Part shown: piece by piece, positions 1-64,000 of the stretch
Position numbering within the stretch: the stretch's first letter is position 1
Layout of the letters: each line of letters starts with the position of its first letter
The notes under the pieces: generated by a model
What the model was told of the DNA's origin: nothing
The model's database searches: none
The model's input: the letters and a program-made list of their open reading frames with translations, nothing else
Assembly: GCA_016205145.1 (NCBI GenBank)
Contig: JACQJH010000001.1
Location: forward strand, 451,501 to 515,500
Direction of reading: 5' to 3'
Length of the DNA stretch: 64,000 bases
Source of the DNA: Candidatus Iainarchaeum sp.
Lineage (GTDB): Archaea > Iainarchaeota > Iainarchaeia > Iainarchaeales > JACQJH01
Position numbers and translations under genes: made by a program

Positions 1-420
1 GAGGTTGGGTTGTATGGCAGCAGGACAAGCGCGTTCTCGGTCGACCCCGACATCGGCATAGCGGTTGACGTGACGAATTCGAATGACGTGCTTGAAGACC
101 GGCCGACAAAGATTCTGGGCAATGGCCCTGTGCTCATAGTCAAGGATTCGGACATGATTGCAAGCAAGTCCATCAATGACGCGCTTATCGCAATAGCAAA
201 GCGGAGGAAGGCATCATTGCAGCTTGCGGTGATGAGCGGCGGCACTACCGATGCGTTGAGCATTTCTCTTTCACGCGAGGGCGTTCCTGCAACCGTTGTC
301 GGCGTTCCGGTAAGGAACATGCACACTGTTTTCGGCATCGCTTCATTGCAGGACATCGAAGAGCTTGTTTTGCTGCTGGAGGATTTTTTGAAAAAGCCGC
401 CGAAAATCCGCCCGCAGTGA
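1..420 (+). CDS. M42-family peptidase/endoglucanase (FrvX-like), C-terminal fragment. The gene begins upstream of the window.
   Basis: The frame is open from base 1. Translation VDPDIGIAVDVT...VGVPVRNMHT...IEELVLLL resembles the C-terminal half of M42 aminopeptidases. Confidence 0.55.
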   Translation, partial: EVGLYGSRTSAFSVDPDIGIAVDVTNSNDVLEDRPTKILGNGPVLIVKDSDMIASKSINDALIAIAKRRKASLQLAVMSGGTTDALSISLSREGVPATVVGVPVRNMHTVFGIASLQDIEELVLLLEDFLKKPPKIRPQ

Positions 421-500
421 ACGGTTTTTTTCGGATTGGCGATTTGGGTAAAAGTTTTTATTGGCCGGCCGGAGTTTTATTCCGGCGGCGTGGGCTGCGC

Positions 501-531
501 TTGCCTTAATAATTGTGTTTGCCTTAATAAT
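501..531 (+). promoter_or_regulatory. Tandem direct repeat TTGCCTTAATAAT (501-513 and 519-531) upstream of the DsbA-like gene, followed by an AT-rich TATA-like stretch.
   Basis: Two exact 13-nt copies lie 18 nt apart, immediately 5' of an AT-rich box and an RBS. Confidence 0.35.
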
Positions 532-589
532 GTTTCTGCAAAAATATCTGTTAAAAACTTTAAAATAATTTTTGGAAAGGGGGAGTTTG

Positions 590-1420
590 ATGACAAAACT
601 TGGGGAAATGGACGCAAAATCTTCTGCGCAGATTCCAAACAGCTTGGTTCTCGCGGCAAGCATATTTATTTCGGCGCTGATTTTATCGGCATCTGTCCTG
701 ATGGTGGGCAATTCCATTACAACTGAAATTTCAAAGCTTTCAGGCCTGGCGCTTGCGCCGGCAAATGCAGGCGGAACAGGAACCCAAGAGCAAAACGTTC
801 CTTCGCCCGCGCAGGCTGCGCCTTCTCCTGAGCCGGCGGCGCCCGAAATTTCGCTGAAAACGGTTTCAGGCAATGCAGCCGGAGTCATGGGCGAGGACAA
901 TGCGCCGGTTACAATCGTGGAATATTCCGATTTCCAGTGCCCGTTCTGCAGGCGCCATTACACTGAAACGCACCAGCAGCTGATAGACAATTACGTGAAG
1001 ACCGGCAAGGCAAAGCTTGTTTTCAAGGATCTGCCTTTGGACTTCCATCCTTCGGCTTCAATGGCCGCGAACGCGGCAAGGTGCGGCGCGGAGCAGGGAA
1101 AGTTCTGGGAAGCGCATGACGCAATCTTTGACATGCAGCAGGCAAAGGATCCCAGCGGGGGAACCGTGCAGTTTTCTGCGCAGGACGTCAAGGATGCCGT
1201 CGCGAAGATTTCCGGAATCGACGCAACAAAGTTCAATTCGTGCGTTGACAGCAGCAAGTATGCAAGCGATGTGAAGGCAAGCTACACCGAAGGCTTTTCC
1301 ATCGGCATAAACGGCACGCCGAGCTTTGTCATCGGACCGACGGACGGCAAGGGCCAGATTGTCGTTGGGGCGCAGCCTTTCGCGACATTCAAGGCGGTCG
1401 TAGACGGGTATTTGGGCTGA
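590..1420 (+). CDS. DsbA-like thiol:disulfide oxidoreductase. It has an N-terminal TM anchor and a Pro/Ala-rich linker.
   Basis: The motif FQCPFCRRHY is a CxxC in DsbA/thioredoxin-fold context. A GGGGG RBS precedes the ATG at 590. The ORF-track start at 572 is an alternative. Confidence 0.75.
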   Translation: MTKLGEMDAKSSAQIPNSLVLAASIFISALILSASVLMVGNSITTEISKLSGLALAPANAGGTGTQEQNVPSPAQAAPSPEPAAPEISLKTVSGNAAGVMGEDNAPVTIVEYSDFQCPFCRRHYTETHQQLIDNYVKTGKAKLVFKDLPLDFHPSASMAANAARCGAEQGKFWEAHDAIFDMQQAKDPSGGTVQFSAQDVKDAVAKISGIDATKFNSCVDSSKYASDVKASYTEGFSIGINGTPSFVIGPTDGKGQIVVGAQPFATFKAVVDGYLG

Positions 1421-1465
1421 AACCCAAATACCCCACTTTCTTTCTTTTCATTTTTTTGCGGGCTG

Positions 1466-2017
1466 GTGCAATTGGATTTTTTTGATTCCATGAACGCGAA
1501 AACCGCGCATCTTTCCAGAGCTTTCCGCATTGTGTTTTCCCGGCCCAAATATTCGCTTCTTGCCATTTTTCTTGCCATGGCTCTTTTTTTGGGTGTAAAC
1601 TTTCTTGTCAACTGGCGCCTGCTTTCGGGTTTCGTGCTTGGAAACTTTCCGCTGTCAAACAAAATCACGGTCCTTTCCGGATTAGCGCAGGGAAGCCTGC
1701 TAAACAACACGACTGAAACTTTTTTTTCCTTCGCCGTCGTGTCATTGCTAATCGGCGTGAACGTTTCGCTTTTCGCCTATCGCATCAGGCATTCGGGCTT
1801 GGACAAAAAGGCGGGCGCGAGCGGCATTCTGGGCGGGTTTTTCGGGCTGTTTGCCGCGGGCTGCACGGCCTGCACGCTTTCGCTTGTGGCATTTTTCGGT
1901 TTCGCGGGATTGTTTGCGCTGCTGCCTTTCAGGGGCTTTGAAGTGTGGGCATTGGGAATCGCGGTCCTCATGTTGAGCATTTACTGGAATTCGAAAAGCA
2001 TCTGCGGAGTCTGCTAG
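1466..2017 (+). CDS. Small polytopic membrane protein with an intramembrane CxxC (AAGCTACTL) and a C-terminal CGVC. It may be a DsbB/VKOR-like partner of the adjacent DsbA-like protein. This is paralog 1 of 3.
   Basis: Several hydrophobic helices, with a CxxC inside a helix. Paralogs occur at 6747 and 9725. The start is GTG 1466 or ATG 1490. Confidence 0.45.
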   Translation: MQLDFFDSMNAKTAHLSRAFRIVFSRPKYSLLAIFLAMALFLGVNFLVNWRLLSGFVLGNFPLSNKITVLSGLAQGSLLNNTTETFFSFAVVSLLIGVNVSLFAYRIRHSGLDKKAGASGILGGFFGLFAAGCTACTLSLVAFFGFAGLFALLPFRGFEVWALGIAVLMLSIYWNSKSICGVC

Positions 2018-2029
2018 CAGTTCGGGGGA

Positions 2030-2596
2030 ATGCGCATGGGCCTGACAAAACACGAAAGGAAACAGCTGAAAAAAACGGAACGGCTTGAAAGCGAAAGGAC
2101 CCTTGGCGAAAAAAAGCGGAAGGAAAATTTCCTGAAAAACGCGGGCATGGCAATCCTTGCAATCGCGGTTGTCGCGGCAATCGCCTTTTTTGCGTTGCAG
2201 GCAAATGCCAACAGGCCCAAACTGGACACGCGCGGCATTTCCTTTCCGTTGGTGAACGTGCACTGGCACGCCACGCCCCGCATTTTTTTGTGCGGCGGGG
2301 AAAAGTTGATTCCGACGCCGCCTGAAACAAATCCTTTGCTGCACACGCATGAGGACAGGCTCATCCACATCGAAGGCAGCGTTTCCGGGCCGGAGCAGAT
2401 AACCCTGGAAAGGTTTTTTGACGGCATCGGCATAAAGTTTTCTTCAACCGGAATCTGGGGCAAAAGGAACGGCGACACCTGCGAAAACACGGGCAAGGCG
2501 GGAAAGGTTTCAATGAAGGTCAACGGTTCCGCAAACACTGAGTTCCAGAATTTTGTGCCAAAGGACGGCGACGTGATAGAAATTCGTTTTGAATAG
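2030..2596 (+). CDS. Membrane-anchored His-rich protein of unknown function (HWHATP...LLHTHED).
   Basis: One N-terminal TM helix. The extracytoplasmic domain carries clustered His residues. It sits inside the metal island. Confidence 0.4.
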   Translation: MRMGLTKHERKQLKKTERLESERTLGEKKRKENFLKNAGMAILAIAVVAAIAFFALQANANRPKLDTRGISFPLVNVHWHATPRIFLCGGEKLIPTPPETNPLLHTHEDRLIHIEGSVSGPEQITLERFFDGIGIKFSSTGIWGKRNGDTCENTGKAGKVSMKVNGSANTEFQNFVPKDGDVIEIRFE

Positions 2597-2606
2597 GCGT
2601 TGTGAC

Positions 2607-2801
2607 ATGAATAAAGTGAAACAAACCGCGTTGTTCACCTGCCCGGAATGCGGCGCAAAATCGGAAATAGCGGTTCCAACCGGCAGGTGCCTTGCCTTTC
2701 ACGAATGCGTGGCATGCCATAAAATCATCGCGGCAAAAAAATCCTGTTGCGTCATCTGCGACTACTCCGACAAGAAGTGCCCTGTTTCAGCAAAACACTG
2801 A
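2607..2801 (+). CDS. Small Cys-rich (about 10 Cys in 65 aa) zinc-ribbon-like metal-binding protein.
   Basis: The pattern is CPECG...CLAFHECVACH...CCVICDYSDKKCP. ATG is at 2607. The ORF-track TTG start at 2589 overlaps the upstream stop. Confidence 0.4.
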   Translation: MNKVKQTALFTCPECGAKSEIAVPTGRCLAFHECVACHKIIAAKKSCCVICDYSDKKCPVSAKH

Positions 2802-2864
2802 CTGGCCGCACTTTTGATTGTTTGGCTTTTTTTTGGCGCTCAGGGGCTGTTCCGCTTTTTCCAC

Positions 2865-2911
2865 ATGGTTTCAACAACGGTTATCTATGGTTTCAGCCGC
2901 ATTGTTTGCAT
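2865..2911 (+). promoter_or_regulatory. Conserved 47-nt promoter/operator motif, copy 1: GGTTTCA-n12-TATGGTTTCAGC-n7-TTTGCAT.
   Basis: It is nearly identical to 9181-9227. It contains a TATA-like TAT.TATGG and lies 42 nt upstream of the GGAGG-preceded ATG at 2953. Confidence 0.5.
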
Positions 2912-2952
2912 CAGAGCCTGATTCAGGCAATGTTTTTGCGGAGGAGACGGAA

Positions 2953-3630
2953 ATGCAGGGTTGTTGCGGGGAAGGGCACAAGTCCGGTTCCCATAAGTCT
3001 GGTTCGGCTGGCCAGCAAGCGGAATTCAAAACCAGTGCCGGCGGCAAAAAGCTGGGTTTTGGAAAAACCGCATTGACTGTGGTTTTGGCCTTGGCTGTTG
3101 TAGCAGGACTGCTGTTTTTCCTTCGCCCCGGCTCGACTGGACAGGTGTCCGCAACCGCGACGGGCAATACTGTCGGTGCTGTGGCGCCGGGTTTTGAGTT
3201 GAAGGACATTGCCGGAAACAGCGTGAAGCTGAGCGATTTCAAGGGCAGGGCTGTCATACTTTTTTTCAACGAGGGCGGAATGTGCTATCCTTCGTGCTGG
3301 AACCAGATAAAGGCTCTGGCAACGGATGAAAGGCTTAACAACGAAAACGTGGCGTCTTTCTCCGTGGTGGTTGACAACACTTCGGACTGGGAGAAAATCA
3401 CGGCTCACGTGCCCGGCTTTTCGCAGTCGGGCCTGCTCTTCGACACTTCAAAGGTTGTTTCGTCAAGTTACGGGGCGCTGAACATGCCGTCTTCGATGCA
3501 TGGCGGCATGATGCCGGGGCACACATATTATATCATCGGAAAGGACGGCAAAATAAAGTTCATTTTCGACGACCCGCAGATGGGCGTGAGGAACGACCTG
3601 CTTGCCGCTGAAATAGCAAAGCTGGTTTGA
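2953..3630 (+). CDS. Membrane-anchored thioredoxin-like (TlpA/redoxin family) protein with an N-terminal Cys/His-rich tail (MQGCCGEGHKSGSHKSGS).
   Basis: The active-site-like motif is GGMCYPSCW. There is a TM segment TALTVVLALAVVAGLLFF and a strong GGAGGAG RBS. The in-frame ATG at 2887 lies inside the conserved motif, so it was rejected as a start. Confidence 0.65.
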   Translation: MQGCCGEGHKSGSHKSGSAGQQAEFKTSAGGKKLGFGKTALTVVLALAVVAGLLFFLRPGSTGQVSATATGNTVGAVAPGFELKDIAGNSVKLSDFKGRAVILFFNEGGMCYPSCWNQIKALATDERLNNENVASFSVVVDNTSDWEKITAHVPGFSQSGLLFDTSKVVSSSYGALNMPSSMHGGMMPGHTYYIIGKDGKIKFIFDDPQMGVRNDLLAAEIAKLV

Positions 3631-3655
3631 CGGCTGGATTGTTTTTGGTGGTGGC

Positions 3656-4534
3656 GTGGGCGAACTGCTTTTAGGCGCGTCAATAATAACCGCTTTTGTG
3701 GCGGGAGTCGCGGCATTGTTCGCGCCGTGCTGCATTACCGTGCTCTTGCCCGCCTACCTCGGCTCGGTTTTCAGGCAGATGCGCACGGTTTTCCTCATGA
3801 CTTTCGTTTTCTTCCTGGGCCTGCTCGCGGTTTTCCTGCCGCTCGGCCTCGGCTTCGCGGCGCTCGGCGAAGCGTTCAGGCAGTTTCACGACGTCATTTT
3901 CGTCGGCGGAAGCGTTTTCCTCATAGTGCTTGGCGCCTCGATGCTTTTGGGAAAGCACTTTTCAATGCCATTTGCACCGCGCCCGTCTCCAAAAGTTACT
4001 GGTGCGGTTTCGGTTTTCGCGCTCGGCGTGTTCTCCGGCATAGCGACGCTTTGCTGTGCGCCCGTGCTTGCCGGAGTGCTGGCGCTTTCGATAATGCCGG
4101 GTTCGGTTTTCTGGGGCGGAGTCTACTCGCTGGCTTACGTGCTTGGCATGACGATTCCGTTGTTCGTAATTGCCTTCGCGCTTGACAAGTCGGATGCCCT
4201 TGAAAAAATCCGGCTGCTCAACAGGACCGTCGAATACGGCTTCGGCGGAGAAAAAATCAGCCTGCTTGCATCCGAAATGGTTGCAGCGTTGATGTTCATC
4301 GGAATGGGCTTGCTGACGATTTACTTTTTCATGACCGGGCAGCTTGCACAAAATTCCGGCTTCCAGGTTTCCACGAACGTGATGCTTGCAGGAGTGGCGG
4401 ATTTTGCCTCGAAGTATTTTTCGTGGGCACCGCCGGTTGCATTGGCGGGCGCGGTTGCGCTGATTTTGGCCGGCCTGGCGTTCATTGCCTTCAAAGAGAA
4501 GCATGGCCGGGGAAACGAAAAAAGGGAATCCTGA
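3656..4534 (+). CDS. ccdA: CcdA/DsbD-family transmembrane thiol-disulfide electron transporter.
   Basis: It has PCC and LCCAP motifs in TM helices (FAPCCITVLLPAYLG; IATLCCAPVLAG) and is polytopic. It has a GTG start. Confidence 0.8.
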   Translation: MGELLLGASIITAFVAGVAALFAPCCITVLLPAYLGSVFRQMRTVFLMTFVFFLGLLAVFLPLGLGFAALGEAFRQFHDVIFVGGSVFLIVLGASMLLGKHFSMPFAPRPSPKVTGAVSVFALGVFSGIATLCCAPVLAGVLALSIMPGSVFWGGVYSLAYVLGMTIPLFVIAFALDKSDALEKIRLLNRTVEYGFGGEKISLLASEMVAALMFIGMGLLTIYFFMTGQLAQNSGFQVSTNVMLAGVADFASKYFSWAPPVALAGAVALILAGLAFIAFKEKHGRGNEKRES

Positions 4535-4598
4535 TGGGAGGGATGAAAACGTGATTGCAAAAATAATCGAAAGCGCAAAGCGCAACCATCTCGCGCAG

Positions 4599-4760
4599 AT
4601 GGCAATCTGCTGCCTCTTGCCGGTGCTGCTGATAATCGCGTTGCAGCTTTTGGGTTACACGGGTTTCTGGGTTTATGCCCTGGCCCTCGCTTTGTGCATC
4701 GGCTCGCACATTGCAATGGCGGCTATTGGCGCGAAAAAAGAGGGGCAGTCATGCCATTAG
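4599..4760 (+). CDS. Small two-TM membrane protein with a CC pair (MAICCLLPVLL...).
   Basis: It is a short hydrophobic ORF in the island. The start is ambiguous between GTG 4551 and ATG 4599. Confidence 0.3.
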   Translation: MAICCLLPVLLIIALQLLGYTGFWVYALALALCIGSHIAMAAIGAKKEGQSCH

Positions 4761-4964
4761 ACTTAGGAAAGCACCGCGGCTGGCTGGAAAACGCCTTCTG
4801 GCTTCTCGTGCTCGCAGTCGCATACATTGCAATGCAAAAAGCAATGCATCCCGGCTGGACGGTTTTCGGAATCTGAATCCGCCGGGTGTATTTAGCCTGA
4901 TTTGGAAAAACTAATATAAATGCCGCTGCGCATCCATTAAAAACGCAGGAGGGCGGGATTAATC

Positions 4965-6689
4965 ATGGCGGGATTTGATGGCAGGACTGTCATTGGCTTG
5001 GCTTTGGTGGCCGTAATCGTGTTTGGGGCGGCGTTTTACATTGGCACATCCGGAAATTCCGGAATGCGTTCAGAGACGCGGCCGGCCGGAAGCGCGGCCG
5101 GGCAAACGGGCGCGGCATTCCCTTCCGGTGAATTGTCCGCCGGCGACAGGGCCATGATGGAGCACTGCAAGTCCATGCCGCAAATGCCGGGGTGCGAAAA
5201 ATTCGCCGGTCAGGAAGCCGCCGCAAATGGCGGTGCGGGTGCAAACGCCGGTTACTCTGATTCAGTTGCCGGGCTTTCCGCGGCAGGCGGAACCGCGGTT
5301 TATGATGCGAAAGACGGCGGAAAAATAACCCTGTCAGCGTCGGCCGTCAAAAAAACCGTTGCCGGCACGGAAGTCAGGATGCTTGCATACAACGGCCAGA
5401 TTCCGGGACCCACGATAAGAGTGAAACAGGGAAGCTCTCTGGAAGTGGAATTCATAAACGGCCTTGACTCCGAAACGACTGTGCACTGGCACGGCGTGAG
5501 AGTAAAAAACGATTTTGACGGCGTTCCGGGCGTGACGCAAAAGCCGGTCAAGCCCGGGGAAAAGTTTGTCTACCCGCTGGAGTTTCCGGACGAGGGCATA
5601 TACTGGTATCATCCGCACATGAGAGAGGACTACCAGCAGGAGCTCGGGCTTTACGGCAACATCATCGTCGAGCCGTCCGATGAAGGCTCTTACAACAAGG
5701 TCAACCGCGAAATGACGCTTGCGCTTGACGACATTCTGATGGAAGGCAATGGCATTGCCGCGTTCTCCGCCGATTTTGCGACGCATTCCCTGATGGGAAG
5801 GTTCGGGAACGTGATGCTGGTCAACGGCAGTGACAAATTTGAAATGGCCGCGCTGAAAGGCGAAACTGTGAGGTTTTTCGTCACGAATGCCGCGAACGCA
5901 AGGACATTCAACTTGGTTTTCGGGGGATTGAAGTTGAAGGTTGTCGGCGCGGACAGCGGAAAGTATGAAAAAGAATTTTTCGCGGACTCGGTTGTGGTGG
6001 CGCCGTCGGAAAGGTACGTTGTGGAAGTGCTGTTTGACGGGGAGGGAACATACAACATCCTCAATTCGACGCCTGAAGGAAAAACGGTTCTCGGCAAAAT
6101 AGCCGTGTCGGGCCGGCAGGCGGAAGAGGATTATTCCAAGGAGTTTTTTGAAACAATGGAAAATTCCCGGGTTGCTGACAGCATTTCCGGCATGAGGCGG
6201 TATTTTGACAAGCCCGCGGACCATGAAATAAGAATCGGCGTGGACCTGATGGGCATGAGTCATGGCAGCATGGCGATGGCTCAGGGAACCGGCGGCATCG
6301 AGTGGGAGGACGAAATGCCGCAAATGAACCTGGCCATGAACAGCAGGATAATGGAATGGCAGTTCATTGACGTGAAAACCGGGAAAAAGAACGAGGGCAT
6401 AAGCTATGAGTGGAAAAAAGGCGACAAAATCAAGTTGAGGATTTTCAACGACCCGGATTCCGCGCACCCCATGCAGCACCCGATCCATTTGCACGGCCAA
6501 AGGTTCCTGGCCATAAGCAGTGACGGGGTGGAAAGCGAAAACCTGGCGTGGAAGGACACGGTTCTGGTCCCGTCGGGTTCCACGGCGGACATTCTTGTGG
6601 ATGTCTCGAATCCCGGAAAATGGATGCTGCACTGCCATGTCCCGGAACACATGGAAAGCGGAATGCACACGACGGTAAACGTAATATGA
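4965..6689 (+). CDS. Multicopper oxidase (laccase/CueO-like), membrane-anchored or secreted.
   Basis: The copper-ligand motifs HWHG, HPIHLHG and HCHVPEHMESGMH are present. It has an N-terminal TM/signal and a GGAGGG RBS. Confidence 0.9.
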   Translation: MAGFDGRTVIGLALVAVIVFGAAFYIGTSGNSGMRSETRPAGSAAGQTGAAFPSGELSAGDRAMMEHCKSMPQMPGCEKFAGQEAAANGGAGANAGYSDSVAGLSAAGGTAVYDAKDGGKITLSASAVKKTVAGTEVRMLAYNGQIPGPTIRVKQGSSLEVEFINGLDSETTVHWHGVRVKNDFDGVPGVTQKPVKPGEKFVYPLEFPDEGIYWYHPHMREDYQQELGLYGNIIVEPSDEGSYNKVNREMTLALDDILMEGNGIAAFSADFATHSLMGRFGNVMLVNGSDKFEMAALKGETVRFFVTNAANARTFNLVFGGLKLKVVGADSGKYEKEFFADSVVVAPSERYVVEVLFDGEGTYNILNSTPEGKTVLGKIAVSGRQAEEDYSKEFFETMENSRVADSISGMRRYFDKPADHEIRIGVDLMGMSHGSMAMAQGTGGIEWEDEMPQMNLAMNSRIMEWQFIDVKTGKKNEGISYEWKKGDKIKLRIFNDPDSAHPMQHPIHLHGQRFLAISSDGVESENLAWKDTVLVPSGSTADILVDVSNPGKWMLHCHVPEHMESGMHTTVNVI

Positions 6690-6746
6690 GCGGCTGCCCG
6701 GAACCGGTTTTAATAACTGCGTTGCGGATTCATTCCGTGGCATAAA

Positions 6747-7217
6747 ATGCGAAAATGGTGGCAAGTGGACAAAAAAATAAAATTCCTGTTGGTTGGGGCG
6801 GGGCTTTCAATTCTGCTTTTCATAATCATGGGAACGCCCACGGCCCTCGTGCCCAACCCATTCATTCACTACAAGAGGATGGTTGCCGCGGCATGGTTGG
6901 ACTATTTTTTTCTCGCCTCAACCTCGATAATGCTTGCGGCATTGATTTCGCTGAAACTGTATTTCAGGTCGGGGCGCGGCCTCGGCGCAAAAGAAATCGG
7001 CGGGGGCGCGCTGGGCTTTCTTGCGTTCAGCTGCCCGATTTGCAATGCTCTTCTCGTGGCTTTGCTCGGCGGCGCGACGATAATGGCGTTCGTGGAGCCG
7101 TTGAGGCCGCTGTTTGGAGTCGTGTCGATTGCGATTTTGGGTTGGCTTATTTATGGCGCGCTGAAATGCGGGGGATGCAATGGCGCCGCAGGCCGGCACG
7201 GCATGAAAATTAATTAA
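6747..7217 (+). CDS. CxxC membrane protein, paralog 2 (FSCPICNALLVALLGG; C-terminal CGGCNG).
   Basis: Same architecture as 1466-2017. Confidence 0.45.
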   Translation: MRKWWQVDKKIKFLLVGAGLSILLFIIMGTPTALVPNPFIHYKRMVAAAWLDYFFLASTSIMLAALISLKLYFRSGRGLGAKEIGGGALGFLAFSCPICNALLVALLGGATIMAFVEPLRPLFGVVSIAILGWLIYGALKCGGCNGAAGRHGMKIN

Positions 7218-7247
7218 TCTGCTTGCATTTACATACAATCTGTTGCG

Positions 7248-7955
7248 GTGCTTGGAATGGCGTTTCCTTTGAACCCCTGGCTTTTCGGCTCGGCCGCCCT
7301 GCTGTTGTTGTGGCTGGCCATATGGCTTTTCAGGCCCGCTTTGCGCAGGGAAATGCTTTTGGTCAGCCTTTTCACCGCGCCTTTGGGTCTGACGGAACCG
7401 CTTTTTGTGCCCGAATACTGGACTCCGCCTTCGCTGTTCAACCTTGCCGCCACAACGGGCTTTGACATTGAAAGCATAGTCTTCTGCTTTGCCGCCGGGG
7501 GAATAGCGGCGGTCATCTACGAAATCCTGGTGAAATCGAGGCACAGTGAAATGTCCATGAATGAAATGCGTTCTAAACGGCACAGGTTCCACAAAATCGC
7601 GCTCGCCTCTCCCGCAATCGTTTTCGTGCCCCTGTACCTTTTTTCCGGCCTGAACCCGATATATGTTTCAATAATTGCGCTGTTTGCCGGCGCAATGGCG
7701 ACTGTCGTGTGCAGGCCGGATTTGAAGAAACCGGTCTTAACCGGAGGAACAGTATTTTTGCTCATCTATTTCTTTTTCTTCCTGTTTTTGAGCGTGGCAT
7801 TCCCGGATTTTGTGCCGAACGCGTGGAATTTTTCGGCCATCAGCGGCATTCTTGTTTTCGGCGTCCCTTTTGAGGAGCTGCTGTTCGCGCTTTCCTTTGG
7901 AATGGCGTGGGCGGGCCTTTACGAGCATTTTTTCTGGAAAAAACTGGTTCGTTAG
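7248..7955 (+). CDS. Polytopic membrane protein. It may be lycopene-cyclase-domain-like, based on PxEE-type motifs (GVPFEELLF).
   Basis: Seven or more hydrophobic helices and a PFEELLF motif. The family assignment is tentative. Confidence 0.35.
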   Translation: MLGMAFPLNPWLFGSAALLLLWLAIWLFRPALRREMLLVSLFTAPLGLTEPLFVPEYWTPPSLFNLAATTGFDIESIVFCFAAGGIAAVIYEILVKSRHSEMSMNEMRSKRHRFHKIALASPAIVFVPLYLFSGLNPIYVSIIALFAGAMATVVCRPDLKKPVLTGGTVFLLIYFFFFLFLSVAFPDFVPNAWNFSAISGILVFGVPFEELLFALSFGMAWAGLYEHFFWKKLVR

Positions 7956-7985
7956 GCCAATCAGGCAACCGGCAAAGGCTTCCGG

Positions 7986-8411
7986 TCAGTGCGCGCCGCC
8001 GCCCTTGAAAGTCCGCGCGCAGTGCCTGCAGCAGAATTTCAGGGTTTTTCCGTTTATTTTTTCCGTGTGGCCGCCTTCATAGACCATGCAGGCGCAGTGC
8101 GCGCACTGCGAAAGCTTCGGTTCCACGGCAAGGTCTATGAGGCCGCCGAACCTGTGCAGCATCGACTTGCAGAACGCCTTGCCTTCCGGCGTCAGAGCGT
8201 AAACCTTTTTTTCCCTCGCGCCCTCTGATTTGACCCGGATGTATTTTGCCTTTTCAAGTTTTGCGAGGAAAGGGTAGATCTGGCCGGGTGAAACCCTGCT
8301 TTCGAGCCTTTCGCTTATCTCCTTTATGAGCTCGTAGCCGTGCCTGGGGCCGTCGCACAGAAGAAGCATGCAATAGAATTTGGCCATGTTTGTGATCCTG
8401 ATTTCTTTCAT
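7986..8411 (-). CDS. PadR-family winged-helix regulator fused to a C-terminal TRASH metal-sensing domain. It is a candidate copper-responsive regulator.
   Basis: The N-terminus LCDGPRHGYELIKEI...GQIYPFLAKLE is a PadR signature. The C-terminus CAHC-x20-CCRHC fits the TRASH pattern C-x2-C-x19-22-C-x3-C. Confidence 0.7.
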   Translation of the reverse strand: MKEIRITNMAKFYCMLLLCDGPRHGYELIKEISERLESRVSPGQIYPFLAKLEKAKYIRVKSEGAREKKVYALTPEGKAFCKSMLHRFGGLIDLAVEPKLSQCAHCACMVYEGGHTEKINGKTLKFCCRHCARTFKGGGAH

Positions 8412-8453
8412 TGCGGTCAGGCGGATTTATCTGGGAAAACGTTTAAATATTTA

Positions 8454-8474
8454 TATATCTAAATTTGATATATC
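8454..8474. promoter_or_regulatory. Divergent promoter region with ATATATC-n7-GATATAT(C). It holds two copies of the self-complementary GATATATC-like element, between the PadR-TRASH gene and the Met-rich protein gene.
   Basis: Sequence TTATATATCTAAATTTGATATATC. These are TATA-like boxes for divergent transcription and/or an operator. Confidence 0.35.
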
Positions 8475-8542
8475 TGTTTTCTGGGCATCATTTTTCTGAG
8501 CGTCATTTGGGCTGGCAACAATTTTTTTTGGGGTGGTTTGCA

Positions 8543-9130
8543 ATGGTGGAAAAATCGGGTTTGCTGGCATTGGTTGTATTGGCGGGTTTAATCGCGTTGC
8601 CTGTTGCAATGGCGCAGGGTTCGGATGATTTTGCGCAGGCGAAGGCGCTGATCGACAGGAATGCGTCCTGCGGCAGCCTGAGCAGCGAACAGCTTGAACT
8701 GATCGGCGATTATGTGATGGAGCAGATCCATCCCGGCGAAGCCCACGAATATGTGGAATCGATGATGGGCGGCGAGGGCTCGGATAGCCTGAAACGGGCG
8801 CACATTGCCATGGCTTACAGGTTCTACTGTGCAGGCTTAGGTTCTGGGTTGAACGCAAACAGCCCGTATTATGGCGTAATGGGCGGCTATGGGATGATGG
8901 GTGGCATGATGTACGGCAACTATGGCGGGATGATGGGTTCTGGCAATGCCTATTCCACTTATGGGCTTATGGGATACGGCGGCGGAACCGCAAATTATCC
9001 TGGAATGATGGGCTATAATGCGTCAACCGGCGGCCTTGGCCTGCTTACGCAGGTCTTGTTTGTGGTGGCGCTTGGTCTCGCAGTTCTGTTCCTTGGCATT
9101 AAAGTCTTCGGGCAATTTCAAAAGCGGTGA
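8543..9130 (+). CDS. Secreted Met/Gly/Tyr-rich protein with a signal peptide and a C-terminal TM anchor. It is a putative periplasmic copper-binding protein.
   Basis: Signal peptide LLALVVLAGLIALPVAMAQG. The central region is MGGYGMMGGMMYGNYGGMMGSGNAYSTYGLMGYGG. The C-terminal TM is LFVVALGLAVLFLGI. Confidence 0.55.
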   Translation: MVEKSGLLALVVLAGLIALPVAMAQGSDDFAQAKALIDRNASCGSLSSEQLELIGDYVMEQIHPGEAHEYVESMMGGEGSDSLKRAHIAMAYRFYCAGLGSGLNANSPYYGVMGGYGMMGGMMYGNYGGMMGSGNAYSTYGLMGYGGGTANYPGMMGYNASTGGLGLLTQVLFVVALGLAVLFLGIKVFGQFQKR

Positions 9131-9180
9131 TTGAGGATTTGGGGTTGAATGTCCTGCGGGTTGTATGCCGGCCCGGAACA

Positions 9181-9227
9181 AAAGGTTTCAGCAATGCCTA
9201 TTTATGGTTTCAGCAGGAATATTTGCA
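9181..9227 (+). promoter_or_regulatory. Conserved 47-nt promoter/operator motif, copy 2, upstream of the cupredoxin-copZ-copA operon.
   Basis: AAGGTTTCAGCAATGCCTATTTATGGTTTCAGCAGGAATATTTGCAT aligns with 2865-2911. Confidence 0.5.
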
Positions 9228-9296
9228 TAGTTGTGTTTTTTTGCATCCGGTCTTTTTTATGAATTTTATGGGTGAAGGCTCTAAAGTGGTGGTCAG

Positions 9297-9728
9297 ATGA
9301 ATGAGGTTAAAGTCCAGCGTGTTTTCCTGTTGCTTGTGTTAGGCGCCCTGGTCGTGTTCGGCGGAATGGTTCTGTTTTGGTTTGGCGCTAATGCAGCGCC
9401 CGCCAGATCGGCATCGGTAAATAATCAGGGTATTGTTGCCGGAGGGAACGGCCAGGCACAGGACATTTACATCAGGGCGCTTTCAAGCGGAACCTATGAC
9501 AAAAGCGAGGTCACGGTAAAGAAAGGCGTGCCGGTCAGACTGCATTTTTCCGCTGACCCTGGCGCGGGCTGCGGAAGGTATCTGGTGCTATACGGCCTGA
9601 ACGTCAATGCGCTTTCCAAGAACGGCGAAGAAGCGGTTGTCGACTTCACGCCGCAACAGGAAGGCAGCTTTGAATACAATTGCGGTATGAGAATGTTCAA
9701 ACCCGGAACATTGAAGGTTTTGGCATGA
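9297..9728 (+). CDS. Cupredoxin-like copper-binding domain protein with an N-terminal TM anchor.
   Basis: The beta-rich domain has Cu-ligand-like residues HFSADPGAGCGRY...YNCGMRMFKPG in a Cys...Cys-x-Met arrangement. Confidence 0.55.
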   Translation: MNEVKVQRVFLLLVLGALVVFGGMVLFWFGANAAPARSASVNNQGIVAGGNGQAQDIYIRALSSGTYDKSEVTVKKGVPVRLHFSADPGAGCGRYLVLYGLNVNALSKNGEEAVVDFTPQQEGSFEYNCGMRMFKPGTLKVLA

Positions 9729-10201
9729 GCAGGCTTGAAGCTTTGGCCTTGGTGTTGTCGGAGCGCAGTCAGCTCGCAATATTTCTTGCGGCGTTTGCCG
9801 TGCTTTTGCCTTTGCTGGCAGTCAGCTCGGCAATAATTTCGCCGGTGGGTTTTGCGTTCAATCCTTTGGCTGAACCGCTTGGAATCGCTTTGACAATCGT
9901 CATTGCAATCCTGATGGGCCTGAACCTGACGGTCCTGTTGCATGCCCACGCACGCAATGCAAATGCAAAAAAGGGGACTGTCCTGTTCGGCGGCCTGGCG
10001 GCAACGTTTGCCACTGCCTGCCCTGTTTGCCCGCCGACATGGATTGTCCTGCTCGGCTTCGGCTCGGCCGCGGGCTTTCTTTCTGGAACCGGGATTTTCA
10101 TTGCAATTGGCAGCATAGTCTTGCTTTCATTGGCTCTTTACAATTCTTTGGGTTGCGCAGACGGAAACTGCGGGGTGGACAAGAATGGAAAAAATGATTA
10201 A
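9725..10201 (+). CDS. CxxC membrane protein, paralog 3 (ATACPVCPPTW; C-terminal CADGNCG).
   Basis: Its ATG overlaps the upstream stop (ATGA). Same architecture as 1466 and 6747. Confidence 0.45.
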   Translation: MSRLEALALVLSERSQLAIFLAAFAVLLPLLAVSSAIISPVGFAFNPLAEPLGIALTIVIAILMGLNLTVLLHAHARNANAKKGTVLFGGLAATFATACPVCPPTWIVLLGFGSAAGFLSGTGIFIAIGSIVLLSLALYNSLGCADGNCGVDKNGKND

Positions 10202-10388
10202 AGTGAAAGGCATGCATTGTAAGTCATGCGAAATCCTTGTCGCGGACTCCGTGTCTGAAATCAGCGGCGTGGAAAGCGTCAAGGCGGACAGCAGGAAGGG
10301 AACTGTTGTGGTGAATGTCCGGGATGCCGGGATTCTCGGCAGGGTGAAAGCCGCGATTGAAAAGGAAGGCTACAAGGTGGAAAACTGA
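10185..10388 (+). CDS. copZ: Copper chaperone CopZ (single HMA domain).
   Basis: The GMHCKSCE motif is the MxCxxC of an HMA domain. The protein is 67 aa. Confidence 0.8.
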   Translation: MEKMIKVKGMHCKSCEILVADSVSEISGVESVKADSRKGTVVVNVRDAGILGRVKAAIEKEGYKVEN

Positions 10389-11308
10389 TGGAATTCGAAC
10401 TTGAACTTGGCGGAATGTCCTGCGGCTCATGCGAGCGCATAATCGAAAAGGTTGCCGAGAAAGCCGGCGCGGAAGTCAAGGAAATCGACTCGCGCAAAGG
10501 CAGGGTCACAATCGTTTCCGAGGAATCCAAAATAGCCGGAATAAGGGAAGAGCTTGCCAAGCGCGGCTTTGCCGAAAAGGGCAGCAGGGAAGACGTGGGC
10601 AGGGGCGACCTGAAAAACGTTGTTGGCTACATTTTGGCAGTGCTGTCAATCCAGCCGCACGTCGAAGAGGAAGCCAGGCTCGTCAACCACGCCATTGCGT
10701 CCGCGATTATTTTGGCTGGGCTGAACATTCTGGCTTACCTGTTTTTTGTGCAGGGCCTGGAGAACGGCGAAAAGTACCTTCCATTCCTTGCATTGGCGAT
10801 TGTTGCGTCAATAACATCCGTTTTCGCGTACCTTCACGCCAAATGCTACCGTAAAATCATGTCCTGCCAGAACGGCATGATGGTCGGAATGACCATGGGC
10901 ATGGTTCCGGGCTTCATGGTCGGCGCAATCATTGCCGCGACAAACGGAATGTTTCTTGGCAGCGTGGCCGGAATTCTGACCGGCGCATGGCTTGGCCTGA
11001 AGAGCGGAAAATGCTGCGGCGTAATGGGCGCAATGGAAGGAGTCATGGCCGGCCTGATGTCCGGTTTGATGGGGCCGATGACAGTGATCATGACCCTCAA
11101 CGACAACATGCTCGTTCTGCTTTACCTGATTTTCGGAATCTCTGTTTTTTTGCTCGGCGGCCTGAGCTACATGCTGTACCGCGAGGAAGGCGAAACCCCG
11201 GTTGCGAACACAAAGCTGCCGGAATTCATTGTTCTCGGCATTGCGTTCAATCTTGTGCTGCTGGCGATAATGCTTTTTGCGGTTAAGGGGCCATTGAGGT
11301 TCGTGTGA
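10388..11308 (+). CDS. Fusion of an N-terminal HMA domain to a polytopic Met-rich membrane domain. It is a candidate Cu(I) channel or permease.
   Basis: The N-terminus carries GMSCGSCE. The membrane part is [19 protein letters not shown]...[24 protein letters not shown]. Confidence 0.55.
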
Positions 11309-11318
11309 GGGCGATGGC

Positions 11319-13775
11319 ATGAAAAAAATCACAGTCGGCATTAAAGGCATGCATTGCGCTTCCTGCGCCACGATAATCGAGCGTCGCCTCAAAAAAGTTG
11401 AAGGCGTGAAGGATGTCTCTGTCAGCGTCGCGGCAAACAGGGCGGCGATCGAATTTGATGAGGGCATTGCGGGCATTGAACAGTTTGGAAAGGCAGTGGA
11501 AAGTGCAGGGTACGAACTCGTCCAGCCGCAGGGGCAGGATTCCGGCGATGCGAAGATAACAATGCATGTAAAGGGCATGGATTCGCCGCATTGTGCGGGC
11601 ATTGTCGGGAATGCGCTCAAGGGAACCGCTGGAGTGAAAAAATTCGACCTCAGCTTCCAGAATGCCTCGGCAATGGTTGAATTCGATGCCTCCATCACCG
11701 GCTTTGATAAAATAAAGGCTTCGATTGCAAGGGCAGGCTATGATGCGGAACTGCTTGTCGGGGAGGAAACAGTGGACCAGGAGAAGGCCGCACGCGATAA
11801 AGAAATCGCGGAATTGAAGCGCAGGCTCGTTTTTTCGGCATTGCTGACCGTGCCGGTTGTCCTGCTTGCATTGCCGGAAATGCTGAAAACTGTTATGGCA
11901 TTCGAGTACCCGCAGTTCATAATGCAGAACATGGCTGCATTGCAATTGCTGTTTTCAACGCCGGTGATGTACCTTAACAGGGACATGTTTGTGAGGGGCT
12001 TCAGGGGGCTGTTGAATAACATGCCGGGCATGGACAGCCTTGTCGCTTTGGGCGTCGGGACAACCTATGCTTACAGCGCAATCGTGGCCCTGCGCATCAT
12101 TGGCGGAGTCATGTATTTTGAAACCGCTGCTTTGCTTCTCACGTTCATATTGCTTGGCAGGTACCTTGAGGCGATTGCCAAAGGAAAGACTTCCGAGGCA
12201 ATCAAGCGCCTTGTAGGGCTTGCGCCGAAAACCGCAATCGTGGTCAGGGCAGGAAAAGAGGTTGAAATTCCGATCAAGGAAGTTGTTGTCGGGGACATTG
12301 TCATTGTGAAGCCGGGCAGCAAGATTCCGGTTGACGGCGTCATAGTCGAAGGCGAAAGCAGCATTGACGAGAGCATGATTACAGGGGAGAGCATGCCCGT
12401 GCACAAGCGAAAAAATGACATTGTGATCGGCGGGACAATCAACGGCAATGGCTCTTTCAGGTTCAGGGCGACAAAAATCGGCAAGGACACAATGCTTGCG
12501 CAGATAATCCGTTTGGTGGAGGACGCGCAGGCAAGCAAGGCGCCGATCCAGAAGCTTGCAGACACTGTCGCAGGCTATTTTGTGCACGCAGTAATAGTGC
12601 TTGCATTGCTTGCCTTCGCTTACTGGTATTTCGTGGCAGGCCAGCCGTTTCTTTTCGCGCTCACAATCCTTGTTTCAACGCTTGTGATTTCCTGTCCTTG
12701 CGCAATGGGCCTTGCAACCCCGACAGCGGTCATGATTGGAACCGGCAAGGGCGCCGAGAACGGCGTGCTCATAAAAAACGCGGAGAGCCTTGAAATCCTG
12801 CATCAGGCCAAAACCTTTGTGTTCGACAAGACCGGCACAATCACCATGGGAAAGGCGTCGGTAACGGAAATCGTTCCGGTCGGAATCAAGGCAGCCGACC
12901 TTCTTTGCCTTGCGGCTTCCGCGGAAAAGAATTCCGAGCATCATTTAGCGCAGGCAATCGTGAAAAAGGCGAAGGAATCGAGGCTGAAAATTGCAGAACC
13001 GAAATCTTTCAAGGCGATTCCGGGGCATGGCGTCGAGGCAAAAGTCGGGGCGAAGAATGTTCTCATCGGAACTGTTGTCCTGATGAAAAAAAGCGGGGTC
13101 CGGATCGGAAACGATTTGGTTGGCAGGATGCAGTCGCTTGAAGAGCAGGGAAAAAGCGTTGTCCTTGTTTCGTCGGACGGAAAGCTTGTGGGAATGGTTG
13201 CGATTGCCGACACCATAAAAGAGCATGCTGCCGAGGCTGTAAGGCAATTGCAGGCAATGGGTTATGAAACCGTCATGATAACCGGCGACAATTCCCGCAC
13301 TGCAAACGCGATTGCAAAGCAGGCAGGCATTTCAAGGGTGCTGGCGCAGGTGCTTCCGTCGGACAAGGCCGCGGAAGTCAAGAAATTGCAGTTGAACGGA
13401 AGAAAGGTTGCCTTTGTCGGCGACGGCATAAACGATGCCCCGGCCTTGGCGCAGGCCGACATTGGAATCGCGATTGGCAGCGGCACCGACGTTGCGATTG
13501 AAAGCGGCGGAATAGTTTTGGTGAAAAGCGATTTGCGCGACATTGTGACGGCGGTAAAGCTTAGCAAATACACTCTCGGCAAAATAAAGCAGAATCTGTT
13601 CTGGGCTTTCGGCTACAATGCGGTCGGCATTCCGCTCGCGGCAGGCGCATTCTATCCTTTCACCGGCTGGCTTTTGTCGCCGGTCATAGCCGGAGCGGCA
13701 ATGGCTTTCAGCTCGGTAAGCGTTGTTTCGAACAGCCTGCTCATGCGCGGATGGAAACCGGATAAAAAGGTTTGA
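11319..13775 (+). CDS. copA: Copper-translocating P1B-type ATPase CopA with two N-terminal HMA domains.
   Basis: It has GMHCASCA and GMDSPHCA motifs, an [14 protein letters not shown] motif, DKTGTIT, and GDGINDAP. Confidence 0.92.
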
Positions 13776-14741
13776 CTATTGTTTTCCCGCGCTGAGCGCC
13801 TGGTAGTTTACCGCGCCGTAAGTGTTGTTTTCTTTGAGCGCGCGGATGATCTGCTGTGCCGCTTCGACCCCGCACTTGTCCTGCGCTTCCTTTGTGGCTG
13901 AGGCGATGTGCGGCGTGAGAATGACGTTGCCCAACTGCGTCAGCTCCGAGTTTTCCAATGGTTCTTTTGCGAAAACGTCGAGTGCAGCGCCGCCAAGCTT
14001 TCCGCTTTTAAGCGCTTGAACCAGGTCGGCTTCGTTTATTGCCCCGCCGCGCGCAGTGTTCACGATTTTTGCGCCGTCCTTCATTTTTGAAATAGTGTCC
14101 GCGTTAATCATTCCTTTTGTCTGCTCTGTCAGGGGAACGTGCAATGAAATCATGTCCGCCTGTGCCAGCAGTTCGTCCAACTGCACCAGGCTTGCGTTCG
14201 CTTCCCTTACATGCTCTTCTTTCGCGAAAGGGTCCGCAACGACGATTTTCATTCCGAATGCGTTGCCGCGTTTGGCAACTTCCCTTCCGATGCGGCCGAA
14301 GCCGATCAGGCCGAGAGTTTTTCCCTGAAGCTCGTTGCCCTTGAACGCTTTCTTCTCCCATTCGCCGCGCTTCATGCTCGCGTCGGCCTTTGCGATGTGC
14401 CTGTTCAATGCGATCATCAAACCGATTGCGTGCTCGGCAACGGAAACGGTGTTGCCTTCCGGGGTGTTGAAGACGAAAATGCCTTTTGCGGTCGCGGCCT
14501 GGATGTCAACATTGTCGAGGCCAACCCCGGCCCTTGAAACCGCTTTCATCTTGTGCGCTGCGGCGATGATTGCGGGCGTGACTTTCGTGGCGCTTCTCAC
14601 TATCATTGCGTCGTATCCGGAAACCGATTGCACGAGCTGTTCTTCGCTGAGCCCCTCCCGTTCATCGGCTTCGAGGCCCGCCTCTCTTATCATTTGCACG
14701 CCTTTTTTTGCGATGTTGTCCATTACGAGAACTTTTGCCAT
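13776..14741 (-). CDS. serA: D-3-phosphoglycerate dehydrogenase (2-hydroxyacid dehydrogenase family).
   Basis: Motifs GLIGFGRIGREVAKR (NAD-binding) and the catalytic region HIASAT. It sits next to a class V aminotransferase. Confidence 0.8.
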   Translation of the reverse strand: MAKVLVMDNIAKKGVQMIREAGLEADEREGLSEEQLVQSVSGYDAMIVRSATKVTPAIIAAAHKMKAVSRAGVGLDNVDIQAATAKGIFVFNTPEGNTVSVAEHAIGLMIALNRHIAKADASMKRGEWEKKAFKGNELQGKTLGLIGFGRIGREVAKRGNAFGMKIVVADPFAKEEHVREANASLVQLDELLAQADMISLHVPLTEQTKGMINADTISKMKDGAKIVNTARGGAINEADLVQALKSGKLGGAALDVFAKEPLENSELTQLGNVILTPHIASATKEAQDKCGVEAAQQIIRALKENNTYGAVNYQALSAGKQ

Positions 14742-14781
14742 TTTGGTCCCCCGGTTTTTCCCGTGCGATTTTCGCGGATTT

Positions 14782-15924
14782 TCACGCTATTGCCTTCATT
14801 GTGGCGAGAATCGAGTCGATTGTGTCCAGCAGTTCTTTCAGTTGTTCTTCCGTGGTGTCGCCCATGTGCGCTATCCTGAAAGTCTGCTGCTTGAGCTTGC
14901 TGTAACCGTTTGAAATCACATAGCCTTTTTTGCCGAGCTCTTCGTTCAGCTTGTCGATGTCGTATCCTTTCGTGTTTTTGATGCAGCTTAATGCGATTGC
15001 CTCGAAGCCCTTTTCCGGGAACAGTTCAAAGCCCTGTTCCTTGACCCAGGAGTGGCAGATGTTCCTCAGCTTTTCGTGCCTTGCAAACCTCTGTTCGAGG
15101 CCTTCCGCGAGCATGTTGTCAAGCTGTTTGTCCAGGCCGAACAATTGCGGTATTGCGGGCGTGCTCGGCGTATTGTTTTTCTGGTGGTATTTGTCCATTT
15201 CAATAAGGTCAAAATAATAGCCCCTGTTTTTCACTTCTTTCGCCTTGTCCAGCGCCTTCTGGCTCACGGATGCGATTGCCAGGCCGGGCGGCAAGGCAAA
15301 TGCCTTCTGCACTCCGGCAAGGCAGATGTCGATGCCGAAAGCGTCTGTGTCAATCGGCATTGCCGTCAGGCTTGAAACAGTGTCGACGCAGAAAATTGTT
15401 TCAGGATAGTCTTTCATCACTTTTGCGATTTGTTCAAGCGGGTTCAATACGCCGGTGGATGTTTCGCTGTGCACCAGCATTACAGATTCGTATTTTCCGG
15501 TTTCAAGCTTTTCCTTCAATGGCTCGGCCTTGTTTGCGAGGCCCCATTCCACGCTTAAAGCGTCGGCCTGCTTTCCGTTTGCGAGGCTGAGCCTGTGCCA
15601 CAGTTCGGAGAAGTTTCCGCATGTCATGTGCAGGCATTTTTCGTTTGCCGTGTTGCGCGAACAGGCTTCGAATGCGCCTGTGGAGGAGGACGTGAACATG
15701 AAGACCCTGTTCTTGGTGAACATTGCCTTCTGGATTTTCGGCTGGATTGAAGCGTACAGGCTTGCGAATTCCCTGCTCCTGTGCCCGATCATGGGCCTGC
15801 CTATCTCATGCCTGATTTCCTCGCTGACTTCCGTCGGACCCGGAATGAAAAGCCTTTTGTGCACTTCAAAATCCCCCCTAATTTCTGTTATATGCCTGAT
15901 AAAAGACTGATATTTAGCCGACAA
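14782..15924 (-). CDS. Class V aminotransferase (serine-pyruvate/phosphoserine aminotransferase-like).
   Basis: It starts with PGPTEV and has the length and motif pattern of PLP fold-type I. It is adjacent to serA. Confidence 0.75.
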   Translation of the reverse strand: MSAKYQSFIRHITEIRGDFEVHKRLFIPGPTEVSEEIRHEIGRPMIGHRSREFASLYASIQPKIQKAMFTKNRVFMFTSSSTGAFEACSRNTANEKCLHMTCGNFSELWHRLSLANGKQADALSVEWGLANKAEPLKEKLETGKYESVMLVHSETSTGVLNPLEQIAKVMKDYPETIFCVDTVSSLTAMPIDTDAFGIDICLAGVQKAFALPPGLAIASVSQKALDKAKEVKNRGYYFDLIEMDKYHQKNNTPSTPAIPQLFGLDKQLDNMLAEGLEQRFARHEKLRNICHSWVKEQGFELFPEKGFEAIALSCIKNTKGYDIDKLNEELGKKGYVISNGYSKLKQQTFRIAHMGDTTEEQLKELLDTIDSILATMKAIA

Positions 15925-16048
15925 CTTTTTTTAAAGCGTGCGTTCGGAGCCGGTTTCGTCCGGCTGGTTCGATGACGGGTATCTCGCGTTGCTCGATACC
16001 CATCTGCACTCAGCATTAAATGTTTCGGAGGCGTGCGACGGAGCCAGG

Positions 16049-17023
16049 TTATTCCTTGATTTCAGCGGCATCGATCTGCCCGTCGCCGTCCAAATCCAGG
16101 CCTTCGACAACTTTTGCGTGAATCCTTTCATTGAAAAGATTTGGCTTGGCAATCTTTTCAACGCTTTTTGCCATTGCGACAACCGCGGCCTTGGTGCCAG
16201 CATTGCGGTTTCCGGCTATGAGCAGAATGCGCTTGTCGCCGAAGAAAGGGTGTGGCGCCTTGACGATTATGCCTGTTGCGTCCTCGGTGTAGGTTTTTTC
16301 CGAAGCCGAGCTTTCAATGCCCCATGGGCCATTGCTTTGCACGAATTTTACGGGCAGCCTGTCGTTTATTTCCTGGCAGATCTTGTTTGTGATCGGCCCG
16401 CCGACAATGATTGCGTTGCTGTCAAGCTTTTCCAGTGACTCGACCATTGTGTCCAATAGCACGAAAGGGTATTTTATTTTGGAGGCATAACTGCCGAGGA
16501 TTGCTGCCAGTTCGACTGCCAGGTGGGAGTCCCTTGCCCTCGCCTTGAGCGGGCCGTGCGGATCGGGCGAGCCGATGATGATTTTGGCTGAAAAAACGCC
16601 CTTATGTATAAACGGTTCGAGGAATTCTGCAATCTCTTTAGGCACTTCCTTTTCCCTGCCTTCGATGGCCTGCTTTTCCCCGCCGGCATCCGGTGTAACG
16701 ATTGACACCGCGCCGAAGTCCGCGGAAAAGAATTTTGCCAGGGCGCCCTGTTTTTCCTGCGTCTTCTGCACCGACACAAGTCCGGATTTTTTCAGCTGGT
16801 TGATGTAATAGTATGCTTTCTGCTCCGGCATGCCCAGCTTTTTCGCCAGCTCGGCAGGATAAGCCGGCTTTTTCACCAGCTCAGAGTAAATTTTCCATGC
16901 GCTATCGCTGGCAAGCGGCCTTATTTCGCTTGCCTTGTGGGCAATTTTTGTGGCGATTCGCCTCCGGACCGCGTTCCTTTCAAATTCGACAAAATCCGCC
17001 AAAAACACCACCACTTTTAACAT
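16049..17023 (-). CDS. Winged-HTH transcriptional regulator with a central domain of unknown function and a C-terminal canonical EF-hand Ca2+-binding loop.
   Basis: The wHTH is AWKIYSELVKKPAYPAELAKKLGMPEQKAYYYINQLKKSGLV. The C-terminal DLDGDGQIDAAE matches D-x-D-x-D-G-x-I-x3-E. Confidence 0.5.
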   Translation of the reverse strand: MLKVVVFLADFVEFERNAVRRRIATKIAHKASEIRPLASDSAWKIYSELVKKPAYPAELAKKLGMPEQKAYYYINQLKKSGLVSVQKTQEKQGALAKFFSADFGAVSIVTPDAGGEKQAIEGREKEVPKEIAEFLEPFIHKGVFSAKIIIGSPDPHGPLKARARDSHLAVELAAILGSYASKIKYPFVLLDTMVESLEKLDSNAIIVGGPITNKICQEINDRLPVKFVQSNGPWGIESSASEKTYTEDATGIIVKAPHPFFGDKRILLIAGNRNAGTKAAVVAMAKSVEKIAKPNLFNERIHAKVVEGLDLDGDGQIDAAEIKE

Positions 17024-17187
17024 TTTAATAATGGTATAGCTTTTTTAATAATAATGGTTGAATTTTTATTTAAATGCTTGCCCCTGCGTTCTGAATTTTT
17101 TCTTAATGCTTCCGCGATTTTCGGGTTGGGTTTTAAATACCTGCGGAAAGCAATTGTCTTATTCGCAACTGTTTTTTGTGGTTTGTA

Positions 17188-18957
17188 ATGTGTGGAATCA
17201 TCGGCGTGAAAGGCCTGAACGGCTTCAATGAGGCGCAGCCTGCCATACTGTCGGGCCTGAAAAGCCTGGAATACAGGGGCTATGATTCCTGGGGAATTGC
17301 GCTGGAGCAGGCCGGCGGGTTTTTCGTTGAAAAGAAGGCCGGCAGGATTTCCGATGAAAAAGGCGTTTCCGAGATCCGGGCAGGCACGGGCATCGGCCAC
17401 ACTCGCTGGGCAACGCATGGAAAAGTCTGCGAGGCAAACGCGCATCCGCACCTTTCAAGGAACGGCAAAATTGCCGTGGTGCACAACGGCATAATCGAGA
17501 ACTATTCGGAGCTCAGGGAAACGCTTTCAGGCAACGGTTTCACTTTCGCATCGGAAACCGACACCGAAGTCGTTCCGCATCTGATTGAATCTTTCATGGC
17601 TGAACCCGGCAATGATTTTTTCGGCGCTGTGAGAAAGGCGCTGCTGCAGCTCGAAGGCAGCTTTGCAATCGTTGCAATGCACGCCGATTCCGATTCATTG
17701 GTTTGCGCGCGCAACGGCTCGCCCCTGCTTCTTGGAGTTTCGGATGACGCGCTTTTTGCGGCATCGGACATCACGGCTTTCCTTGGCCACACCAAAAACG
17801 CGGTTTACCTTGCCGACGGGGAAATGGCCCTGCTCTCTGACAGGCCGGAGGTTTTTTCCATTGCAACCGGCGAAGGCGTTCCGTTCAAGGTTGAAACCGT
17901 TGACTGGAACGTCGAGCAGGCGAAGAAGGGCAATTTCGCGCATTTCATGCTGAAAGAAATTTGCGAGCAGCCGCAGACAATCAGGCTTGCCATCGAGCAG
18001 GACAAGGCACTGCTTGACAAGGCAACCGGAATGCTGCGCGATGCTTTCGGCATCTTTTTTGTGGGCTGCGGCACAAGCTACCATGCCTGCGTTTCGGCGT
18101 CATACATGTTTTCCGGCATTGCGGGAAAGCACGTGAATGCCTGCCTTGCCTCGGAGTTTTCCAATTACACGGATTTCATCGGGCCGGGCGCGCTTGTCGT
18201 CGCGGTCTCGCAGTCCGGCGAAACCGCGGATTTGATTGACGCCGTGAAAACCGCAAAGCAAAAAGGCGCGAAGGTTTTGTGCATCGTGAACGTCATGGGC
18301 TCTTCGCTTTCAAGGCTCGGCGACGAAACCCTGATGATGAATGCCGGCCCTGAAATCTGCGTGCTGTCGACGAAAAGCTACACTTCACAGCTTGCAATCC
18401 TTCTGCTTCTGGCGTTTTCGCTTGCGGGCAAAGCACGGGAAGGCAGGGCGCTCATTCTGGATGCCGCGTCAAAAGTCAAAAAAGTCATTTCCGGAAACGA
18501 AAATGAAATCAAAAGGATTGCCGCCGCAACGAAAAACGCGAAAGACTATTTTGTCATTGGCAGGGACCTCGCATTCCCTTCCGCGCTTGAAGGCGCGCTC
18601 AAGATAAAGGAAGTCTCCTACATCCATGCCGAAGGCTTTGCCGGAGGGGAGTTGAAGCACGGCACAATCGCATTGGTCGAGCAGGGCGTTCCGGCAATAG
18701 TGTTTTCAACCGAAAAGACAAGGCCGCTCATCCTGGGCAATGCAATGGAAATAAAGTCGCGCGGCGGCATGATAATAGGCTTGGACTCGAAGCCGAACCC
18801 GCTTTTCGACCATTTCATTGAAGTGCCAGAAGTTTCGGAGGCAAACCCGATTTTAATGATTGTCCCAATTCAACTGCTTGCATATCATCTCGCATTGGAG
18901 CGCAATTGCGATCCGGACAAGCCGCGCAATCTCGCAAAATCTGTAACGGTGAAATGA
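17188..18957 (+). CDS. glmS: Glutamine--fructose-6-phosphate aminotransferase.
   Basis: MCGIIG N-terminal nucleophile, two SIS domains, and the conserved C-terminal VTVK. Confidence 0.92.
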   Translation: MCGIIGVKGLNGFNEAQPAILSGLKSLEYRGYDSWGIALEQAGGFFVEKKAGRISDEKGVSEIRAGTGIGHTRWATHGKVCEANAHPHLSRNGKIAVVHNGIIENYSELRETLSGNGFTFASETDTEVVPHLIESFMAEPGNDFFGAVRKALLQLEGSFAIVAMHADSDSLVCARNGSPLLLGVSDDALFAASDITAFLGHTKNAVYLADGEMALLSDRPEVFSIATGEGVPFKVETVDWNVEQAKKGNFAHFMLKEICEQPQTIRLAIEQDKALLDKATGMLRDAFGIFFVGCGTSYHACVSASYMFSGIAGKHVNACLASEFSNYTDFIGPGALVVAVSQSGETADLIDAVKTAKQKGAKVLCIVNVMGSSLSRLGDETLMMNAGPEICVLSTKSYTSQLAILLLLAFSLAGKAREGRALILDAASKVKKVISGNENEIKRIAAATKNAKDYFVIGRDLAFPSALEGALKIKEVSYIHAEGFAGGELKHGTIALVEQGVPAIVFSTEKTRPLILGNAMEIKSRGGMIIGLDSKPNPLFDHFIEVPEVSEANPILMIVPIQLLAYHLALERNCDPDKPRNLAKSVTVK

Positions 18958-18958
18958 G

Positions 18959-20347
18959 ATGGCGGAAGAAACTGCAATGAACGCAGGCACGCGGAAAAGG
19001 CGGCTGTTTGAAACCGACGGCATCCGCGGAAAGGCCAATGCCTATCCGATGACGCCTGAAATAGCGTTGCGCGTGGGCAAGGCTGTCGCAAAATATTTCC
19101 TTGAACGCAACGGAAAAACGAGCCACCGCATTGTCATAGGCAAGGATACGAGGCGTTCAGGTTACATGCTTGAAAACGCGCTTGTCTCAGGAATAGTTTC
19201 AATGGGCGCGAACGCCCTGCTTGTCGGGCCCATTCCGACCCCGGCGATAGCGCACCTGGCAAAGTCCCTGAACTGCGACGCCGGAATAATGCTTTCCGCT
19301 TCACACAATCCTGCCGAGGACAACGGCATAAAGATTTTTTCGGGGGAAGGCTTCAAGCTTGACGACAAAGTCGAGCTTGAAATCGAAAGGCTCATTTTTT
19401 CCGACATCGACGCCTCGCACATAACCGGAAACCTGGTCGGCGGGGCGAAAAGGATTGACGATGCCGCGGGCAGGTACATTGAATTCGTAAAGAATTCCAT
19501 TAACAACCAGCCCTTGGACGGCCTGAAAATCGTGCTTGACGTGGCGAACGGCTCGGCTTACAGGATTGCGCCGTGGGTTTTCTCGGAACTCGGCGCGGAA
19601 GTCATTGTCATGAACGATTCGCCTGACGGCATGAACATCAATGCAGACTGCGGTGCACTGCACGTGCAGGGCATGCTGGAAAAAGTAAAGGAAACCGGCG
19701 CAGGCATAGGCATTGCTTTCGACGGCGACGCCGACAGGATAGCGGTCTGCGACGAAACCGGAAAGGAAGTTGACGGCAACGCTTTGCTCGCCATTTTCGC
19801 GCTTGACCTTTCGGACAAGGGAAAGCTGAAAAACAATTGCGTCGTCTCGACGGTCATGGCAAACTCCGCCCTGACGGAACTGCTCGGCGGGCACGGCATC
19901 AGGACAGTCCATACGCCGGTCGGCGACAGGTATGTGATAGGCGAAATGCGCAGGGGAACATCAAATTTCGGCGGCGAGCCGAACGGCCACACTGTCTTTT
20001 TCGATTACAACACCACGGACGACGCAATGGTCGCGGCATTGCAGCTGCTTGCGATAATGAAACGGTCCGGCAAAAAGGTTTCCGAGCTTGCTTCGGTGCT
20101 CAGGCCTTTTCCGCAGGCGCTTGTCAATGTGAAGGTCCGCGAAAAAAAGCCTTTTGAAACCCTGCCCCGCGTGAAACAAAAAATCGCGGAAGCGGAAAAA
20201 TCTTTGGCAGGCAACGGCAAGGTTTTGGTGCGCTATTCGGGCACGGAAATGCTTGCCAGGGTTCTGGTTGAAAGCGGTTCCATGGAAAAATCCGAATCGC
20301 TCGCTGCTGGCATCGCAAACGTGATAAAAAATGAAATCGGCGCGTGA
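18959..20347 (+). CDS. glmM: Phosphoglucosamine mutase/phosphohexomutase.
   Basis: SASHNPAEDNGIK active-site serine loop and FDGDADR metal-binding loop. Confidence 0.88.
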   Translation: MAEETAMNAGTRKRRLFETDGIRGKANAYPMTPEIALRVGKAVAKYFLERNGKTSHRIVIGKDTRRSGYMLENALVSGIVSMGANALLVGPIPTPAIAHLAKSLNCDAGIMLSASHNPAEDNGIKIFSGEGFKLDDKVELEIERLIFSDIDASHITGNLVGGAKRIDDAAGRYIEFVKNSINNQPLDGLKIVLDVANGSAYRIAPWVFSELGAEVIVMNDSPDGMNINADCGALHVQGMLEKVKETGAGIGIAFDGDADRIAVCDETGKEVDGNALLAIFALDLSDKGKLKNNCVVSTVMANSALTELLGGHGIRTVHTPVGDRYVIGEMRRGTSNFGGEPNGHTVFFDYNTTDDAMVAALQLLAIMKRSGKKVSELASVLRPFPQALVNVKVREKKPFETLPRVKQKIAEAEKSLAGNGKVLVRYSGTEMLARVLVESGSMEKSESLAAGIANVIKNEIGA

Positions 20348-21014
20348 AAAACCGGTGATTTGGATGGCTGAACTGGCTGGGCAAAAAATCCGCGGGTTTT
20401 TGCGGCGGGTTGAAAAGGAAATCGCAAATGCAAAGAACGCCGAACTCGAATTCTGGAAACTCCTCGACGAGGCGGAAAAGCTTTGTGAAGGCATTCAGAA
20501 TGCAAGCGAAGGCGCGGTTGAGCAGAATGTTGTCGTGGAAGGATTGCTGTCCGTCGGAAAAGGCTCGGTTGTCAAGGCCGGCTCGCGCATCGAAGGCGAT
20601 GTTTTCATTGGCGGGAACTGCGTGATCGGGCCGAACGCGTACCTGCGCAAGTCTGTCGTAATCGGCGACAACTGCCATGTCGCAAACTCTGAAATAAAAA
20701 ATTCTGTCATACTGCATGATTCGAACGTCCCGCATTACTCTTACGTCGGCGACTCCGTAATTGGCGCGAACGTGAATCTCGGAGCGGGAACAAAGATTGC
20801 GAATCTGCGCTTTGACGACAAGAACATTTTCGTTGCGGTTGCCGGCAAAAAAACCGATTCCGGCAGGCGCAAGCTCGGCTGCCTCATAGGCAACAATTCG
20901 AAGCTTGGCATAAATTCCAGCGTCAACTGCGGCGTCATAATCGGCAACGGCTGTTTTGTCCGGCCGGGGAAAGTTGTGGAAAAGAACCTTGAAGATGGGG
21001 CAAAACTTGATTGA
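20331..21014 (+). CDS. Left-handed beta-helix (hexapeptide repeat) acetyltransferase. It is GlmU C-terminal-domain-like and has no nucleotidyltransferase domain.
   Basis: It carries repeated [LIV]GxxxxI hexapeptides (IGGNCVIGPNAYL..., IGANVNLGAGT...). Its start overlaps the glmM stop. Confidence 0.65.
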   Translation: MKSAREKPVIWMAELAGQKIRGFLRRVEKEIANAKNAELEFWKLLDEAEKLCEGIQNASEGAVEQNVVVEGLLSVGKGSVVKAGSRIEGDVFIGGNCVIGPNAYLRKSVVIGDNCHVANSEIKNSVILHDSNVPHYSYVGDSVIGANVNLGAGTKIANLRFDDKNIFVAVAGKKTDSGRRKLGCLIGNNSKLGINSSVNCGVIIGNGCFVRPGKVVEKNLEDGAKLD

Positions 21015-21026
21015 TTTTTTCGCGCC

Positions 21027-21371
21027 TCATCTTGTCTTGTATCCGAATTTCCGGCTGTATTTTTTGTGGTCGTACCACTCCAAAATGATGCTTACAACAA
21101 TTATTTCGTCCCTTGCCACTGAATAAATCAGCTGCCATCCTTTCGGCAGATTGTATTTCCAGCAGTTGTCTATTCCGTATTTCCTGAAATATTCCTTCGG
21201 AACCTGTTTTTTCGGCACCTGTATTCCTGAAAACGCGTTTTCCCGGATGTTTTCAAATGCCTTTTCCAAAAATCCGCTGAGCGCAAGGTCTTCAGTTGTC
21301 GAATGCCCCAATTCTTGGAATGCTATTTTTATTTTTTCATCCGCAAACCTGATTTTTGACGCAAGTTTCAT
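21027..21371 (-). CDS. RelE/ParE-superfamily toxin-like protein.
   Basis: The C-terminal WQLIYSVARDEIIVVSIILEWYDHKKY resembles the RelE beta-core. It overlaps the upstream gene by 4 nt. Confidence 0.45.
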   Translation of the reverse strand: MKLASKIRFADEKIKIAFQELGHSTTEDLALSGFLEKAFENIRENAFSGIQVPKKQVPKEYFRKYGIDNCWKYNLPKGWQLIYSVARDEIIVVSIILEWYDHKKYSRKFGYKTR

Positions 21372-21664
21372 TTTTTGTTTCCCCAGCCAAGGCTTTCCAT
21401 GGCGAGGTATTTTCTGGCAAGCGCCGGATTATAAATCCAGGCTATTTTTCGTTCCTTGTCGAGGGCAATCTTTCCCGAGTCCAGAAGATAGCCGATGGTG
21501 GTGCAGTATGTCTGGTACATCATTTTTTTCGGCAGTTTTTCCCACAGCATTCTTTTCCTGAATTCGCCTGAATGCGCTTTTATGACTTTTTCGACCATTA
21601 AGACCGTGTCCAATCGGGGATAGCGCGTGATTTGAACGGTTTCCGAAGCCACAAAAAGCACCAA
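21368..21664 (-). CDS. Small protein upstream of, and translationally coupled to, the RelE-like gene. It is a putative antitoxin or DNA-binding partner.
   Basis: Operon position and 4-nt overlap. No recognised motif. Confidence 0.3.
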   Translation of the reverse strand: MVLFVASETVQITRYPRLDTVLMVEKVIKAHSGEFRKRMLWEKLPKKMMYQTYCTTIGYLLDSGKIALDKERKIAWIYNPALARKYLAMESLGWGNKK

Positions 21665-21670
21665 TCCTTG

Positions 21671-21688
21671 TTATATCAGTTGATATAA
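21671..21688. promoter_or_regulatory. Perfect inverted repeat TTATATCA-GT-TGATATAA immediately upstream of the putative toxin/antitoxin operon. It is a candidate autoregulatory operator.
   Basis: 8-bp arms with a 2-nt spacer, located 7 nt 5' of the start codon complement. Confidence 0.35.
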
Positions 21689-21778
21689 TAAGTATTTTAA
21701 ACCGTTTCTCCTGGCGCCCGTGTGTAAGTGGGCGGAATGCGATGCGTTTGCGAAGGTGCCTGCAAACGGCTGTTCCGG

Positions 21779-24700
21779 TCAGTAGATTATTTCCTTGCCT
21801 TTCATCGCGTCCAGGAAAATCGTGCGGTTCTTTCCGTCATAGCTTTTCAGCCTTCCCTCGTATGCCGGCATGTAAACGGTTTCGATTTTTTTGACGACGA
21901 TCTTGCTCCACAGCCTTTTCAACGATTCCGCCGCCTGTTCCTTTGAAACGCGCGGGGCCTCGATTGCCACGGATTCCTGCTGTTTCAATGGCAGGCCGTG
22001 CAGCGAATTCATTATGGGGTGCAGCGGGTTTGCGGGCAAATCAACGCTCTCGTTTAGCCTGAAGGAAGTTTCATTGTTCGCGGTTTCAATTTTGATTATG
22101 TTCTTGTCCGCGAGGCTTTTCAGCAGCCTCCTGAGCCTGGCCTCGTCCATGCCGGTTTTCTGCATCAATGCTTCCAGGCCGGCCTTATCCTTTTTGAGAG
22201 CGTTGAAGAGAATCGCCTCGTTTTCGTTCAGCTGCGAAAATTCCTTGAATCCGCGTGACTCCAAAAACTCGTTTCCGGCATAGTGCAGGAATTCGCCGCT
22301 CAGGGAATTGACGTATGCCTCGCCGACATTGAAAATTTCCTTGGAGCCGAAATAGTTGAATTTGAACGCGAAAACGGGAATGAATTTGAGGTAAACGCTT
22401 TCCAGCATCTCCTCCTTTCCGAAAAATCCCAAAAACTTTTTTTGCCGCATGGCATTGAACGCTTTTCTCGCGGCTTCCTCATTGACCTGCACCGGAAACG
22501 CGAGCAGTTCCGGCGGTTCCTGCACTCCGGCTGCGGTTTCAGGTTTCGGCGCCTCTTCCTTCAAAACCTTCTTTTCGATTTCCTCCGCCTTTCTTGTCGC
22601 CTCTTCGAGCTTTTTCTCCATTTCCTCTTCGTAGCCGGGCACGCTCACGGTCTGCTTTTCGGAGTCAAATTCTATTCCCTTGCGGTCGAGCTGTTCCATT
22701 ATGTCCGATGGTTCAATGTTCGCCTTGAACTTGTTGTTGACAGTGTTTATGATCTGGCGGATTTTTTCAAGCTCAATCACGCCTTCCTTTTCAATTTTGG
22801 CGAGGCACATTTCCAATGCAAGCTTTTTCGCCTTCTCCGGATCCAGGTCCTTCGACAGTTCTGCGGTTTCAGCTTCCCTGCCTTCGTGCTGTGACATTCT
22901 CGGCCTGACCCTCATTACGAACGCCCTGCTTGTCTCCTCGCGCCTGTCGCCGGTAAGCGCGGTTCCAACGGGAAGCGTTTTGATGAACGTGGGCTTCCTG
23001 AATTTTTTTGGAATCAGGGTGGGAGTCCTCTTGAAAACGGATTTTATGTCGTCGTCGAAGACAAGCTTGTGCGTCATTATTATGTCAAGCTGTGACAGCA
23101 CGTGCGAGTCGATTGCAGACGGCTGTTGTGTTGCGAAGACAAGCGAGCAGCCGGGCTGGCGGCCCTGCTTCACATATTCTATGAGCGAAGTTGTCGCAGG
23201 CGTCTTGACGTTTCCGCTCGGAATGAGCGTATGCGCCTCGTCTATGAACAGCCATGTCGGCGGAATCTCAAGCTCCATCATTTCATCCGCATCAACAGTC
23301 TTGTGCCTGCTAGCCGCCTCACGCCTTGTGGTTTTTTTGCGCGCTGCAAGAATGCGCCTGCCAAGAATGCCTATGACCAGCGCGGAAACATTGTCCTCAA
23401 GGAAAGAGGTGTCGATGATTGTGAGCTGGTTTTCCATGCTCAGTTCGCCCAGAGGTGTGCCCTTATCGGAGAAAACGCCCCAGTTTTTTGCGGCGTCAAA
23501 CCTTGAAACCAGCGCCCTGATAGAATCGGGCTTGTAGCCCTTGTCCGAGGAATGCAGTTCCTTGTCGTTTTCAAGGCAGTTTATCAGGTCGTCAAGCGTG
23601 TAATTGCCTTTTTTTCCCGCAATTTTCGGTCCTTCCTTCTGCTCGTAGCCGCTTCTCACCTTTGAAATGACCTTTTCTATGAGCAGGCCGCTCGGCGAAA
23701 ACCTTTCAATGCCGAATGTGAGGCACCAGTCGTCGGTTGAAAGCAATGAGGCGTGCATGGAAAACGTCGCGTCAAACGTTCCGCCCGGCACCTGGTCCTT
23801 GACTCCCGCAGGAATGAATACCTTGAGGTTGTCCAAACCCTGCGGTGTCAGATCCCATTTTGCAAGCATGCCAATTTCCCTTTCATCCTTGTTCGGGAAC
23901 CTCATCGACCAGAACACGCCGATGGGGTCTATCACGATTATGCCGACGTTCTTGTTTTTGTGCGCCAGCTCTTCCGCGAGAACGCCCAAAACGTAAGACT
24001 TTCCGGATCCGCGGGCACCGTTCACGAAAATGACGTGCGGGTTGAGGCTGTCCACCAATACATTGAAATCGTTGAGTTCGGAGTCCTGCACTTTTCCGAC
24101 AAACAGGCCGGCTTCCTCGCCGTACTTTTCAAACAACGACTTTTTCCTGCCGATGAACGCAATCTTTTTTTTCTCGTCAGACAATAAGCTGAGTTCGAAC
24201 CTGCCGCCTTCCTCGTCTCTCTCCTTCTCTTTCTCGGTTTTCGCCTCGACCGGGTTTGGCTTGTGCTGGTCGGAATAAATGTCCGCTTCGCGGATGCCGA
24301 CTTCCTTGTCGAACGGCAGGAGTTCATCCTTCTGCGCGTAAATGGATGCCTTCTCCAGAATGACGTCCTTTATCTGCTGCTTGTCCTCTTCCTCCAAGGC
24401 GATTTGTTCAAGCTCGTCGTTCATTTCAAGGTCGTCAGCTGCCTGCTTTTTGGCCTTGACTCCCGCCGCATCTAAATCCGTTTCCGCGCCTTTTCCCGCC
24501 CTGCCTTCGCCGGCAATGCCATTCCCGCTTTCCTTTGCCGCGGCGTTTTGGGCGGGTTTTTGTTTCGCCTGCCTTTTCCTTTTCACGCGCTTTTCATCGG
24601 GCGCCGCGCTTTCAATAACGGTTTCGTTTTCGAACCCGGCTTTTTCGGCCGGAACGCCTTTTCCTTTTTCCGCTGTTTCCGGCGCGTTTTCTTCTGTTAT

Positions 24701-24904
24701 GTTTTCGCCTTCTTCGCCCGCGCTTTTCGCCTTTTTTTCGGCTTTTTCCTTCAGTTCAATGGTCTTTTTCTTCCTTGCCTCGCGCGCCGCCTTGCGCTCG
24801 TTGCTTTCGCCCAAGACCTCGTCGAAAATGTCCTTGTCGTCCTCGACAAAAGAGGTCTCAATGACCTTCTCGTCATCGCTTTCGCTGGCTTCGGCTTCAG
24901 GCAT
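21779..24904 (-). CDS. Large (1041 aa) HerA/DUF87-type P-loop ATPase. It has a roughly 260-aa acidic/Lys-rich disordered N-terminus and a roughly 400-aa C-terminal extension containing wHTH-like segments.
   Basis: Walker A FVNGARGSGKS. Walker B with DEAH (LFIDEAHTL). A VFATQQPS sensor-like motif. The rest is low-complexity E/K-rich. Confidence 0.65.
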   Translation of the reverse strand: MPEAEASESDDEKVIETSFVEDDKDIFDEVLGESNERKAAREARKKKTIELKEKAEKKAKSAGEEGENITEENAPETAEKGKGVPAEKAGFENETVIESAAPDEKRVKRKRQAKQKPAQNAAAKESGNGIAGEGRAGKGAETDLDAAGVKAKKQAADDLEMNDELEQIALEEEDKQQIKDVILEKASIYAQKDELLPFDKEVGIREADIYSDQHKPNPVEAKTEKEKERDEEGGRFELSLLSDEKKKIAFIGRKKSLFEKYGEEAGLFVGKVQDSELNDFNVLVDSLNPHVIFVNGARGSGKSYVLGVLAEELAHKNKNVGIIVIDPIGVFWSMRFPNKDEREIGMLAKWDLTPQGLDNLKVFIPAGVKDQVPGGTFDATFSMHASLLSTDDWCLTFGIERFSPSGLLIEKVISKVRSGYEQKEGPKIAGKKGNYTLDDLINCLENDKELHSSDKGYKPDSIRALVSRFDAAKNWGVFSDKGTPLGELSMENQLTIIDTSFLEDNVSALVIGILGRRILAARKKTTRREAASRHKTVDADEMMELEIPPTWLFIDEAHTLIPSGNVKTPATTSLIEYVKQGRQPGCSLVFATQQPSAIDSHVLSQLDIIMTHKLVFDDDIKSVFKRTPTLIPKKFRKPTFIKTLPVGTALTGDRREETSRAFVMRVRPRMSQHEGREAETAELSKDLDPEKAKKLALEMCLAKIEKEGVIELEKIRQIINTVNNKFKANIEPSDIMEQLDRKGIEFDSEKQTVSVPGYEEEMEKKLEEATRKAEEIEKKVLKEEAPKPETAAGVQEPPELLAFPVQVNEEAARKAFNAMRQKKFLGFFGKEEMLESVYLKFIPVFAFKFNYFGSKEIFNVGEAYVNSLSGEFLHYAGNEFLESRGFKEFSQLNENEAILFNALKKDKAGLEALMQKTGMDEARLRRLLKSLADKNIIKIETANNETSFRLNESVDLPANPLHPIMNSLHGLPLKQQESVAIEAPRVSKEQAAESLKRLWSKIVVKKIETVYMPAYEGRLKSYDGKNRTIFLDAMKGKEIIY

Positions 24905-25016
24905 GGAAAAACCAAGCTATATTGTGTGTTTTCATATATTTATGTTTTCTCTGCCGCGGCAAGAATTCTTAAATATTAGTTAAGGTTTTAGTAGGTGGGG
25001 TTGTCAAGGTAATTGA

Positions 25017-26894
25017 ATGTCCGCGTTTTCTTCTGATGAAACGGGCCAAGTCCCGGTAGCCTTGAAATTGCTCGCCGTGCTTGCCATCATCGCGTTCGTG
25101 CTTGCCCTTGTTTCATTGGGCCGGAACGGGCAGGCAAACCTTGCGGGCCGGTTTGCCGGAGCGCAAGCCGATTTTGGCGGAACATGCCTGTTCGGGGATT
25201 TTTTCTGCTTTTCCGGATCAGGCGGGGCGCAGGATTCATTCGAAGGGGATTCGGCTGTTTCCGGTTCAGGTTTCGATTATGCAAATGAGCCGGGCATGCC
25301 GGAAGCCGGCGGCGGTTTTTATGGCGGCTATGATTCCGGCGCGGCGCCGGAAGATTTTGGCGCCGGCCCGGAAACGGGTTCGGACCCTGATTATGGCGGC
25401 CAAAGAGGCGCGCCTTCCGGAAGCGGACTGCCGGAAATTTACGGTTCGGTCCAGCCGGCCGGCAGTTTTGGTGGCGTGAACGCCGGAAAAAGCGTTCTTG
25501 ACAGGGAAAGGCCGCCCGTCAGGATGCCAAAAAACCTGCCCCAGTCATCCGAAAAATCCGGTCCGAAAGCTGTTGCGGCCTCTTTTGAAAAGTATTCCTC
25601 GGACTATCCGCCAGAATGCAAAGAGCATTGCCCGTCGGTCACGGTTTTCTGTTTGCCGGAAGGCCAACTTGCGGATGAATGCGGTGAAGGCGCCACTGCC
25701 TGTGCGGATGAGGCTTCCTGTGAAATCAGCCTGCTTGATTCGGCCTGCGGGTCTGCGGGAATAAGCTCTGGAACATATCCTGCCGGTGAAATCGAGGATA
25801 TTTTGAACGATGCCAAGGAAAAGTCCGCGCCAGGGCCAGATGAGGCGGAGGACATTTGCACGCTGGAACACGAATTCAGGCACATCTGCGACCCTGATGA
25901 CAGGCCGCCCGGTTCCCGCCAGCAATGCACCGAAGTTTATGCCGAAGTCTACGAGGACAAGTGCATGAACGACTTTGCCGAGGCGAACTGCGGCGAAAAC
26001 CAGAATTGGACCGATGAGCAGTGCGGCGACCTTTGCGGCAGAATAGAGTACGGCAATTATGTGCGCAAGTGGGATGACTGCATGTGCCAGAATGCGGTTT
26101 CGGCAGAGGGCAAGTACAGCACCGGTTCAACCGGCTCATCCGACTGCTGTTCTTGCATAAGCCAGTGCACGGCCTATGGCGATAATATGGCGATGCCGCA
26201 GGCATGCATTGACAAGGGCTTTGTCAACCAGAAGGACGCCCAAAGCGCGTGCGCCGGCATTTCAAAAGCGGGAAGCGGCCACGGCTGCGACTATTGGAGC
26301 AGTGACGAGCACGACGAAGCCCAGATTTTCGGCCAGTGCGGCGGCCCCGGCATCTTTCTCGGCTGCTGTTCCGGTTACCCTTCCGGGCAAAACCCGTGGC
26401 CGGGAAACAAATGCGAAAGCTGTGACGCGCTTTTGGCATTGCAGGTTCCTGTCGGCGACGACGGAAAAACAGACTATGCCCTGCTTAAAACGCAGAGGCT
26501 TGAGGCGGTTGCAAAAGCCTGCAATGGCGCTCCCGCCAATTTCGATTCCGAGTTCAAAGACGGTTCCGATGGGCAGATATTGGAAGTTTGCGTGGTCTGC
26601 AACGACCCGTGCCGGCCCTGCTATCAGCAGGCGGGCGGAACAACATCTTCATGTTTTCCGAAAGGGCCTGCAGGCACTTGCGCCCCTGAAAAGGATGATG
26701 CCGCGCTTTTGGGCTTGATCAAAAACATTGCAAAGGGCAGCGGAGTCTGCGCAAATCCTTTGACGGCTTATATGACAAGCATGCAGGCCGGCCCGTACTG
26801 CGGCCAGGCGTGCTGTGCCGACTATAGCTGCCCACTCCCAGAATATGGCAACACCACTCCAGGCATTGCCGGATGCGTGCTCTGCGATAGTTAA
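25017..26894 (+). CDS. Membrane-anchored, extracellular, extremely Cys-rich protein (about 60 Cys) with a Gly/Asp/Ser/Tyr-rich disordered linker.
   Basis: N-terminal TM LKLLAVLAIIAFVLALVSL. A GSG/GGY-rich region. Then a dense Cys domain ending GCVLCDS. It is divergent from the HerA-like ATPase gene. Confidence 0.5.
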   Translation: MSAFSSDETGQVPVALKLLAVLAIIAFVLALVSLGRNGQANLAGRFAGAQADFGGTCLFGDFFCFSGSGGAQDSFEGDSAVSGSGFDYANEPGMPEAGGGFYGGYDSGAAPEDFGAGPETGSDPDYGGQRGAPSGSGLPEIYGSVQPAGSFGGVNAGKSVLDRERPPVRMPKNLPQSSEKSGPKAVAASFEKYSSDYPPECKEHCPSVTVFCLPEGQLADECGEGATACADEASCEISLLDSACGSAGISSGTYPAGEIEDILNDAKEKSAPGPDEAEDICTLEHEFRHICDPDDRPPGSRQQCTEVYAEVYEDKCMNDFAEANCGENQNWTDEQCGDLCGRIEYGNYVRKWDDCMCQNAVSAEGKYSTGSTGSSDCCSCISQCTAYGDNMAMPQACIDKGFVNQKDAQSACAGISKAGSGHGCDYWSSDEHDEAQIFGQCGGPGIFLGCCSGYPSGQNPWPGNKCESCDALLALQVPVGDDGKTDYALLKTQRLEAVAKACNGAPANFDSEFKDGSDGQILEVCVVCNDPCRPCYQQAGGTTSSCFPKGPAGTCAPEKDDAALLGLIKNIAKGSGVCANPLTAYMTSMQAGPYCGQACCADYSCPLPEYGNTTPGIAGCVLCDS

Positions 26895-26959
26895 GAAACC
26901 TGGCTGTGCGGCTTTGGCTTTTGGCAAGTTATCTTTAAATACTTTCCCGAAACCAATAT

Positions 26960-28657
26960 TTGCGAGAGTTATGCCAAGTGATTCACTTTGGGTTCGCGAG
27001 TGATTCTTCTTCTGTAAACCTGCATAGCTTTCAGCACGCAAAAAAAGGCTCAATCTGCCCAACATTCAAGACCGTCCAGACATCAAACAGTTTTGATGCA
27101 ACCGGGTTTTTCGCAAAACTCTCCGATTACGGCAGGAAGGAAAACTGCATTTTGTTTGAAAGCGCGGACATAGTCAAAAAGTACGGCGAGCACAGCATCG
27201 GCTCCTCTTCGCCCTGCCTGAAAGTTTCCGGAAAAGGCGCGAAATTCGGGATTCTTGCCCTCAATGCGACCGGCGAAAGGTTCCTGAAATTCCTCCACAC
27301 CCGCCTGGGCTTCTGTGACAGTGTCAAATTCGCTAAAACGAAAATCTCCGGCTCGCTCAAGCCGAAAGCGCAGGGCGTTTCCGAGGAGGAAAGGCTGAAG
27401 CTGAAAACGCACGCCGACATTCTGCGGCAGATTGCTTTCGCATTGAAGCCAGCCGGCTTGGCCGTGCCATTCCCTGCTTATGCCGGCTTGTTCGGCGCGA
27501 TTTCCTATGACTTCATAGACCAGTTCGAGTTCCTGCCGAAAAACAGGGCAGACCCGCTCAAGGACCCGGATTACGAACTGTTCTTCCTTGACAATTTGTT
27601 CCACTGCAACCATGCAAAAAAAACTCTCACTTTCGTGGCAAATGCCCTGCTCTTTGACGGCACGAAAAAAGAAATGGAAAATGAAAAAACGCGCTGCCTT
27701 GCGAAAATCGCGGAAATGGAAGCCGCGCTCGCAATGCCCCTGCCAAAAAAACGCAGGTTCAAAACGCGCGCCGGCAATGCGCAAAAAATGTCAACCGACT
27801 GCGCAAAAAAAGATTTCATCAAAACCGTTGAAAAGTGCAGGGAAAACATCCTGGCGGGCGACGTTTTCCAGATAGTGCCCAGCCGCACAAGCATCGTTCC
27901 CTATTCCGCCGAGCCGCTGGACATTTATTCCGAACTCAAAAAACTCAATCCCTCGCCTTACATGTTTTTCGTGAATGCGAAAAGCGGCATCCTGCTAGGA
28001 AGCTCGCCGGAAACGTTTTTGCGCGTGCAGGCAAAGAATGGCAAAGGCGGAAAGTATGAAAAATCCGTTGAAATCCGGCCGATTGCTGGAACGAGGCCGC
28101 GGGGCAAAACCGAAGCAGAGGACGCGGCCTTTGAAAAAGAACTCCTCTCCGATGAAAAGGAACTGGCCGAGCACACGATGCTGATCGACCTGGCGCGCAA
28201 CGACGTGGCACGCGTTTCGATTCCCGGCACAAGGCGCGTTGAAACTCCGTATCATGTCGAAAAGTATTCGCACGTCCAGCACATTGTTTCAAACGTTCTT
28301 GGCACATTGAAGCCGGAGCTTGACTGCCTGCACGCTTATCTTGCAAGCATGAACATGGGCACTTTGACAGGCGCGCCCAAGGTGAAGGCAATGGAGTTGT
28401 TGCGCCGTTATGAGAAGACAAAGCGCGGCTTTTACGGGGGAAGCGTTGCCTATATCACTCCATCAGGAGAGCTTGACTCCGCAATCGTCATCAGGAGCGC
28501 GAGGCTGAAAAACGGCAAGGCGTTTGTGCGCGCCGGCGCAGGCATTGTCTTCGATTCGGTGCCGGAAAAGGAATTCGATGAAACCGGGCGCAAGGCGCAG
28601 GCCTGCCTGAATGCAATCGAAAGCGCGAACAAAAAAGCCGGGGCGGCGGGAAAATGA
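26960..28657 (+). CDS. trpE: Anthranilate synthase component I.
   Basis: Motifs LLESA..., IRPIAGTRPRG, LIDLARNDVARV and GAPKVKAMEL. The start codon is ambiguous (TTG 26960 or GTG 26978). Confidence 0.88.
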   Translation: MRELCQVIHFGFASDSSSVNLHSFQHAKKGSICPTFKTVQTSNSFDATGFFAKLSDYGRKENCILFESADIVKKYGEHSIGSSSPCLKVSGKGAKFGILALNATGERFLKFLHTRLGFCDSVKFAKTKISGSLKPKAQGVSEEERLKLKTHADILRQIAFALKPAGLAVPFPAYAGLFGAISYDFIDQFEFLPKNRADPLKDPDYELFFLDNLFHCNHAKKTLTFVANALLFDGTKKEMENEKTRCLAKIAEMEAALAMPLPKKRRFKTRAGNAQKMSTDCAKKDFIKTVEKCRENILAGDVFQIVPSRTSIVPYSAEPLDIYSELKKLNPSPYMFFVNAKSGILLGSSPETFLRVQAKNGKGGKYEKSVEIRPIAGTRPRGKTEAEDAAFEKELLSDEKELAEHTMLIDLARNDVARVSIPGTRRVETPYHVEKYSHVQHIVSNVLGTLKPELDCLHAYLASMNMGTLTGAPKVKAMELLRRYEKTKRGFYGGSVAYITPSGELDSAIVIRSARLKNGKAFVRAGAGIVFDSVPEKEFDETGRKAQACLNAIESANKKAGAAGK

Positions 28658-29034
28658 CTGCAATTATTAACCTGTCTTTTGATGAAGCTATGGCAGTTTA
28701 TGAGGAAGTCATGCTTGCAACGGATTCGAAACCGGCTGTCAGGATTTCCGGCACTTTGGAGCACATCCTGCTTTCATGCGAGAATTCGTTTAACGGCGAA
28801 AATGATGCCTTGTTTTTCAAGGCGGCTTTTTTGCTAAAGGAAATAATTTCAAAGCACCCTTTTATGGATGGAAACAAGCGCGGCGCTCTGGCCATAACCG
28901 ATGCTTTTCTGAGCCAAAACGGACAATTTTTGGAGTTTGAAAGGCAGGATGTGGCATTTTTGGAAGAAATAGACTTCAAAAAACTGCGGGTTGGCACGAT
29001 AAAAAAATTTTTGGAGAAAAAGGTGAAAGTCTAA
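28654..29034 (+). CDS. doc: Doc (death-on-curing)/Fic-fold toxin family protein.
   Basis: The KHPFMDGNKRGALA motif matches HPFx[DE]GNKR. The protein is 126 aa. Its ATG overlaps the trpE stop (ATGA). Confidence 0.7.
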   Translation: MTAIINLSFDEAMAVYEEVMLATDSKPAVRISGTLEHILLSCENSFNGENDALFFKAAFLLKEIISKHPFMDGNKRGALAITDAFLSQNGQFLEFERQDVAFLEEIDFKKLRVGTIKKFLEKKVKV

Positions 29035-29168
29035 TGGCTCGCCAAAACCTTGTAAATTTCAATGTTCCTTTTGACTACTTTGCGGGCAACTTTCCTGAAT
29101 TTTTCGTCAGCCATATTAATATCTCTGCGATAAGTGCATTTAAACATTTGCAGGCGGCGGGAAAATGA
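29034..29168 (+). CDS. 44-aa ORF bridging doc and the next gene, with overlapping stop/start codons at both ends.
   Basis: TAATG overlap with the doc stop and ATGA overlap with the downstream start. It is not in the ORF track because it is under 60 aa. The protein is MARQNLVNFNVPFDYFAGNFPEFFVSHINISAISAFKHLQAAGK. Confidence 0.3.
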   Translation: MARQNLVNFNVPFDYFAGNFPEFFVSHINISAISAFKHLQAAGK

Positions 29169-29965
29169 GCAGCAAACAAAGAACACCGGTTTCACCCACA
29201 AGCCGGCTGAGAAATTTGATAGCCGATTCTTATTTCAGGGCGTCTCCTCGTGCCAAAACGGATTTGCGCACGGGGCTGAGTGAAGGCCACGGAGGGAGTC
29301 ATCCGGATTATCCGAACAGGGGCGCAATGAATGTTTTTGAGGTAATTGATGATGGGAAACCGTTAAGGGGCATTAGGAAAAGTTTCCAATTGGCTCTGCG
29401 TCTTGTGGCTGATTTCCATGGCCGGCCGGCAACTGGCATTTTGAGAATGGGCAAAGCAGGAATAAGGCGCAAAGTTAGCGGCGAAGCGGCACATCTTCTT
29501 CCGGGGCACGGGCTTGCCGGGCCACAATTTGTTGAGCAGAAGATTTTTGAAAATGTTCCGCCCGACAAACTTGAGCTTTTCATTGATATTGCCAGAAAAA
29601 ATAAGGGCGAGCCGTTGGCGAGGTTTCTGGAACGTGAAACGGTTTCCGGAATATATTCTGATGAGGAACGGGCAGCCCTTTGCGAAGGGTTTCCGACCGT
29701 CGGCAGGCTTTTGGCGGCCGTAAGGGCCGGTTTGCTTGTAAAGCTGACCGAACAGGCGATAGTAGAACTTGCATATGCGCACAGAGTGCAACTTCCGAAA
29801 CCGTTTACTGGCAGGCCCCTAAAAACGCACGTGATTTTGGAATATCTTGCGCCAAAATATCCTTCGCGCGAGGCGATGATTGCCGACATTGAACGGGTTG
29901 TGCAAGAAATTCCCGGGTACCAGTTTGTTGCCGAACTGGAAAGAGTTGAAGGTGAAAAAAGATGA
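29165..29965 (+). CDS. Hypothetical 266-aa protein, translationally coupled upstream to the 44-aa ORF and downstream to trpG. It is not TrpF.
   Basis: ATGA overlaps at both ends. No recognised domain. Its composition is somewhat AT-shifted relative to the trp genes. Confidence 0.4.
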   Translation: MSSKQRTPVSPTSRLRNLIADSYFRASPRAKTDLRTGLSEGHGGSHPDYPNRGAMNVFEVIDDGKPLRGIRKSFQLALRLVADFHGRPATGILRMGKAGIRRKVSGEAAHLLPGHGLAGPQFVEQKIFENVPPDKLELFIDIARKNKGEPLARFLERETVSGIYSDEERAALCEGFPTVGRLLAAVRAGLLVKLTEQAIVELAYAHRVQLPKPFTGRPLKTHVILEYLAPKYPSREAMIADIERVVQEIPGYQFVAELERVEGEKR

Positions 29966-30600
29966 GCAAAGGCAAAAGAGGAAAAGGCGCGCGAGGCAAG
30001 GGCATCAACGTTTTGTTCATCGACAACTTCGATTCTTTTACATACAATCTTGTGGACGAGTTTGCGAAACGCGGTTGCCGCGTGAAGGTTTTCCGCAACA
30101 ACATCGCCATCGCAAAAATCAAAAGCGAGGCGAAAAAGTTCAAGGCTCGGCTGATTGTCATTTCGCCCGGCCCCTCGACGCCGGAGCGCGCGGGCAATTC
30201 TATTGCGGTCATAAAAGAGTTTGCCGGAAAAATCCCGGTTTTCGGCGTTTGCCTTGGCCTGCAGGCAATGGTTGTTGCCTTCGGCGGAAAGGTTGCAAGG
30301 GCGCCTGAAACCGTGCACGGCAAGCCGTCTGACGTGGTGCATGACGGCAGAACCATTTTTGAAGGAATTACAAATCCTTTTTCGGCGGGAAGGTATCATT
30401 CCCTTTGCGCTGTCAAAGTGCCATCCTGCCTGCAGGTTTCGGCTTTGTCGGAGTCGAAAGTCGTCATGGCTTTGCGGCACGAAAAATCGGGGAAGACTTT
30501 CTGTGAGGGCGTTCAGTTCCATCCCGAAAGCATTTTAACGCAGGAAGGCGGAAAGATTATTGAAAACATAATTAAAATGGCAGAACGTGATGGCAGATGA
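29962..30600 (+). CDS. trpG: Anthranilate synthase component II (glutamine amidotransferase).
   Basis: Nucleophile elbow GVCLGLQ and the HPES motif. Confidence 0.9.
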   Translation: MSKGKRGKGARGKGINVLFIDNFDSFTYNLVDEFAKRGCRVKVFRNNIAIAKIKSEAKKFKARLIVISPGPSTPERAGNSIAVIKEFAGKIPVFGVCLGLQAMVVAFGGKVARAPETVHGKPSDVVHDGRTIFEGITNPFSAGRYHSLCAVKVPSCLQVSALSESKVVMALRHEKSGKTFCEGVQFHPESILTQEGGKIIENIIKMAERDGR

Positions 30601-31613
30601 TCCGTGACAGCCTTTCAAAACTGGTTGAGCGCAAAAGCCTTTCCGATGCGGAAATGCAGGTATGCGTTTCGGAAATGATGATGGGTGAAGCCACGCCGGG
30701 CCAGATAGGCGCGTTCCTCGCGGCAATGCGCATGAAACCTGAAAGTGCCGGGGAAGTCGCTTCCGCAATGATGGCGATGCGCAAATTCATGGTTCCGGTG
30801 AAACCCAAAACAACCGAACCGCTTTTGGACATTGTGGGCACGGGCGGCGATGCCGTGAAGACTTTCAATGTTTCGACGTGCGCGGCAATCATTGCAAGCG
30901 CTGCAGGCTGCAGGGTTGCAAAGCACGGCAACCGCTCTTTCACAAGCAAATGCGGCTCCGCGGATGTTTTGGAAGCTTTGGGCGTCAAGGTCGGCCTCGA
31001 TGCGGAAAAGTGCGCGGAAATGATTGACAGGATCGGAATAGCGTTCATGTTTGCCCCGACGCATCATCCTGCAATGAAGTTTGCCGGCCCTGTGCGCAAG
31101 GAAATCGGTTTCAGGACAATCTTCAACCTGCTCGGCCCGCTCACAAACCCGGCAATGGCGCAGACAATGGTTGTCGGCGTGTACGAAAAGGAACTGGTTG
31201 AAAAGACAGCCAATGTTTTGAAAACTGTCGGAGTGGAGCACGCGCTTGTATTGCACGGCCTGGACGGATTGGACGAGTTTTCGACTGTCGGGCAGACTTT
31301 TGTCGCCGAGCTTTCAGGCAAAAAGATTTCAACCAAGACTTTTTCGCCTAAGGATTTCGGCTTCAAAAAGGCGAAAGCGCAGGACATTGCCGGCGGTTCG
31401 GCTGAAGAGAATGCCAAAATAATTCTCGCAACCCTGAGCAACGAGGAGAAGGGAGCGAAGCTTGACATTGTCTTGTTGAATGCGGGCGCCGGCATTTTCG
31501 TGAACGGAAAGGTGAAAAGCGTGAAGGAAGGCGTTGCGGTGGCAAGGCAGGCAGTCGAATCGGGTGCTGCGCTGAAAAAGCTGGGGCAATTAAAGGAGTT
31601 GTCGAACAGATGA
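30597..31613 (+). CDS. trpD: Anthranilate phosphoribosyltransferase.
   Basis: GTGGDAVKTFNVST and the KHGNRSFTSKCGSADVLEALG motif. Confidence 0.9.
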   Translation: MIRDSLSKLVERKSLSDAEMQVCVSEMMMGEATPGQIGAFLAAMRMKPESAGEVASAMMAMRKFMVPVKPKTTEPLLDIVGTGGDAVKTFNVSTCAAIIASAAGCRVAKHGNRSFTSKCGSADVLEALGVKVGLDAEKCAEMIDRIGIAFMFAPTHHPAMKFAGPVRKEIGFRTIFNLLGPLTNPAMAQTMVVGVYEKELVEKTANVLKTVGVEHALVLHGLDGLDEFSTVGQTFVAELSGKKISTKTFSPKDFGFKKAKAQDIAGGSAEENAKIILATLSNEEKGAKLDIVLLNAGAGIFVNGKVKSVKEGVAVARQAVESGAALKKLGQLKELSNR

Positions 31614-32389
31614 CTTCCGTCAATTTTTTGGAAGGCATTGTTTCGGCTAAAAAGCGCGAGCTTTGCCTGAAAAAGGAGAAGCTTCCGTTCGAGCGCATGA
31701 AGAAAGCCCTCAATCCTGCGGAAAAGGATTTTAAGGCCGCGATCGAGGGCAAGCAGAAAATCTCCCTTGTCGCGGAAATCAAGATGGCGTCACCTTCGGC
31801 GGGAACGCTTTTGCAGGGCGCATCCCCCGTAGAGATTGCGGCGCTTTACGCAAAATACGCCGACGCGGTTTCATTTGTTTCTGACAAATCTTATTTCAAG
31901 GGCAACATCGCGGATTTGCCGAAAGTCTCATCGGTTTCCGGCCTGCCAGTGCTGATGAAGGACTTCATAATAGACGAGTACCAGATTCTGGAAGCGCGCT
32001 TTTTCGAAGCGGATGCGGTTCTGCTGATTGCGTCCATGCTGAAAACCGAAACCCTTGCCGATTTCATTTCAACCGCTGAAAGGCTTTCAATGCATTGTGT
32101 TGTAGAGGTGCATTCGCGCTCCGAACTTGACAAGGCGCTTGAGGCCGGCGCGGAAATAATCGGCATCAACAACCGCAACCTCACGGACTTTTCAATCGAC
32201 ATGAACACGACAAAAAACCTTGCGCCGTTCGTGCCCAAGAAAAAGGTCGTCATTTCGGAATCCGGTTTTTCTTCAAGGCATGATGTTGAAAAGTTCCGCG
32301 GCGAAATCGACGCAATCCTTGCCGGAACCGCCATACTCAAGGCGCAGGACAGGGAAGCAATGCTGAAGGAGCTTTCAGGAAGGCAATGA
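31610..32389 (+). CDS. trpC: Indole-3-glycerol phosphate synthase.
   Basis: EIKMASPSAG and the TIM-barrel pattern. It overlaps the trpD stop. Confidence 0.87.
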   Translation: MTSVNFLEGIVSAKKRELCLKKEKLPFERMKKALNPAEKDFKAAIEGKQKISLVAEIKMASPSAGTLLQGASPVEIAALYAKYADAVSFVSDKSYFKGNIADLPKVSSVSGLPVLMKDFIIDEYQILEARFFEADAVLLIASMLKTETLADFISTAERLSMHCVVEVHSRSELDKALEAGAEIIGINNRNLTDFSIDMNTTKNLAPFVPKKKVVISESGFSSRHDVEKFRGEIDAILAGTAILKAQDREAMLKELSGRQ

Positions 32390-32440
32390 TTGGAGAATTC
32401 GCGGATGAAGAATTCGTGAATGAAGGATATTTGAAACTGG

Positions 32441-33637
32441 ATGTTGGTTTTGATGGCTGGGATCGGCAGGTTTGGAAAGTTCGGCGGCATTTTCGTGCCG
32501 GAAACCCTTATGCCGGCGTTGGAGGAATTGCAGGCGGCGTTTTCAAAGTATTCGAAGGACAAGGCTTTCAACCGCGAGCTTGATTATCTGCTTAAAGAAT
32601 ATGCTGGCAGGCCCACGCCGTTGACTTTCGCGGACAACCTTTCAAAAATCGTCGGGGCGAAAGTTTACCTGAAGCGCGAGGACCTGCTGCATACGGGCGC
32701 GCACAAGCTCAACAATGCTTTGGGGCAGGCCCTGCTTGCAAAGCGCATGAAAAAATCCAGGCTTATTGCGGAGACCGGCGCTGGCCAGCACGGCACGGCT
32801 GTCGCGACCGCGGGTGCAAAACTGAAATTCAAGACCGAAATTTTCATGGGCGAGGTTGACATTGAAAGGCAGAAGCCGAACGTTTTCCGGATGAAACTGC
32901 AGGGGGCAAAGGTTGTTCCGGTTTCAAGCGGGGGAAAAACCCTCAAGGACGCGATCAACGAGTGTTTGCGCGACTGGGTTGCAAGTTCCGGGTACACGCA
33001 TTACCTTCTCGGTTCGGCTTTGGGCCCGCATCCTTTTCCGGGCATGGTTGCGCATTTCCAGAGCGTCATTGGCAAGGAAGCCAGACGGCAGATTTTGAAA
33101 GCCGAGGGCAGGCTTCCGGATTCGGTTGTGGCGTGCGTGGGCGGCGGCTCGAACTCAATCGGCATTTTCAGGGAATTCCTGAAAGACAAAAAGGTCGGCC
33201 TGCTCGGAGTCGAGGCCGGCGGCCTGGGCATTGAAACCGGAAAGCATGCCGCGCGGTTTGCTGACAAAAAGCTGGGCAGGCCCGGCGTTATCCACGGCAC
33301 TTACACTTACGTTTTGCAGGACAAGTTCGGGCAGATTTACAACACGCATTCCGTGAGCGCGGGCCTGGATTACAGCGCTGTCGGCCCTGAACATTCGCTC
33401 TTGAAGGAAGCGGGCAGGGCAAAGTATTCTTACGCTACTGACCGGCAGGCATTGAATGCGTTCAAGGTCTTGTCGGAAGAAGAAGGAATCATTCCGGCTT
33501 TGGAAAGCGCGCACGCTGTCGCGTACCTGCTCAACCACAAAAACGAGTTCAAGGGCAAGACCGTTGTCTTGAATCTTTCCGGCCGCGGAGACAAGGACAT
33601 TTTCCACGCGGCAAAACAACTGGGTGAGGAAATTTGA
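32441..33637 (+). CDS. trpB: Tryptophan synthase beta chain.
   Basis: [13 protein letters not shown] and the PLP-Lys motif [13 protein letters not shown]. Confidence 0.92.
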
Positions 33638-34461
33638 AAAAAACAGGGGAAACGCGCGAAACGCGCTTTGAAAAAAGGTTTTCTGAATTGCGCTCGGCCG
33701 GGCGGCATGCCTTTGTGCCGTTCGTGGTTTTGGGCGACCCGGATTTTGAAACCTCGCTTGAAATAATCAGGACGCTGATTGCTTCCGGCGCTGATGCCCT
33801 TGAATTGGGATTTGCCTTCTCCGACCCGATTGCCGACGGCCCCGTGATTCAGGAAGCCGACCAGCGAGCGCTCGCATCCGGCATGGACACAGACAGGAAT
33901 TTCGAACTGTTGAAAAAAATCCGTTTGCTTGACGCGGAAATTCCAATCTCGCTGCTAATCTATTCAAATCTTATCCTGCAATTCGGCATTGACCGGTTTT
34001 ACAAAAATTGCGCGGAATGCGGCGTTGACGCGGTTCTCGCGTCAGACGTTCCAGTCGAGGAATCGAAGCCGTTCCTTGCCTGCGCGAAAAAATTCGGAGT
34101 GCACCAGATTTTTTTGGTCACGCCGAATGAAACCGAATCGAGGCTGAAAAAAATCCTCGCGGTCTCAAACGGTTATGTTTACGTTGTAGCGGTTCTTGGC
34201 GTTACCGGCGCGCGCGAAAACGTGCAGTCCGTGGCAAAGGGCCTGCTGCAAAAACTGGCAAAAAAAACAAGGCTGCCACTGCTCGTGGGATTCGGCATTT
34301 CGAAGCCGGAGCATGTGCGGGAAATCATTGCGTCCGGCGCGGACGGCGCGATTGTCGGCAGCGCAATCGTCAGGAAAATCGGCGAAAACCTTTCTGACAG
34401 GGAAATGCTTTTGCGTGAACTTAAGAAATTCGCCTCCAGTCTGAAAAGTGCTTCGCTCTGA
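33634..34461 (+). CDS. trpA: Tryptophan synthase alpha chain.
   Basis: The start overlaps the trpB stop. Motifs [11 protein letters not shown] and LVGFGIS. Confidence 0.87.
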
Positions 34462-34587
34462 CAAAAATTTGCTTTAAAAACCCTTGCCAGAAAAATTTTT
34501 CTAATCGGTTATCGCAGGCTGTCGCAGGCAGAGGGTTTGAGCGTAGCGAGAACCCTCAACGTCGCACCCGCCGGGCGATGACGGCGA

Positions 34588-34660
34588 GGGCCTGTAGCTC
34601 AGCTGGTAGAGCGCCGCATTCGCATTGCGGAGGCCACGGGTTCGAATCCCGTCGGGTCCA
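34588..34660 (+). tRNA. tRNA-Ala (anticodon CGC) with the G3:U70 identity pair. No CCA is encoded.
   Basis: Cloverleaf GGGCCUG/CGGGUCC acceptor, anticodon loop UUCGCAU, TUC loop TTCGAAT, discriminator A. Confidence 0.85.
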
Positions 34661-34662
34661 AA

Positions 34663-34790
34663 CACGCGCTTTCGATCGCGTGTGCCGAAACCAAGGCGTA
34701 TCACTGTCGTGATACGCCGGGTAAGCAAAAACGCGCTTTCAGCGGGACCGAAACCAAGGCGTACCGATGCTGCAGTTAACCGCGCGGGCT
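34663..34790 (+). repeat. Conserved tRNA-trailer structured module (copy A, with a degenerate second repeat): hairpin + GCCGAAACCAAGGCG + hairpin + CGCCGGGTAAGC.
   Basis: The same module with compensatory stem changes follows tRNA-Ser(UGA) and tRNA-Ser(GGA), and occurs at 51366. Confidence 0.5.
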
Positions 34791-34800
34791 TGATTGTGAA

Positions 34801-36048
34801 TCAGGTTTTTGCAATCGCGTTTTCAAGTTCCGCAATCAAATCGTCCGCATTTTCTATTCCCACGCTCAGCCTCAGCAGGCCGTCGGTGATTCCTTTCCTT
34901 TTGCGCTCTTCCGGCGGCAGGGAACTGTGCGACATTGTCGCGGGGTGGCTGACCAGGCTTTCGACTCCGCCCAGGCTTTCGCCGTAGGTCCAGATGTGCA
35001 GATGTTCAACGAGTTTTTCCGCTGCCTTCAGCCCGCCTTTGAGCTCGAATGAAACCATTCCGCCGGATCCGGTCTGCTGTTTTTTTGCAAGGCCGTGCTG
35101 TGGATGCCCTGCCAGGCCTGGGTAATGCACTTTTTCCACTTTCGCGTTGCCTTCGAGGAATTCCGCGACTTTTTGCGCGTTCTTGTTGTGCTGTTCCATT
35201 CTCAGGTGCAGGGTTTTCAGGCCCCTCAATGCAAGGAAGCATTCCATCGAAGCCATTATGCCGCCGGTCGCGCGCGCATTGAACCGCAGGTTTTCTATGA
35301 GCTCCAAATCATCCGAGCTGATGCTGCCGCCGACCACGTCATTGTGCCCGGCATAGTATTTTGTGAGGCTGTTCAAGACAATGTCTGCGCCGAATTTTTT
35401 TGGCTTCTGGAAATGCGCGGTCAGGAAAGTGTTGTCCACAAGCAATGGAATGCCGCGGCGTTCACAGGTTTCCTTCATCGCCTTGATGTCGACAAGCTTC
35501 AGCATTGGGTTTGTGGGTGTTTCGACAAAAACAAGCTTTGTGTTCGGCTTGAGGCTTTTTTCAAGATTTTCGGGTTTTGTCAAATCAACGAAGTCGGCCT
35601 GCGCCCCGAACTTGTCCAGGACGCGCTTTGTCAGCCTGTAGAACCCGCCGTAGCAGTCGTCGTTGAAAATGATGTGGTCCTTGTTCGAGAGCGTGTGGAT
35701 CAGTGCCAATGACGCGGCAATGCCCGAGCCGAAGCAGACGCTTTGCCCGTAGCCTTCAAGATGCGACATCGCCTTTTCAAGAACCTCGCGCGTCGGCGTT
35801 GACATCCTGCCGTATTCGAAGCCGTGCGGCCTGCCGATGCCGGCCTGCCTGTAAGTTACGGCCTGGTGGATGGGCGTGCAAATTGCCCCCGTTGCGGCGT
35901 CCTGCTGGTTGCCGCCATGCACGCACAAGGTCTCGAAGCCCAGCTTCTTTTCCTCGCCCTTCCCAATCACGTCAAGTGTGTACGCCATCGAAGAAAACCC
36001 TCTGCTTACAGAAACCCCCTTTATTCTTTTTATAATAATTGTTGACAT
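34801..36048 (-). CDS. Cys/Met-metabolism PLP-dependent enzyme (cystathionine gamma-synthase/beta-lyase/O-acetylhomoserine sulfhydrylase family).
   Basis: The PLP-lysine motif is NSLTKYYAGHNDVVGG. The likely true start is the internal MAYTLDVIGK. Confidence 0.82.
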   Translation of the reverse strand: MSTIIIKRIKGVSVSRGFSSMAYTLDVIGKGEEKKLGFETLCVHGGNQQDAATGAICTPIHQAVTYRQAGIGRPHGFEYGRMSTPTREVLEKAMSHLEGYGQSVCFGSGIAASLALIHTLSNKDHIIFNDDCYGGFYRLTKRVLDKFGAQADFVDLTKPENLEKSLKPNTKLVFVETPTNPMLKLVDIKAMKETCERRGIPLLVDNTFLTAHFQKPKKFGADIVLNSLTKYYAGHNDVVGGSISSDDLELIENLRFNARATGGIMASMECFLALRGLKTLHLRMEQHNKNAQKVAEFLEGNAKVEKVHYPGLAGHPQHGLAKKQQTGSGGMVSFELKGGLKAAEKLVEHLHIWTYGESLGGVESLVSHPATMSHSSLPPEERKRKGITDGLLRLSVGIENADDLIAELENAIAKT

Positions 36049-36168
36049 GATTATTCAAATGTGAATTTAGGCTTTTGAATCCGCTTTGCCGGAGCCCCGC
36101 GCCGGGGAAAAAGCTTTTTATTACCTTTAACCCTTATTCTGTCAAAATTTTTTTAGTTTGGTGGTGGT

Positions 36169-36783
36169 TTGTTGAAAAAATCGTTTATTGCAGTTTCAAT
36201 TTTCTTCCTGATTTTCCTTTTGGGCTGTGCGCAGCAGGGCACCGGCATTGGCGGAGTTTCCCTGAAGGACTGCGGCAATGACGCGACCTGCTTCGACGCG
36301 GCTTCGCAGAAATGCGAGGCGGCGAAAGCAACGCTTTCACAGTCAACCGAACAGGGCTCCGTTCAAACCTATGCGGAGAGCAGGGGCAAGTCCGGCGGAA
36401 ACTGCGAATTTTATTCCAAGATAATCAAGTTTGACATTGCCACGGATGCCCCCGGGGTTTCGCCCGAATTTTCGGCCAAGGTGAATGCTCTTGTCAAGGG
36501 CCTTGAAGGCAAGGACATGGTATGCAGGGTTCCGGAGGACAAGGCAAAATCCCAGGTGCTGGACTTTGCCGAAAGCCAGGACCTTTTTGAAAAGTACTGC
36601 TCCGGTGCGCTGAAAGACGAGCTTTCAGCACTGCAGTCCAAGCTTGCGGATTTGGTGCAGCAGGAACTGCAGGCGCAGATTGCGGCAGCAGGCCCACAGT
36701 CCGGAACCGCTGACCCAACGGCTGAACAGCCCGCATATCCTGACTATGCTCCGCCGGTTGATGAAACGGGAAGCGCGCAATAA
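36169..36783 (+). CDS. Putative lipoprotein or secreted protein of unknown function.
   Basis: Signal peptide with lipobox-like LLGCAQQ. It is Cys-containing and has a Pro/acidic C-terminus. Confidence 0.45.
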   Translation: MLKKSFIAVSIFFLIFLLGCAQQGTGIGGVSLKDCGNDATCFDAASQKCEAAKATLSQSTEQGSVQTYAESRGKSGGNCEFYSKIIKFDIATDAPGVSPEFSAKVNALVKGLEGKDMVCRVPEDKAKSQVLDFAESQDLFEKYCSGALKDELSALQSKLADLVQQELQAQIAAAGPQSGTADPTAEQPAYPDYAPPVDETGSAQ

Positions 36784-36817
36784 GCGCTTCTCCCCTTTTC
36801 TTTTTTTTTTAATTTTT

Positions 36818-37441
36818 TCATTTGCCGAGAATTTCGGTCCTGCCGGAATAAAGCTTTTTGAATTTCTCGGCGTCCGCAGCCGAGCCCACAATGCTCGCGT
36901 AATGCATGGGCACGGCAATTTTCGGCCTGATTGTTTCAGCCGCCTTTGCTGCTTCTTCCGCGGTCATCACATAGGTTCCTGAAACGGGCAAAAACGCGAC
37001 GTCGATGTTTTCGAGCCCTGACATTTCCGGAATGAAATCCGTGTCGCCGGCGTGGTAAACGCGAATTCCGTCCATTTCAATTACAACGCCGATGCCCAGT
37101 CCCTTCGGATGGAATTTCTTGTTTGTGTTGTACGCCTCCACCGCGGAAATTCTGGCCCCGGCAATTTCAATGCTTTCGCCTGCGGACAAGCCGCTTGCGT
37201 TTTTGCCGATTTTTGCGGCACAGCTTTTGGCGCAGACGATTTTTGTCTTTTCGGACGAAATTTTTGCGATATCCTGCAGGCTCAGGTGATCGAAATGTTC
37301 GTGCGTTACAACGATTATGTCCGCCTTGAAACCGGCGGCAATCCTGAACGGGTCGATGCACACTGTTTTCGAGCCGGAAATCTTGGCCGAATCATGGCCC
37401 AGAAGCTCAAATGAAACATTCCTGAATTCAAGTTTTCCCAA
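36818..37441 (-). CDS. Metallo-beta-lactamase-fold hydrolase.
   Basis: VVTHEHFDH (HxHxDH) and a downstream HAGD. Confidence 0.75.
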   Translation of the reverse strand: MGKLEFRNVSFELLGHDSAKISGSKTVCIDPFRIAAGFKADIIVVTHEHFDHLSLQDIAKISSEKTKIVCAKSCAAKIGKNASGLSAGESIEIAGARISAVEAYNTNKKFHPKGLGIGVVIEMDGIRVYHAGDTDFIPEMSGLENIDVAFLPVSGTYVMTAEEAAKAAETIRPKIAVPMHYASIVGSAADAEKFKKLYSGRTEILGK

Positions 37442-37480
37442 TCAAACACCGCCAGCATGTTTTGGTGCATTCCGGCTTTT

Positions 37481-38635
37481 TTATTTTTTGCCCGCATTGA
37501 GCACGACGATTGCGGTTGCGCTTGCCAGGGCGCTGAATGCGAATGCCGCCTGCGCCCCGAAAGCGCCCCACAGCACTCCTGCGATAATGCTTGCAGGCAA
37601 CAGCAGCAGTCCCGTTATGCCCTGGTACGTGGCAATGGCACCAGTCCTTTTTTCCTTCGGGACAAGCTCCGAGGCAATCGTGCGCTGAATGGTTTCAGTG
37701 CCGGCTGTGGCAATGCCATAAAGCAAAAGAAGCACGACTGCAATCCAGATTTCATTGGAGATTGCGAGCAGGGCGAAGGAAACCGCGAACAACGCAAATG
37801 AGACTGACAATCCATTTTTCCTTCCAAACCTGTCGGCAAGCCTGCCCAATGGAACCGTGAACAGCGCATACGCAATGTTGAATGCAAGGTATGCAAGCGG
37901 CACGAAAGCTATCGGCATTCCAAGCTCCTGGATTCTTATAAGGAGAAACGCAAGGCTCATGTTTCCGGCGGCAAAAACGCATGATGCCAGAAAGAACCGC
38001 CTGTAGCCAGTGCCTTCGCCGGCTAAAACCTTTTCCTCGGACGCCTTTGCATTTTTTGCCGCCGGTTCCCTTACAAGCACGAATATTGCCACCAGTGCCA
38101 CAACTGCCGGAATGAACGAGAGCAGGAAAACGAGCCTGAAATTGCCGGAAAAAACCGCGAGAATTGCGAACGCCAATAGTGGGCCGATTATCGCTCCAAG
38201 CGTGTCCATTGCGCGGTGCACGCCGAAAGAAAACCCGCGCGAACTCTTATCGGAAGAATCGGCTATGAGCGCGTCCCTCGGCGGCCCCCTGAGGCCTTTT
38301 CCGGCGCGGTCAACGAACCTGACTGCAAGGACATGCCACCACACGGTTGAAAGCGCAAAAAACGGTTTTGCTATCGCCGACAAACCGTAACCGAAAATCA
38401 TCGCGCTCTTTTTTTTGCCGAAAAACTTTTCCAGTTTGGGCGCGAGGAGGCTGAATACGCTGGCGGTCGATCCGGCAATGCCCTCGATCATGCCTATGGC
38501 CGCCTTGTCAAGCAGGAGCACGCCTGACATGAATGCCGGCAGAATGGAAAAAATCATTTCGCTTGAAATGTCGGTAAGCAGGCTGACAATGCCCAGAACA
38601 AAGACATTCGGCTTGATTTTGTCAAAAAACCCCAT
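37481..38635 (-). CDS. MFS transporter.
   Basis: 12 predicted TM helices. MFS loop motifs RFVDRAGKGLRGPPRDA and LADRFGRK. Confidence 0.8.
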   Translation of the reverse strand: MGFFDKIKPNVFVLGIVSLLTDISSEMIFSILPAFMSGVLLLDKAAIGMIEGIAGSTASVFSLLAPKLEKFFGKKKSAMIFGYGLSAIAKPFFALSTVWWHVLAVRFVDRAGKGLRGPPRDALIADSSDKSSRGFSFGVHRAMDTLGAIIGPLLAFAILAVFSGNFRLVFLLSFIPAVVALVAIFVLVREPAAKNAKASEEKVLAGEGTGYRRFFLASCVFAAGNMSLAFLLIRIQELGMPIAFVPLAYLAFNIAYALFTVPLGRLADRFGRKNGLSVSFALFAVSFALLAISNEIWIAVVLLLLYGIATAGTETIQRTIASELVPKEKRTGAIATYQGITGLLLLPASIIAGVLWGAFGAQAAFAFSALASATAIVVLNAGKK

Positions 38636-38659
38636 CCTGCACCGCCGCGCCCAAAACCT

Positions 38660-39778
38660 TCAGGTGTTTCCGACCGCGCTTTTTTTGATTTCGTGGACCG
38701 CCAGCACGAACAATCCAGCAGTCCACGCGAAAGGCTTTTCGCATTTGAGCATGAATGAGTTTGCCGGAACGCCTTTTTCGTCGAGTATTTCAGGCGAGGC
38801 ATTGGCCATGTTTATGATGCCTGCGATTGCCCTGAGCTGCTGTTCCGCTTCCTTTGACAACCCCATCTGTTTCATTGCAACCGCGTTCAGGCAGCCGATC
38901 CACGGCCAGCTGAAGCCGTTATGGTAATGGTATGCCCTGAACGGCAGGAGCAGGAGCGCAATGCGCCATGGCGGATAAGGCGGAAAATTGGTTTTCATGG
39001 GCACTTTCGCAAGCTGCCTCTGCTTCACGTAATTCTGCACCATCTGCGCCTGCACACCATCGGCTATTCCCCAAAGGCACGCCAAAACGTTTCCGTCCGA
39101 GGAGAAAAAATCCTGTTCCCAGAAATCGAACCAGTCGTTGTAATAGCCGCCGTTCCAGAACCGCTGGTTCAATTTTTCCCTGACGCGTTCCGCAAGCCGT
39201 GCATGTTCTTCCGCAGGTTCCTTTTTCCCGGCAATGGCGCAAAGCTTTGAAAAATCCGACAACGCCCTGCAATAACAGCAGTTCGTGTAAAGCACGTTCC
39301 CGAATTTGAGGACAGTGTCCATCCAGTTGGCGAAAAGCCCTTCCTCGATGAGGAAATCACTGTTGCGGTCCCCCGCTTTCAGCCAGGCCATCGCCTTTTC
39401 TGCCTTTTCAAAATTGTCCAACAGGAATTTCCTGTCATTGCTTTTCTGCACATAGTCAAGGAATGCCATGAAAAAAAGCGCCTGGCTGTCGATGCAGGGC
39501 GAAAAAAGCATGGGCTTGTACGATGGCCTGAGCTTCCTTGAAACCCTGCCCGGCAGCAAGCCGTCCTTTCTCTGCAGGGAAAGGAACAGCGACAGGTTCT
39601 TTTTGGAAATTTCAAAGTCCCCGAGGCAGTTCGCGCCCAAAGAGGCGAAAAAGGAATCCCGCGCCCAGTACTCGTTGAAATTCCTCAGGCCTGCTACAAT
39701 CCCGTCCTTTGAATAGCATCTGCGCAGGTCGCCGGCCGCGGTTTCATACGCGAGCGCAATCTCGGTTTTTTCGGGCAT
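38660..39778 (-). CDS. Six-hairpin (alpha/alpha)6 glycoside hydrolase, GH63/glycogen-debranching C-terminal-like.
   Basis: Trp/Tyr-rich pattern (NFNEYWARDSFF, LYTNCCYCRAL, WNGGYYNDW) typical of GDE_C/GH63-like enzymes. Assignment is by resemblance. Confidence 0.5.
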   Translation of the reverse strand: MPEKTEIALAYETAAGDLRRCYSKDGIVAGLRNFNEYWARDSFFASLGANCLGDFEISKKNLSLFLSLQRKDGLLPGRVSRKLRPSYKPMLFSPCIDSQALFFMAFLDYVQKSNDRKFLLDNFEKAEKAMAWLKAGDRNSDFLIEEGLFANWMDTVLKFGNVLYTNCCYCRALSDFSKLCAIAGKKEPAEEHARLAERVREKLNQRFWNGGYYNDWFDFWEQDFFSSDGNVLACLWGIADGVQAQMVQNYVKQRQLAKVPMKTNFPPYPPWRIALLLLPFRAYHYHNGFSWPWIGCLNAVAMKQMGLSKEAEQQLRAIAGIINMANASPEILDEKGVPANSFMLKCEKPFAWTAGLFVLAVHEIKKSAVGNT

Positions 39779-39915
39779 GCCGCAAAGAATAGGAGCAAAA
39801 AAGCTTTAATGCTTTCAATTTGGCTGGCTTTTCTTCCGCCTTACCGGAAAAGCTTTTTAACCCCTTTACCTTTAATTAGTTCAGGTTTTTTTTGAGTCGC
39901 GGGGGAGAGAAAAAA

Positions 39916-42441
39916 GTGCAACGCTGGCATGCGGCTTTTCTTGCACTTCTCGCCGTATTGGTCCTTCCCGCAGGCGCATTCGCCGCGGTTTCACTCTCAA
40001 TCGCAGGCGGCGCGGCATACACCAACACCGCGACGCCGCAACTCGCCATAACCGCAGATAACACGACCGACGCCAACATGTTCTTTTCCTGCACTGGCGC
40101 GGTATGGTCAGCATCACAGCCATTCCAGGCAACTTATTCGTCTTTCAACATCACTTCCGGCGAAGGCTGTTCGTCTGGCGACGGCCTGAAACCGGTTCAC
40201 GTCAAAGTCCAAAAGCAAACCGGCGAAGAAACCGACAACAAAACGATAACCCTTGACACGTCGGTTCCGACAATTTCCGGCCGGACTCCGGCAAACAACA
40301 CTTACACTTCCAACACACTGCCGGCAATAATTTTCGATGCCAACGATTCCGGCTCAGGCATCAACGATTCAAACACGGTTTTGAAAATCGGCGGCTCCGC
40401 TGTCGACCTGACCGGCAAGAAAACCGCCACAAGCACGGGTTACAGGATTTCATACGCGATTTCCTCTGCCTTGTCGCATGCCCAGACCGTGAGCCTTGAG
40501 GCAAGCGCGGCCGACAATGCAGGAAACACTGTTTCCTCGTCCTGGTCTTTCACAGCGGATTTGCAGGGTCCATCAACCGCAAGCGTTTCATCTTCAAGCG
40601 ACACAAACAATGCGAATGTCAAGTTTTCCATAAGCAATGTTTCGGATTCCGGCATCGGCGTGACCCAAGGCAATGGAAAGGTTGCGTTTTCATGCACGAA
40701 TTCTCTGCCTTCAACAAGCGTTGCGTTCGCATCAGACGTAAACTTTGACATCACTTCGTCAAGCCACGGCTGTTCTTCTGGCGAGGGCGCAAAAGCCCTC
40801 TATTTCTGGGTTGCCGATGACTTGGGCAACTGGATGCAAACCGCTGCGCAGAAAACTGTAAACTATGATATAACAAAGCCGTCCACGCCTTCAACGCCCC
40901 GCATCACAGTCGGCGACAGCAAGATTGACCTTGCATGGGATGCGGCGTCCGACAACCTGAGCGGCCTCAAGGAATACGTCATTTACCAGGACAACGCTCT
41001 TCTCACCACTACCACGTCGACAACTTACACTGTAACCGGCCTTTCAAACGGTTCGACTTATTCTTTCAGCCTGAGTTCGCGCGACAATGCCGGCAACCAA
41101 AGCGACAAGTCCGGCAGTTCCGCTGGCGTGCCGGTGTCGTCTTCCGGCAGTTCCGGAAATTCCGGCTCTTCCGATTCATCCGATGATTCTGACAGCCCCG
41201 CGCCAACTGTGCTTGTCGACTCCACCCTGCCTGATGTTTCGTTTGTCAATCCTTCCGCGGGCGACAATGTCAAGGGCATTTTTGAGGTTAAGGTGAAGGC
41301 GACGGATGCGCGCGCGATTTACAATGTGGGCCTTTACGTCGACTCCAAGGATGAAAAAAACCTTGTCGCGGCAAAGGACGTTTCGGAGAACGACGAGTTT
41401 GCCTTTTCGGTTGATTCCTCGAAATGGCCTGACGGCAGCCATGAACTGATTGCGGTTGCAACGGACTTTTCGCCTCAGCGCAACAAGAACGAGGCAAAGC
41501 TTGCGGTTGTTTTCGCCAACGCCGAAAAAAAGCCGGAGCAGGCAGTGCAAAAGAAGGCCAAAACCGAAGAGCAAAAGCCTGAAACGGTTTATTCAAAAGT
41601 TTACATTATGCCTTCCAGGGAAAGCGCGGCAAAGGCCCTGGCCTTGCTTGGATTGGGTGCCAATGCAAGCGCAGAGGCCGCGAACACTGTTTCCAATGGA
41701 ACGCTTGAAAGGAAAATCGAGATTTCGTCTGATGCGGACAGCAACGGCTTGTTCGGCTTGAAAGTGCGGATTTCATTCACGAACGTTTCCGGCGGCGGCA
41801 GCCTGAAGGTCCTGGAATTCGTGCCAAAGGAAATAGCAGAAAAGGCTTCTTTAATCCGGTCGGAACTCCCCTTCAATGTCATTGCCGACGACCCGGTAAT
41901 AGAGTTTGACGTGAACGCGGATGCAAACCAGAGCGTTTCAATCGACTACTGGCTTGAGGCGGATTTGAACAAGGCCGAAGCGGAAAAGCTTTCAAAGGCA
42001 AACCTTGCATCCAAATTCAGCGCGCCCCCCGTTGTTCTGCCCGCGGAGACCAAAATAGATTACGCTTCGATAAAGGCCGCGGTTGAACCAAAACCGGATG
42101 ACTTGCTTTCCGGTTTTTCCGGCCTGCTGAGCCTCGCCGACATGAAGCTTCCGTTCGGGCTGAACGCGGGCATGGCTGTCCTCGGCATAATTGCGGTTTC
42201 ATTGGTGTTTTTGTTCGGAGCGTCGTTTTTGAGGAAAGCGCATTCGCCGGCTGAACAAGGCGAGCCGGGGGAAGAGCTCGGCGAAAAGGTTTTCGTCGAA
42301 GCCGACGAGACAATTGCAACGGAGCCTGTCACGGCTCCAGGGCAGATAATAAAAAGGCCCGCCGATAAAAAGCGGAAAAAGGATTCCCTGGAAAAGATTG
42401 AGGACAAAATAAAGGGCCTGCGGTCGAAAGAAGATTTATAA
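39916..42441 (+). CDS. Large cell-surface protein. It has a signal peptide, repeated Ig-like modules with a GCSSG[DE]G motif, an FN3 domain, a Ser-rich linker, and a C-terminal TM anchor plus a charged tail.
   Basis: Signal FLALLAVLVLPAGAFA. Repeats ITSGEGCSSGDGLKPVHV and ITSSSHGCSSGEGAKALYF. FN3-like ...LAWDAASDNLSGLKEYVIYQ...TYTVTGLSNGSTYSFS. C-terminal TM GMAVLGIIAVSLVFLFG. GTG start. Confidence 0.6.
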   Translation: MQRWHAAFLALLAVLVLPAGAFAAVSLSIAGGAAYTNTATPQLAITADNTTDANMFFSCTGAVWSASQPFQATYSSFNITSGEGCSSGDGLKPVHVKVQKQTGEETDNKTITLDTSVPTISGRTPANNTYTSNTLPAIIFDANDSGSGINDSNTVLKIGGSAVDLTGKKTATSTGYRISYAISSALSHAQTVSLEASAADNAGNTVSSSWSFTADLQGPSTASVSSSSDTNNANVKFSISNVSDSGIGVTQGNGKVAFSCTNSLPSTSVAFASDVNFDITSSSHGCSSGEGAKALYFWVADDLGNWMQTAAQKTVNYDITKPSTPSTPRITVGDSKIDLAWDAASDNLSGLKEYVIYQDNALLTTTTSTTYTVTGLSNGSTYSFSLSSRDNAGNQSDKSGSSAGVPVSSSGSSGNSGSSDSSDDSDSPAPTVLVDSTLPDVSFVNPSAGDNVKGIFEVKVKATDARAIYNVGLYVDSKDEKNLVAAKDVSENDEFAFSVDSSKWPDGSHELIAVATDFSPQRNKNEAKLAVVFANAEKKPEQAVQKKAKTEEQKPETVYSKVYIMPSRESAAKALALLGLGANASAEAANTVSNGTLERKIEISSDADSNGLFGLKVRISFTNVSGGGSLKVLEFVPKEIAEKASLIRSELPFNVIADDPVIEFDVNADANQSVSIDYWLEADLNKAEAEKLSKANLASKFSAPPVVLPAETKIDYASIKAAVEPKPDDLLSGFSGLLSLADMKLPFGLNAGMAVLGIIAVSLVFLFGASFLRKAHSPAEQGEPGEELGEKVFVEADETIATEPVTAPGQIIKRPADKKRKKDSLEKIEDKIKGLRSKEDL

Positions 42442-42477
42442 TCAATAATGGTGCAATAAAATCGGGGTTGAAATTTT

Positions 42478-43254
42478 TTGGGCGAAAGCTTTCTTTTTTG
42501 TTCGGGGAAAGGCGGAGTCGGGAAGACTTCTTCCGCGATAAACCTTTCCTTCGCTTTGGCCGAGCTTGGCAGGCGTGTCGCGCTCGTCGACGTCAATGTC
42601 CCGAATCCGAACATCGCGTTCCATTTGAAGATTCCGGATTACGTTGAAACCCTGAATGAATTGATGCTGGGGAAAAAGCAGCAGCACAAGATTCCCGGCT
42701 ATTACAACTGGCGCCTTCGCATTGTTCCCGCGGCGTTTTCCGTGAGGGCAATGGAGAGCTTTGACCTCCGCTCTTTCAGCGCAGCGCTCAAAGGCATCTG
42801 CTCTGAAACCGATGTCATGATGCTTGACTCCGCACCAGGCCTCGGCGCGGAAGTCGTGGCGTCGCTTGAGGTTTCCGACAAGGTTGTCATAGTCACAAAC
42901 CCTGAAATTCCGGCCCTGGCGGATGCGGCAAAGACAATCCACATAGCAAATGACCGCGGCATAGAGGTTTCCGGCGTAATAGTGAACAGGGTGGGAAGGT
43001 TCAGGCACGAGCTGAAGCGCAGTGAAATCCTGAACGTGATCGACAATGTTCCGATTCTGGGCGAGATTCCCGAAGACCCGTTTGTTTCAAGCGCCGTGCG
43101 TTCCGGACAGCCGGTCGTGCTCAAATATCCTGCGAGCAAGGCGGCGCGCGAATACAAGCGCATTGCATCCAAGCTCATAGGCGAAAAGTTCGTCGACAGG
43201 ACCGGCGTTGTGGACCGCCTGCAATTGTTCCTTGAAAAATTCAAGCCGGTCTGA
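42478..43254 (+). CDS. MinD/ParA-family ATPase.
   Basis: Deviant Walker A SGKGGVGKTS. TTG start. Confidence 0.8.
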   Translation: MGESFLFCSGKGGVGKTSSAINLSFALAELGRRVALVDVNVPNPNIAFHLKIPDYVETLNELMLGKKQQHKIPGYYNWRLRIVPAAFSVRAMESFDLRSFSAALKGICSETDVMMLDSAPGLGAEVVASLEVSDKVVIVTNPEIPALADAAKTIHIANDRGIEVSGVIVNRVGRFRHELKRSEILNVIDNVPILGEIPEDPFVSSAVRSGQPVVLKYPASKAAREYKRIASKLIGEKFVDRTGVVDRLQLFLEKFKPV

Positions 43255-43304
43255 GGCAATTGTTTTAATTCCGTCATTGCATTGGTCTTTCAGGTGGTTG
43301 TCTT

Positions 43305-43949
43305 TTGAAAATTGCCGCATCAGTCCTGTCAGCCGATTTTTCGCGCCTTGGCGAGGAAATACGCGCTGTTGATGGCGCGGGCGTTGACTGGCTCCAGTTT
43401 GACGTCATGGACGGCATTTACGTTCCGAACATTTCTTTCGGCGCGCCAATAATCGCGTCGGCGCGCAAAGCTTCAAAGCTTTTTTTCGATTCGCATTTGA
43501 TGATTGCCAAACCGGAGCGGTTCATAAGCCAGTTCGCGGAAGCCGGCAGCGACAACATCACTTTTCACGTCGAAGCAACAAGGAATCCTGCGAAAACAAT
43601 AAAGATTATCCACGACAACGGCTGCAAGGCGGGGGTTGCGGCAAACGCAAAGGTTCCGGTCAAAAAACTTCTGCCATTCCTTTCAGAAGCCGACCTGGCG
43701 CTCATAATGACGGTCAACGCCGGTTTTTCAGGCCAGTCATTCATTTCCGGGTGCCTGAAAAAGGTCGAGGCCGTGGCAAAAACCAATGAAAGGGAAAAGC
43801 TCGGCCTTGAAATACAGGTCGACGGCGGAATAAACGCAAAAACCGCGCCATTGTGCCTTGCCGCGGGGGCAAACAACCTGGTTTCGGCTTCGCACATTTT
43901 CAAATCCGCCGATTATGCGAAGGCAGTGCTTTCGCTCCGGGGCCGGTAA
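43305..43949 (+). CDS. rpe: Ribulose-phosphate 3-epimerase.
   Basis: SVLSADFSRLGEE, DVMDG and the HLM motif. TTG start. Confidence 0.87.
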   Translation: MKIAASVLSADFSRLGEEIRAVDGAGVDWLQFDVMDGIYVPNISFGAPIIASARKASKLFFDSHLMIAKPERFISQFAEAGSDNITFHVEATRNPAKTIKIIHDNGCKAGVAANAKVPVKKLLPFLSEADLALIMTVNAGFSGQSFISGCLKKVEAVAKTNEREKLGLEIQVDGGINAKTAPLCLAAGANNLVSASHIFKSADYAKAVLSLRGR

Positions 43950-43950
43950 A

Positions 43951-45306
43951 ATGGACGCCGCGGAAAAAATGCGCATTCTCGATGCAAACCTCGCATATTA
44001 CGGCATTTCGGTTGCGGATGCAATGGAAAACGCCGGCAAAGGCGTTGCCTCGGAAATCGAAAAGCGCTTCTGCCGGGGCAAGCGCAAAAAAATAGCTGTT
44101 TTCTGCGGCCTTGGCAATAACGGCGGCGACGGCCTGGTTTGCGCGCGTTATCTTGCAAAAAAAAACTCCGTTCACGTTTTCCTTGCCGGCAGGCCTGAAT
44201 TGATAAAAACCCCGGAAGCAAAGCTGAATTGGCAGAGGCTCAAAAAAACCAATGCCAAAGTGAAATGCATTTCTTCTGCATCGGAAATTTCCGCCGGCAA
44301 ATTCGACATTGTAGTCGAAGCCTTGGTGGGTTTGGGCGTTGAAGGCAGGCTGAAAGAGCCATTGCATTCCATTGTCGCAAAACTGAACGCCTTGCATGCA
44401 GGCAAGGTTGCAGTGGATGTTCCCGCGCCGGGCTTCAAGGCTGATCTGACCGTCTCCCTTCACAACGCAAAAGTGAATGGCGCCGTCGTGGTCGGCATCG
44501 GCATTCCAAAAGAGCTGGAAAACTTCACCGGCCCGGGCAATGTGAAAATCCTGAAACGGCCGGCCAAAAACAGCCACAAGGGCGAGAACGGAGTCGTTTT
44601 GCTTGTAGCAGGTTCAAGGAAATGGCATGGCGCCCCGGTTTTTGCCGGCCTCACGGCTTCAAGGCTCTGCGACCTGGTTTTGTTTGCCACTGCCCGGGAA
44701 AACATTCCAATAGCAAAGAAGGCTTCGCCGGAATTCATTGTCTTTCCCCTCCAATCTGCCTTGAAGGAAATAAACAAGGCTGACTGCGTGCTCATCGGCC
44801 CGGGCCTTGAGCCGAGCGCTTCAAACAAGGCGCTGATCAAAAAGCTTCTTTCGCACAAGGACAAGAAGTTCGTGCTCGACGCAACCGCGCTCCGGCTTGC
44901 GAACCCGTACTGGCTGAACGCAAATTGTGTTGTGACGCCGCACCGCGCCGAATTCAAGGCACTGTTCAAAGCCGGGCCGAACGAAAAAAACGTGAAGGCA
45001 ATGGCGAAAAAGTTCAACTGCATTGTCGTCCTGAAAGGTTCCGTCGACCTCATTTCCGACGGCCGGGCGGTTTACAAGAATTTTTCCGGCAACCAGGGCA
45101 TGACCAAAGGCGGCACTGGAGACGTGCTTGCCGGCCTGATTGCGGGCTTTGCGGCAACAAACGATTTGCTTTTGTCGTGCCTTGCCGCAGCTTTCCTGAA
45201 CGGCTTTGCCGGCGACTTGCTGAAAGAAGAGCGCGGATTCATGTTCAATGCCCAGGATTTAATGGAAATGATTCCCCGCGCAAAAAAACTTTTGGATGAA
45301 TTGTGA
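43951..45306 (+). CDS. nnr: Bifunctional NAD(P)H-hydrate repair enzyme (YjeF-N epimerase + ADP-dependent dehydratase).
   Basis: FCGLGNNGGDGLVCARYL (YjeF_N) and the C-terminal carbohydrate-kinase-like GGTGDVLAG. The ORF-track start at 43858 overlaps rpe, so ATG 43951 is preferred. Confidence 0.82.
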   Translation: MDAAEKMRILDANLAYYGISVADAMENAGKGVASEIEKRFCRGKRKKIAVFCGLGNNGGDGLVCARYLAKKNSVHVFLAGRPELIKTPEAKLNWQRLKKTNAKVKCISSASEISAGKFDIVVEALVGLGVEGRLKEPLHSIVAKLNALHAGKVAVDVPAPGFKADLTVSLHNAKVNGAVVVGIGIPKELENFTGPGNVKILKRPAKNSHKGENGVVLLVAGSRKWHGAPVFAGLTASRLCDLVLFATARENIPIAKKASPEFIVFPLQSALKEINKADCVLIGPGLEPSASNKALIKKLLSHKDKKFVLDATALRLANPYWLNANCVVTPHRAEFKALFKAGPNEKNVKAMAKKFNCIVVLKGSVDLISDGRAVYKNFSGNQGMTKGGTGDVLAGLIAGFAATNDLLLSCLAAAFLNGFAGDLLKEERGFMFNAQDLMEMIPRAKKLLDEL

Positions 45307-45313
45307 ACGGGCT

Positions 45314-46189
45314 TTATTCGGAGTCGACGCCTTTCACGCCCTTATCCGTTTCATGGCCCGGCTTTTCCCGGTTTTTCCTTAAGCGAAGGTATGCCGCATA
45401 GACTATTCCGAGATACGCAAAGTATCCGAGCACCTGCGACAGGGATGGCGCGGTGTCATATCCGACAATGCCTTTCAGGATTCCGCCGACTGCGCCTTTC
45501 TCGTGCATCAATGCGTAGCTGCCGTCGGCATTCATCGGCGGCGTGATGTCGTAAACGTGTTCCACTATGACGGGGAGCGCACCGGCTTCCTCCAATTCAT
45601 GGATTCCCTGTGAAAACAGGCCGGCCGCCAGCAGAACGAGAATTATGCTTGTGAATTTGAAGAACCTGCTCAATCTGACGTGCACGATGTGCCTGAAAAT
45701 AAGGTATGCCGCCACAACCGCCAAGGCAAACCCGATTGCAACCGCAGCAATGCTCACGGCTCCGGAGGAAATCCTGATGCCGTTAAGGAAAAGCACTATT
45801 TCAATGCCCTCGCGGAATATGTTCACGAATGACAGCATTGCAATGCCGATGCCGCTGCCAAGCATTGCCTGCCTGCCCACGCCCCGCTCTACTTCCTGCG
45901 CGATTTTCCTGTGCTTTAACATCCAGAGTATGAGCCATGTCACGAGAGCAGCCGCAACAATGAGCGTGACTCCTTCAAAAAGCGCTTCGACCGGCTCGAA
46001 GGCTTCCTCTGCAAACCCGAACAATGCCGCGGCAAGAACGCTCGCGATTCCCGCAAAAGCCGCGCCAATCCACACGTTTCCGGCAAACCTGCCGTTGCCG
46101 GTCTTGTAAAGGTACGCGAGCATTATGCCCACAAGCAATGAAATCTCGAAAAATTCCCTGAACGCAACAATGAATTCCGCAAGAGCCAT
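45314..46189 (-). CDS. FTR1/EfeU-family high-affinity iron permease.
   Basis: Two RExxE motifs in TM helices (FREFFE, FREGIE). The upstream part of the 452-aa track ORF is non-protein-like, so the start was taken at MALAEF. Confidence 0.7.
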   Translation of the reverse strand: MALAEFIVAFREFFEISLLVGIMLAYLYKTGNGRFAGNVWIGAAFAGIASVLAAALFGFAEEAFEPVEALFEGVTLIVAAALVTWLILWMLKHRKIAQEVERGVGRQAMLGSGIGIAMLSFVNIFREGIEIVLFLNGIRISSGAVSIAAVAIGFALAVVAAYLIFRHIVHVRLSRFFKFTSIILVLLAAGLFSQGIHELEEAGALPVIVEHVYDITPPMNADGSYALMHEKGAVGGILKGIVGYDTAPSLSQVLGYFAYLGIVYAAYLRLRKNREKPGHETDKGVKGVDSE

Positions 46190-46266
46190 TTGCACCAGTT
46201 TTGCAGTTTTTTTCCCATTTATTTTTTGAAGCCGCCAAGTCACGCCGGCCCAAAAAGCCAGTTCTA

Positions 46267-46290
46267 TTGTGGAACATTGTTGTGGAACAT
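46267..46290. promoter_or_regulatory. Tandem direct repeat TTGTGGAACAT x2 in the divergent FTR1/PAS-regulator intergenic region.
   Basis: Exact 11-mers at 46267-46277 and 46280-46290. Confidence 0.4.
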
Positions 46291-46358
46291 ATTTTAAACC
46301 TTTCCCGTTCCTTCCGCCGGCGCAAGCCTTTAAATTCCTGAGCCGCCTATTCTTTTGC

Positions 46359-46943
46359 ATGGTTTCCGAAGCGGAAATAATCAGGGCGCTCGATTCATCC
46401 GGACGCGGCCAGTCGATTTCCGAGCTTTCCGGCAGGCTCAAGGCCGACAGGCGCACTACCGCCAAACTGCTTGAAGTGCTCAAGGCGAAAGGCATTGTAG
46501 AGTTCGAGCGCGTGGGCATGGTCAAATTGTGGTCGGTTTCCAAGTCGCCGATAATTTCACTGCTTTTGAAGGACGACGAGCAGAGCGTCGTGCTGAAAAA
46601 CATCCTCAACTCGCTTGACGAGGGAATAAGCATTCTCGACAAGGACCTGAAAATCATCTGGGTAAACGACACCGTAAAAAAAATGGCGAAGCGCCTGACG
46701 CACCTGCAGGGCAGGCGCTGCTATGAAACCTACCTGAACCGCAAGGACATCTGTGCAAAGTGTCCTGCAATGAAAACCTTCAGCTCCGACAAAATGCAGA
46801 AATCCGTAGAGCGCGGAAAGGACAAGAACAACAACTCCTACCACTACCAGTTCATCACCGCGCCGATCAGGGGCAGGGACGGAAAGGCAATCGCGATAAT
46901 CGAAACGATCCGGGATTTGTCCGACTTGACAGGCAAAGCCTGA
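46359..46943 (+). CDS. Winged-HTH + PAS-domain sensor/regulator.
   Basis: N-terminal wHTH (ISELSGRL...TAKLLEVLKAKGIVEF) followed by a PAS-like fold with Cys residues (CYETY...CAKCPAM). Confidence 0.5.
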   Translation: MVSEAEIIRALDSSGRGQSISELSGRLKADRRTTAKLLEVLKAKGIVEFERVGMVKLWSVSKSPIISLLLKDDEQSVVLKNILNSLDEGISILDKDLKIIWVNDTVKKMAKRLTHLQGRRCYETYLNRKDICAKCPAMKTFSSDKMQKSVERGKDKNNNSYHYQFITAPIRGRDGKAIAIIETIRDLSDLTGKA

Positions 46944-47039
46944 ATTTTTTTTGATTGCCTGCGCAATTCAAATCACCGGCAACCCGCCTGTGTTCGCTTA
47001 AAAAACCCTGGGCAGTTCAATTTTTCCAAGCTGATTCAA

Positions 47040-48335
47040 ATGGCCGAACCTGTCGATATGAACCATGCGTTTTCAAAGGCGCTTGAACTGATGGAAGGGA
47101 CGCGCAAAAACGTTTTCATTACGGGAAGGGCGGGCACGGGCAAATCGACCCTGCTGGGCCATTTCAAAAGCGTTTCAAAAAAACGGCTTGCTGTAATCGC
47201 CCCGACCGGTGTTGCGGCTGTCAACGTCGGCGGCCAGACAATCCACTCGTTTTTCGGCTTCAAGCCGAACATCACGGTCGGCAAGGTGAAGGTTTCAAAA
47301 AAGCGCAGGATATTCGAGGCCCTAGACGCAATCATCATCGACGAAATTTCGATGGTGCGTGCCGACATCCTGGACTGCATCGACCGTTTCCTGAGAGTCA
47401 ACCGCGGCAATCTTGGCGAGCCGTTCGGCGGCGTGCAGATGATTTTGTTCGGCGACCTCTATCAGCTTCCGCCGATTGTGTCTGGTGCTGAGCGCGCGCA
47501 CTTTTCGACTTTTTACCGAAGCCCATACTTTTTCGACTCGGATGCCTTTGAAGGCCTCGGGCTTGAAATAATCGAGCTTGACGAGGTTTACAGGCAGAAG
47601 GACAGGGAATTCGTAAGCTTGCTTGACGGGGTAAGGCATAACAGGATTTCCGACGAGCACCTGAAGCGCCTGAATGCACGGGTCATGCCGTCCTTTGAGC
47701 CGAAAGAAAACGAATTTTACGTGCGCCTGTGCACGCTGAACAGCATGGCGGATGAAATCAACGCGGCGGAACTCGAAAAAATCAAAGCCTATGAATACCG
47801 CTTCCGCGCGGCATCGGAAGGCGATTTCGGAAACGAGTACATGCCATGCGAACAGGAACTCAAACTCAAACTGGGCGCGCAGGTGATGTTTTTGAACAAC
47901 GATTCGGAAAAGCGCTGGGTGAACGGCTCGATGGGAAAAGTCATAGGCTTCCGCAGGGAAAATGAAAACTATGCAATCCAGGTCGAACTGCCCACAAAGG
48001 AAAAGGTTGCCGTAAACCCGCACACCTGGGAACTGTTCAGGCCGAAACTCGACCCGCTCCGGAACGCGCTCGCATATGAAACGATCGGCTCTTTCACGCA
48101 GTATCCTTTGCGCCTGGCCTGGGCCATCACAATCCACAAAAGCCAGGGAAAAACGTTCGAAAAGGCGATAATCGATTTCGGCCATGGAACATTTGCGCCG
48201 GGACAGGCTTACGTCGCCTTGAGCCGGTGCACGACGCTTGAAGGCATGGTCCTCAAAAGGCCGCTTGAAAAAAGGCACGTGATGGTCGACAAAAAAATCG
48301 CGGACTTCATGGAAAAAGCGAAAAAGCCGGGATGA
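47040..48335 (+). CDS. Pif1/RecD-family 5'-3' DNA helicase.
   Basis: Walker A GRAGTGKST and DEISMV. The C-terminus AITIHKSQGKTF...AYVALSRC is the Pif1/UvrD_C_2 signature. Confidence 0.8.
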   Translation: MAEPVDMNHAFSKALELMEGTRKNVFITGRAGTGKSTLLGHFKSVSKKRLAVIAPTGVAAVNVGGQTIHSFFGFKPNITVGKVKVSKKRRIFEALDAIIIDEISMVRADILDCIDRFLRVNRGNLGEPFGGVQMILFGDLYQLPPIVSGAERAHFSTFYRSPYFFDSDAFEGLGLEIIELDEVYRQKDREFVSLLDGVRHNRISDEHLKRLNARVMPSFEPKENEFYVRLCTLNSMADEINAAELEKIKAYEYRFRAASEGDFGNEYMPCEQELKLKLGAQVMFLNNDSEKRWVNGSMGKVIGFRRENENYAIQVELPTKEKVAVNPHTWELFRPKLDPLRNALAYETIGSFTQYPLRLAWAITIHKSQGKTFEKAIIDFGHGTFAPGQAYVALSRCTTLEGMVLKRPLEKRHVMVDKKIADFMEKAKKPG

Positions 48336-48439
48336 TGGCTAGAACCTAGGGCGCCCAAAGAAATGACTGGTCAAGTGGATAATTGTATGGGTAGATAATT
48401 AATAACATTCATTCAATAAATTAAATTATTTTTTGAAGT

Positions 48440-49150
48440 TTGCGTGTCTGGGTGATTAATATAGGAAACCCAATAAATTTTGTCAAAACAAGTTTTAACA
48501 AAATAATAATCAGCACAAAAATTCAAAAAATCAATTATGTGCAACGAATTCTCCTGCTCGTAGTGTCTTGGACGCTTATTGGCTCGATTATAGGAATAAA
48601 TCTAGTAAAATTTAATCTCATTGAAGTTTCAAATTCGTCAATTATTGGTTTGTGTATTTTTAATTGTAATAATATTCAAAATGTCCAAGACAACAAAATA
48701 ACCGAAGAACAAAGGCAAATTGAATATAATAAACATCTGAGGCTTGTGGATTCAACTATTGCAGAGCTAAAAAACAATAGGGGTATTGCTAATCAGTATT
48801 TTGATGATAACAAATCGTATCTAGTTTATCACTACCTATTTTCAAAACGATTTAAAACGACCCAGCTTGAAACGCTAATAAACTCTTCAGATTTTAGAAA
48901 CAATAGCATTATGGGACTTCTAGGTATAGTTGAAACAAACACCAAAAGTGCAAATAAATATCTTGACAATTTAGAACAAATGTTAAAACAAATTGAAACT
49001 GAAGGGCAGTATGATCAATATGGTAAATATGAAGAAACATTTCAAAATATTTTTGAAAAAATTATTAAACCGCTGAACCAAGCGCAAGAAACATTAATTC
49101 AGTTATTAACAAAATACAAGGTTTCTGTGGGCATTAATTCTTTTCCGTGA
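48440..49150 (+). CDS. Orphan ORF within an approximately 0.85 kb AT-rich islet. It is a membrane-anchored, Asn/Ile/Lys-rich protein, and its start is uncertain.
   Basis: The island has strikingly low GC relative to its flanks. There is one TM segment and no recognised motif. Confidence 0.3.
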   Translation: MRVWVINIGNPINFVKTSFNKIIISTKIQKINYVQRILLLVVSWTLIGSIIGINLVKFNLIEVSNSSIIGLCIFNCNNIQNVQDNKITEEQRQIEYNKHLRLVDSTIAELKNNRGIANQYFDDNKSYLVYHYLFSKRFKTTQLETLINSSDFRNNSIMGLLGIVETNTKSANKYLDNLEQMLKQIETEGQYDQYGKYEETFQNIFEKIIKPLNQAQETLIQLLTKYKVSVGINSFP

Positions 49151-49198
49151 GCAAATAAAATTTTGTGTGGCGGTTATTGAATCTTGGTCCTTTTGTTA

Positions 49199-51031
49199 TT
49201 ATTCCCACTCGATCGTCGCGGGCGGCTTGTGCGTTATGTCGACGTACACTCCGCTGATCTTTGTCTTCGGCACTTTTTCCAAAAGCTTTTTCACGAACTT
49301 TTCGGGCAGGGGGAAAAATTTTGCGGTCATTGCCTCGCGGCTCTGCACCGGCCTCAAGACAATCGATTCGCGGCGCCTGCAGTCCGTTCCAACTGGAATC
49401 AAAACTGTCGGGAACTGCCATATTTCATTCATCAGGCCCTGCTTTTCGACCAGCTTCATCACAATCTCATCCATTTCCTGCAGCAATTCAATCCTTTTAG
49501 CGTTCAAATCCTTTGCGAACAGGTTGATGCTTTCCGCCTTTTCCCGGTTAACGCAATAGACAACCCTGTTGACTTCCGGCACTTCGTTTGTGATGCGCGT
49601 TGAAACGAATTCAAGGGCCTTCCAGCCGCTTTTGCCGAACAATGCCATGACATGCTTGTACGAGCGCGAATCGCCCTGGACGCCGACGCTTTTCAATGGC
49701 AAAACCTTTGGCCGCAAACCGGATTCGGCGCAGATTCCGGAAGCCTTTTTTTCGATTGCGGCAATCTCCTTTGCGCTGGAATCACTTTTGCCATTTGAGC
49801 ACAATGCCCTGATTGCAAGTCCCGGCCCGGGAAACGGGTGCCTCAAAACCATTTCATTGGGCAAACCGATGCTTTCGCCCAGCGCCCTGACTTCATCCTT
49901 GTACAACTGCTTCAACGGCTCTATGACAATGCCTTTCGCAATCATTTCCTCTATGACCGGAACGCGGTTGTGGTGCGTCTTGATTTTAGAGGCAAACTTT
50001 GTTCCGGCAGTCTCAATCGTGTCAGGATAAATAGTTCCCTGGCACAAAACCCACTGCTCATGGTTCAATCCGAGCTTTTCAATTTCCGCCTGCATTATTT
50101 CAACAAACAGGTTGCCTATGATTTTTCGCTTTTCCTCCGGGTCGAAAACGCCCTTAAGCGCCGCGAAAAACCTTTTCGACGCGTCAACGGTTGTAACATC
50201 GCACAATCCGAGCTTTTTGAACGCCTTTTTCACGCTTTTCGATTCATTCCTGCGCATGAAGCCCGTGTCAACGTGCAAGGCAAAAACCCTGTCACGCGGC
50301 AGGGCCTTACTCACCAAAGCCAATGCAACAGTGCTGTCGACTCCGCCGGAAACAAGGCTGAAAACCTTCCTGTCGCCGACAGCCCTGACAATCTCGATTA
50401 TCTCCCTTGAAAGATAATTTTCCATTGTCCAGTTTGCATCGCAGCCGCACACGTCAAAAACAAAATTCTTGAGAATCTGCATGCCGTTCTCAGTATGCGT
50501 GACTTCAGGATGAAACTGCAAACCGAAAAATTTCCTGCCTGCATCAGCAACCGCCGCGGCTTCACAGTCGTCGGTGCTGCCAATCACTTCAAACCCTTCC
50601 GGCAGTTTCTCGACAGTGTCGCCGTGCGACATCCACACCTTTTCATTGCCCTGCAACAAGTGGAACAGCCCTTCGGATTTTTTGACGTGCAGGAAAGCCG
50701 AGCCGTACTCCTTTGTCTTTCCGGCAGAAACCGTTCCGCCAAGCGCCTGTGCCATTAATTGGTGGCCATAACAAATGCCCAGCACCGGCTTGCCCAGTCC
50801 GAGAATCTTCCTGTTGAACGGCGGAGCATTCCTGTCGTAAACCGAGTTCGGCCCGCCGGACAAAATTATCCCGCAGCAGTTTTCAAGCTCTTTTTCGGAA
50901 ACAGTCGGCTCCTTTATCTCCGAAAAAACGTTCATTTCGCGGACGCGCCTTGCAATCAGATGCGCGTACTGCGCGCCGAAGTCGATTACAACTATGCCCT
51001 TCTGTTCCTGCATAAACTCAGATAACATCAA
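49199..51031 (-). CDS. guaA: GMP synthase (glutamine-hydrolysing).
   Basis: GATase GICYGHQ, PP-loop SGGVDSTV, and C-terminal IEWE. Confidence 0.92.
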   Translation of the reverse strand: MMLSEFMQEQKGIVVIDFGAQYAHLIARRVREMNVFSEIKEPTVSEKELENCCGIILSGGPNSVYDRNAPPFNRKILGLGKPVLGICYGHQLMAQALGGTVSAGKTKEYGSAFLHVKKSEGLFHLLQGNEKVWMSHGDTVEKLPEGFEVIGSTDDCEAAAVADAGRKFFGLQFHPEVTHTENGMQILKNFVFDVCGCDANWTMENYLSREIIEIVRAVGDRKVFSLVSGGVDSTVALALVSKALPRDRVFALHVDTGFMRRNESKSVKKAFKKLGLCDVTTVDASKRFFAALKGVFDPEEKRKIIGNLFVEIMQAEIEKLGLNHEQWVLCQGTIYPDTIETAGTKFASKIKTHHNRVPVIEEMIAKGIVIEPLKQLYKDEVRALGESIGLPNEMVLRHPFPGPGLAIRALCSNGKSDSSAKEIAAIEKKASGICAESGLRPKVLPLKSVGVQGDSRSYKHVMALFGKSGWKALEFVSTRITNEVPEVNRVVYCVNREKAESINLFAKDLNAKRIELLQEMDEIVMKLVEKQGLMNEIWQFPTVLIPVGTDCRRRESIVLRPVQSREAMTAKFFPLPEKFVKKLLEKVPKTKISGVYVDITHKPPATIEWE

Positions 51032-51189
51032 AAACCTTTAAACACGAACACAACACCAAAAACCGCACGAACGCCTTGAATGCAAAAGAGAAAAAGAGTG
51101 TTTCCCGAAACCGCGGAAATTATGTCCAATCCCAAAACATATTTAAAAAGTTGCAGGCAAAAACCTTGAAAGTGTTGGGAGTTGAAGGG

Positions 51190-51365
51190 GCGAGTCATAC
51201 CGCTTGCGGTTCCCTGGCTTGCCCTCTCATTTTTATCCTGAGCCGCTTTCGTCCGGCTCGCCGTCTCGTCCGGCGGGTACGTTTTGTGGTGTTCGCGCCG
51301 TTGCGGAACACCACGCATGCTTTGCGGGGTTTGCAAGGGGTGCAACCCCTGCGTTTTATCCGGCT
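51190..51365 (+). ncRNA. Candidate structured ncRNA of unknown identity, made of multiple GC-rich hairpins. The strand is uncertain.
   Basis: Nested inverted repeats (GAGCCG..CGGCTC, GTGGTGTTC..GAACACCAC, GGGG-TGCAA-CCCC). No ORF. It is directly followed by a copy of the tRNA-trailer module. Confidence 0.2.
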
Positions 51366-51411
51366 GGTTCGAAACCAAGGCGGCCTGCTGTTGCAAGCCG
51401 CCGAGTGAGTC
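51366..51411 (+). repeat. tRNA-trailer-like module copy B (GGTTCGAAACCAAGGCG + hairpin + CGCCGAGTGAGT), not preceded by a recognisable tRNA.
   Basis: Core GAAACCAAGGCG and CGCCGAGT, with a distinct stem sequence. Confidence 0.4.
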
Positions 51412-51531
51412 AGTACTCCTGACCCTCCCCCGAAATTCCTGATTTTTTCCCACAAAAACCATTAAAAAACTCCCTGACCAAGAATAGTTCAAGGCACCGG
51501 AATCAAAGTGCCAAAAAGCCACCATCAAATT

Positions 51532-51735
51532 GCGGGGGTGGCGGAGCGGTCTAACGCGCCAGCCTTGAGAAACCTTTTTCTTTCTTGAGAAGAAAGAAAA
51601 AGCTTCAATGCAAAATCAAAGATTTTGCATGCATCAAAAATTTGATTTTTGATGTACCAAAAAGAAAGAACCGTTCTTTGTTTCAGGCAAGCTGGTATCC
51701 GAAAGGATGCGCGAGTTCGAATCTCGTCCCCCGCG
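51532..51735 (+). tRNA. tRNA-Ser (anticodon UGA), class II, with an approximately 120-nt intron in the anticodon loop.
   Basis: Exons give a GCGGGGG/CCCCCGC acceptor, a 3-bp D-stem with an 11-nt loop, anticodon stem CCAGC/GCTGG, loop CUUGAG|A, a long variable arm, TTCGAAT, and G73. The intron is 51570-51689. Confidence 0.75.
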
Positions 51736-51736
51736 A

Positions 51737-51800
51737 GCACGCAGTTTCGGCTGCGTGGAGCGAAACTAAGGCGGTTCACACTGTGAACCGCCGAGTAAGC
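51737..51800 (+). repeat. tRNA-trailer module copy C.
   Basis: Hairpin CACGCAG-TTTCGG-CTGCGTG, then GAGCGAAACTAAGGCG, a hairpin, and CGCCGAGTAAGC. Confidence 0.5.
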
Positions 51801-51887
51801 AAAAAAATCACATCGCGTTTTTCGCCTTGCAAAACCGGTTTCGTTTTTAAACATTTTCCACCCAATCTTGGACAAGGTGAGTTGTGG

Positions 51888-52442
51888 ATGAAAAGGCTTG
51901 CAATCGCTTTAATCGCAATCTTATTGCTTTTCGGCTGCACCGTGCCGAAAAAGCCGTCAGGCAATGACAATAATGCGGCTGTAAATCCCCCAGTTGGAGT
52001 TGATTTGATGAAAAACGTTGTGGAAAAAGGCGACACTGTCAAAGCCGACTACATTGGCACGTTTGTCGACGGCAACAAGTTTGATTCTTCGATTGACCGG
52101 AAAGAGCCGCTGGAATTCGTGGCCGGCGCCGGACAGATGATAAAAGGCTTTGACGCCGCAGTCATTGGCATGAAATTGAACGATGAGAAGAACATAACTC
52201 TCCAGCCCAAGGACGCGTACGGCGAAAAGGACCAAAGCCTGGTCAAGCAGGTTCCGAAATCCAATCTTACCGACCAGAACATTTCACCCGAAGTCGGCAT
52301 GACCTTGTTCGCGAACGGCCAGCAGATTGAAGTCACGGCAGTCGACGAGAACACAGTCACTTTGGACTTCAACAGCAGGATGGCGGGCAAAACCCTGAAC
52401 TTCTGGCTCAAAGTGGTCGGAATAACCAAAAAGCGGGCTTAA
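51888..52442 (+). CDS. FKBP-type peptidyl-prolyl cis-trans isomerase, lipoprotein-like.
   Basis: Lipobox LLFGC. FKBP core YIGTFVDGNKFDSS...FVAGAGQMIKGFDAAVIGM. Confidence 0.75.
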   Translation: MKRLAIALIAILLLFGCTVPKKPSGNDNNAAVNPPVGVDLMKNVVEKGDTVKADYIGTFVDGNKFDSSIDRKEPLEFVAGAGQMIKGFDAAVIGMKLNDEKNITLQPKDAYGEKDQSLVKQVPKSNLTDQNISPEVGMTLFANGQQIEVTAVDENTVTLDFNSRMAGKTLNFWLKVVGITKKRA

Positions 52443-52640
52443 ACCAAGCCTGCCCCTCTTTTTTTATTCTTTATTTAACAGCTTTTGGTATGTTAGGATA
52501 AGCCGCCGGGCGGCAGAGGCATTGAGCTTTTGCGAAATGCCTCAACATCGCACGTTGGCGACGAAAACGCGCTGAAAGCGCGTAGGGCTATGCGAGTGAA
52601 ACGAGCATAGTGCGTCGCACCAGACGGGCGATGACGTCTT

Positions 52641-52824
52641 GCGGGGGTGGCGGAGTGGTCTAACGCGCCAGCCTGGAACTGCCCTTTCTTTTCTTTGAAA
52701 AAGAAAAGAAAGTGCAAGGTGCCCAAAGAAAAGAAAACGGGCCATTGCCCGGAAAAGGCGCTTTGCAAGGCACCAACAAGCTGGTTTCCGCAAGGAAGCG
52801 CGAGTTCGAATCTCGTCCCCCGCG
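52641..52824 (+). tRNA. tRNA-Ser (anticodon GGA), class II, with an approximately 100-nt intron.
   Basis: The exons are near-identical to the tRNA-Ser(UGA) exons. The anticodon loop is CUGGAA|A. The intron is 52679-52778. Confidence 0.75.
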
Positions 52825-52888
52825 TGCCGCTTTCGGGCGGCAGTGCCGAAACCAAGGCGTATTGCTAATCGCAATACGCCGAGTAGGC
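52825..52888 (+). repeat. tRNA-trailer module copy D.
   Basis: Hairpin TGCCGC-TTTCGG-GCGGCA, then GTGCCGAAACCAAGGCG, a hairpin, and CGCCGAGTAGGC. Confidence 0.5.
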
Positions 52889-52943
52889 TCAATCAGGCAA
52901 AAAGGCTATTAAGCTTTAGCAGAAAGAATTAATCTTACTCAAA

Positions 52944-53026
52944 GCGGGGTTACCCAAGCGGTTAACGGGAGCGGGTTGAGGGCCCGTAGCTTAGTGCTTA
53001 CAGCGGTTCGAATCCGCTACCCCGCA
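52944..53026 (+). tRNA. tRNA-Leu (anticodon GAG), class II, with no intron.
   Basis: Acceptor GCGGGGT/ACCCCGC, anticodon loop UUGAGGG, long variable arm, A73. An integrase gene lies immediately downstream. Confidence 0.8.
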
Positions 53027-53087
53027 AAAGAAAATTGCGTTCTGTTTTGACCCCCTGCTTTTATTTGAAAAAGGCAGGAGGGTTTGT

Positions 53088-54209
53088 ATGATTAAGACAG
53101 AATCGCAGCTTTCAAACTACTTTTCTGGGTTCGAGGAACAGATAGGCAAGCACAACGCCCAGTTAATAATTGCTTTTGCCGAAAAGCACAGGGCGACCGT
53201 TACAGAGCCGAGCCTTCAACGAATTAGCACGGTTTGCATTCGTTTGAAGTCTATTGCCAAGTGGCTGAACAAGCCTCTGGACAGGCTAACCGAAGCCGAC
53301 CTAATCAGGCTTAACACGGCAATGCGCGACAAGGGCATGAAGTCAAGCGCGGACTACCGGCAATGCCTAAAGCACTTTTTCAAGCTGACCGACAAAAAGC
53401 GTTTCTATGACCTCATTGAATCAGAATACCTGCGAAACGTCAAGAAAAAGGGCACAGACCAGCTTGTGGACGCGGAAGAATTTTGGAGTCAAAGCCAATG
53501 CAACGATTATCTCATGGAAAGCCTTAACCGTTCCAAAAGGCACGGTGCGTTTGCTGCAATTTGGTTGTCGTGTGGCATGAGGCCGCATGAAATAATGGGT
53601 TTGCATAAGGCAGACCTTGAATTGGATGGACAAAGCCTTGTAGTCAAGGTTCGGAGCGGCAAAACCGGCAAAAGAACAATCGTGTTAAACGGCAACGAAG
53701 GAACAGGGGTTTTTCGATATGTTGAGCCTTACCTTGACACTTTGAAAGACAACGAAAAGCTATTTTCCCTGACTTACAAGGCCGTTGAAAAATGCCACCA
53801 CAACATTTGTGAAAAAATAGGCTTGCCGGAAGGCAAAAGCCGAAAGCTTTACATGAGCAGAAAACGGACTTTGACACGCTGGTATAACGAGTTTGGGCTT
53901 GTCAAGGCCGCCAAAATGTGCGGCCACGTGCAAGGCGGTCGGGCAATGAAACACTATTTGGACATGACCGACGAGGAATTGAAGGAAAACAAGCGGCCGG
54001 AACGCCTTGAAAACAAGGTTTGCCCCAATCCAAATTGCAAGCAAGTCAACGAACCGCTTAGCGGCCTATGCTCCAAATGCAGCAGCCCGCTGGACAGGGA
54101 ACGCTTTGACGAGCTGATAAAAAGCAGCTTGGACGAACTGGTTGAAACAAAAATTGCGCTGGCAATCGTCAAACTCCAAAATGAAGCCCTGAAACTCAAA
54201 ACCCAATAG
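53088..54209 (+). CDS. int: Tyrosine recombinase/integrase with a C-terminal zinc ribbon.
   Basis: Catalytic region RPHEI...GHVQGGRAMKHY. C-terminal CPNPNC...CSKC. Confidence 0.85.
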   Translation: MIKTESQLSNYFSGFEEQIGKHNAQLIIAFAEKHRATVTEPSLQRISTVCIRLKSIAKWLNKPLDRLTEADLIRLNTAMRDKGMKSSADYRQCLKHFFKLTDKKRFYDLIESEYLRNVKKKGTDQLVDAEEFWSQSQCNDYLMESLNRSKRHGAFAAIWLSCGMRPHEIMGLHKADLELDGQSLVVKVRSGKTGKRTIVLNGNEGTGVFRYVEPYLDTLKDNEKLFSLTYKAVEKCHHNICEKIGLPEGKSRKLYMSRKRTLTRWYNEFGLVKAAKMCGHVQGGRAMKHYLDMTDEELKENKRPERLENKVCPNPNCKQVNEPLSGLCSKCSSPLDRERFDELIKSSLDELVETKIALAIVKLQNEALKLKTQ

Positions 54210-54759
54210 GCTGCCCTTCATGTGCCAACAAAAAGGTTATAAATGCCAGACGATTTATTTACTGTATGAATAGTGCCGGAGCAGGCAATGTTGATGCAAT
54301 AGCTGTTTTTGGTGTTGCCGGAGCGATTTTAGGCGCAATTTTTCCCATTTTTGGAACCAACACCGTCATAGTTGGGCTGTTTGCCGGCATAATAATAGGG
54401 TTCCTTATACAACGGGGGTGATTTTCTGGACACCCCAACATATATAGCAATTTTTGGGCTGTTTGCAGTTCTCCTTCTAATATACCGAAAATTCGTTCTG
54501 AAAAAAGAACTGTCATACAGAATTTATTTTGTGGTTATTCTCGGAACGTTATCTGTTGCAGAAGCCACGTCCGCAATCATTTTGTATTTTTTTAATTTGG
54601 ATTTGGGGATTATAAGCAAAGATTTGCTGTTTGTCGTTGCGGGTGGCTTAATGCTTTTGTTTTCTTTGGGTTTTGTTTTTCGGGAAATTCGCGAGACCGA
54701 AAAATAAGGTTAAGAGCGCTGGAAAAAGGAAAGAAAGGCACATTAGCGGTAGACTAAAA

Positions 54760-55236
54760 CTAATTCTTGCGTTTTCTATTTGAAGTCCTTCTTTTTGCTT
54801 TTGTCTTATAAACTTCGTTTACCAACTTGTTAGAGTAATAACCCCTAATATCTATGCCCAATTCTTCACATGCTTTTTTTCTGGATTTGCCTTGCCGCTT
54901 TTTATTTAAAAGCCTTTTTTTCAAATATTCTCGGTTGTGTTCTGGGCGAATGCCAGAAACCAAAATTTTTTGCACCTTGTTAAACTGTCTTTTCTTAATT
55001 ATCGACTTTTTCGACTCACAATAAAACCCATTTCTAAGAATATAACTGATTGAGCTAACTGGCATTTTCATTATTTCCGCTGTTTTTCTGATTTCAAATT
55101 CTTCCAAAAAGACCTCAAAAATATGTCTAACCTTGTTGGCTGCTTTCTTATCAATAGTCAAAACCTGTATTACCTTCTTTTCTAGTTTATAGCCTAGCGG
55201 GGCACGCCACAAAATTTTATTGCTCATACTAATCAC
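54760..55236 (-). CDS. Basic HTH DNA-binding protein in the element cargo.
   Basis: HTH-like TAEIMKMPVSSISYILRN and a Lys/Arg-rich C-terminus. Confidence 0.35.
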   Translation of the reverse strand: MISMSNKILWRAPLGYKLEKKVIQVLTIDKKAANKVRHIFEVFLEEFEIRKTAEIMKMPVSSISYILRNGFYCESKKSIIKKRQFNKVQKILVSGIRPEHNREYLKKRLLNKKRQGKSRKKACEELGIDIRGYYSNKLVNEVYKTKAKRRTSNRKRKN

Positions 55237-55344
55237 ACTAGTTCTAACTGGGTTTTAAACCAATATGTGGGGTGGCTTCTTGAACAGTATTCGTCAAACT
55301 TTTTTAGAAATGTTTTTCTTGGTCAAAGGGGGTATACTATGGGG

Positions 55345-55503
55345 ATGATTATGCCATCACAAAAACGATTCGGGAAAAAAATGAAACTTTGCGTTAGCGA
55401 GGCAATGTTTGCCCGTTTGCAAAAACTCGCCAAAAAAGAGGAGACGACAATTGCGGAAATCGTTCGCGCCACCCTGAAAAGGGAAGTAGGGGCGGAATTA
55501 TGA
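55345..55503 (+). CDS. Ribbon-helix-helix (CopG/Arc-like) protein.
   Basis: KLCVSEAMFARLQKLAKKEETTIAEIVRATL has the beta-strand plus two helices pattern. It is preceded by a GGGGG RBS. Confidence 0.45.
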   Translation: MIMPSQKRFGKKMKLCVSEAMFARLQKLAKKEETTIAEIVRATLKREVGAEL

Positions 55504-55651
55504 CCTTGTTCGCTGGAATTCCTGTGGAGAAAATTCGAAAAAGTGCGGAACTCCGCGAGGCGTTCCTTGAACTCAAAAAGGCTTTCGAGCCGGGGCGCAT
55601 TGAAAAATAAAAAAAGGCGAGGCCCTGCAAGACCTCGGCCAAAAAGAAGGT

Positions 55652-55915
55652 ATGCCAATGCAGATTACGATTTCTAGAAATAAAAGCACGGGGCTGGCGC
55701 TTTACGACGGCAAAGCCTGCGCGGTTTGCGGGGCAACGAAAGGAGGGGCAAAACGTTGGGTGTTTGTGTTTTCATACTGTCAAAAAGCCAAGGTTTGCGG
55801 CCCGTGCGTTTTTCAAATAGGCCCAGCAAATGTTTCCGAGTGGCTTGAAAAAAAAGCTGTTTTTGACAAAAAAGGCTATTTGACCGGCTTTCGGCCGGGG
55901 GTGGTCGTCCCGTGA
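55652..55915 (+). CDS. Small Cys-cluster (zinc-finger-like) protein.
   Basis: CAVCG...YCQKAKVCGPC. Confidence 0.35.
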   Translation: MPMQITISRNKSTGLALYDGKACAVCGATKGGAKRWVFVFSYCQKAKVCGPCVFQIGPANVSEWLEKKAVFDKKGYLTGFRPGVVVP

Positions 55916-56514
55916 CCTCTACACCGGATGAAACAACAACGCTTGAAGAGAGCAGGCGAGTTTCGGAATTGAAGCACCTGAGCAAGGAAGCTTTTTTGAT
56001 ACAGATTACCGCAACGGAAAAGAAGATTCAGGAAGCTTTAGTAGCTGTGAAAAAACTCCATGCCAATGCCGAAATTATTTTGCAGGGAACCGCACTTGGC
56101 AAATTTGGAAAACTCGCAGACAAAGCTTTTACAGTTCTTCAAAAAAATGGCCAATTTTCAACAAACGATGCTAGCAAATTTGGCGTATTTGGTTCAAGAG
56201 ACCTGGACAAACTCTTCACTGAAATCTCAAAACGTTATCCTGAAGTGCGAACACAAAAAACCACGTTGTACGGCTCCAACCAGAAAATTCGGGTCGCAGT
56301 AATTGACGTACACGAGTTCGAAAAGGCAAAATCTGGGCCTTACAATGACATTCGCAATTTTGTCGTTGAGAAAAATCCGACACGTGACCAACTCATTGAA
56401 AAGTTTGGCTGGGGCGAAAAAGTCGCTAATGATACAATCGCATTGCTTGCGCGGAAGGGAATGCTTTGCTGGTCAGATGGCAGATATTCCTGGGAGGACG
56501 CTCAACTAGTCTGA
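55912..56514 (+). CDS. Hypothetical element protein of 200 aa.
   Basis: It is translationally coupled to the upstream ORF. No motif was recognised. Confidence 0.3.
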   Translation: MTSTPDETTTLEESRRVSELKHLSKEAFLIQITATEKKIQEALVAVKKLHANAEIILQGTALGKFGKLADKAFTVLQKNGQFSTNDASKFGVFGSRDLDKLFTEISKRYPEVRTQKTTLYGSNQKIRVAVIDVHEFEKAKSGPYNDIRNFVVEKNPTRDQLIEKFGWGEKVANDTIALLARKGMLCWSDGRYSWEDAQLV

Positions 56515-57178
56515 GGGAGTTGGGTTGTTGTAGAGTAGTATAGTAGAGTTGAAAACATATATCTCAACTAACTCCCCCCTACTTAGTTGGGTACGTTATA
56601 GGTCTATGAAAAATTATGAGAGAAAAGGAATGTTCCCAACTGGTTAAGGGGAGTTGGGTATTTTGTAAGGTGTTTTTGTGAAAAAGTCTGAAACTCAGCT
56701 TGTCCGAACAAACCTTTTGTTGCCTGAGTCTTGCCGGGCTGTGTTGAGGTTAGTTGGCTCTGGTAGCTTGTCAAAAGGTTGCAGAATTTTGGCACAGCAG
56801 GCGATTAAAACAGAGTTTGCGGCTGGCAGGCCGCGAAAATTTGACGGCGGGAAAGGCAAGGAAAATGTTGCGCATTACCACACTGGTTTTCAGAGTGCTT
56901 TCGATATACTTGAACAGCAAAAGAAGGTGGTTGGTTGAATAAAAAGAAGCGGCAAAGGCGTGTGCAGGAGTTTCTGTTTTTGGACGAGCCAACGCCCACA
57001 GCCTTGTTCCTGAAGCTGAACCGGCTTTCAAGGCAAGGCTGGCGAACCGAAATTACTGACGTCCACCATACCGAGTTTTTCCGTTCCTGCACGGCTGTTG
57101 TTTCGTGGCGTCGTGTCATGCCGCGTTTTAGCATTTCCTACACGGGAAAGGGAAACTGAAGTCAAAGGAGGACTGACT

Positions 57179-57544
57179 ATGAAAAATGCAGAAATTAAGA
57201 AAACAAAAGAAGAAACGCCATCAACCCTTGGGAACGAAACGTCTGATGAGGAAGCCGAACCAGGGCCGAAACCCAAAGGCAGGCCGCCGAAATCTTCCAT
57301 AAAAATCGAAGGCGAACCGCAGCAGGACGCGTGCGAAAAAATGCAGCAGTTGGCAATTTGTTTGACCTCGATTGACATGAGCAAGCTTTCATGGCTGAAG
57401 AGGAAAGGCCATTTTTCATACCTGTCCGAAACGATGCGGGAACTCGTGCGTGCCGAGTTTTTGCGGCTGCACCCCGAACCACCATTGTGGCCGGATGATA
57501 GTGTTTGGAAGAAACAGGGGAAGGACAAGACGACGGTTGGTTGA
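57179..57544 (+). CDS. Hypothetical protein with an AT-hook-like GRP motif (PKPKGRPPKSS).
   Basis: A GGAGG RBS precedes the ATG at 57179. Confidence 0.3.
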   Translation: MKNAEIKKTKEETPSTLGNETSDEEAEPGPKPKGRPPKSSIKIEGEPQQDACEKMQQLAICLTSIDMSKLSWLKRKGHFSYLSETMRELVRAEFLRLHPEPPLWPDDSVWKKQGKDKTTVG

Positions 57545-59097
57545 GGCAAGAAGGTGGTTTGTTTGGTGAAATCGAGGCGAAAGCTGCTCAACGAACTCGG
57601 CGGCTTGAGGCGCAGCAATAACGCTTTGAAAAGCGAGCTTGACGCATTAAGATTGCCGGAAGGCGAGCTTTGGCGCAAGGCGCATACATTGTTTCAAGAA
57701 AACCTGCGGCTTCGTGCAGAATTGGAACAGATACGAAAACAGAGGGCTAGTTTCCCATGAAACCCGCAGCAATCGCACAGGATTCACACAACTTCTGACA
57801 GGATTGCAACCAAAACAGACCTTTTTGGGCGTTTTTCAGTCATTTTAAGCCCATTTTGGGCTTGTTTTGAAGCCTTTTCCGGCTGCTTTCTCGGCCGGTG
57901 AGGGGTGTGTGTGAGATGCTTTTTGCTGGGCTACTTTTATCTGTAAACCCCATTAAATGATTCGCAAAGTAATTTGACGATTACCAAAAAAATTTTTTTC
58001 GATGGCAACTGCTGCCGCAATAGCATTTGTTTAGGGTGGTTGGATGGCTCGGAAAATCATTGGGCGATACCTATTATCGAGAGGTGTCTCTATTATTGGC
58101 CGGTCAAAAATCAAAAACAAAGCCAATTTTCCAAAAAATTTTCAGAAAACCGAGTATCGACTCGACGAAAAGAAAAGCGTTTACTTGCAATGGGCTGAAA
58201 TCAGGGATGCGTGGGTTAACTTCCAAAGCCTCGATGACCTGACCACTTGGCTGGAAGACATTTTGCCTAACGCTTCCGGCAAATATTATATCAGATGCTT
58301 CGCTGAATGGCACGCGTTCATTCCCCAGCCAACCACAAAGAAACGGTTGAAAAGAAAACGCGGCCGACCGTTCAGCAAAAAGGAAAGAAAGTTTAGAATT
58401 GGTTGGGACATCATTTGTGCCTTTGCCATAGAATCCGGCACGGTAATGAGAGTCTTCGCGCACAAGCGAGGCAAAACCGATTATTCGCCGAAGCGGCGGA
58501 ATGCTTACTGGCTTTTGGGTGCAATCCAAGACCAGAAGGAAGGCAAGCATGTCTTCGACCAGATTTAAAGGCGGGCAAAGCCTACATGCTTTTTTCGCAA
58601 ACCATTTGCCTTCAACCCGCAACGCCCTGCCCCGCAAACGGTTAAGGCATTGCCAGCAAGGGAGTTTAGTAGAAAAGCCCCGCATTTGCCTTCAAGCCAA
58701 GCAGGAGCGCGGGCGCAAAAGCCTTGCAGTTGAAATTAAGCCATGCCAACAAAAGATTAACCATGCTGGCTGCGCGTCCATAAAATCATTTGCGAAAATC
58801 GCAAGCCAAAAGGGCAGGAGTTGTGAGGCCATTTCTCATTAAGGCCTTAACACTTTTGAAAAGCGTTGACGAATACAAGCCCTTTCCCGAAAACCCTTTC
58901 GACTATTCCAGCCAGCCCCTTGTGCAGAAAAGCCCCACAGAAGGCTTCAAGGCTTTCCACTTCACCGGCGAAAAATGCCTAAAGAATAGTTCAACATATG
59001 CAGCAAAAACATTGCGCTTTTGAAAAGTGTTTGCCTTTCAATCAAAAGCCTTCAACGCTTCTCTAAAGGGTCAATTGTTTTTCATTCATTTCTCGTT

Positions 59098-59946
59098 TTA
59101 TTGGAGTTGCACTTCAATTGGAATTGCTATTTCTGGAGTGCCACAAATAATAGAATATGGCGTCACTGAGTTGTCAACTTGTCCAACACAAATGGTAACT
59201 GAGCCTGCTTCATTCTGGCTTGTAGAGCCATAACTCGAATAAGCTATTTTTAGTACAGTGCTTTGTTTTGGTCTTAAATTATATAACTCATCTTCGAACC
59301 CTATAATACCAACGTTATGCGATGTGCTATTAATTGACGTTCTAATGCCCTGCACCTCAAAATCAGAATCGTTTGTTATTGTAAGTGTTTTTTCATCCTT
59401 ATAGACCGTTTCTTTGATACTTGGTTCGTTTGGATAAACCGGCATGCTTTTCGGAGTCAAATCAATTTTTTTCGGGGCGACTTCCAGTTTTATTTCTGGC
59501 GGTGGAATTTGGAATGTTTTGCAGTCGGATGAATTAGACACGCAATAACGGATAGGGGAAATTTCTAGAGACTCTGATTGCAACAGTATGCCAATGAGAG
59601 AAGCTGAACAAACACTTTGTGGTTCACAAGAAATAGTGGTTGGCAAAGAGTCCACCGCGCTAATGCTATCATAATATATATTTAGCTCAATAGCTTTACC
59701 TTCATTTGACTTATTTTCAAATTTTACCTCTGCTGTTCCAATGGGTCTTATATCTTGTTTTGCGCCTATCGCCGCCATATCAATTGGATAGATAGATTTC
59801 CAGTTTGCCCCTTTAAATTCAATCGAGTCTATTTTAGGTTGGGCTTGTTGGATACAGCCGGTTAAAAAAATTCCTGTCAAAAAGACTGCAATCAAGATTA
59901 GCAAAATATTCCGGCCAGGTCCTAATTTTTCCCAATTATTGTTCAT
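59098..59946 (-). CDS. Secreted or lipoprotein-like element protein.
   Basis: N-terminal TM/signal with LTGC. The domain is beta-rich and Ser/Thr-rich. Confidence 0.35.
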   Translation of the reverse strand: MNNNWEKLGPGRNILLILIAVFLTGIFLTGCIQQAQPKIDSIEFKGANWKSIYPIDMAAIGAKQDIRPIGTAEVKFENKSNEGKAIELNIYYDSISAVDSLPTTISCEPQSVCSASLIGILLQSESLEISPIRYCVSNSSDCKTFQIPPPEIKLEVAPKKIDLTPKSMPVYPNEPSIKETVYKDEKTLTITNDSDFEVQGIRTSINSTSHNVGIIGFEDELYNLRPKQSTVLKIAYSSYGSTSQNEAGSVTICVGQVDNSVTPYSIICGTPEIAIPIEVQLQ

Positions 59947-60035
59947 TATACCACACTCTTATTGTCAAAACCCAGTATAAATATGTTACGTTACTGTTAC
60001 TCTGGCTTTAATTTAGGGGTTCAGTCACTAATTCT

Positions 60036-60284
60036 ATGTCTGAGTATGACCTGTTGGCGCAGATTAGGCGCGGCAAGATTAAACCCCAAATCCTTAAGCT
60101 TTTACAAGAACCAAAAACGCCAACAGACTTGAAAAAGATTATCGGAGCCCATAGAGAAACAATCAGCAGAGCAATACTCGAAATGGAAGAAAAAGGCCTA
60201 GTAACTTGTCTGAACCCAAAACAACCAAACTTTAGGTACTATCAAATTACAAACAAAGGAAAAAACCTATTGAAGAAAGTATGA
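60036..60284 (+). CDS. Small winged-HTH (ArsR/MarR-like) regulator.
   Basis: ILKLLQEPKTPTDLKKIIGAHRETISRAILEMEEKGLV. Confidence 0.45.
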   Translation: MSEYDLLAQIRRGKIKPQILKLLQEPKTPTDLKKIIGAHRETISRAILEMEEKGLVTCLNPKQPNFRYYQITNKGKNLLKKV

Positions 60285-60302
60285 GAATTTCTTATTTGCA
60301 CC

Positions 60303-61265
60303 CTAGTTAAGTAATTTTTCGCATTCTGCACTTGATTCACGCCATATACAAAATGTTACTTCTTTTTCTAGGGGGTATGACTGTTCTGTGCAATTTTCAC
60401 AATAGAGGGATACATTTAATTTGTGTAAGCCCACGGGGACGTTTTCTGGGTTACACTTTTGTTTATGTGCCCCGTCTGGCCTCTCGCTGCAGGCATTGAA
60501 TGAAATTTTCATATCTCTTTTTGTGCTTTCTAATCCGCTTAGGTTTTGGATAGTACTTTCTAGTATTTGTGGCCAGAAAATGCTATTTACGCCATTGCTG
60601 TCCTTCTCATTTGCAAGCATAGTAATTATTCCGGTATCTGTAATACCAAGATTTTGCAGTTTAAGTTTTAACCAACCGCCCGAGATTTGTTTATAATTCC
60701 CATTTTCATCAGTTTCAAATTTTGCTATTTCGCTGGCACTAAAAAATAAATCTGTTTTTTCGTCACCAAAACTTGTTTGCAAGTATGGAATGATATGTGG
60801 CGTTCTATCTAAAGTTGTGGCTAAAAGCCGTGTTTGATTCGACATCTCTTCAACTGTTTTCTTGTTTTCATTTAAAAAAGAGGCATTGAAGTATGCGCCC
60901 ACGAGAAGCGCGGCTAGAGTTATTACTGCAACTACTTTTGAAATATTTAAAGAAAAATTCGCAATCTTTGAATTTTCTTCTGCTTTGTCAGCTAGTTTTT
61001 TTGCCGATTCTGCAATTTGTTTTGTTTCTTCCACCATACTTTTTGTTGCAGCTATATTTCTATCTTGTCTTTCTAGTGAGTGCCAAAATTTTCTTTTATT
61101 ATCTTCGGCTTTGAAAGGCTCAGCCCTGCTATCTGTGAGTTTGTAGGCAAAACGAACAACTAATTCGACTTCTTCGTCTGTGCAATCGGACATGTTTCTT
61201 TTGCCAGTCACTACACTGTTAGCAATCTCAATAGCTCTGTTTTCGTCACTGAGCATAAAAATCAA
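60303..61265 (-). CDS. Membrane/coiled-coil protein with a C-terminal Cys-rich module.
   Basis: A TM helix, a long alpha-helical region, and a C-terminus CSERPDG...CNPEN...CENC...FCIW...C. Confidence 0.35.
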   Translation of the reverse strand: MIFMLSDENRAIEIANSVVTGKRNMSDCTDEEVELVVRFAYKLTDSRAEPFKAEDNKRKFWHSLERQDRNIAATKSMVEETKQIAESAKKLADKAEENSKIANFSLNISKVVAVITLAALLVGAYFNASFLNENKKTVEEMSNQTRLLATTLDRTPHIIPYLQTSFGDEKTDLFFSASEIAKFETDENGNYKQISGGWLKLKLQNLGITDTGIITMLANEKDSNGVNSIFWPQILESTIQNLSGLESTKRDMKISFNACSERPDGAHKQKCNPENVPVGLHKLNVSLYCENCTEQSYPLEKEVTFCIWRESSAECEKLLN

Positions 61266-61270
61266 TTAAA

Positions 61271-61831
61271 CTATGTTAAATCAAGTAAGTCCGTTTTGTT
61301 AGCAAGGTTGAGTAGGCCAGTGGAAAAAACCCAAGACGCAATCGCTAATGTGCCAAGTCCTGCCACTGCCAATATAACTTTGGCGATAAAAATTACTTGT
61401 GCTACAATAACCTGATTACTAAACAGCAACATTAATTTTACTAGAGGACTTTGATTAAACTCAGTTGTCGATAAATAAATTGTAGCATTAAAAAAAATTA
61501 ATCCGAAAATAAAAAGAATGGTGGAAGTAAAAAAGTTTTTTCCAGATTCTGTCGCAATTGTCTTTTGTTTTTTTTCATTCACTGCTCTGCTAAATTCAAA
61601 ACTTAGGAGGCTAAATGTTGTTGAAACAACAATTGCTGCTTCCCATAGCACGAAATATTCGGCAAATTCGTTCAATCTATTTATGTCTGGAATTAATCTA
61701 AGGATAAACGCAAATATTGCCAACGTAACTAAGCCGGCAATCATAACTGCCGACAATTTAATGGCAATTTTTATAATTTTGTTTATTTTTTTCTTAATAT
61801 TGGACTTGTCGAACTTTTTCAATAAAAACAC
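61271..61831 (-). CDS. Polytopic membrane protein (AT-rich cargo).
   Basis: Multiple hydrophobic helices. Confidence 0.35.
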   Translation of the reverse strand: MFLLKKFDKSNIKKKINKIIKIAIKLSAVMIAGLVTLAIFAFILRLIPDINRLNEFAEYFVLWEAAIVVSTTFSLLSFEFSRAVNEKKQKTIATESGKNFFTSTILFIFGLIFFNATIYLSTTEFNQSPLVKLMLLFSNQVIVAQVIFIAKVILAVAGLGTLAIASWVFSTGLLNLANKTDLLDLT

Positions 61832-61877
61832 CTATTAATTTGGTTGAAATTTACGATTCAAATACGAAAATCAACAA

Positions 61878-62615
61878 TTATACTTTCAAAATGTATTGTT
61901 TATCCTTCTTTGTCCAGCGGCCTTTTAGGATTATTGGGTGCGCTCCTTTTTCGACATATTTGCCAGAATAATAGTTTAAATCTGCGCTTTCTCCAACGTC
62001 TAAAATTGCTACAATCAAGTCAGGATAAAAGTTTGTATATTCTTCTATTTGTGCCATTAGATTTCGCAAAACATTGTTGTTTTTTGCTATTTTGACTTCA
62101 ATGCCAATTCTTCTGTTTATGACCATGTCTATTTTTTCGCCATGCTCTAATGGCACTTCAGGTTCAACCTGCCAATGCGGTTTGCTTGCTTTTAACAATG
62201 TTTCCAAAACAAATGACAATTCCCGTTCATTTTGAAAAATTCTATCAGACTCAAATTTTTTTAATATCCCAAGTATTTCTAACACTTCTGAATCAATTGG
62301 TGTTTTTCTTTTGTAAACCCACAAATTAGCCCATTTATCAATACGCTCCATATCGGCCATAAGTCCTTTGAAAAAAGACACTGTTGGTATTGATAATAGG
62401 AATAATCCTAAAAGCAAGCTCAATAGGCTACTAACAAAATCTGTTTTGAACCCACCCCAACCAAAAATTCCAGCTAAACCCAAAAATACCGATATGACAC
62501 CAATAGCTAGTAAAACAACAAAAAGTTCTGTTTTGGTTATCTTTTTTTGTCGTTTTGAGGGTGTGTTATTCCATGTATTTTTAGGCCTGCGCGCAAATGA
62601 TTTGAACCTGCCCAT
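61878..62615 (-). CDS. Membrane-anchored protein with a PD-(D/E)xK nuclease-like C-terminal motif.
   Basis: N-terminal TMs. The C-terminal GEKIDMVINRRIGIEVK has the D...E.K arrangement. Confidence 0.35.
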   Translation of the reverse strand: MGRFKSFARRPKNTWNNTPSKRQKKITKTELFVVLLAIGVISVFLGLAGIFGWGGFKTDFVSSLLSLLLGLFLLSIPTVSFFKGLMADMERIDKWANLWVYKRKTPIDSEVLEILGILKKFESDRIFQNERELSFVLETLLKASKPHWQVEPEVPLEHGEKIDMVINRRIGIEVKIAKNNNVLRNLMAQIEEYTNFYPDLIVAILDVGESADLNYYSGKYVEKGAHPIILKGRWTKKDKQYILKV

Positions 62616-63045
62616 CTGCCAAAATTATGTCCTTCTAGTTAAAAAGTTTTTCGGCATTATTGGCTGTGGCTTTAAAGTTGTAGGTTGCATTTGAGCATTT
62701 AACAATTCAGTACAAGCAGAGTTAAAGTTCTCGCAATTCATAGTTTCCGGTCTTGTTTAAAACCCATTCTAGCTTTTGTCCGGCTTGCCAGCCTTTGGCC
62801 TTGACAAGCGGTGGCGCGATTGTGAGAACAAACGCCCCGCTTTGGTGTTGTTGGAGTTTTGGCATTTCGGTTCACCAAAAAAACTTTATATTAGTATTGA
62901 CATTATATAAGATATAAAAGCAGGGGTTATAACGTAGAATTGTAATCAATCAGAACGCATTTTTTTATTTCGGCTACCCCGCATCATAATCTGATTCGTC
63001 ACTTGTGCATGGTCGTATTTTCTCTGGTTAATTTTTTTGGCGGCC

Positions 63046-63069
63046 AAAAGTTCTACGCGTAGAACTTTT
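63046..63069. promoter_or_regulatory. Perfect 24-bp palindrome AAAAGTTCTACGCGTAGAACTTTT upstream of the DtxR/MntR-family gene. It is a candidate metalloregulator operator.
   Basis: Exact self-complementarity, 28 nt upstream of the start codon. Confidence 0.45.
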
Positions 63070-63096
63070 TAAGCTTATCTGTGTTCATAGTGCTTT

Positions 63097-63495
63097 ATGG
63101 TTAACCAATCCAGGCTGGATTATGTCCGGGCGATTTTCATTTTGTCCGGCAGGCTGGGCGAGGTTCGCGGCAAGGGCCTGTCGGAATACCTTGGCGTGAG
63201 CAAGAACACTGTTTCGACAATGCTGAAGCGCTTGAGGGCGCAGAAGCTTGTTTTGTATGAAGAGTATGGCGCGGTTTCATTGACAAAGAAGGGCGAGCGG
63301 CTGGCGAAAGACCTTACCGCAAGGCACAGGCTCATAGAGCTTTTTCTTACCAGGGTTCTCAAGCGCAATCCCAAGACAGTGCATGGCGAGGCCGACCTTT
63401 TGGAGCACGCTTTTTCCGAGCAGAGTTTGAAGTCGATGCGAAAGCTTTTGGGCAATCCCAAGTTTGACCCTCACGGGAAAACAATTTTCGTTTGA
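63097..63495 (+). CDS. mntR: DtxR/MntR-family metal-dependent transcriptional repressor.
   Basis: N-terminal HTH (SEYLGVSKNTVSTMLKRL) and the metal-binding region (HRLIELFL...HGEADLLEH). Confidence 0.8.
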   Translation: MVNQSRLDYVRAIFILSGRLGEVRGKGLSEYLGVSKNTVSTMLKRLRAQKLVLYEEYGAVSLTKKGERLAKDLTARHRLIELFLTRVLKRNPKTVHGEADLLEHAFSEQSLKSMRKLLGNPKFDPHGKTIFV

Positions 63496-63507
63496 GGCTG
63501 ATTTTGG

Positions 63508-64000
63508 ATGGTTTTACAACGCCTAAACAGGTTTACAGAGGCCTTGGGCAGGGTTTTGTCGAAGTTTCGCGTGTTCTCGGATCCGAAATTTTGGGCGTTT
63601 TTCGGCACCGGCCTGATTGTCAGCGTCGCGTACATGGATCCGGGCAATTGGGGAACCTCGATTGCGGCCGGCTCGGTTTACAATTACAGCCTGCTTTGGG
63701 CTATCTGGCTTGCAAGTGGAATGGCAATGCTTTTCCAGTATTTGTCCGGAAAAATGGGGATTGCAGGCTATTCTCTTGCCGAAGTCATTCATCTGCGCTG
63801 GAAAAACAGGTCGCTTGTGCTTGTTTATTGGCTGCTTGCAGAAGCCGCCATTCTTGCAACCGATCTTGCTGAGTTTTTGGGAATCGTCGTTGCACTAAAC
63901 CTTCTGTTCGGCGTGCCCTTGCTTTTAGGCGCGTTCATAGCAATGCTTGACGTCCTGTTGCTTTTGTTCCTTGCCTCCAAGAGCTTTCGCGCAATCGAAT
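63508..64000 (+). CDS. mntH: Nramp-family divalent metal (Mn2+/Fe2+) transporter MntH. The N-terminal part runs off the window end.
   Basis: GTGLIVSVAYMDPGNWGTSIAAGSVYNYSLLW is the Nramp DPGN signature. There is no stop codon before 64000. Confidence 0.85.
   Translation, partial: MVLQRLNRFTEALGRVLSKFRVFSDPKFWAFFGTGLIVSVAYMDPGNWGTSIAAGSVYNYSLLWAIWLASGMAMLFQYLSGKMGIAGYSLAEVIHLRWKNRSLVLVYWLLAEAAILATDLAEFLGIVVALNLLFGVPLLLGAFIAMLDVLLLLFLASKSFRAIE

What the first reader, a model, noticed from the sequence alone, without database searches (positions are those of the whole stretch)
25017..26894. 625-aa extracellular protein with about 60 cysteines and a long GSGG/GGY disordered stalk
Archaeal cytoplasmic proteins rarely use disulfides, so such an extreme Cys density points to a disulfide-knotted extracellular domain. 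Candidate roles are adhesin, toxin, or metal-binding scaffold. The C-terminus ends GCVLCDS.
Basis: seen in the sequence. Interest (0 to 1): 0.55.

Follow-up and report, generated by a model that had tools for sequence, protein, structure and literature searches.

The report
Disulfide-rich surface zinc protease candidate
This is a real gene of an uncultivated DPANN archaeon that encodes a membrane-tethered, very cysteine-rich surface protein whose conserved core carries the signature of a zinc-dependent protease and belongs to a rare family that no database describes.

Summary
The ORF at 25017..26894(+) is real and encodes 625 aa, but it has 44 cysteines (7.0%), not about 60. A 96.5%-identical environmental variant gives pN/pS of about 0.12, and GC3 matches neighbouring genes, so it is not a GC-driven artefact.

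The layout is:
- one N-terminal hydrophobic anchor (residues 14-34);
- an acidic Gly/Ser/Ala/Pro linker (35-199);
- a conserved 24-Cys domain (200-441);
- an orphan 18-Cys tail (442-625).

An exhaustive search of 1.84 billion representatives found 32 relatives. All but a near-identical fragment align only to about residues 181-464, mostly 195-435. Besides cysteines, the only invariant residues are H285, E286, H289 and E306. This is HExxH plus a Glu 17 residues downstream, the gluzincin-type zinc-peptidase signature.

AlphaFold models are confident (pLDDT 89) and give a small sheet, a helix carrying HExxH and a second helix carrying the Glu. No Pfam, PDB-sequence or significant Foldseek match exists. 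The top Foldseek hits, selecase and deuterolysin, are zincins but not significant.

Cysteines are lost in pairs across homologues, and most homologues have signal peptides. A DsbA/CcdA cluster lies in the same window.

Best reading (about 0.6): a tethered extracellular zinc metallopeptidase of a new family.

The parts
24969..24976 (+). TATA-like box TTAAATAT, 41-48 nt upstream of the ATG, in the 112-nt divergent intergenic region shared with the HerA-like gene
   Evidence: Read directly from the sequence. A role as an archaeal promoter is inferred, not tested.
25007..25010 (+). Shine-Dalgarno-like AGGT, 6 nt upstream of ATG 25017
   Evidence: Read from the sequence; inference.
25017..26894 (+). 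Complete ORF: 625 aa plus stop, 44 Cys, pI 4.2, net charge -50
   Evidence: The identical protein is encoded in Logan assemblies of SRR12113383 and SRR12113385. A 96.5%-identical variant, L092, gives pN/pS of about 0.12.
25062..25064 (+). Alternative in-frame TTG start (Leu16). It would give the N-terminus MKLLAVLAIIAFVLALVSL..., a canonical signal with a positive n-region.
   Evidence: Read from the sequence. Which start is used was not resolved.
25056..25118 (+). The only hydrophobic segment (residues 14-34, VALKLLAVLAIIAFVLALVSL): signal anchor or transmembrane helix
   Evidence: Kyte-Doolittle scan: 19-residue window maximum of 2.97 at residue 14, and no other window above 1.6.
25119..25613 (+). 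Acidic low-complexity linker or 'stalk' (residues 35-199; G 21%, S 12%, A 11%, P 9%; 2 Cys)
   Evidence: It is not conserved in homologues, which carry other linkers such as PT-rich or GS-rich ones.
25614..26339 (+). Conserved 24-Cys domain (residues 200-441): the putative zinc metallopeptidase catalytic domain
   Evidence: 32 hits at E<=1e-3 among 1.84 billion representatives. All except the near-identical fragment P0001 align within query residues 181-464, mostly about 195-435. Alignments are A1-A4. AF2 model has pLDDT 89.5 and pTM 0.87.
25869..25883 (+). H285-E286-F-R-H289, the HExxH motif
   Evidence: Invariant in all 27 aligned sequences. Exactly one HExxH occurs in each of 40 family members. 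It lies in predicted helix 75-91 of the model, which is residues 274-290.
25932..25934 (+). E306, the candidate third zinc ligand, in the motif C-x-E-x-x-A
   Evidence: Invariant in A1. It sits at the start of the next predicted helix. See the motif listing.
26340..26891 (+). Lineage-specific C-terminal domain (residues 442-625, 18 Cys, ends GCVLCDS). It contains CVVCNDPCRPC.
   Evidence: Its only homologue is the 98%-identical variant P0001. It has no internal repeat and no similarity to homologue tails. All of its Cys are kept in the variant.
572..4534 (+). Context, not part of the gene: a membrane-anchored DsbA-like oxidoreductase (572-1420, active site CPFC), a redoxin/TlpA-like protein (2818-3630) and CcdA/DsbD_TM (3656-4534)
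   Evidence: Pfam hits to Thioredoxin_4/DSBA, AhpC-TSA/Redoxin and DsbD_TM; translations. This shows the organism encodes extracytoplasmic thiol-disulfide machinery.

Best explanation
The gene encodes a cell-surface zinc metallopeptidase of a previously undescribed, rare family.

Proposed architecture and mechanism:
- An N-terminal hydrophobic helix anchors the protein in the archaeal membrane.
- An acidic, flexible Gly/Ser/Ala/Pro-rich linker of about 165 residues holds the folded part away from the membrane.
- A catalytic domain of about 240 residues, cross-braced by about 12 disulfides, binds one Zn2+ through H285, H289 and E306.
- E286 acts as the general base that activates the zinc-bound water for peptide-bond hydrolysis. 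This is the gluzincin mechanism.
- The 184-residue, 18-Cys C-terminal domain is specific to this lineage and most likely provides substrate or target binding.

What is shown:
- The gene is real and under purifying selection.
- The domain is conserved.
- H, E, H and E are the only invariant non-Cys residues, and they lie on two consecutive predicted helices that follow a small beta-sheet.
- Cysteines co-vary in pairs.
- Homologues carry secretion signals.

What is inferred: zinc binding, peptidase activity, outside orientation and the role of the tail.

The biological role is speculative. It could be extracellular protein degradation for peptide scavenging, or remodelling of a host or partner cell surface by a DPANN episymbiont.
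For: - Coding and selection: 22 synonymous against 10-11 non-synonymous differences to variant L092, 25 of 34 differences at codon position 3, and pN/pS of about 0.12. The two other frames give 3/28 and 4/27.
- GC3 is 0.62 against 0.638+-0.028 for 25 neighbouring genes.
- Family: 32 relatives at E<=1e-3, with the best distant one at 2e-27. All but a near-identical fragment cover only about residues 181-464.
- Invariant columns are H285, E286, H289 and E306 plus 10 Cys. The motif is HExxH-(12-26 aa)-C-x-E-x-x-A in every member, and each member has exactly one HExxH.
- AF2 with the family alignment gives pLDDT 89.5 and pTM 0.87. The model has four strands, then helices, with HExxH in helix 75-91 and the Glu at the start of helix 103-126. 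A truncated model reproduces this.
- The top Foldseek PDB hits of the core are zincins: selecase 4qhf, deuterolysin 1eb6 and the metal hydrolase 1tvi. The top BFVD hit is an IrrE-N-like peptidase. All are non-significant.
- Disulfides: Cys pairs 281/316, 291/378 and 340/424 are absent together in homologues. Cys counts are even in each segment (2 + 24 + 18).
- Secretion: 31 of 40 members have an N-terminal hydrophobic signal, mostly with a positive n-region.
- DsbA-like, redoxin and CcdA genes lie in the same window.
Against: - There is no statistically significant sequence or structure match to any characterised peptidase. Pfam gives none. The PDB profile search gives E>=0.4. Foldseek gives E>=0.79 and TM<=0.42.
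- With the ATG start, the N-terminal flank is acidic (-2) and the C-terminal flank of the helix is basic (+2). By the positive-inside rule this would put the Cys-rich part in the cytoplasm.
- There are no expression data.
- HExxH-containing domains also occur in non-peptidase or inactive proteins.
Confidence: 0.6

Rival explanations
1. It is a zinc-dependent hydrolase or binding module built on the same HExxH...E site, but it does not act on proteins. It might act on a glycan or lipid head group, or it could be a catalytically silent zinc-stabilised receptor-binding domain or adhesin.
For: No significant similarity to any characterised peptidase. The whole domain has no significant Foldseek match in the PDB at all. 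The large lineage-specific Cys-rich tail is compatible with a binding role.
Against: Strict conservation of the general-base Glu within HExxH in all members is typical of active hydrolases. From established knowledge of clan MA, HExxH plus a downstream Glu on the next helix is overwhelmingly a peptidase signature.
Confidence: 0.17
2. It is a secreted or surface metalloprotease used as a toxin or effector against a host or competitor cell. This is a sub-case of the best explanation in which the target is a foreign cell surface rather than nutrient proteins.
For: The organism is a DPANN archaeon, a group known for episymbiosis (plus general knowledge). The gene has no orthologue next to trpE in 80 related genomes. 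Its tail is lineage-specific. The family is rare and patchy across bacterial-type and archaeal contigs.
Against: No immunity gene, secretion-system gene or polymorphic-toxin architecture lies nearby. Its neighbours are a HerA-like ATPase and the trp operon. The N-terminal anchor suggests retention on the cell rather than release.
Confidence: 0.12
3. It is a metal-binding, metallothionein-like or Fe-S/Zn-cluster scaffold, possibly facing the cytoplasm. This covers the first reader's 'metal-binding scaffold' and the N-out/C-in topology suggested by flanking charges.
For: With the ATG start the charge distribution around the helix favours a cytoplasmic C-terminal part. The tail contains CVVCNDPCRPC, CESC and CVLC motifs. 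The window is rich in copper-handling genes.
Against: - Cys makes up 7-10%, not 20-30%, and is mostly isolated rather than in CxC/CxxC clusters.
- The core is a confidently predicted alpha/beta fold with aromatic residues.
- Cysteines are lost pairwise.
- Homologues have classical secretion signals.
- An alternative TTG start gives a canonical signal.
- There is no similarity to metallothionein or ferredoxin families.
Confidence: 0.05
4. It is not a functional gene: a chance ORF or a decaying pseudogene.
For: The first k-mer homology search returned nothing. The tail domain is an orphan.
Against: It is a 625-codon open frame with pN/pS of about 0.12 and third-position bias. Its GC1/2/3 pattern is native. 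The domain is conserved with E down to 2e-27. Identical copies occur in independent assemblies.
Confidence: 0.01

Closest known systems
Gluzincins (MEROPS clan MA(E), for example thermolysin M4 and neprilysin/ECE-1 M13)
   Same: HExxH lies on one helix, and a Glu on the following helix is the likely third zinc ligand. The Glu is followed at +3 by a small residue (ExxA), which resembles NExxSD / GENIAD (from memory). ECE-1 (3dwb) was the only peptidase to surface in the PDB profile search, aligned on HExxH (E 1.6, not significant).
   Different: There is no significant sequence or fold similarity. The His-to-Glu spacing of 17 residues is short. The domain of about 240 residues contains 24 Cys. 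It is not matched by any Pfam peptidase model.
Minigluzincins (selecase, projannalysin, proabylysin of Methanocaldococcus and Pyrococcus)
   Same: They are archaeal and have a compact sheet, an HExxH helix and a glutamate helix. Selecase 4qhf is the top Foldseek hit of the core model, and 4qhg is rank 18.
   Different: The match is not significant (E 0.79, TM 0.32-0.36, 7% identity). From memory, minigluzincins are soluble proteins of about 100 residues without a signal peptide or disulfides.
Deuterolysin / aspzincins (M35)
   Same: It is a small, secreted, disulfide-stabilised HExxH metalloprotease. 1eb6 is the second Foldseek hit.
   Different: The match is not significant (E 1.7). From memory, aspzincins use an Asp in a GTxDxxYG motif as the third ligand. 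This family instead has an invariant Glu in CxExxA.
Archaemetzincin (M54) and other metzincins (ulilysin, astacins, ADAMs)
   Same: Some are archaeal and/or cysteine-bearing zinc endopeptidases. ADAMs and leishmanolysin are membrane-tethered, disulfide-rich ectoproteases, which makes them functional analogues.
   Different: The extended metzincin motif HExxHxxGxxH/D is absent. Here the sequence is HEFRHICDPDD, the +3 position is Asp rather than Gly, and the +6 position is not conserved across the family (archaemetzincin motif as quoted in the abstract of PMC3427221).
Metallothioneins and small Cys-rich metal-binding domains
   Same: High cysteine content.
   Different: The Cys fraction is much lower and there are no CxC clusters. 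The protein has a large folded alpha/beta domain, pairwise Cys loss and secretion signals. There is no family hit.

Membership tests
Zincin / gluzincin metallopeptidases (clan MA-like) | HExxH motif located in an alpha-helix | tested here: met
   H285-E-x-x-H289 is invariant in 27 of 27 aligned sequences. Each of 40 members has exactly one HExxH. The motif lies inside predicted helix 75-91 of the model.
Zincin / gluzincin metallopeptidases (clan MA-like) | Third zinc ligand is a Glu on a helix downstream of HExxH | tested here: met
   E306 is invariant in A1 and is present, with a 1-residue register shift, in all sequences. It lies at the N-terminal end of the next predicted helix. Met at the level of sequence and secondary structure only.
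Zincin / gluzincin metallopeptidases (clan MA-like) | Zincin fold: significant structural similarity to solved zincin catalytic domains, with the three ligands converging on one site | tested here: inconclusive
Zincin / gluzincin metallopeptidases (clan MA-like) | Binds one catalytic Zn2+ and hydrolyses peptide bonds | not testable with these tools
   This needs biochemistry.
Any curated Pfam / NCBIfam-type peptidase family | Profile HMM match above the family threshold | tested here: not met
   There are 0 Pfam families for the query. None of the 27 members has a peptidase-family hit. At E<=10 there are only single-member weak hits to HExxH families (DUF6782 at 0.024, eCIS_core at 0.12, Peptidase_M91 at 0.25). 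NCBIfam was not run on the query or on family members, only on neighbouring genes of homologue loci.
Metzincins (including archaemetzincin M54) | Extended motif HExxHxxGxxH/D | tested here: not met
   The family consensus is HE[YFL]xH[LIA]CDP... There is no Gly at +3, and the +6 position is variable.
Metallothionein-like metal scaffolds | Very high Cys fraction in CxC/CxxC clusters, little regular secondary structure, sequence similarity to MT families | tested here: not met
   Cys is 7.0% overall and 10% in the domains, mostly isolated. The fold is confidently predicted as helical with a sheet. There is no family hit.
Extracytoplasmic disulfide-bonded proteins | Secretion signal or anchor plus paired cysteines | tested here: met
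   There is a single N-terminal hydrophobic segment. 31 of 40 family members have N-terminal signals. Three Cys pairs are co-lost, and Cys counts are even in each segment. The orientation of this particular protein is not proven, because the charge rule conflicts with it if the ATG start is used.

The most novel reading that the evidence does not exclude
This protein is the archaeal representative of an undescribed clan-level family of hyper-disulfide-bonded extracellular zincins, with about 12 disulfides in a catalytic domain of about 240 residues. The family would be exchanged horizontally between uncultivated bacteria and DPANN archaea and used to cut proteins on a partner cell's surface. 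The 184-residue, 18-Cys C-terminal domain would be a new fold that sets target specificity.
Probability: 0.2. Interest if true: 0.7.

Novelty: new variant of a known kind. Interest (0 to 1): 0.5.

Why it matters
If confirmed, it adds a new family to the zinc metallopeptidases, found so far only in metagenomic 'dark matter'. Its catalytic domain would be unusually dense in disulfides.

It would also give DPANN archaea a candidate surface enzyme. These organisms depend on other cells, and their surface biology is almost unknown. Such an enzyme could serve nutrient scavenging or host interaction.

The family alignment and the predicted disulfide pairs make the hypothesis directly testable by expressing the ectodomain.

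It is also a practical warning. Low-complexity linkers can blind k-mer-prefiltered homology searches, and the first search here missed even the query itself.

Tried and rejected
- A full-length k-mer/HMMER search found nothing, not even the query itself. The protein is nonetheless in the collection. Probably the 8000-candidate list was filled by low-complexity words; I did not test this.
- Synteny: tblastn of the protein against 80 trpE-centred loci from related archaea and Planctomycetota found no homologue. Contexts of family members are unrelated to one another.
- The PDB sequence searches, both single-sequence and profile, gave nothing significant.
- By eye, the C-terminal tail resembled the repeated 'CPPxYPxGP...C...CxxC' modules in the tails of P0002 and P0016. 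An HMM of those modules scored the query tail no better than shuffles, with 699 of 1000 shuffles scoring at least as well, so I rejected this. phmmer of the tail against all homologues was also non-significant, and there is no internal repeat.
- Literature searches found no description of this family.
- I considered horizontal-transfer composition signals. GC3 is native, so any transfer is not recent.
- I looked for an att repeat for the integrase region and found none.

Full report
**1. Observation**

The ORF is at exactly 25017..26894 (+). It encodes 625 aa and ends in ...GCVLCDS. It has 44 Cys (7.0%), not about 60. Eleven neighbouring genes have 0.4-1.8% Cys.

There is a single hydrophobic segment at residues 14-34. 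Residues 35-199 form an acidic low-complexity linker (G 21%, S 12%, A 11%, P 9%) with only three GSG and one GGY.

Cys counts are even in every segment. The linker has 2, residues 200-441 have 24, and residues 442-625 have 18.

**2. It is a real gene**

- The identical protein is encoded in Logan assemblies of SRR12113383 and SRR12113385. A third run, SRR12113384, carries the same neighbourhood.
- An ENA contig (L092) is 96.5% identical over 1022 nt.
- In the ORF's frame there are 22 synonymous and 10-11 non-synonymous codon changes, and 25 of 34 differences fall at codon position 3. pN/pS is about 0.12. The other two frames give 3/28 and 4/27.
- No cysteine is changed in the variant.
- GC3 is 0.62, within the 0.638+-0.028 of 25 neighbouring genes. 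The higher overall GC comes from GC2, that is, from amino-acid composition.
- A TATA-like TTAAATAT and an AGGT sequence precede the ATG.

The 'GC-driven artefact' refutation therefore fails.

**3. Organism and context**

The neighbouring TrpE is 54-64% identical to TrpE of MAGs whose records are titled Candidatus Iainarchaeum, Woesearchaeota, Nanoarchaeota or uncultured archaeon. It is 46-49% identical to Planctomycetota TrpE. Rfam reports a 184-nt tRNA match at 52641-52824, long enough to hold an intron.

The gene lies between a divergently transcribed 1041-aa HerA/DUF87 ATPase and the trp operon. None of 80 trpE-centred loci from related genomes has a homologue.

About 20 kb upstream, the window encodes three extracytoplasmic thiol-disulfide proteins:
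- a membrane-anchored DsbA-like protein with a CPFC active site;
- a redoxin/TlpA-like protein;
- CcdA/DsbD_TM.

Multicopper oxidase, cupredoxin and Cu-ATPase genes lie nearby.

**4. Homologues**

The first full-length search failed, even to find the query itself. The exhaustive HMMER scan of 1.84 billion representatives then found 32 proteins at E<=1e-3:
- one is a 98%-identical fragment;
- the other 31 are at 27-35% identity, with the best at 2e-27;
- their matches all fall within query residues 181-464, mostly about 195-435.

A metagenome scan added four loci. None of the 27 aligned members hits a Pfam peptidase family.

Contexts differ from locus to locus. Some are clearly bacterial: L088 has ribosomal protein S20, DNA polymerase III delta, a Mur ligase and FemAB, and L091 has F-type ATPase subunits. 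The family therefore spans both domains and is rare.

**5. The conserved core**

In the 27-sequence alignment the invariant columns are ten cysteines plus H285, E286, H289 and E306. The motif is CC-x-[ILV]-x-HExxH-(12-26 aa)-C-x-E-x-x-A. Every one of 40 family members has exactly one HExxH. HExxH with a Glu on the next helix is the zinc-binding and catalytic signature of gluzincin metallopeptidases (established knowledge of clan MA).

AlphaFold2 with the family alignment gives pLDDT 89.5 and pTM 0.87. A truncated model of the first 132 domain residues gives pLDDT 88.7 with the same elements. Both show:
- four short strands interleaved with helices;
- a helix at model residues 75-91 carrying HExxH;
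- a loop;
- a long helix that begins at the conserved Glu.

This order is compatible with a zincin N-terminal subdomain followed by a glutamate helix.

**6. Comparison with known structures and families**

- Foldseek of the whole domain against the PDB finds nothing with E<1.
- For the core, the best hits are selecase 4qhf (E 0.79), deuterolysin 1eb6 (E 1.7), TM1509 1tvi (E 4.0) and selecase 4qhg.
- In BFVD the top hit is an IrrE-N-like peptidase at E 1.1.
- A PDB profile search surfaces ECE-1, aligned on HExxH, at E 1.6.
- At E<=10, Pfam gives single-member weak hits that include DUF6782, eCIS_core and Peptidase_M91.

None of these is significant. Together they only show that the nearest things in structure space are zincins. 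The metzincin motif HExxHxxGxxH/D is absent. Membership in any described family is therefore not met, while the zincin signature is met.

**7. Disulfides and location**

Across homologues, Cys281/Cys316 (3 sequences), Cys291/Cys378 (9) and Cys340/Cys424 (4) are absent together, with 0-1 discordant sequences. Pairwise loss of this kind is expected of disulfide partners and not of metal clusters.

31 of 40 family members have an N-terminal hydrophobic signal or anchor, usually after Lys or Arg. Most of the rest begin inside the conserved domain and look N-terminally truncated.

The query's own N-terminus is atypical. With ATG 25017, the flank before the helix is acidic and the flank after it is basic, which by the positive-inside rule would point the wrong way. 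An in-frame TTG at 25062 would instead give MK-LLAVLAIIAFVLALVSL, a canonical signal. This point is unresolved and is the main caveat on 'extracellular'.

**8. The C-terminal domain**

Residues 442-625 have 18 Cys and contain CVVCNDPCRPC. No homologue exists other than the 98% variant, and there is no internal repeat. An apparent resemblance to the repeated tail modules of P0002 and P0016 did not survive a shuffle test. Purifying selection also covers this part. Its function is unknown; a targeting or substrate-binding role is a guess.

**9. Mechanism proposed**

The protein would be membrane-anchored, with a flexible acidic stalk of about 165 residues and then a disulfide-braced zinc peptidase. 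H285, H289 and E306 would hold the zinc, and E286 would act as the general base. The lineage-specific Cys-rich tail would follow. The enzyme would act outside the cell, either on environmental proteins or on a partner cell's surface.

I put this at about 0.6. The rivals are:
- the same site used for a non-peptidase or purely binding function (0.17);
- an effector or toxin use, a sub-case of the best reading (0.12);
- a cytoplasmic metal scaffold (0.05);
- a non-gene (0.01).

**10. Novelty and interest**

The kind of protein, a secreted zinc metalloprotease, is well known. The family is not described in Pfam or by any PDB sequence match, and two literature searches found no description of it. 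The density of predicted disulfides in a zincin catalytic domain is unusual, and the archaeal member has an orphan tail. I rate it a new variant of a known kind with moderate interest (0.5).

It overstated the Cys count and missed the catalytic motif.

Noticed in passing
window 572-4534, and on to 13775: A cluster of extracytoplasmic redox and copper genes. It comprises a membrane-anchored DsbA-like protein (CPFC), a redoxin/TlpA-like protein, CcdA/DsbD_TM, a multicopper oxidase (4965-6689), a cupredoxin (9297-9728) and a Cu P-type ATPase with two HMA domains (11319-13775).
   Followed up: partly
window 28654-29965: A small Fic-domain gene (126 aa, GC 0.42 against about 0.53) and an unannotatable 266-aa ORF sit between trpE and trpG, inside an otherwise contiguous trpE-G-D-C-B-A operon.
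   Followed up: no
window 52641-62615: Rfam finds a 184-nt tRNA match, long enough to hold an intron of roughly 110 nt, at 52641-52824. ARAGORN finds tRNA-Leu at 52944-53026. A tyrosine integrase follows at 53088-54209. After that come about 8 kb of low-GC (33-47%) ORFs, of which the eight largest scanned have no Pfam hit. This is probably an integrated element; no att direct repeat was found.
   Followed up: partly
window 48440-49150: An isolated 236-aa ORF with 30% GC lies in a region of about 53% GC and has no Pfam hit. It may be a small foreign insertion.
   Followed up: no
window 21779-24904 (-): A 1041-aa HerA/DUF87 ATPase with a highly charged Lys/Glu-rich N-terminal extension of about 250 residues and a long C-terminal extension. 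It is transcribed divergently from the target gene.
   Followed up: no
L035:4476-6002; L025:14355-15347; L039:17233-18321; L045:18998-20035: Other DPANN MAGs encode unrelated Cys-rich secreted proteins within about 6-9 kb of trpE. One is a 509-aa protein with an archaeal pilin-like N-terminus, an fn3 domain and thrombospondin type-1 repeats. There are also three ORFs of about 340 aa with about 10% Cys and signal-peptide-like N-termini (two with weak Dicty_CTDC hits); whether the three are related to each other was not tested.
   Followed up: partly
L088:12331-16118: In a bacterial-type contig, the family member P0006 lies within about 1 kb of a YcaO gene and two radical-SAM/SPASM genes, a RiPP-like cluster. 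The link may be coincidental.
   Followed up: no
tool behaviour: The k-mer-prefiltered homology search returned no hit for the full-length protein, not even the query itself. The exact sequence is nonetheless in the collection. Probably the low-complexity linker saturated the 8000-candidate list.
   Followed up: partly

Follow-up and report, generated by a model that had tools for sequence, protein, structure and literature searches.

A Probable Selfish Doc Cassette with a Candidate Mini-Antitoxin at a Stop/Start Overlap of an Archaeal trp Operon

Introduction

Why does a toxin gene of the Doc family lie inside a tryptophan biosynthesis operon, with trpE as its upstream gene? The locus that raises this question lies in a stretch of 64,000 nucleotides from Candidatus Iainarchaeum sp. 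(hereafter, the window). A first-pass annotation had placed three extra genes between trpE and trpG (a Doc-family gene, a 44-aa open reading frame (ORF) and a 266-aa gene, here called gene X), with an ATGA or TAATG overlap at every junction. It took Doc to be co-translated with the trp operon, proposed that tryptophan supply might control translation in this way, and offered the 44-aa or the 266-aa product as a possible non-canonical antitoxin or target. All ORFs were found as described, in the order trpE, Doc-like, 44-aa, 266-aa and trpG, and the overlaps were confirmed at all four junctions (ATGA, TAATG, ATGA and ATGA; Table 1). Three independent Logan assemblies (SRR12113383/4/5) matched the window at 100% identity over this arrangement, which is therefore not an assembly artefact; all sequences compared were metagenome assemblies. 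The annotation made no mention of a 16-nt repeat, a low-GC segment or a minus-strand ORF of 27 aa that is conserved.

Table 1. Features of the trpE-trpG region, in window coordinates.
Feature	Position	Strand	Remarks
trpE (anthranilate synthase component I)	26978..28657	+	Pfam Chorismate_bind 1.5e-78, Anth_synt_I_N; gene call of 559 aa
Direct repeat copy 1, GGCGGCGGGAAAATGA	28642..28657	+	trpE tail, stop and the start codon that is now Doc's
Doc-family gene, 126 aa	28654..29034	+	ATG overlaps trpE stop (ATGA)
Cassette interior, 495 bp	28658..29152	.	Doc, convergent candidate mini-antitoxin gene and predicted promoter
27-aa ORF MADEKFRKVARKVVKRNIEIYKVLASH, candidate stand-alone antitoxin	29031..29114	-	Convergent with Doc; stop codons overlap
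44-aa ORF	29034..29168	+	Antisense frame of the candidate mini-antitoxin gene
TATA-like box TTTAAA	29139..29144	-	25 nt upstream of the mini-antitoxin ATG
Direct repeat copy 2, GGCGGCGGGAAAATGA	29153..29168	+	Ribosome-binding region and start codon for the 266-aa gene
Gene X, 266 aa	29165..29965	+	Putative insertion at the trpE|trpG overlap
trpG (anthranilate synthase component II)	29962..30600	+	Pfam GATase 1.6e-54

Results and Discussion

The Doc-Family Gene

The HPFMDGNKR motif was intact at Doc residues 68-76 and was of the Doc type (H-x-F-x-[DN]-[AG]-N-K-R), as opposed to the Fic type (HxFx[DE]GNGRxxR). The product matched Pfam Fic (PF02661) with 38.2 bits against a cutoff of 24, phrog_577 'Doc-like toxin' with E = 8.8e-15 over residues 7-124 (full length), and PDB entry 9vzc 'Death-on-curing family protein' at 2.7e-4; its score for TIGR01550 DOC_P1, 38.4 bits, was 0.25 bits under the cutoff of 38.65. 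The AF2 model had six helices and was of moderate confidence (pLDDT 64.7, pTM 0.64), and a Foldseek search of the PDB with this model returned the P1 Doc-Phd structures 3DD7, 3KH2 and 3K33 within the five best matches (TM 0.62-0.66, probability 1.0, E ~0.06). Assignment of the gene to the Doc subfamily of Fic-fold proteins, as the first-pass annotation had it, held on several tests of sequence and predicted structure.

Conservation of the motif, which had been named as a check on that annotation, was borne out by the alignment of five homologues (46-67% identity to the window Doc), over which 39 residues were invariant, the whole HPFMDGNKR among them; motif residues did not vary in homologues at 47-68% identity. 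Six complete copies (window, L004, L005, L006, L029 and L007) were full-length at 125-128 aa with an invariant catalytic motif; the copy in L008 read KHTFMDGNKR, with T for the motif P, and was without an ATG start. At the level of sequence, Doc was shown to be intact, conserved and under constraint, and it is a putative toxin. A decaying remnant, in which Doc would be inactive and the 27-aa ORF and the repeat without function, is hard to reconcile with full-length copies that keep the catalytic motif at 46-68% identity, or with a peptide ORF in which length, start, stop and key residues are retained and synonymous changes are in excess (see below). Such a remnant would fit the TIGR01550 score marginally under the cutoff and the observation that solo toxins are common in genomes (PMC2701414); we regard it as very improbable.

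Insertion at the trpE Stop/Start Overlap

The last codons of trpE, ..GCG GCG GGA AAA TGA, form copy 1 of a direct repeat (family D6) whose two copies are identical at 16/16 positions with a spacing of 511; by chance, 0-1 exact 16-mer pairs no more than 5 kb apart are expected per window. The interior between the copies had a GC content of 0.408 vs about 0.52, and the GC3 of Doc was 0.48 vs 0.58-0.68 in the trp genes. The first-pass annotation had held that absence of the insertion from relatives would tell against its reading, and this absence was found. In the closest relative (L056/L057; TrpE 81% identical, or 82% in the pairwise alignment, and TrpG 86% identical to that of L056), the trpE|trpG junction was uninterrupted and read exactly GGCGGCGGGAAAATGA, with trpG overlapping trpE directly at GGCGGCGGGAAAATGAGC and with neither Doc nor gene X between them; the junctions of L058, L079 and L080 were likewise empty. 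The comparison showed, from sequence, that Doc and its spacer are an insertion at the trpE stop/start overlap with 16 nt of the junction duplicated. Because these 16 nt are duplicated, the operon should still read through. Since the Doc start overlaps the trpE stop, Doc is probably co-transcribed with trpE and translationally coupled to it, in line with the earlier claim of co-translation. Upstream of trpE, at a distance of 44 nt, there is a TTTAAA box (26934).

Gene X begins with the codons ATG AGC, which are also the first two of trpG, and its GC3 was atypical (0.47). Its sole homologue (L005 3-842; 31% identity over the full length, E = 3e-30) adjoins a Doc cassette in a different order, and no match was found in 5.8 billion clusters, 1.8 billion representatives, Pfam, NCBIfam, PADLOC, PHROGs, PDB or IMG/VR. 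Gene X was absent from L056, L058, L079 and L080 and also from the cassette-bearing L004, L006, L008, L029 and L007. The sequence data indicate that gene X is a separate, earlier, near-orphan insertion at the same trpE|trpG overlap.

Occurrence of the Cassette in Other Loci

Homologous cassettes were found in L004, L005, L006, L008, L029/L030 and L007. The L004 copy lies at trpE|trpG and the L005 copy at X|trpG, while in L006 and L008 the unit of Doc and 27-aa ORF lies between pyrD and pyrK, and in L029/L030 and L007 the cassette occupies intergenic DNA with a promoter region of its own. The pyrD|pyrK repeats (15/15 nt in L006, 13/13 nt in L008) are likewise made up of the end of the upstream gene together with the start codon of the downstream gene; with the 16/16 repeat of the window and the empty junction of L056/L057, they amount to the target-site duplication and empty site by which transposable elements are recognized. 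Repeats were decayed in L004 and L005, and L029 had none. As the cassette also occurs at pyrD|pyrK and in intergenic DNA, its distribution indicates that it is mobile and not trp-specific.

No transposase, integrase or casposase was found in or beside the cassette, the 495-bp unit encoding only Doc and the 27-mer, and gene X was without a recognizable domain. The repeat search gave no inverted-repeat pair at the cassette ends; compared by eye, the ends matched at 9/12 positions in the window and 6/12 in L006, which is not convincing for terminal inverted repeats. We infer that an enzyme moves the cassette.

These findings bear on the idea of a dedicated, antitoxin-less regulator of the trp operon, in which tryptophan supply would control translation through Doc and the 44-aa or 266-aa product would be its antitoxin or target. 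Doc synthesis should indeed follow the trp operon, as the gene starts within the trpE stop overlap and lacks its own promoter at this locus; the lineages of the window, L004 and L005 all have Doc beside trpE/trpG, and X and Doc are neighbors in two genomes. However, control specific to trp is not supported, given the same cassette at pyrD|pyrK and in intergenic DNA of relatives, and the trpE|trpG junction is empty in the closest relative and three others. Gene X, missing in five of the seven other cassette loci (L004, L006, L008, L029 and L007), is a poor candidate for the antitoxin, the 44-aa product scored negative on the antitoxin-tail profile and is without a start codon in L006, and a conserved homologue of antitoxin tails lies on the opposite strand. 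Dedicated regulation is therefore unlikely; in a weaker form, trp induction would shift the Doc-to-antitoxin ratio as a by-product, and trp-dependent Doc expression as a side effect of this kind is possible.

The cassette could also be a long-standing, possibly domesticated resident that entered an ancestor shared by the lineages of the window, L004 and L005, was inherited vertically, and was later excised precisely in L056, L058, L079 and others. The Doc proteins of the window and of L004/L005 were 65-68% identical, close to the figure for TrpE/TrpG (64-67%), so that Doc divergence roughly parallels host divergence (65% for Doc vs 64% for TrpE between the window and L004), and direct repeats would allow precise loss. 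Yet the insertions lie at different places (trpE|X, X|trpG and trpE|trpG), the window repeat is perfect at 16/16 whereas those of L004 and L005 are decayed, GC3 is still atypical, and L004 is no nearer to the window than the empty-site lineages are. The 82%-identical relative would moreover have to lose the cassette and X in two separate precise deletions to restore ATGAGC. An ancient vertical insertion thus seems improbable. We consider it likely, on the sequence comparisons, that the window holds a selfish mobile cassette of Doc and a mini-antitoxin that survives in operon stop-start overlaps and arrived after the earlier insertion of gene X.

A Candidate Antitoxin on the Opposite Strand

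The canonical phd-doc order, with the antitoxin immediately upstream on the same strand, was not found for the Doc gene of the window, in keeping with the first-pass observation that Doc has no upstream Phd; the bacterial Doc relatives in L009-L054 did show the canonical antitoxin-toxin order. In 18 bacterial Doc relatives, the antitoxin encoded upstream always ends in ..R-x-x-L-R-E-L-A-K, and the N-terminal domains of canonical antitoxins were AbrB/MazE, RHH or DUF2281. A profile of these bacterial antitoxin tails ranked the 27-aa ORF of the window, convergent with Doc, 1st of 1673 window segments, with a modest E of 0.019 that applies to the window only, and hhalign aligned the ORF with antitoxin tails at 91.8% probability (P 7e-7) with coinciding C-termini. 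The alignment of the product with canonical antitoxins is confined to their final 25 residues, and the product has no N-terminal DNA-binding domain, the mark of canonical autoregulation.

The ORF was present in 7/8 related loci (shortened in L007); in the remaining one, L013, a longer version is encoded on the Doc strand, and versions of 27-43 aa on the Doc strand occur in L013/L035, L033 and L048. On the minus strand the ORF was exactly 27 codons long in six loci, with a peptide identity to the window copy of 26-48% and with N17 and L24 invariant, and the peptide is amphipathic. Differences by codon position numbered 161/133/215, the third position being the most variable, and L006 vs L008 showed 9 synonymous and 8 non-synonymous changes. 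The evidence for the peptide comes from 6-8 loci, some of them mutually related (L004/L005, L006/L008). In 6/6 loci a TTTAAAT or TTTATAA box stands, always in the same register, 5' of the peptide ATG, and oligo-T runs follow 10-60 nt beyond the peptide stop, also in 6/6. The TTTAAA at 29139..29144 is the sole such hexamer within the trp operon; being palindromic, it does not fix a direction. Use of this box as a promoter is a prediction, under which the mini-antitoxin transcript would be leaderless or near-leaderless and antisense to the operon.

The 27-aa ORF was thus shown, by sequence comparison, to be conserved and homologous to the Doc-neutralizing tail of antitoxins, and as a candidate it takes the place of the 44-aa and 266-aa products that had been put forward. 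A 22-residue peptide from the Phd C-terminus (..HGNELRELADK) by itself binds Salmonella Doc at 73 pM, blocks its kinase activity and rescues growth (PMC9207808). The 27-mer is accordingly named here as a candidate antitoxin that would neutralize Doc.

The 44-aa ORF matched no family in Pfam or NCBIfam, and the 44-/42-aa products of the plus strand scored negative on the antitoxin-tail profile. Its ATG is the reverse complement of the terminal His codon of the peptide, and it runs in frame into repeat copy 2. The plus-strand frame was open over the peptide-coding part in 6/6 loci and in 5/6 reached the next start or came to within 8 nt of it; it stops about 50 nt short in L005 and has no start codon in L006. 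The chance of this frame staying open was 0.08-0.22 per locus. The 44-aa ORF is probably not a functional protein and may instead serve as a translational bridge, linking the Doc stop (TAATG) with the start that follows (ATGA).

Proposed Sequence of Events and Mechanism

In the history that we propose, the original trpE-trpG stop/start overlap, ..GGCGGCGGGAAAATGAGC.., would have taken two successive insertions amounting to 1.3 kb. Gene X would have entered first and taken over the ATGAGC start, and the 495-bp Doc cassette would then have entered the trpE|X overlap, duplicating 16 nt of the junction. Without a promoter of its own at the trp locus, Doc would be transcribed and translated with trpE by way of the duplicated start codon. 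The antidote would be the amphipathic peptide of 27 residues, encoded convergently on the opposite strand under its own TATA box and equivalent to the C-terminal Doc-binding tail of Phd/AbrB/RHH-type antitoxins minus the DNA-binding domain. It would bind and block Doc, a putative Fic-fold kinase which, by analogy with P1 Doc, may phosphorylate an elongation factor and so arrest translation. The duplicated junction would give a ribosome-binding region and a start codon to both Doc and the displaced gene, and the open plus-strand frame over the spacer could pass ribosomes on, so that the insertion would be nearly non-polar and tolerated.

A broader and tentative proposal is that the cassette belongs to a class of mobile element not described before, an 'operon-junction parasite' that would target stop/start overlaps of polycistronic operons and duplicate ~15 nt comprising the ribosome-binding region and start codon. 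Its toxin would sit in the translational coupling of the host while the displaced gene kept its signals, its spacer would carry a peptide antitoxin on one strand and a stop-free 'bridge' on the other, and the host operon would be its addiction target. The same process of insertion could also have brought in gene X and the other orphan genes that lie at trp-operon junctions in related archaea, as additional cargo.

With its empty site and perfect 16-nt duplication, the locus would illustrate how a cassette without mobility genes enters an operon at a stop/start overlap without breaking it. The hosts are DPANN archaea with very small genomes. The case suggests a route for selfish or orphan genes into operons. 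It also bears on annotation, since the antitoxin of a 'solo toxin' can escape gene callers through its small size and its position on the unexpected strand, where a longer antisense ORF masks it in this locus.

Comparison with Known Systems

Phd/Doc of phage P1 and Salmonella is a type II toxin-antitoxin (TA) system in which Doc is a Fic-fold kinase that phosphorylates EF-Tu. The window toxin resembles it in size (126 aa), in the H-x-F-x-D-G-N-K-R motif and in its Doc fold match, and the candidate antitoxin matches the C-terminal neutralizing tail of ordinary Doc antitoxins. In contrast to Phd, however, this candidate is the tail only (27 aa), downstream of the toxin and convergent with it, with overlapping stops and a predicted promoter of its own, while the toxin has no promoter at the trp locus and would be expressed from a host biosynthetic operon; a possible target in archaea is aEF1-alpha. 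As a 27-aa antitoxin without a DNA-binding domain cannot perform classical autorepression, the system, if the proposal is true, raises the matter of how the toxin-to-antitoxin ratio is controlled. It would be a natural Doc antitoxin cut to the bare neutralizing helix, a principle shared with the synthetic Phd peptides developed as Doc inhibitors, and a TA pair with the toxin made from a host biosynthetic operon and the antidote from an antisense promoter.

The 'operon insertion' described by the Kobayashi laboratory concerns restriction-modification (RM) units and other addiction modules that, without mobility genes, lie on the same strand between linked biosynthetic genes, such as those of the glutamate synthase and histidine operons, and are proposed to enforce operon maintenance (PMC4615327). 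The window likewise has a module of the post-segregational-killing type, without mobility genes and on the same strand, in linked biosynthetic genes. Unlike those cases, it is a TA module in an archaeon, and it went in precisely where stop and start codons overlap, the duplication of 13-16 nt restoring the junction on both sides.

With insertion sequences, MITEs and casposons, the cassette shares a short direct target duplication around a discrete segment and an empty site in a relative; it differs in having no transposase or casposase in the 495-bp unit and in its payload, a complete TA pair. Casposon target duplications are 14-15 bp long, and the resemblance of the 13-16 nt duplicated by the cassette to this length is a lead, by analogy, to the way in which it moves.

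The par locus of pAD1 is a type I system whose convergent toxin and antidote genes overlap at their 3' ends. Toxin and putative antidote of the window are also convergent with a 3' overlap, and because of this overlap the antidote transcript must run antisense into the toxin gene. In contrast to par, the antidote frame of the window is conserved as a protein and homologous to antitoxin tails, so any RNA-level effect of the transcript would be an addition to the effect of the peptide.

Organization of the trpE-trpG interval

The first-pass annotation had placed a Doc gene and two further ORFs between trpE and trpG with overlapping junctions, and both the coordinates and the junctions were borne out. 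The window comes from a "Candidatus Diapherotrites" (DPANN, Iainarchaeia) MAG, and the presence of an intron-containing tRNA agrees with an archaeal origin. The four junctions from the end of trpE at 28657 to the trpG start read ATGA, TAATG, ATGA and ATGA, and the arrangement was base-for-base identical in three independent assemblies. Two of three independent Logan assemblies ended inside the inserted region, L002 at window position 29085, 51 nt past the Doc stop, and L003 at 29803, inside gene X (the 266-aa ORF). These breaks could reflect strain heterogeneity, that is, a mixture of alleles with and without the insertion.

The 126-aa protein is an ordinary member of the Doc family. It matched Pfam Fic with 38.2 bits (cutoff 24), fell marginally short of TIGR01550 DOC_P1 (38.4 vs. 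a cutoff of 38.65), matched a PHROG "Doc-like toxin" over its whole length (8.8e-15) and was matched by a PDB "death-on-curing family protein" at 2.7e-4. The best PDB matches of its AF2 model (pLDDT 65) were the P1 Doc-Phd complexes, with TM scores of 0.62-0.66.

Positions of the features discussed, with peptide sequences of the 27-codon ORFs
Feature	Locus	Position	Strand	Remarks
Repeat copy 1	window	28642-28657		GGCGGCGGGAAAATGA
Doc ORF, 126 aa	window	28654-29034	+	motif HPFMDGNKR
44-aa ORF	window	29034-29168	+	
Repeat copy 2	window	29153-29168		GGCGGCGGGAAAATGA
Gene X, 266 aa	window	29165-29965	+	
trpG	window	start 29962	+	then trpD, trpC, trpB, trpA
27-codon ORF	window	29114-29031	-	MADEKFRKVARKVVKRNIEIYKVLASH
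27-codon ORF	L004			MVRKKVKELIDRIIKDNQKVYEVLVKH
27-codon ORF	L005			MVRKKVKAIIKEIFKDNSEVYKELVKH
27-codon ORF	L006			MAKSKAVGEISKMVKDNLKVYKELSKY
27-codon ORF	L008			MVEEKTVKELSKMVKDNLKVYKELAKH
27-codon ORF	L029			MVRKKVLNLIPQIIRENLNIFRILARH
Tail-motif ORF after Doc	L013 (same as L035)	6246-6377	Doc strand	
Tail-motif ORF after Doc	L033	609-710	Doc strand	
Tail-motif ORF after Doc	L048	1549-1671	Doc strand	
HerA/DUF87-type ATPase, 1041 aa	window	21779-24904	-	
Cysteine-rich ORF, 625 aa	window	25017-26894		
202-aa gene	L058	9193-9801		
Unknown ORF	L005	1972-2301		
HEPN/nucleotidyltransferase pair	L080	9321-10872		
tRNA, upstream copy	window	51530-51735		
tRNA, intron-containing	window	52641-52824		called by Rfam

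Insertion with duplication of the junction

Doc and the spacer behind it were inserted with duplication of the junction. A perfect 16-nt direct repeat, GGCGGCGGGAAAATGA, bounded a 495-bp segment; for exact 16-mers repeated within 5 kb, the expectation was 0-1 per window. The segment had a GC content of 0.41, compared with ~0.52 in its flanks, and the GC3 of Doc was 0.48 vs. 0.58-0.68 for the trp genes. In the closest TrpE relative (TrpE 81-82% and TrpG 86% identical), trpE directly overlapped trpG, Doc and the 266-aa gene were both absent, and the junction (..AAGGCGGCGGGAAAATGAGCCTG..) consisted of the repeat followed by GC. The reconstructed empty junction was ..GGCGGCGGGAAAATGAGC... In the window, GC follows the second repeat copy, where gene X begins ATG AGC AGC, and trpG likewise starts ATG AGC, which indicated as the simplest history that X arrived before Doc. 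Gene X would first have entered the trpE-trpG overlap, and the Doc segment would then have entered the resulting trpE-X overlap, duplicating 16 nt. The position of the perfect repeat copy, between Doc and X and not past X, spoke against a single joint insertion of the two, and this reading was rejected.

Mobility of the cassette

The first-pass annotation had read the locus as a translation regulator dedicated to trp. The presence of Doc inside the trp operon stood, whereas the dedicated role did not: the Doc/mini-antitoxin cassette, in which the putative mini-antitoxin is the minus-strand 27-codon ORF described below, is mobile and not trp-specific, and X is a separate orphan gene. Absence of the insertion from relatives, which that annotation had named as evidence against its reading, was what was found, as the trpE-trpG junction was uninterrupted in the closest relative and in three further relatives (L058, L079 and L080), and the same unit occurred at pyrD-pyrK junctions and in intergenic positions. 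In L006 and L008, whose PyrD proteins were 82% identical, the unit lay between pyrD and pyrK, flanked by repeats of 15/15 nt (GGGTGCAGCGCATGG) and 13/13 nt, respectively, in which, as at the trp site, the final codons of the preceding gene are joined to the start codon of the following one. The cassette was found at trpE-trpG in L004 and between an X-like gene and trpG in L005, with decayed repeats in both; among the TrpE matches, no relative of these two loci exceeded 65% identity. In L029/L030 and L007 it was intergenic, and Doc was preceded there by an AT-rich promoter region. At the operon sites, the repeat closed with ATG(A/G), and Doc started at that ATG, which may come from either the element or the target. 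L008 is an example of junction drift after insertion: ATA stood where the Doc ATG was expected (5974-5990), so that translation of Doc would have to begin at a GTG or TTG within the repeat; the stop codon of pyrD had shifted too.

The unit encoded no transposase or integrase, and its terminal inverted repeats were unconvincing. A viral vector was rejected, as IMG/VR contained only distant Doc relatives, with at most 32% identity over most of the protein. A staggered cut of ~15 nt would be the simplest route of movement. The preference for junctions may reflect the survival of non-disruptive insertions, not target specificity.

A convergent 27-codon ORF as a candidate antitoxin

Doc homologues with 47-68% identity were recovered at eight other loci, and in seven of these a minus-strand ORF followed Doc convergently, with overlapping stop codons. 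The ORF comprised exactly 27 codons at six loci, counting the window. The L007 copy ran off the end of its contig, and L030 represents the L029 locus on another contig. Its length, start and stop were fixed across loci, residues N17 and L24 were invariant, and differences were distributed over the codon positions as 161/133/215. The closest pair, L006 and L008, differed by 9 synonymous and 8 non-synonymous codon changes. Each of the six loci had a TTTAAAT or TTTATAA box upstream of the ATG, always in the same register, and the window's box (29139-29144) was the sole such hexamer within the operon. The fixed boundaries, the invariant residues, the codon-position pattern and the upstream box together argued that the minus-strand frame is coding. 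Oligo-T terminators were considered as a specific sign of an antisense transcript and were set aside as only weakly informative, because the plus strand of this AT-rich segment is also rich in T-runs.

The encoded peptides were amphipathic, and the 27-mer gave only chance-level matches to Pfam. Bacterial relatives of this Doc subfamily have upstream antitoxins with AbrB/MazE, RHH or DUF2281 N-terminal domains, and every one of these antitoxins finishes in a ..[YF]RxxLRELAK tail. A profile built from 18 bacterial antitoxin tails only placed the minus-strand segment of the window at the top of 1673 six-frame segments (E 0.019) and scored 10-19 bits on seven of nine archaeal peptides and 4-5 bits on those of L006 and L029. 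In a profile-profile comparison of the 27-mer with the tails, 25 columns aligned at 91.8% probability (P 7e-7), and the C-termini coincided. A 22-residue C-terminal Phd peptide (..HGNELRELADK) binds Salmonella Doc at 73 pM and is sufficient to block the Doc kinase and rescue growth (PMC9207808). From the tail matches and the sufficiency of the Phd peptide, we read the 27-mer as a candidate stand-alone antitoxin lacking a DNA-binding domain.

Versions of 27-43 aa on the Doc strand followed Doc in the more distant loci L013/L035, L033 and L048, ending in ..ENMALLRELAKY, ..RKELLRKLAEEHKYLKK and ..RYRKVFENLAK, respectively, which indicated that partners reduced to the tail have a repeated occurrence among lineages with small genomes. 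Such Doc partners, in "reverse" gene order, seem to be a wider, unannotated phenomenon.

The suggestion that the 44-aa product was the antitoxin was not supported, and a role of the ORF as a functional protein was rejected. The ORF runs antisense to the peptide gene, and its ATG is read from the strand opposite the peptide's terminal His codon. It matched no family, the plus-strand 44- and 42-aa products scored negatively with the tail profile, and its greatest variability was at the first codon position, the reverse of what a coding frame shows. The frame had no start codon in L006, and in L005 it stopped ~50 nt before the next start. At all six loci, the plus frame was stop-free over the stretch that encodes the peptide, and at five it was so over the whole spacer. 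It continued in frame into the duplicated end of the preceding gene and closed at the next start or at most 8 nt away in 5/6 loci. The chance of such openness was 0.08-0.22 per locus, given the peptide sequences and with promoter spacers shuffled. A translational bridge keeping the operon coupled is possible, though not established.

Gene X and the trp operon surroundings

Gene X is a real but near-orphan gene, separate from the Doc cassette. A search of 5.8 billion clusters returned no homologues, an exhaustive HMMER search against 1.84 billion representatives recovered nothing but a fragment of X itself, and searches of Pfam, NCBIfam, PADLOC, PHROGs and IMG/VR and a profile search of PDB were likewise empty. 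The one homologue, full-length and 31% identical (E 3e-30), came to light by chance beside the L005 Doc locus, directly upstream of the cassette and thus in a different order from the window. Its GC3 was 0.47, it was absent from the closest relative, and its single-sequence AF2 model (pLDDT 44) was too poor for use. X stood beside Doc in two of eight cassette loci, the window counted, and the link may be only a shared insertion hotspot.

The window's operon lacked trpF between trpC and trpB (31610-33637), while L058 and L079 had trpEGDCFBA; tblastn with the L058 TrpF found no match anywhere in the 64-kb window. X as a substitute for the missing trpF was rejected, as it had no TrpF similarity and was predicted to be all-helical.

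Genes seem to have landed repeatedly at the junctions of trp operons, as other, unrelated genes were wedged into or beside the operons of related archaea. In L058, a 202-aa gene without Pfam matches overlapped both trpD and trpC; its VDYGSG stretch may correspond to a methyltransferase motif. An unknown ORF directly followed trpG in L005, and a HEPN/nucleotidyltransferase pair followed trpG in L080, where an IS605 OrfB/TnpB-like gene lay ~5 kb upstream of trpE. Directly upstream of the window's trpE was a cysteine-rich ORF of 625 aa, which had a hydrophobic segment at its N terminus and matched nothing in Pfam, preceded by a HerA/DUF87-type ATPase; HerA-trp synteny was common to the window, L058 and L079. 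Elsewhere in the window, a second copy of an intron-containing tRNA, called by neither ARAGORN nor Rfam, lay ~1.1 kb upstream of the first. Exact repeats of 17, 18 and 27 nt (e.g., GCGCGAGTTCGAATCTCGTCCCCCGCG) linked the two, and their spacing of 1109 vs. 1089 nt indicated different intron lengths.

Proposed mechanism and comparison with known systems

Doc was intact and conserved, and the convergent 27-codon ORF was conserved, homologous to antitoxin tails and present with Doc in several genomic contexts. Doc would be made from the trp transcript through coupling to trpE, and the 27-mer, made from its own leaderless antisense transcript, would block it; because this transcript ends within doc, it may also exert antisense control. 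Translation of the downstream trp genes would be kept up by the duplicated junction and perhaps by the bridge frame. The acceptor threonine of EF-Tu lies within a motif conserved in archaeal EF1-alpha. Strong trp induction could raise Doc over its antidote as a by-product; nothing pointed to such an excess as a selected function.

In the literature searched, with incomplete coverage, neither a tail-only convergent Doc antitoxin nor a toxin-antitoxin cassette entering stop/start overlaps with duplication of the junction was described. Two defining features of canonical phd-doc operons, an upstream, co-transcribed antitoxin and its binding to DNA, were absent here, as the candidate lies downstream, is convergent and lacks a DNA-binding domain; the two systems probably work alike at the neutralization step. 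For the genomic behavior of the cassette, the nearest known phenomenon is "operon insertion" by restriction-modification units, for which a role in enforcing maintenance of the operon has been proposed (PMC4615327). Comparative surveys of toxin-antitoxin systems found "solo" toxins to be abundant (PMC2701414), and this locus represents one way in which such toxins can hide a partner.

Follow-up and report, generated by a model that had tools for sequence, protein, structure and literature searches.

A covarying two-hairpin element behind tRNA genes of a Diapherotrites (DPANN) lineage resembles REP/MITE-type repeats

The 64-kb window (the whole stretch of DNA analysed here) carries several tRNA genes on its plus strand. 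tRNA-Ala(CGC), located at 34588-34660, was found with ARAGORN and scores 70.9 bits with the Rfam tRNA model; its A73 lies at 34660 and its CCA is not encoded. Further along are two intron-containing genes, tRNA-Ser(UGA) at 51532-51735 (intron of ~115 nt; recognised from the sequence and from an Rfam tRNA score of 39 bits) and tRNA-Ser(GGA) at 52641-52824 (intron of ~100 nt; 43 bits), and then tRNA-Leu(GAG) at 52944-53026 (ARAGORN/Rfam tRNA search). TATA-like boxes are present upstream of the tRNAs. The sole integrase gene seen in the window (53088-54209) lies downstream of tRNA-Leu and beside it. A candidate small RNA, also on the plus strand, was located at 51168-51236; a TATA-like box of its own precedes it at ~51140, it ends in T5 and it has no match in an Rfam search. 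Its trailer contains an HP1-like hairpin (see below for HP1) of the form GAGCCG-CUUUCGUC-CGGCUC (51239-51260, plus strand).

Behind three of these tRNA genes we found copies of one structured element, which we call type A. Its hallmark is the 13-mer CGAAACYAAGGCG, present in five exact matches in the window, all on the plus strand and starting at 34686, 34749, 51370, 51761 and 52847; the remaining similar matches carry two mismatches each, which is chance level. The element measures ~70 bases. In full copies a first hairpin (HP1) is followed by a linker of 3-4 nt, the core CGAAACYAA, a second hairpin (HP2) and the tail GRGURRGC. Three of the five exact cores belong to full copies, one to an orphan copy and one to a degenerate copy, and a variant copy adds to them.

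The three full copies, all on the plus strand, begin 0-4 nt past the discriminator base of tRNA-Ala, tRNA-Ser(UGA) and tRNA-Ser(GGA). The tRNA-Ala copy spans 34661-34726 (minimum free energy -32.1 kcal/mol, folding z-score -4.4, 87 bits) and consists of HP1 at 34663-34684 with the loop CUUUCGAU, the core CGAAACCAAGGCG at 34686-34698, HP2 at 34695-34718 and the tail GGGUAAGC at 34719-34726. The tRNA-Ser(UGA) copy (51736-51803; z -6.0, 78 bits) has HP1 at 51738-51757, the core at 51761-51773, HP2 at 51770-51792 and the tail GAGUAAGC. In the tRNA-Ser(GGA) copy (52825-52890; z -4.0, 81 bits), HP1 occupies 52825-52842, the core 52847-52859 and HP2 52856-52880, and the tail reads GAGUAGGC. tRNA-Leu(GAG), which has no element, serves as a negative example.

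The other copies depart from this pattern in different ways. Directly behind the tRNA-Ala copy lies a degenerate tandem repeat of it (34727-34795, plus strand), in which the core is intact at 34749-34761 and both hairpins are eroded; it reaches 8 bits and a folding z-score of +1.3. The first-pass annotation, whose sequences and coordinates are all present in the window, had counted four to five copies. Five exact cores are present, one of them in this degenerate second tRNA-Ala copy. The orphan copy (51345-51416, plus strand; core 51370-51382, HP2 51379-51402, tail GAGUGAGU) has a badly formed HP1 and scored 45 bits and 63 bits in separate scorings. It had been described as a copy without a tRNA. 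No tRNA indeed precedes it, yet it trails the small-RNA candidate at 51168-51236, and since this candidate has a TATA-like box of its own and is identical in the related contig L051, the orphan, too, is located behind a stable-RNA-like gene.

A sixth, variant copy, which the annotation had not listed, was detected at 15943-16013 on the plus strand. This type B variant (28.6 bits) has HP1 of the form AGCCGG-UUUCGU-CCGGCU, the linker GGUUCGAUGAC and HP2 of the form GGGUAUC...GAUACCC; together with the module AUUAAAUGUUUCGGAGGCGUGCGACGGAGCC that follows, it extends over 15943-16048. Its neighbours are two protein genes on the minus strand, no tRNA is close by, and the direct repeat GCGTGCG..GGAGCC occurs on either side of it. 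A search of its locus (15500-16600) gave no Rfam match at E<=5.

Both hairpins of the element covary strongly. HP1 is a stem of 6-8 bp with a loop of U(UUCG)R type, confirming the UUUCGR loop recorded earlier, and HP2 comprises 10 bp on a fixed GGCG/CGCC base; the HP2 arms quoted in the annotation are perfect inverted repeats. Its linker "G(Y)GCC" fits some copies, while the Ser(UGA) copy reads GGAGC. Folding z-scores of the three full window copies range from -4.0 to -6.0. For a covariation test, 13 copies from the window and from related contigs were aligned with a covariance model. In this alignment 92.8% of cells are paired, as opposed to 19-49% for slid controls, and changes on both sides occur in 11 of 16 pairs, values that none of 500 shuffles reached. 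RNAalifold, applied to seven copies, predicted the two hairpins and nothing else, with compensatory changes in 9 of the 16 pairs. The conserved, covarying two-hairpin module that had been proposed at tRNA 3' ends is thus real, and its covariation extends beyond the copies on which the proposal was based. Within the window genome the HP1 and HP2 stems differ from copy to copy and still remain paired, while the unpaired core is identical. A recent burst of a neutral repeat would not leave stems that have diverged by compensatory changes around an unchanged core; the pattern indicates that each resident copy has long been under selection.

Further pairings were considered. A closing helix P2 (GCC/GGC) is paired in 48% of cells, which is the level of shuffled alignments. 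A 3-bp ACY/RGU extension under HP2 is 85% paired (U-A in five, C-G in two and C.A in four copies), which is compatible with pairing but not significant. The HP1 loop UUUCG could form a pseudoknot with CGAAA (98% pairable), but since both sides are invariant, this pairing has no covariation support and allows no conclusion. The linker of 3-4 nt looks too short to cross a stem of 6-8 bp, which speaks against the pseudoknot, and the loop may just as well be a U(UUCG)R tetraloop. For the invariant unpaired core, no partner was found. Likenesses to Loop-E/sarcin-ricin (AGUA/GAA), T-loop and 5S-loop-C motifs, noted by eye, do not hold in all copies and are not supported by Rfam. A leader-trailer helix or bulge-helix-bulge (BHB) was discarded as well; folding of pre-tRNA-Ala gave a 5-bp contact only, which is not conserved at the other loci.

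The element belongs to no Rfam family. At the gathering thresholds of Rfam 15, tRNA alone was matched in the window, and when two tRNA-linked loci were searched at E<=10, no relevant family appeared, the best overlapping matches (9-16 bits) being noise. Neither do the copies form a CRISPR array, in agreement with the first-pass annotation: scattered at 34.7, 51.4, 51.7 and 52.8 kb, they have dissimilar stems, and every one of them trails a gene. C boxes (RUGAUGA), D boxes (CUGA) and C'/D' boxes of C/D box sRNAs occur in no aligned copy, and no snoRNA or sRNA model of Rfam matches the element. A K-turn, the site of L7Ae, was sought by eye in the consensus, where CAA-GGCG on the 5' side faces CGCC-GRGUA on the 3' side; tandem GA pairs appear in neither register and Rfam lends no support.

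We also considered a small, so far undescribed kind of self-cleaving ribozyme, which would trim the tRNA 3' end or process the cassette itself. Speaking for it are the size of the element, its mobile-repeat context and the two helices, which vary while the nucleotides at their junction do not. The string GCCGAAAC resembles the hammerhead core, and the order of parts is pistol-like, with an HP1 loop complementary to CGAAA. We nevertheless hold a ribozyme to be extremely improbable. No Rfam ribozyme model (hammerhead, pistol, HDV-like, hatchet or twister) is matched at E<=10 at the two tRNA-linked loci; the CUGAUGA partner is absent, P2 is unsupported, and the loop-core pairing, besides being invariant and without covariation, is sterically doubtful with so short a linker. 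A hammerhead split over leader (GGGCGAUGAC) and trailer (CGAAAC) was rejected separately: its stem II is impossible, and tRNA-Ser(UGA) does not have this leader motif.

Next, we looked for the element in other genomes. Scanning JGI metagenome contigs with a pattern of core, HP2 and tail returned five contigs. In three of them the match lies directly 3' of a tRNA, namely tRNA-Pro(UGG) in L036, tRNA-Gln(CUG) in L037 and tRNA-Lys(CUU) in L038; L040 is identical to L036. The fifth, L039, has a copy without a tRNA (83 bits), antisense in a 117-nt spacer between DUF655 and ksgA-like genes, and no promoter is evident on the strand of the element. Contigs with close homologs of the FKBP gene of the window yielded orthologous loci (L048 and L051) and more copies. 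Related contigs thereby add at least eight copies to those of the window; the search for further copies proposed in the annotation was thus answered by tRNA-Pro, tRNA-Gln and tRNA-Lys. Seven full copies (from the window, L036, L037, L038 and L048) start 0-4 nt after the discriminator in the sense of the gene, behind six tRNA species (Ala, Ser-UGA, Ser-GGA, Pro-UGG, Gln-CUG and Lys-CUU). The samples behind the related sequences include Rifle-type groundwater.

The whole data set amounts to ~14 copies from few, poorly sampled genomes. Among 185,579 species-representative genomes, the core-plus-HP2 pattern gave 34 matches, all of them single, bacterial and hairpin-less and hence due to chance; the same holds for seven matches in viral contigs, all hairpin-less. 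We conclude that the element is a genuine, unannotated RNA motif from a narrow, poorly sampled lineage, the GC-rich Diapherotrites clade. AT-rich Diapherotrites relatives (37% GC; L052 and L054-L057) contain no type-A copy. Even within the GC-rich clade several tRNAs are devoid of it, namely tRNA-Leu of the window, tRNA-Pro(GGG) in L036, tRNA-Pro(UGG) in L058 and a tRNA at L038:26-127, so the element is not required for tRNA maturation. A hairpin directly 3' of a tRNA recurs in several members of the phylum: five of the 11 tRNA trailers examined in AT-rich relatives (L052, L055 and L056) open with a hairpin of CUUUUCUUUUU/AAAAAGAAAAG type, and in the close relative L058 a GC hairpin occupies the post-tRNA position. 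The presence of other hairpins in the same place points to a positional role of the trailer hairpin.

At seven loci the element is situated on the strand of the tRNA, between the discriminator and the terminator. Oligo-T runs follow it in the form of T9 in L037, T6 in L038 and T5 in the window, at 51818-51822 behind the tRNA-Ser(UGA) copy and at 34806-34810 behind the tRNA-Ala unit, where this first T5 run is likely an archaeal termination signal. Behind tRNA-Ser(GGA) and in L036, the element directly precedes the TATA-like sequence of the next tRNA; in the window this is CTATTAAG, followed by tRNA-Leu. As the element falls within the stretch that runs from the RNase Z site (discriminator +1) to the first oligo-T, it is most likely transcribed as a 3' trailer. 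From this layout we infer co-transcription with the tRNA and release by RNase Z.

The same layout might suggest that the hairpins form a termination or insulator element, helping archaeal RNA polymerase to stop or pause before the next promoter. The element indeed always has the tRNA on one side and the first T-run, or else the next TATA-like box, on the other, and in L036 and behind tRNA-Ser(GGA) such a box comes immediately after it. We nonetheless find this very improbable. Archaeal transcription termination is not known to need more than oligo-T, and an invariant core of 13 nt would be left unexplained. An intrinsic terminator can be dismissed outright: HP2 is followed by the conserved GRGURRGC, and the U-run lies 8-25 nt past HP2 or is absent. 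The objection that the element could be a terminator variant without a conserved core is thereby removed.

Since the element starts immediately after the tRNA, RNase Z would create its 5' end. The released RNA might therefore be a trans-acting or protein-binding sRNA, expressed from a dicistronic tRNA-sRNA gene, with the invariant CGAAACYAAGGCG...GRGURRGC as its functional site. The unpaired segments are the most conserved and the stems vary freely, as is typical of functional RNAs; the tRNA-less copies (the orphan and that of L039) could be independent genes; and there is a DPANN precedent in tRNA-Val followed by sRNA8 (PMC3491384). Set against these points, C/D or H/ACA boxes, a K-turn and an Rfam match are all lacking, no target complementarity was found, a multi-copy sRNA with locus-specific stems would be unusual, and no promoter is evident on the relevant strand of L039. 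On our assessment an sRNA of this kind is quite improbable.

The element turns over between related genomes. The locus consisting of a DNA ligase gene, tRNA-Pro(UGG) and tRNA-Pro(GGG) exists in two versions, L036 and L058, the latter obtained with a protein query that returned DNA ligases. L036 carries an insertion of 129 nt exactly 3' of tRNA-Pro(UGG), without any counterpart in the ortholog. This insertion comprises a type-A element and the module AUUAAAUGUUUCAGGGGCGUGCGAGGGGGCGGAGCC, together with a stretch that resembles a degenerate T-arm, and ends in a direct repeat of 11 nt, GGCAGCCCCAA, which is a copy of the tRNA-Pro 3' end. In L058, whose ligase segment is 88% identical, the tRNA runs straight into the hairpin AGCCG-AACGCC-CGGCU. 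Duplication of the tRNA 3' end was seen in L036 only and is absent at seven other tRNA loci tested, six of them with an element. The module behind the element of L036 is shared with the type B variant at 15943.

Two further comparisons lead in the same direction. Between the window and L051, the promoter, the 140-nt leader, tRNA-Ser(GGA) and its intron are 96.3% identical, whereas the trailer shows 29.8% identity, the drop starting at discriminator +1. The neighbouring FKBP gene is just 76% identical at the nucleotide level, while the small-RNA candidate at 51168-51236 is identical in both. At the tRNA-Ser(UGA) locus, the window has one copy and L048 two tandem copies; the element itself is 66% identical between them, as opposed to 85-93% for its surroundings (85% just downstream, 93% for the FKBP gene in nucleotides). 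Hairpin cassettes in the leaders are likewise indel-polymorphic and swapped between loci. The comparison of the tRNA-Ala locus with L059/L060 was uninformative for lack of conserved synteny. In all, multiple dispersed, intergenic, palindromic copies are found, they are polymorphic by insertion or deletion among related genomes (L036/L058, window/L048 and window/L051), and no terminal inverted repeats are present in the element. These comparisons show that the cassettes undergo gain, loss, tandem duplication and exchange between loci, much as REP/MITE-like repeats do.

In view of such turnover, the element may be purely selfish, a MITE-like or miniature integrative element using tRNA 3' ends as a safe haven without any function for the host. 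Its hairpins and core would then be mobilisation signals, in ssDNA or RNA, for a recombinase, transposase or reverse transcriptase encoded elsewhere. Presence and absence at the orthologous tRNA-Pro locus, together with the 11-nt repeat of the tRNA end and the degenerate T-arm-like stretch before it, speak for a selfish element, and so do the antisense copy of L039, the direct-repeat-flanked variant at 15943, the changes in tandem copy number and the rapid replacement among close relatives. Moreover, the copies of L036, L038 and L039, from two related metagenomes, have the same HP2 with the same C.A mismatch. What makes us consider pure selfishness unlikely is the lack of terminal inverted repeats and of a conserved target tetranucleotide, target duplication at a single locus, and the compensatory divergence around an identical core described above for the window genome. 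In addition, no transposase or RAYT was seen in the 64-kb window, where the integrase at 53088-54209 stands beside a tRNA without the element.

The explanation that we favour, with confidence and doubt about evenly balanced, combines mobility with use by the host. The element would be a lineage-specific, REP/MITE-like structured cassette that is transcribed as a trailer and kept for its fold and its core. Its probable role would be to cap the 3' end or to serve in processing, after which RNase Z removes it. It would belong to a family of short, GC-rich, hairpin-forming cassettes residing in transcribed flanks of stable-RNA genes of the GC-rich Diapherotrites clade. In the RNA, two independent hairpins would be joined by the invariant CGAAACYAA, possibly with the ACY/RGU extension of HP2. 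Such a cassette would let the trailer fold up separately, clear of the acceptor end, and shield the primary transcript against 3'-to-5' decay until RNase Z cuts it off as a whole; a protein would make contact with the invariant unpaired core. The copies of L039 and of window position 15943 lie antisense in spacers of protein genes and cannot be explained by a trailer function. Because of these copies and of the cassette-like turnover, reading the element as nothing but a dedicated tRNA-processing RNA is too narrow.

A bolder version of this proposal is that type A represents an undescribed class of functional RNA, a portable post-tRNA cassette released by RNase Z, in which CGAAACYAAGGCG...GRGURRGC binds a dedicated protein or is catalytic, perhaps within a pathway of tRNA 3'-end maturation or quality control peculiar to the lineage. 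We regard it as rather unlikely; if true, it would turn what looks like junk repeat DNA into a mobile RNA-processing module.

tRNA 3' trailers commonly pass for disposable sequence without structure. In the DPANN lineage studied here, many tRNAs have a conserved, covarying two-hairpin module directly at their RNase Z site. If functional, the module would point to a step or factor of tRNA 3'-end maturation or stability in archaea that has gone unrecognised. If it is selfish, its strong, directional targeting of tRNA 3' ends would, to our knowledge, be unusual for a prokaryotic miniature repeat. In either case the RNA motif is new, a covariance model of it is at hand, and it bears on the remodelling of archaeal tRNA flanks and introns by modular cassettes.

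Several known systems invite comparison. Variable helices around invariant junctions, a similar size, a loop complementary to a downstream segment and the string GCCGAAAC recall pistol and hammerhead ribozymes, but there is no Rfam match at these loci, the other conserved nucleotides are missing and the tertiary pairing does not covary. Dicistronic tRNA-sRNA genes processed by RNase Z are known from archaea, and tRNA-snoRNA counterparts from plants. In Nanoarchaeum equitans, the C/D box sRNA8 lies behind tRNA-Val in one dicistronic gene (PMC3491384), and there, as in our case, a structured RNA starts immediately after a DPANN tRNA. Unlike such dicistrons, the element has no C/D or C'/D' boxes, guides or K-turn, and one module stands behind many tRNAs instead of different sRNAs behind each.

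Mobile elements are a documented cause of heterogeneity at archaeal tRNA loci (PMC3293823). As in the attL/attR scars of integration into tRNA genes, a repeat of the tRNA-Pro 3' end delimits the insertion of L036, and the sequences of different genomes cease to agree precisely where the tRNA ends. In contrast to such scars, the inserted DNA comprises only ~129 nt without an integrase, most copies show no duplication of the tRNA end, and the integrase island of the window is situated at tRNA-Leu, which has no element.

REP and BIME repeats of bacteria and MITEs of archaea offer a closer parallel, being likewise short, multi-copy, intergenic cassettes of imperfectly palindromic sequence, gained and lost at the strain level, arranged in tandem and occasionally inserted in opposite orientation. 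REP repeats can act as 3'-end RNA stabilisers, a second role that the element plausibly shares. It differs from these repeats in lacking terminal inverted repeats and a GTAG-type head, with no RAYT or transposase seen in the 64-kb window, in consisting of two different hairpins and an invariant unpaired core, and in its strong, directional tie to tRNA 3' ends in a DPANN archaeon. Taken together, the element seems to work most like a structured repeat of REP/MITE type, set apart by its invariant unpaired core and by an unusual, directional specialisation for that side of tRNA genes on which RNase Z cuts.

Long structured 5' leaders of tRNA genes lie at 34519-34587 and 52500-52640 of the window, at 1540-1680 of L051 (the contig orthologous to the FKBP/tRNA-Ser locus of the window) and at 690-768 of L061, and they are also found ahead of tRNA-Pro(GGG) in L036 and L058, two contigs with orthologous tRNA-Pro loci. 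Hairpin cassettes are their building blocks. One type reads GGCAGAGG-stem-UGAGC...-stem-CCUCAAC(G/A)UCGCAC; another is a hairpin that lies 2-5 nt 5' of the tRNA and keeps an invariable loop, GGGCGAUGAC. Stems of this latter hairpin covary (CGCC/GGCG versus AGAC/GUCU). Although the leaders are 96% conserved across genomes, cassettes were gained, lost or exchanged among loci.

Leaders of tRNA-Ala and tRNA-Ser(GGA) in the window measure about 85-140 nt. On the related metagenome contigs L038 (1350-1383) and L037 (1666-1704), tRNA-Lys and tRNA-Gln would be near-leaderless: the position of their TATA-like boxes predicts transcription starts at, or a few nucleotides from, the mature 5' end.

In each of two genomes, at loci unrelated to one another (L036 3140-3175; window 16014-16048), the two-hairpin element, a repeat of about 70 bases, is directly trailed by a conserved module, AUUAAAUGUUUC(A/G)G(G/A)GGCGUGCGA..GGAGCC. 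A TATA-like box is contained in this module. In L036, where another tRNA comes next, it may act as that gene's portable promoter.

A candidate small RNA with the shape of a hairpin, about 65 nt long (GUGUUGGGAGUUGAAGGGGCGAGUCAUACCGCUUGCGGUUCCCUGGCUUGCCCUCUCAUUUUU), was located at window 51168-51236. Its copy in L051 is identical, while the adjacent FKBP gene retains 76% nucleotide identity. A TATA promoter-like box is seen at about 51140, ahead of the candidate, and T5 forms its 3' terminus. Rfam returned no match for it.

Downstream of tRNA-Leu(GAG), a gene of the tyrosine-recombinase (phage integrase) family begins after 62 nt, and the next 9 kb or so consists of ORFs that match no Pfam family, at a reduced GC content (36-46%, against 52%). 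The region 53088-63000 is probably an element that integrated at the tRNA-Leu gene; a second copy of the tRNA 3' end, as expected for an attR, was not found within the 64-kb window. The tRNA-Ala gene is directly preceded by trpB-like and trpA genes (32441-34461). Genes for making tryptophan and a GC content of 52% are, as far as is known, unusual in a DPANN-type archaeon.

Both tRNA-Ser genes of the window carry introns of about 100-115 nt (51569-51690 and 52676-52775), both composed of CU-rich/AG-rich hairpins, CUUUCUUUUCUUUGAAAAAGAAAAGAAAG...GUGCAAGGUGCCC. Compared by eye, these hairpins closely resemble tRNA 3' trailers of AT-rich Diapherotrites relatives (L055, about 7000-7128, and the trailers of L056). 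A single type of cassette seems to be used as an intron by one lineage and as a trailer by another.
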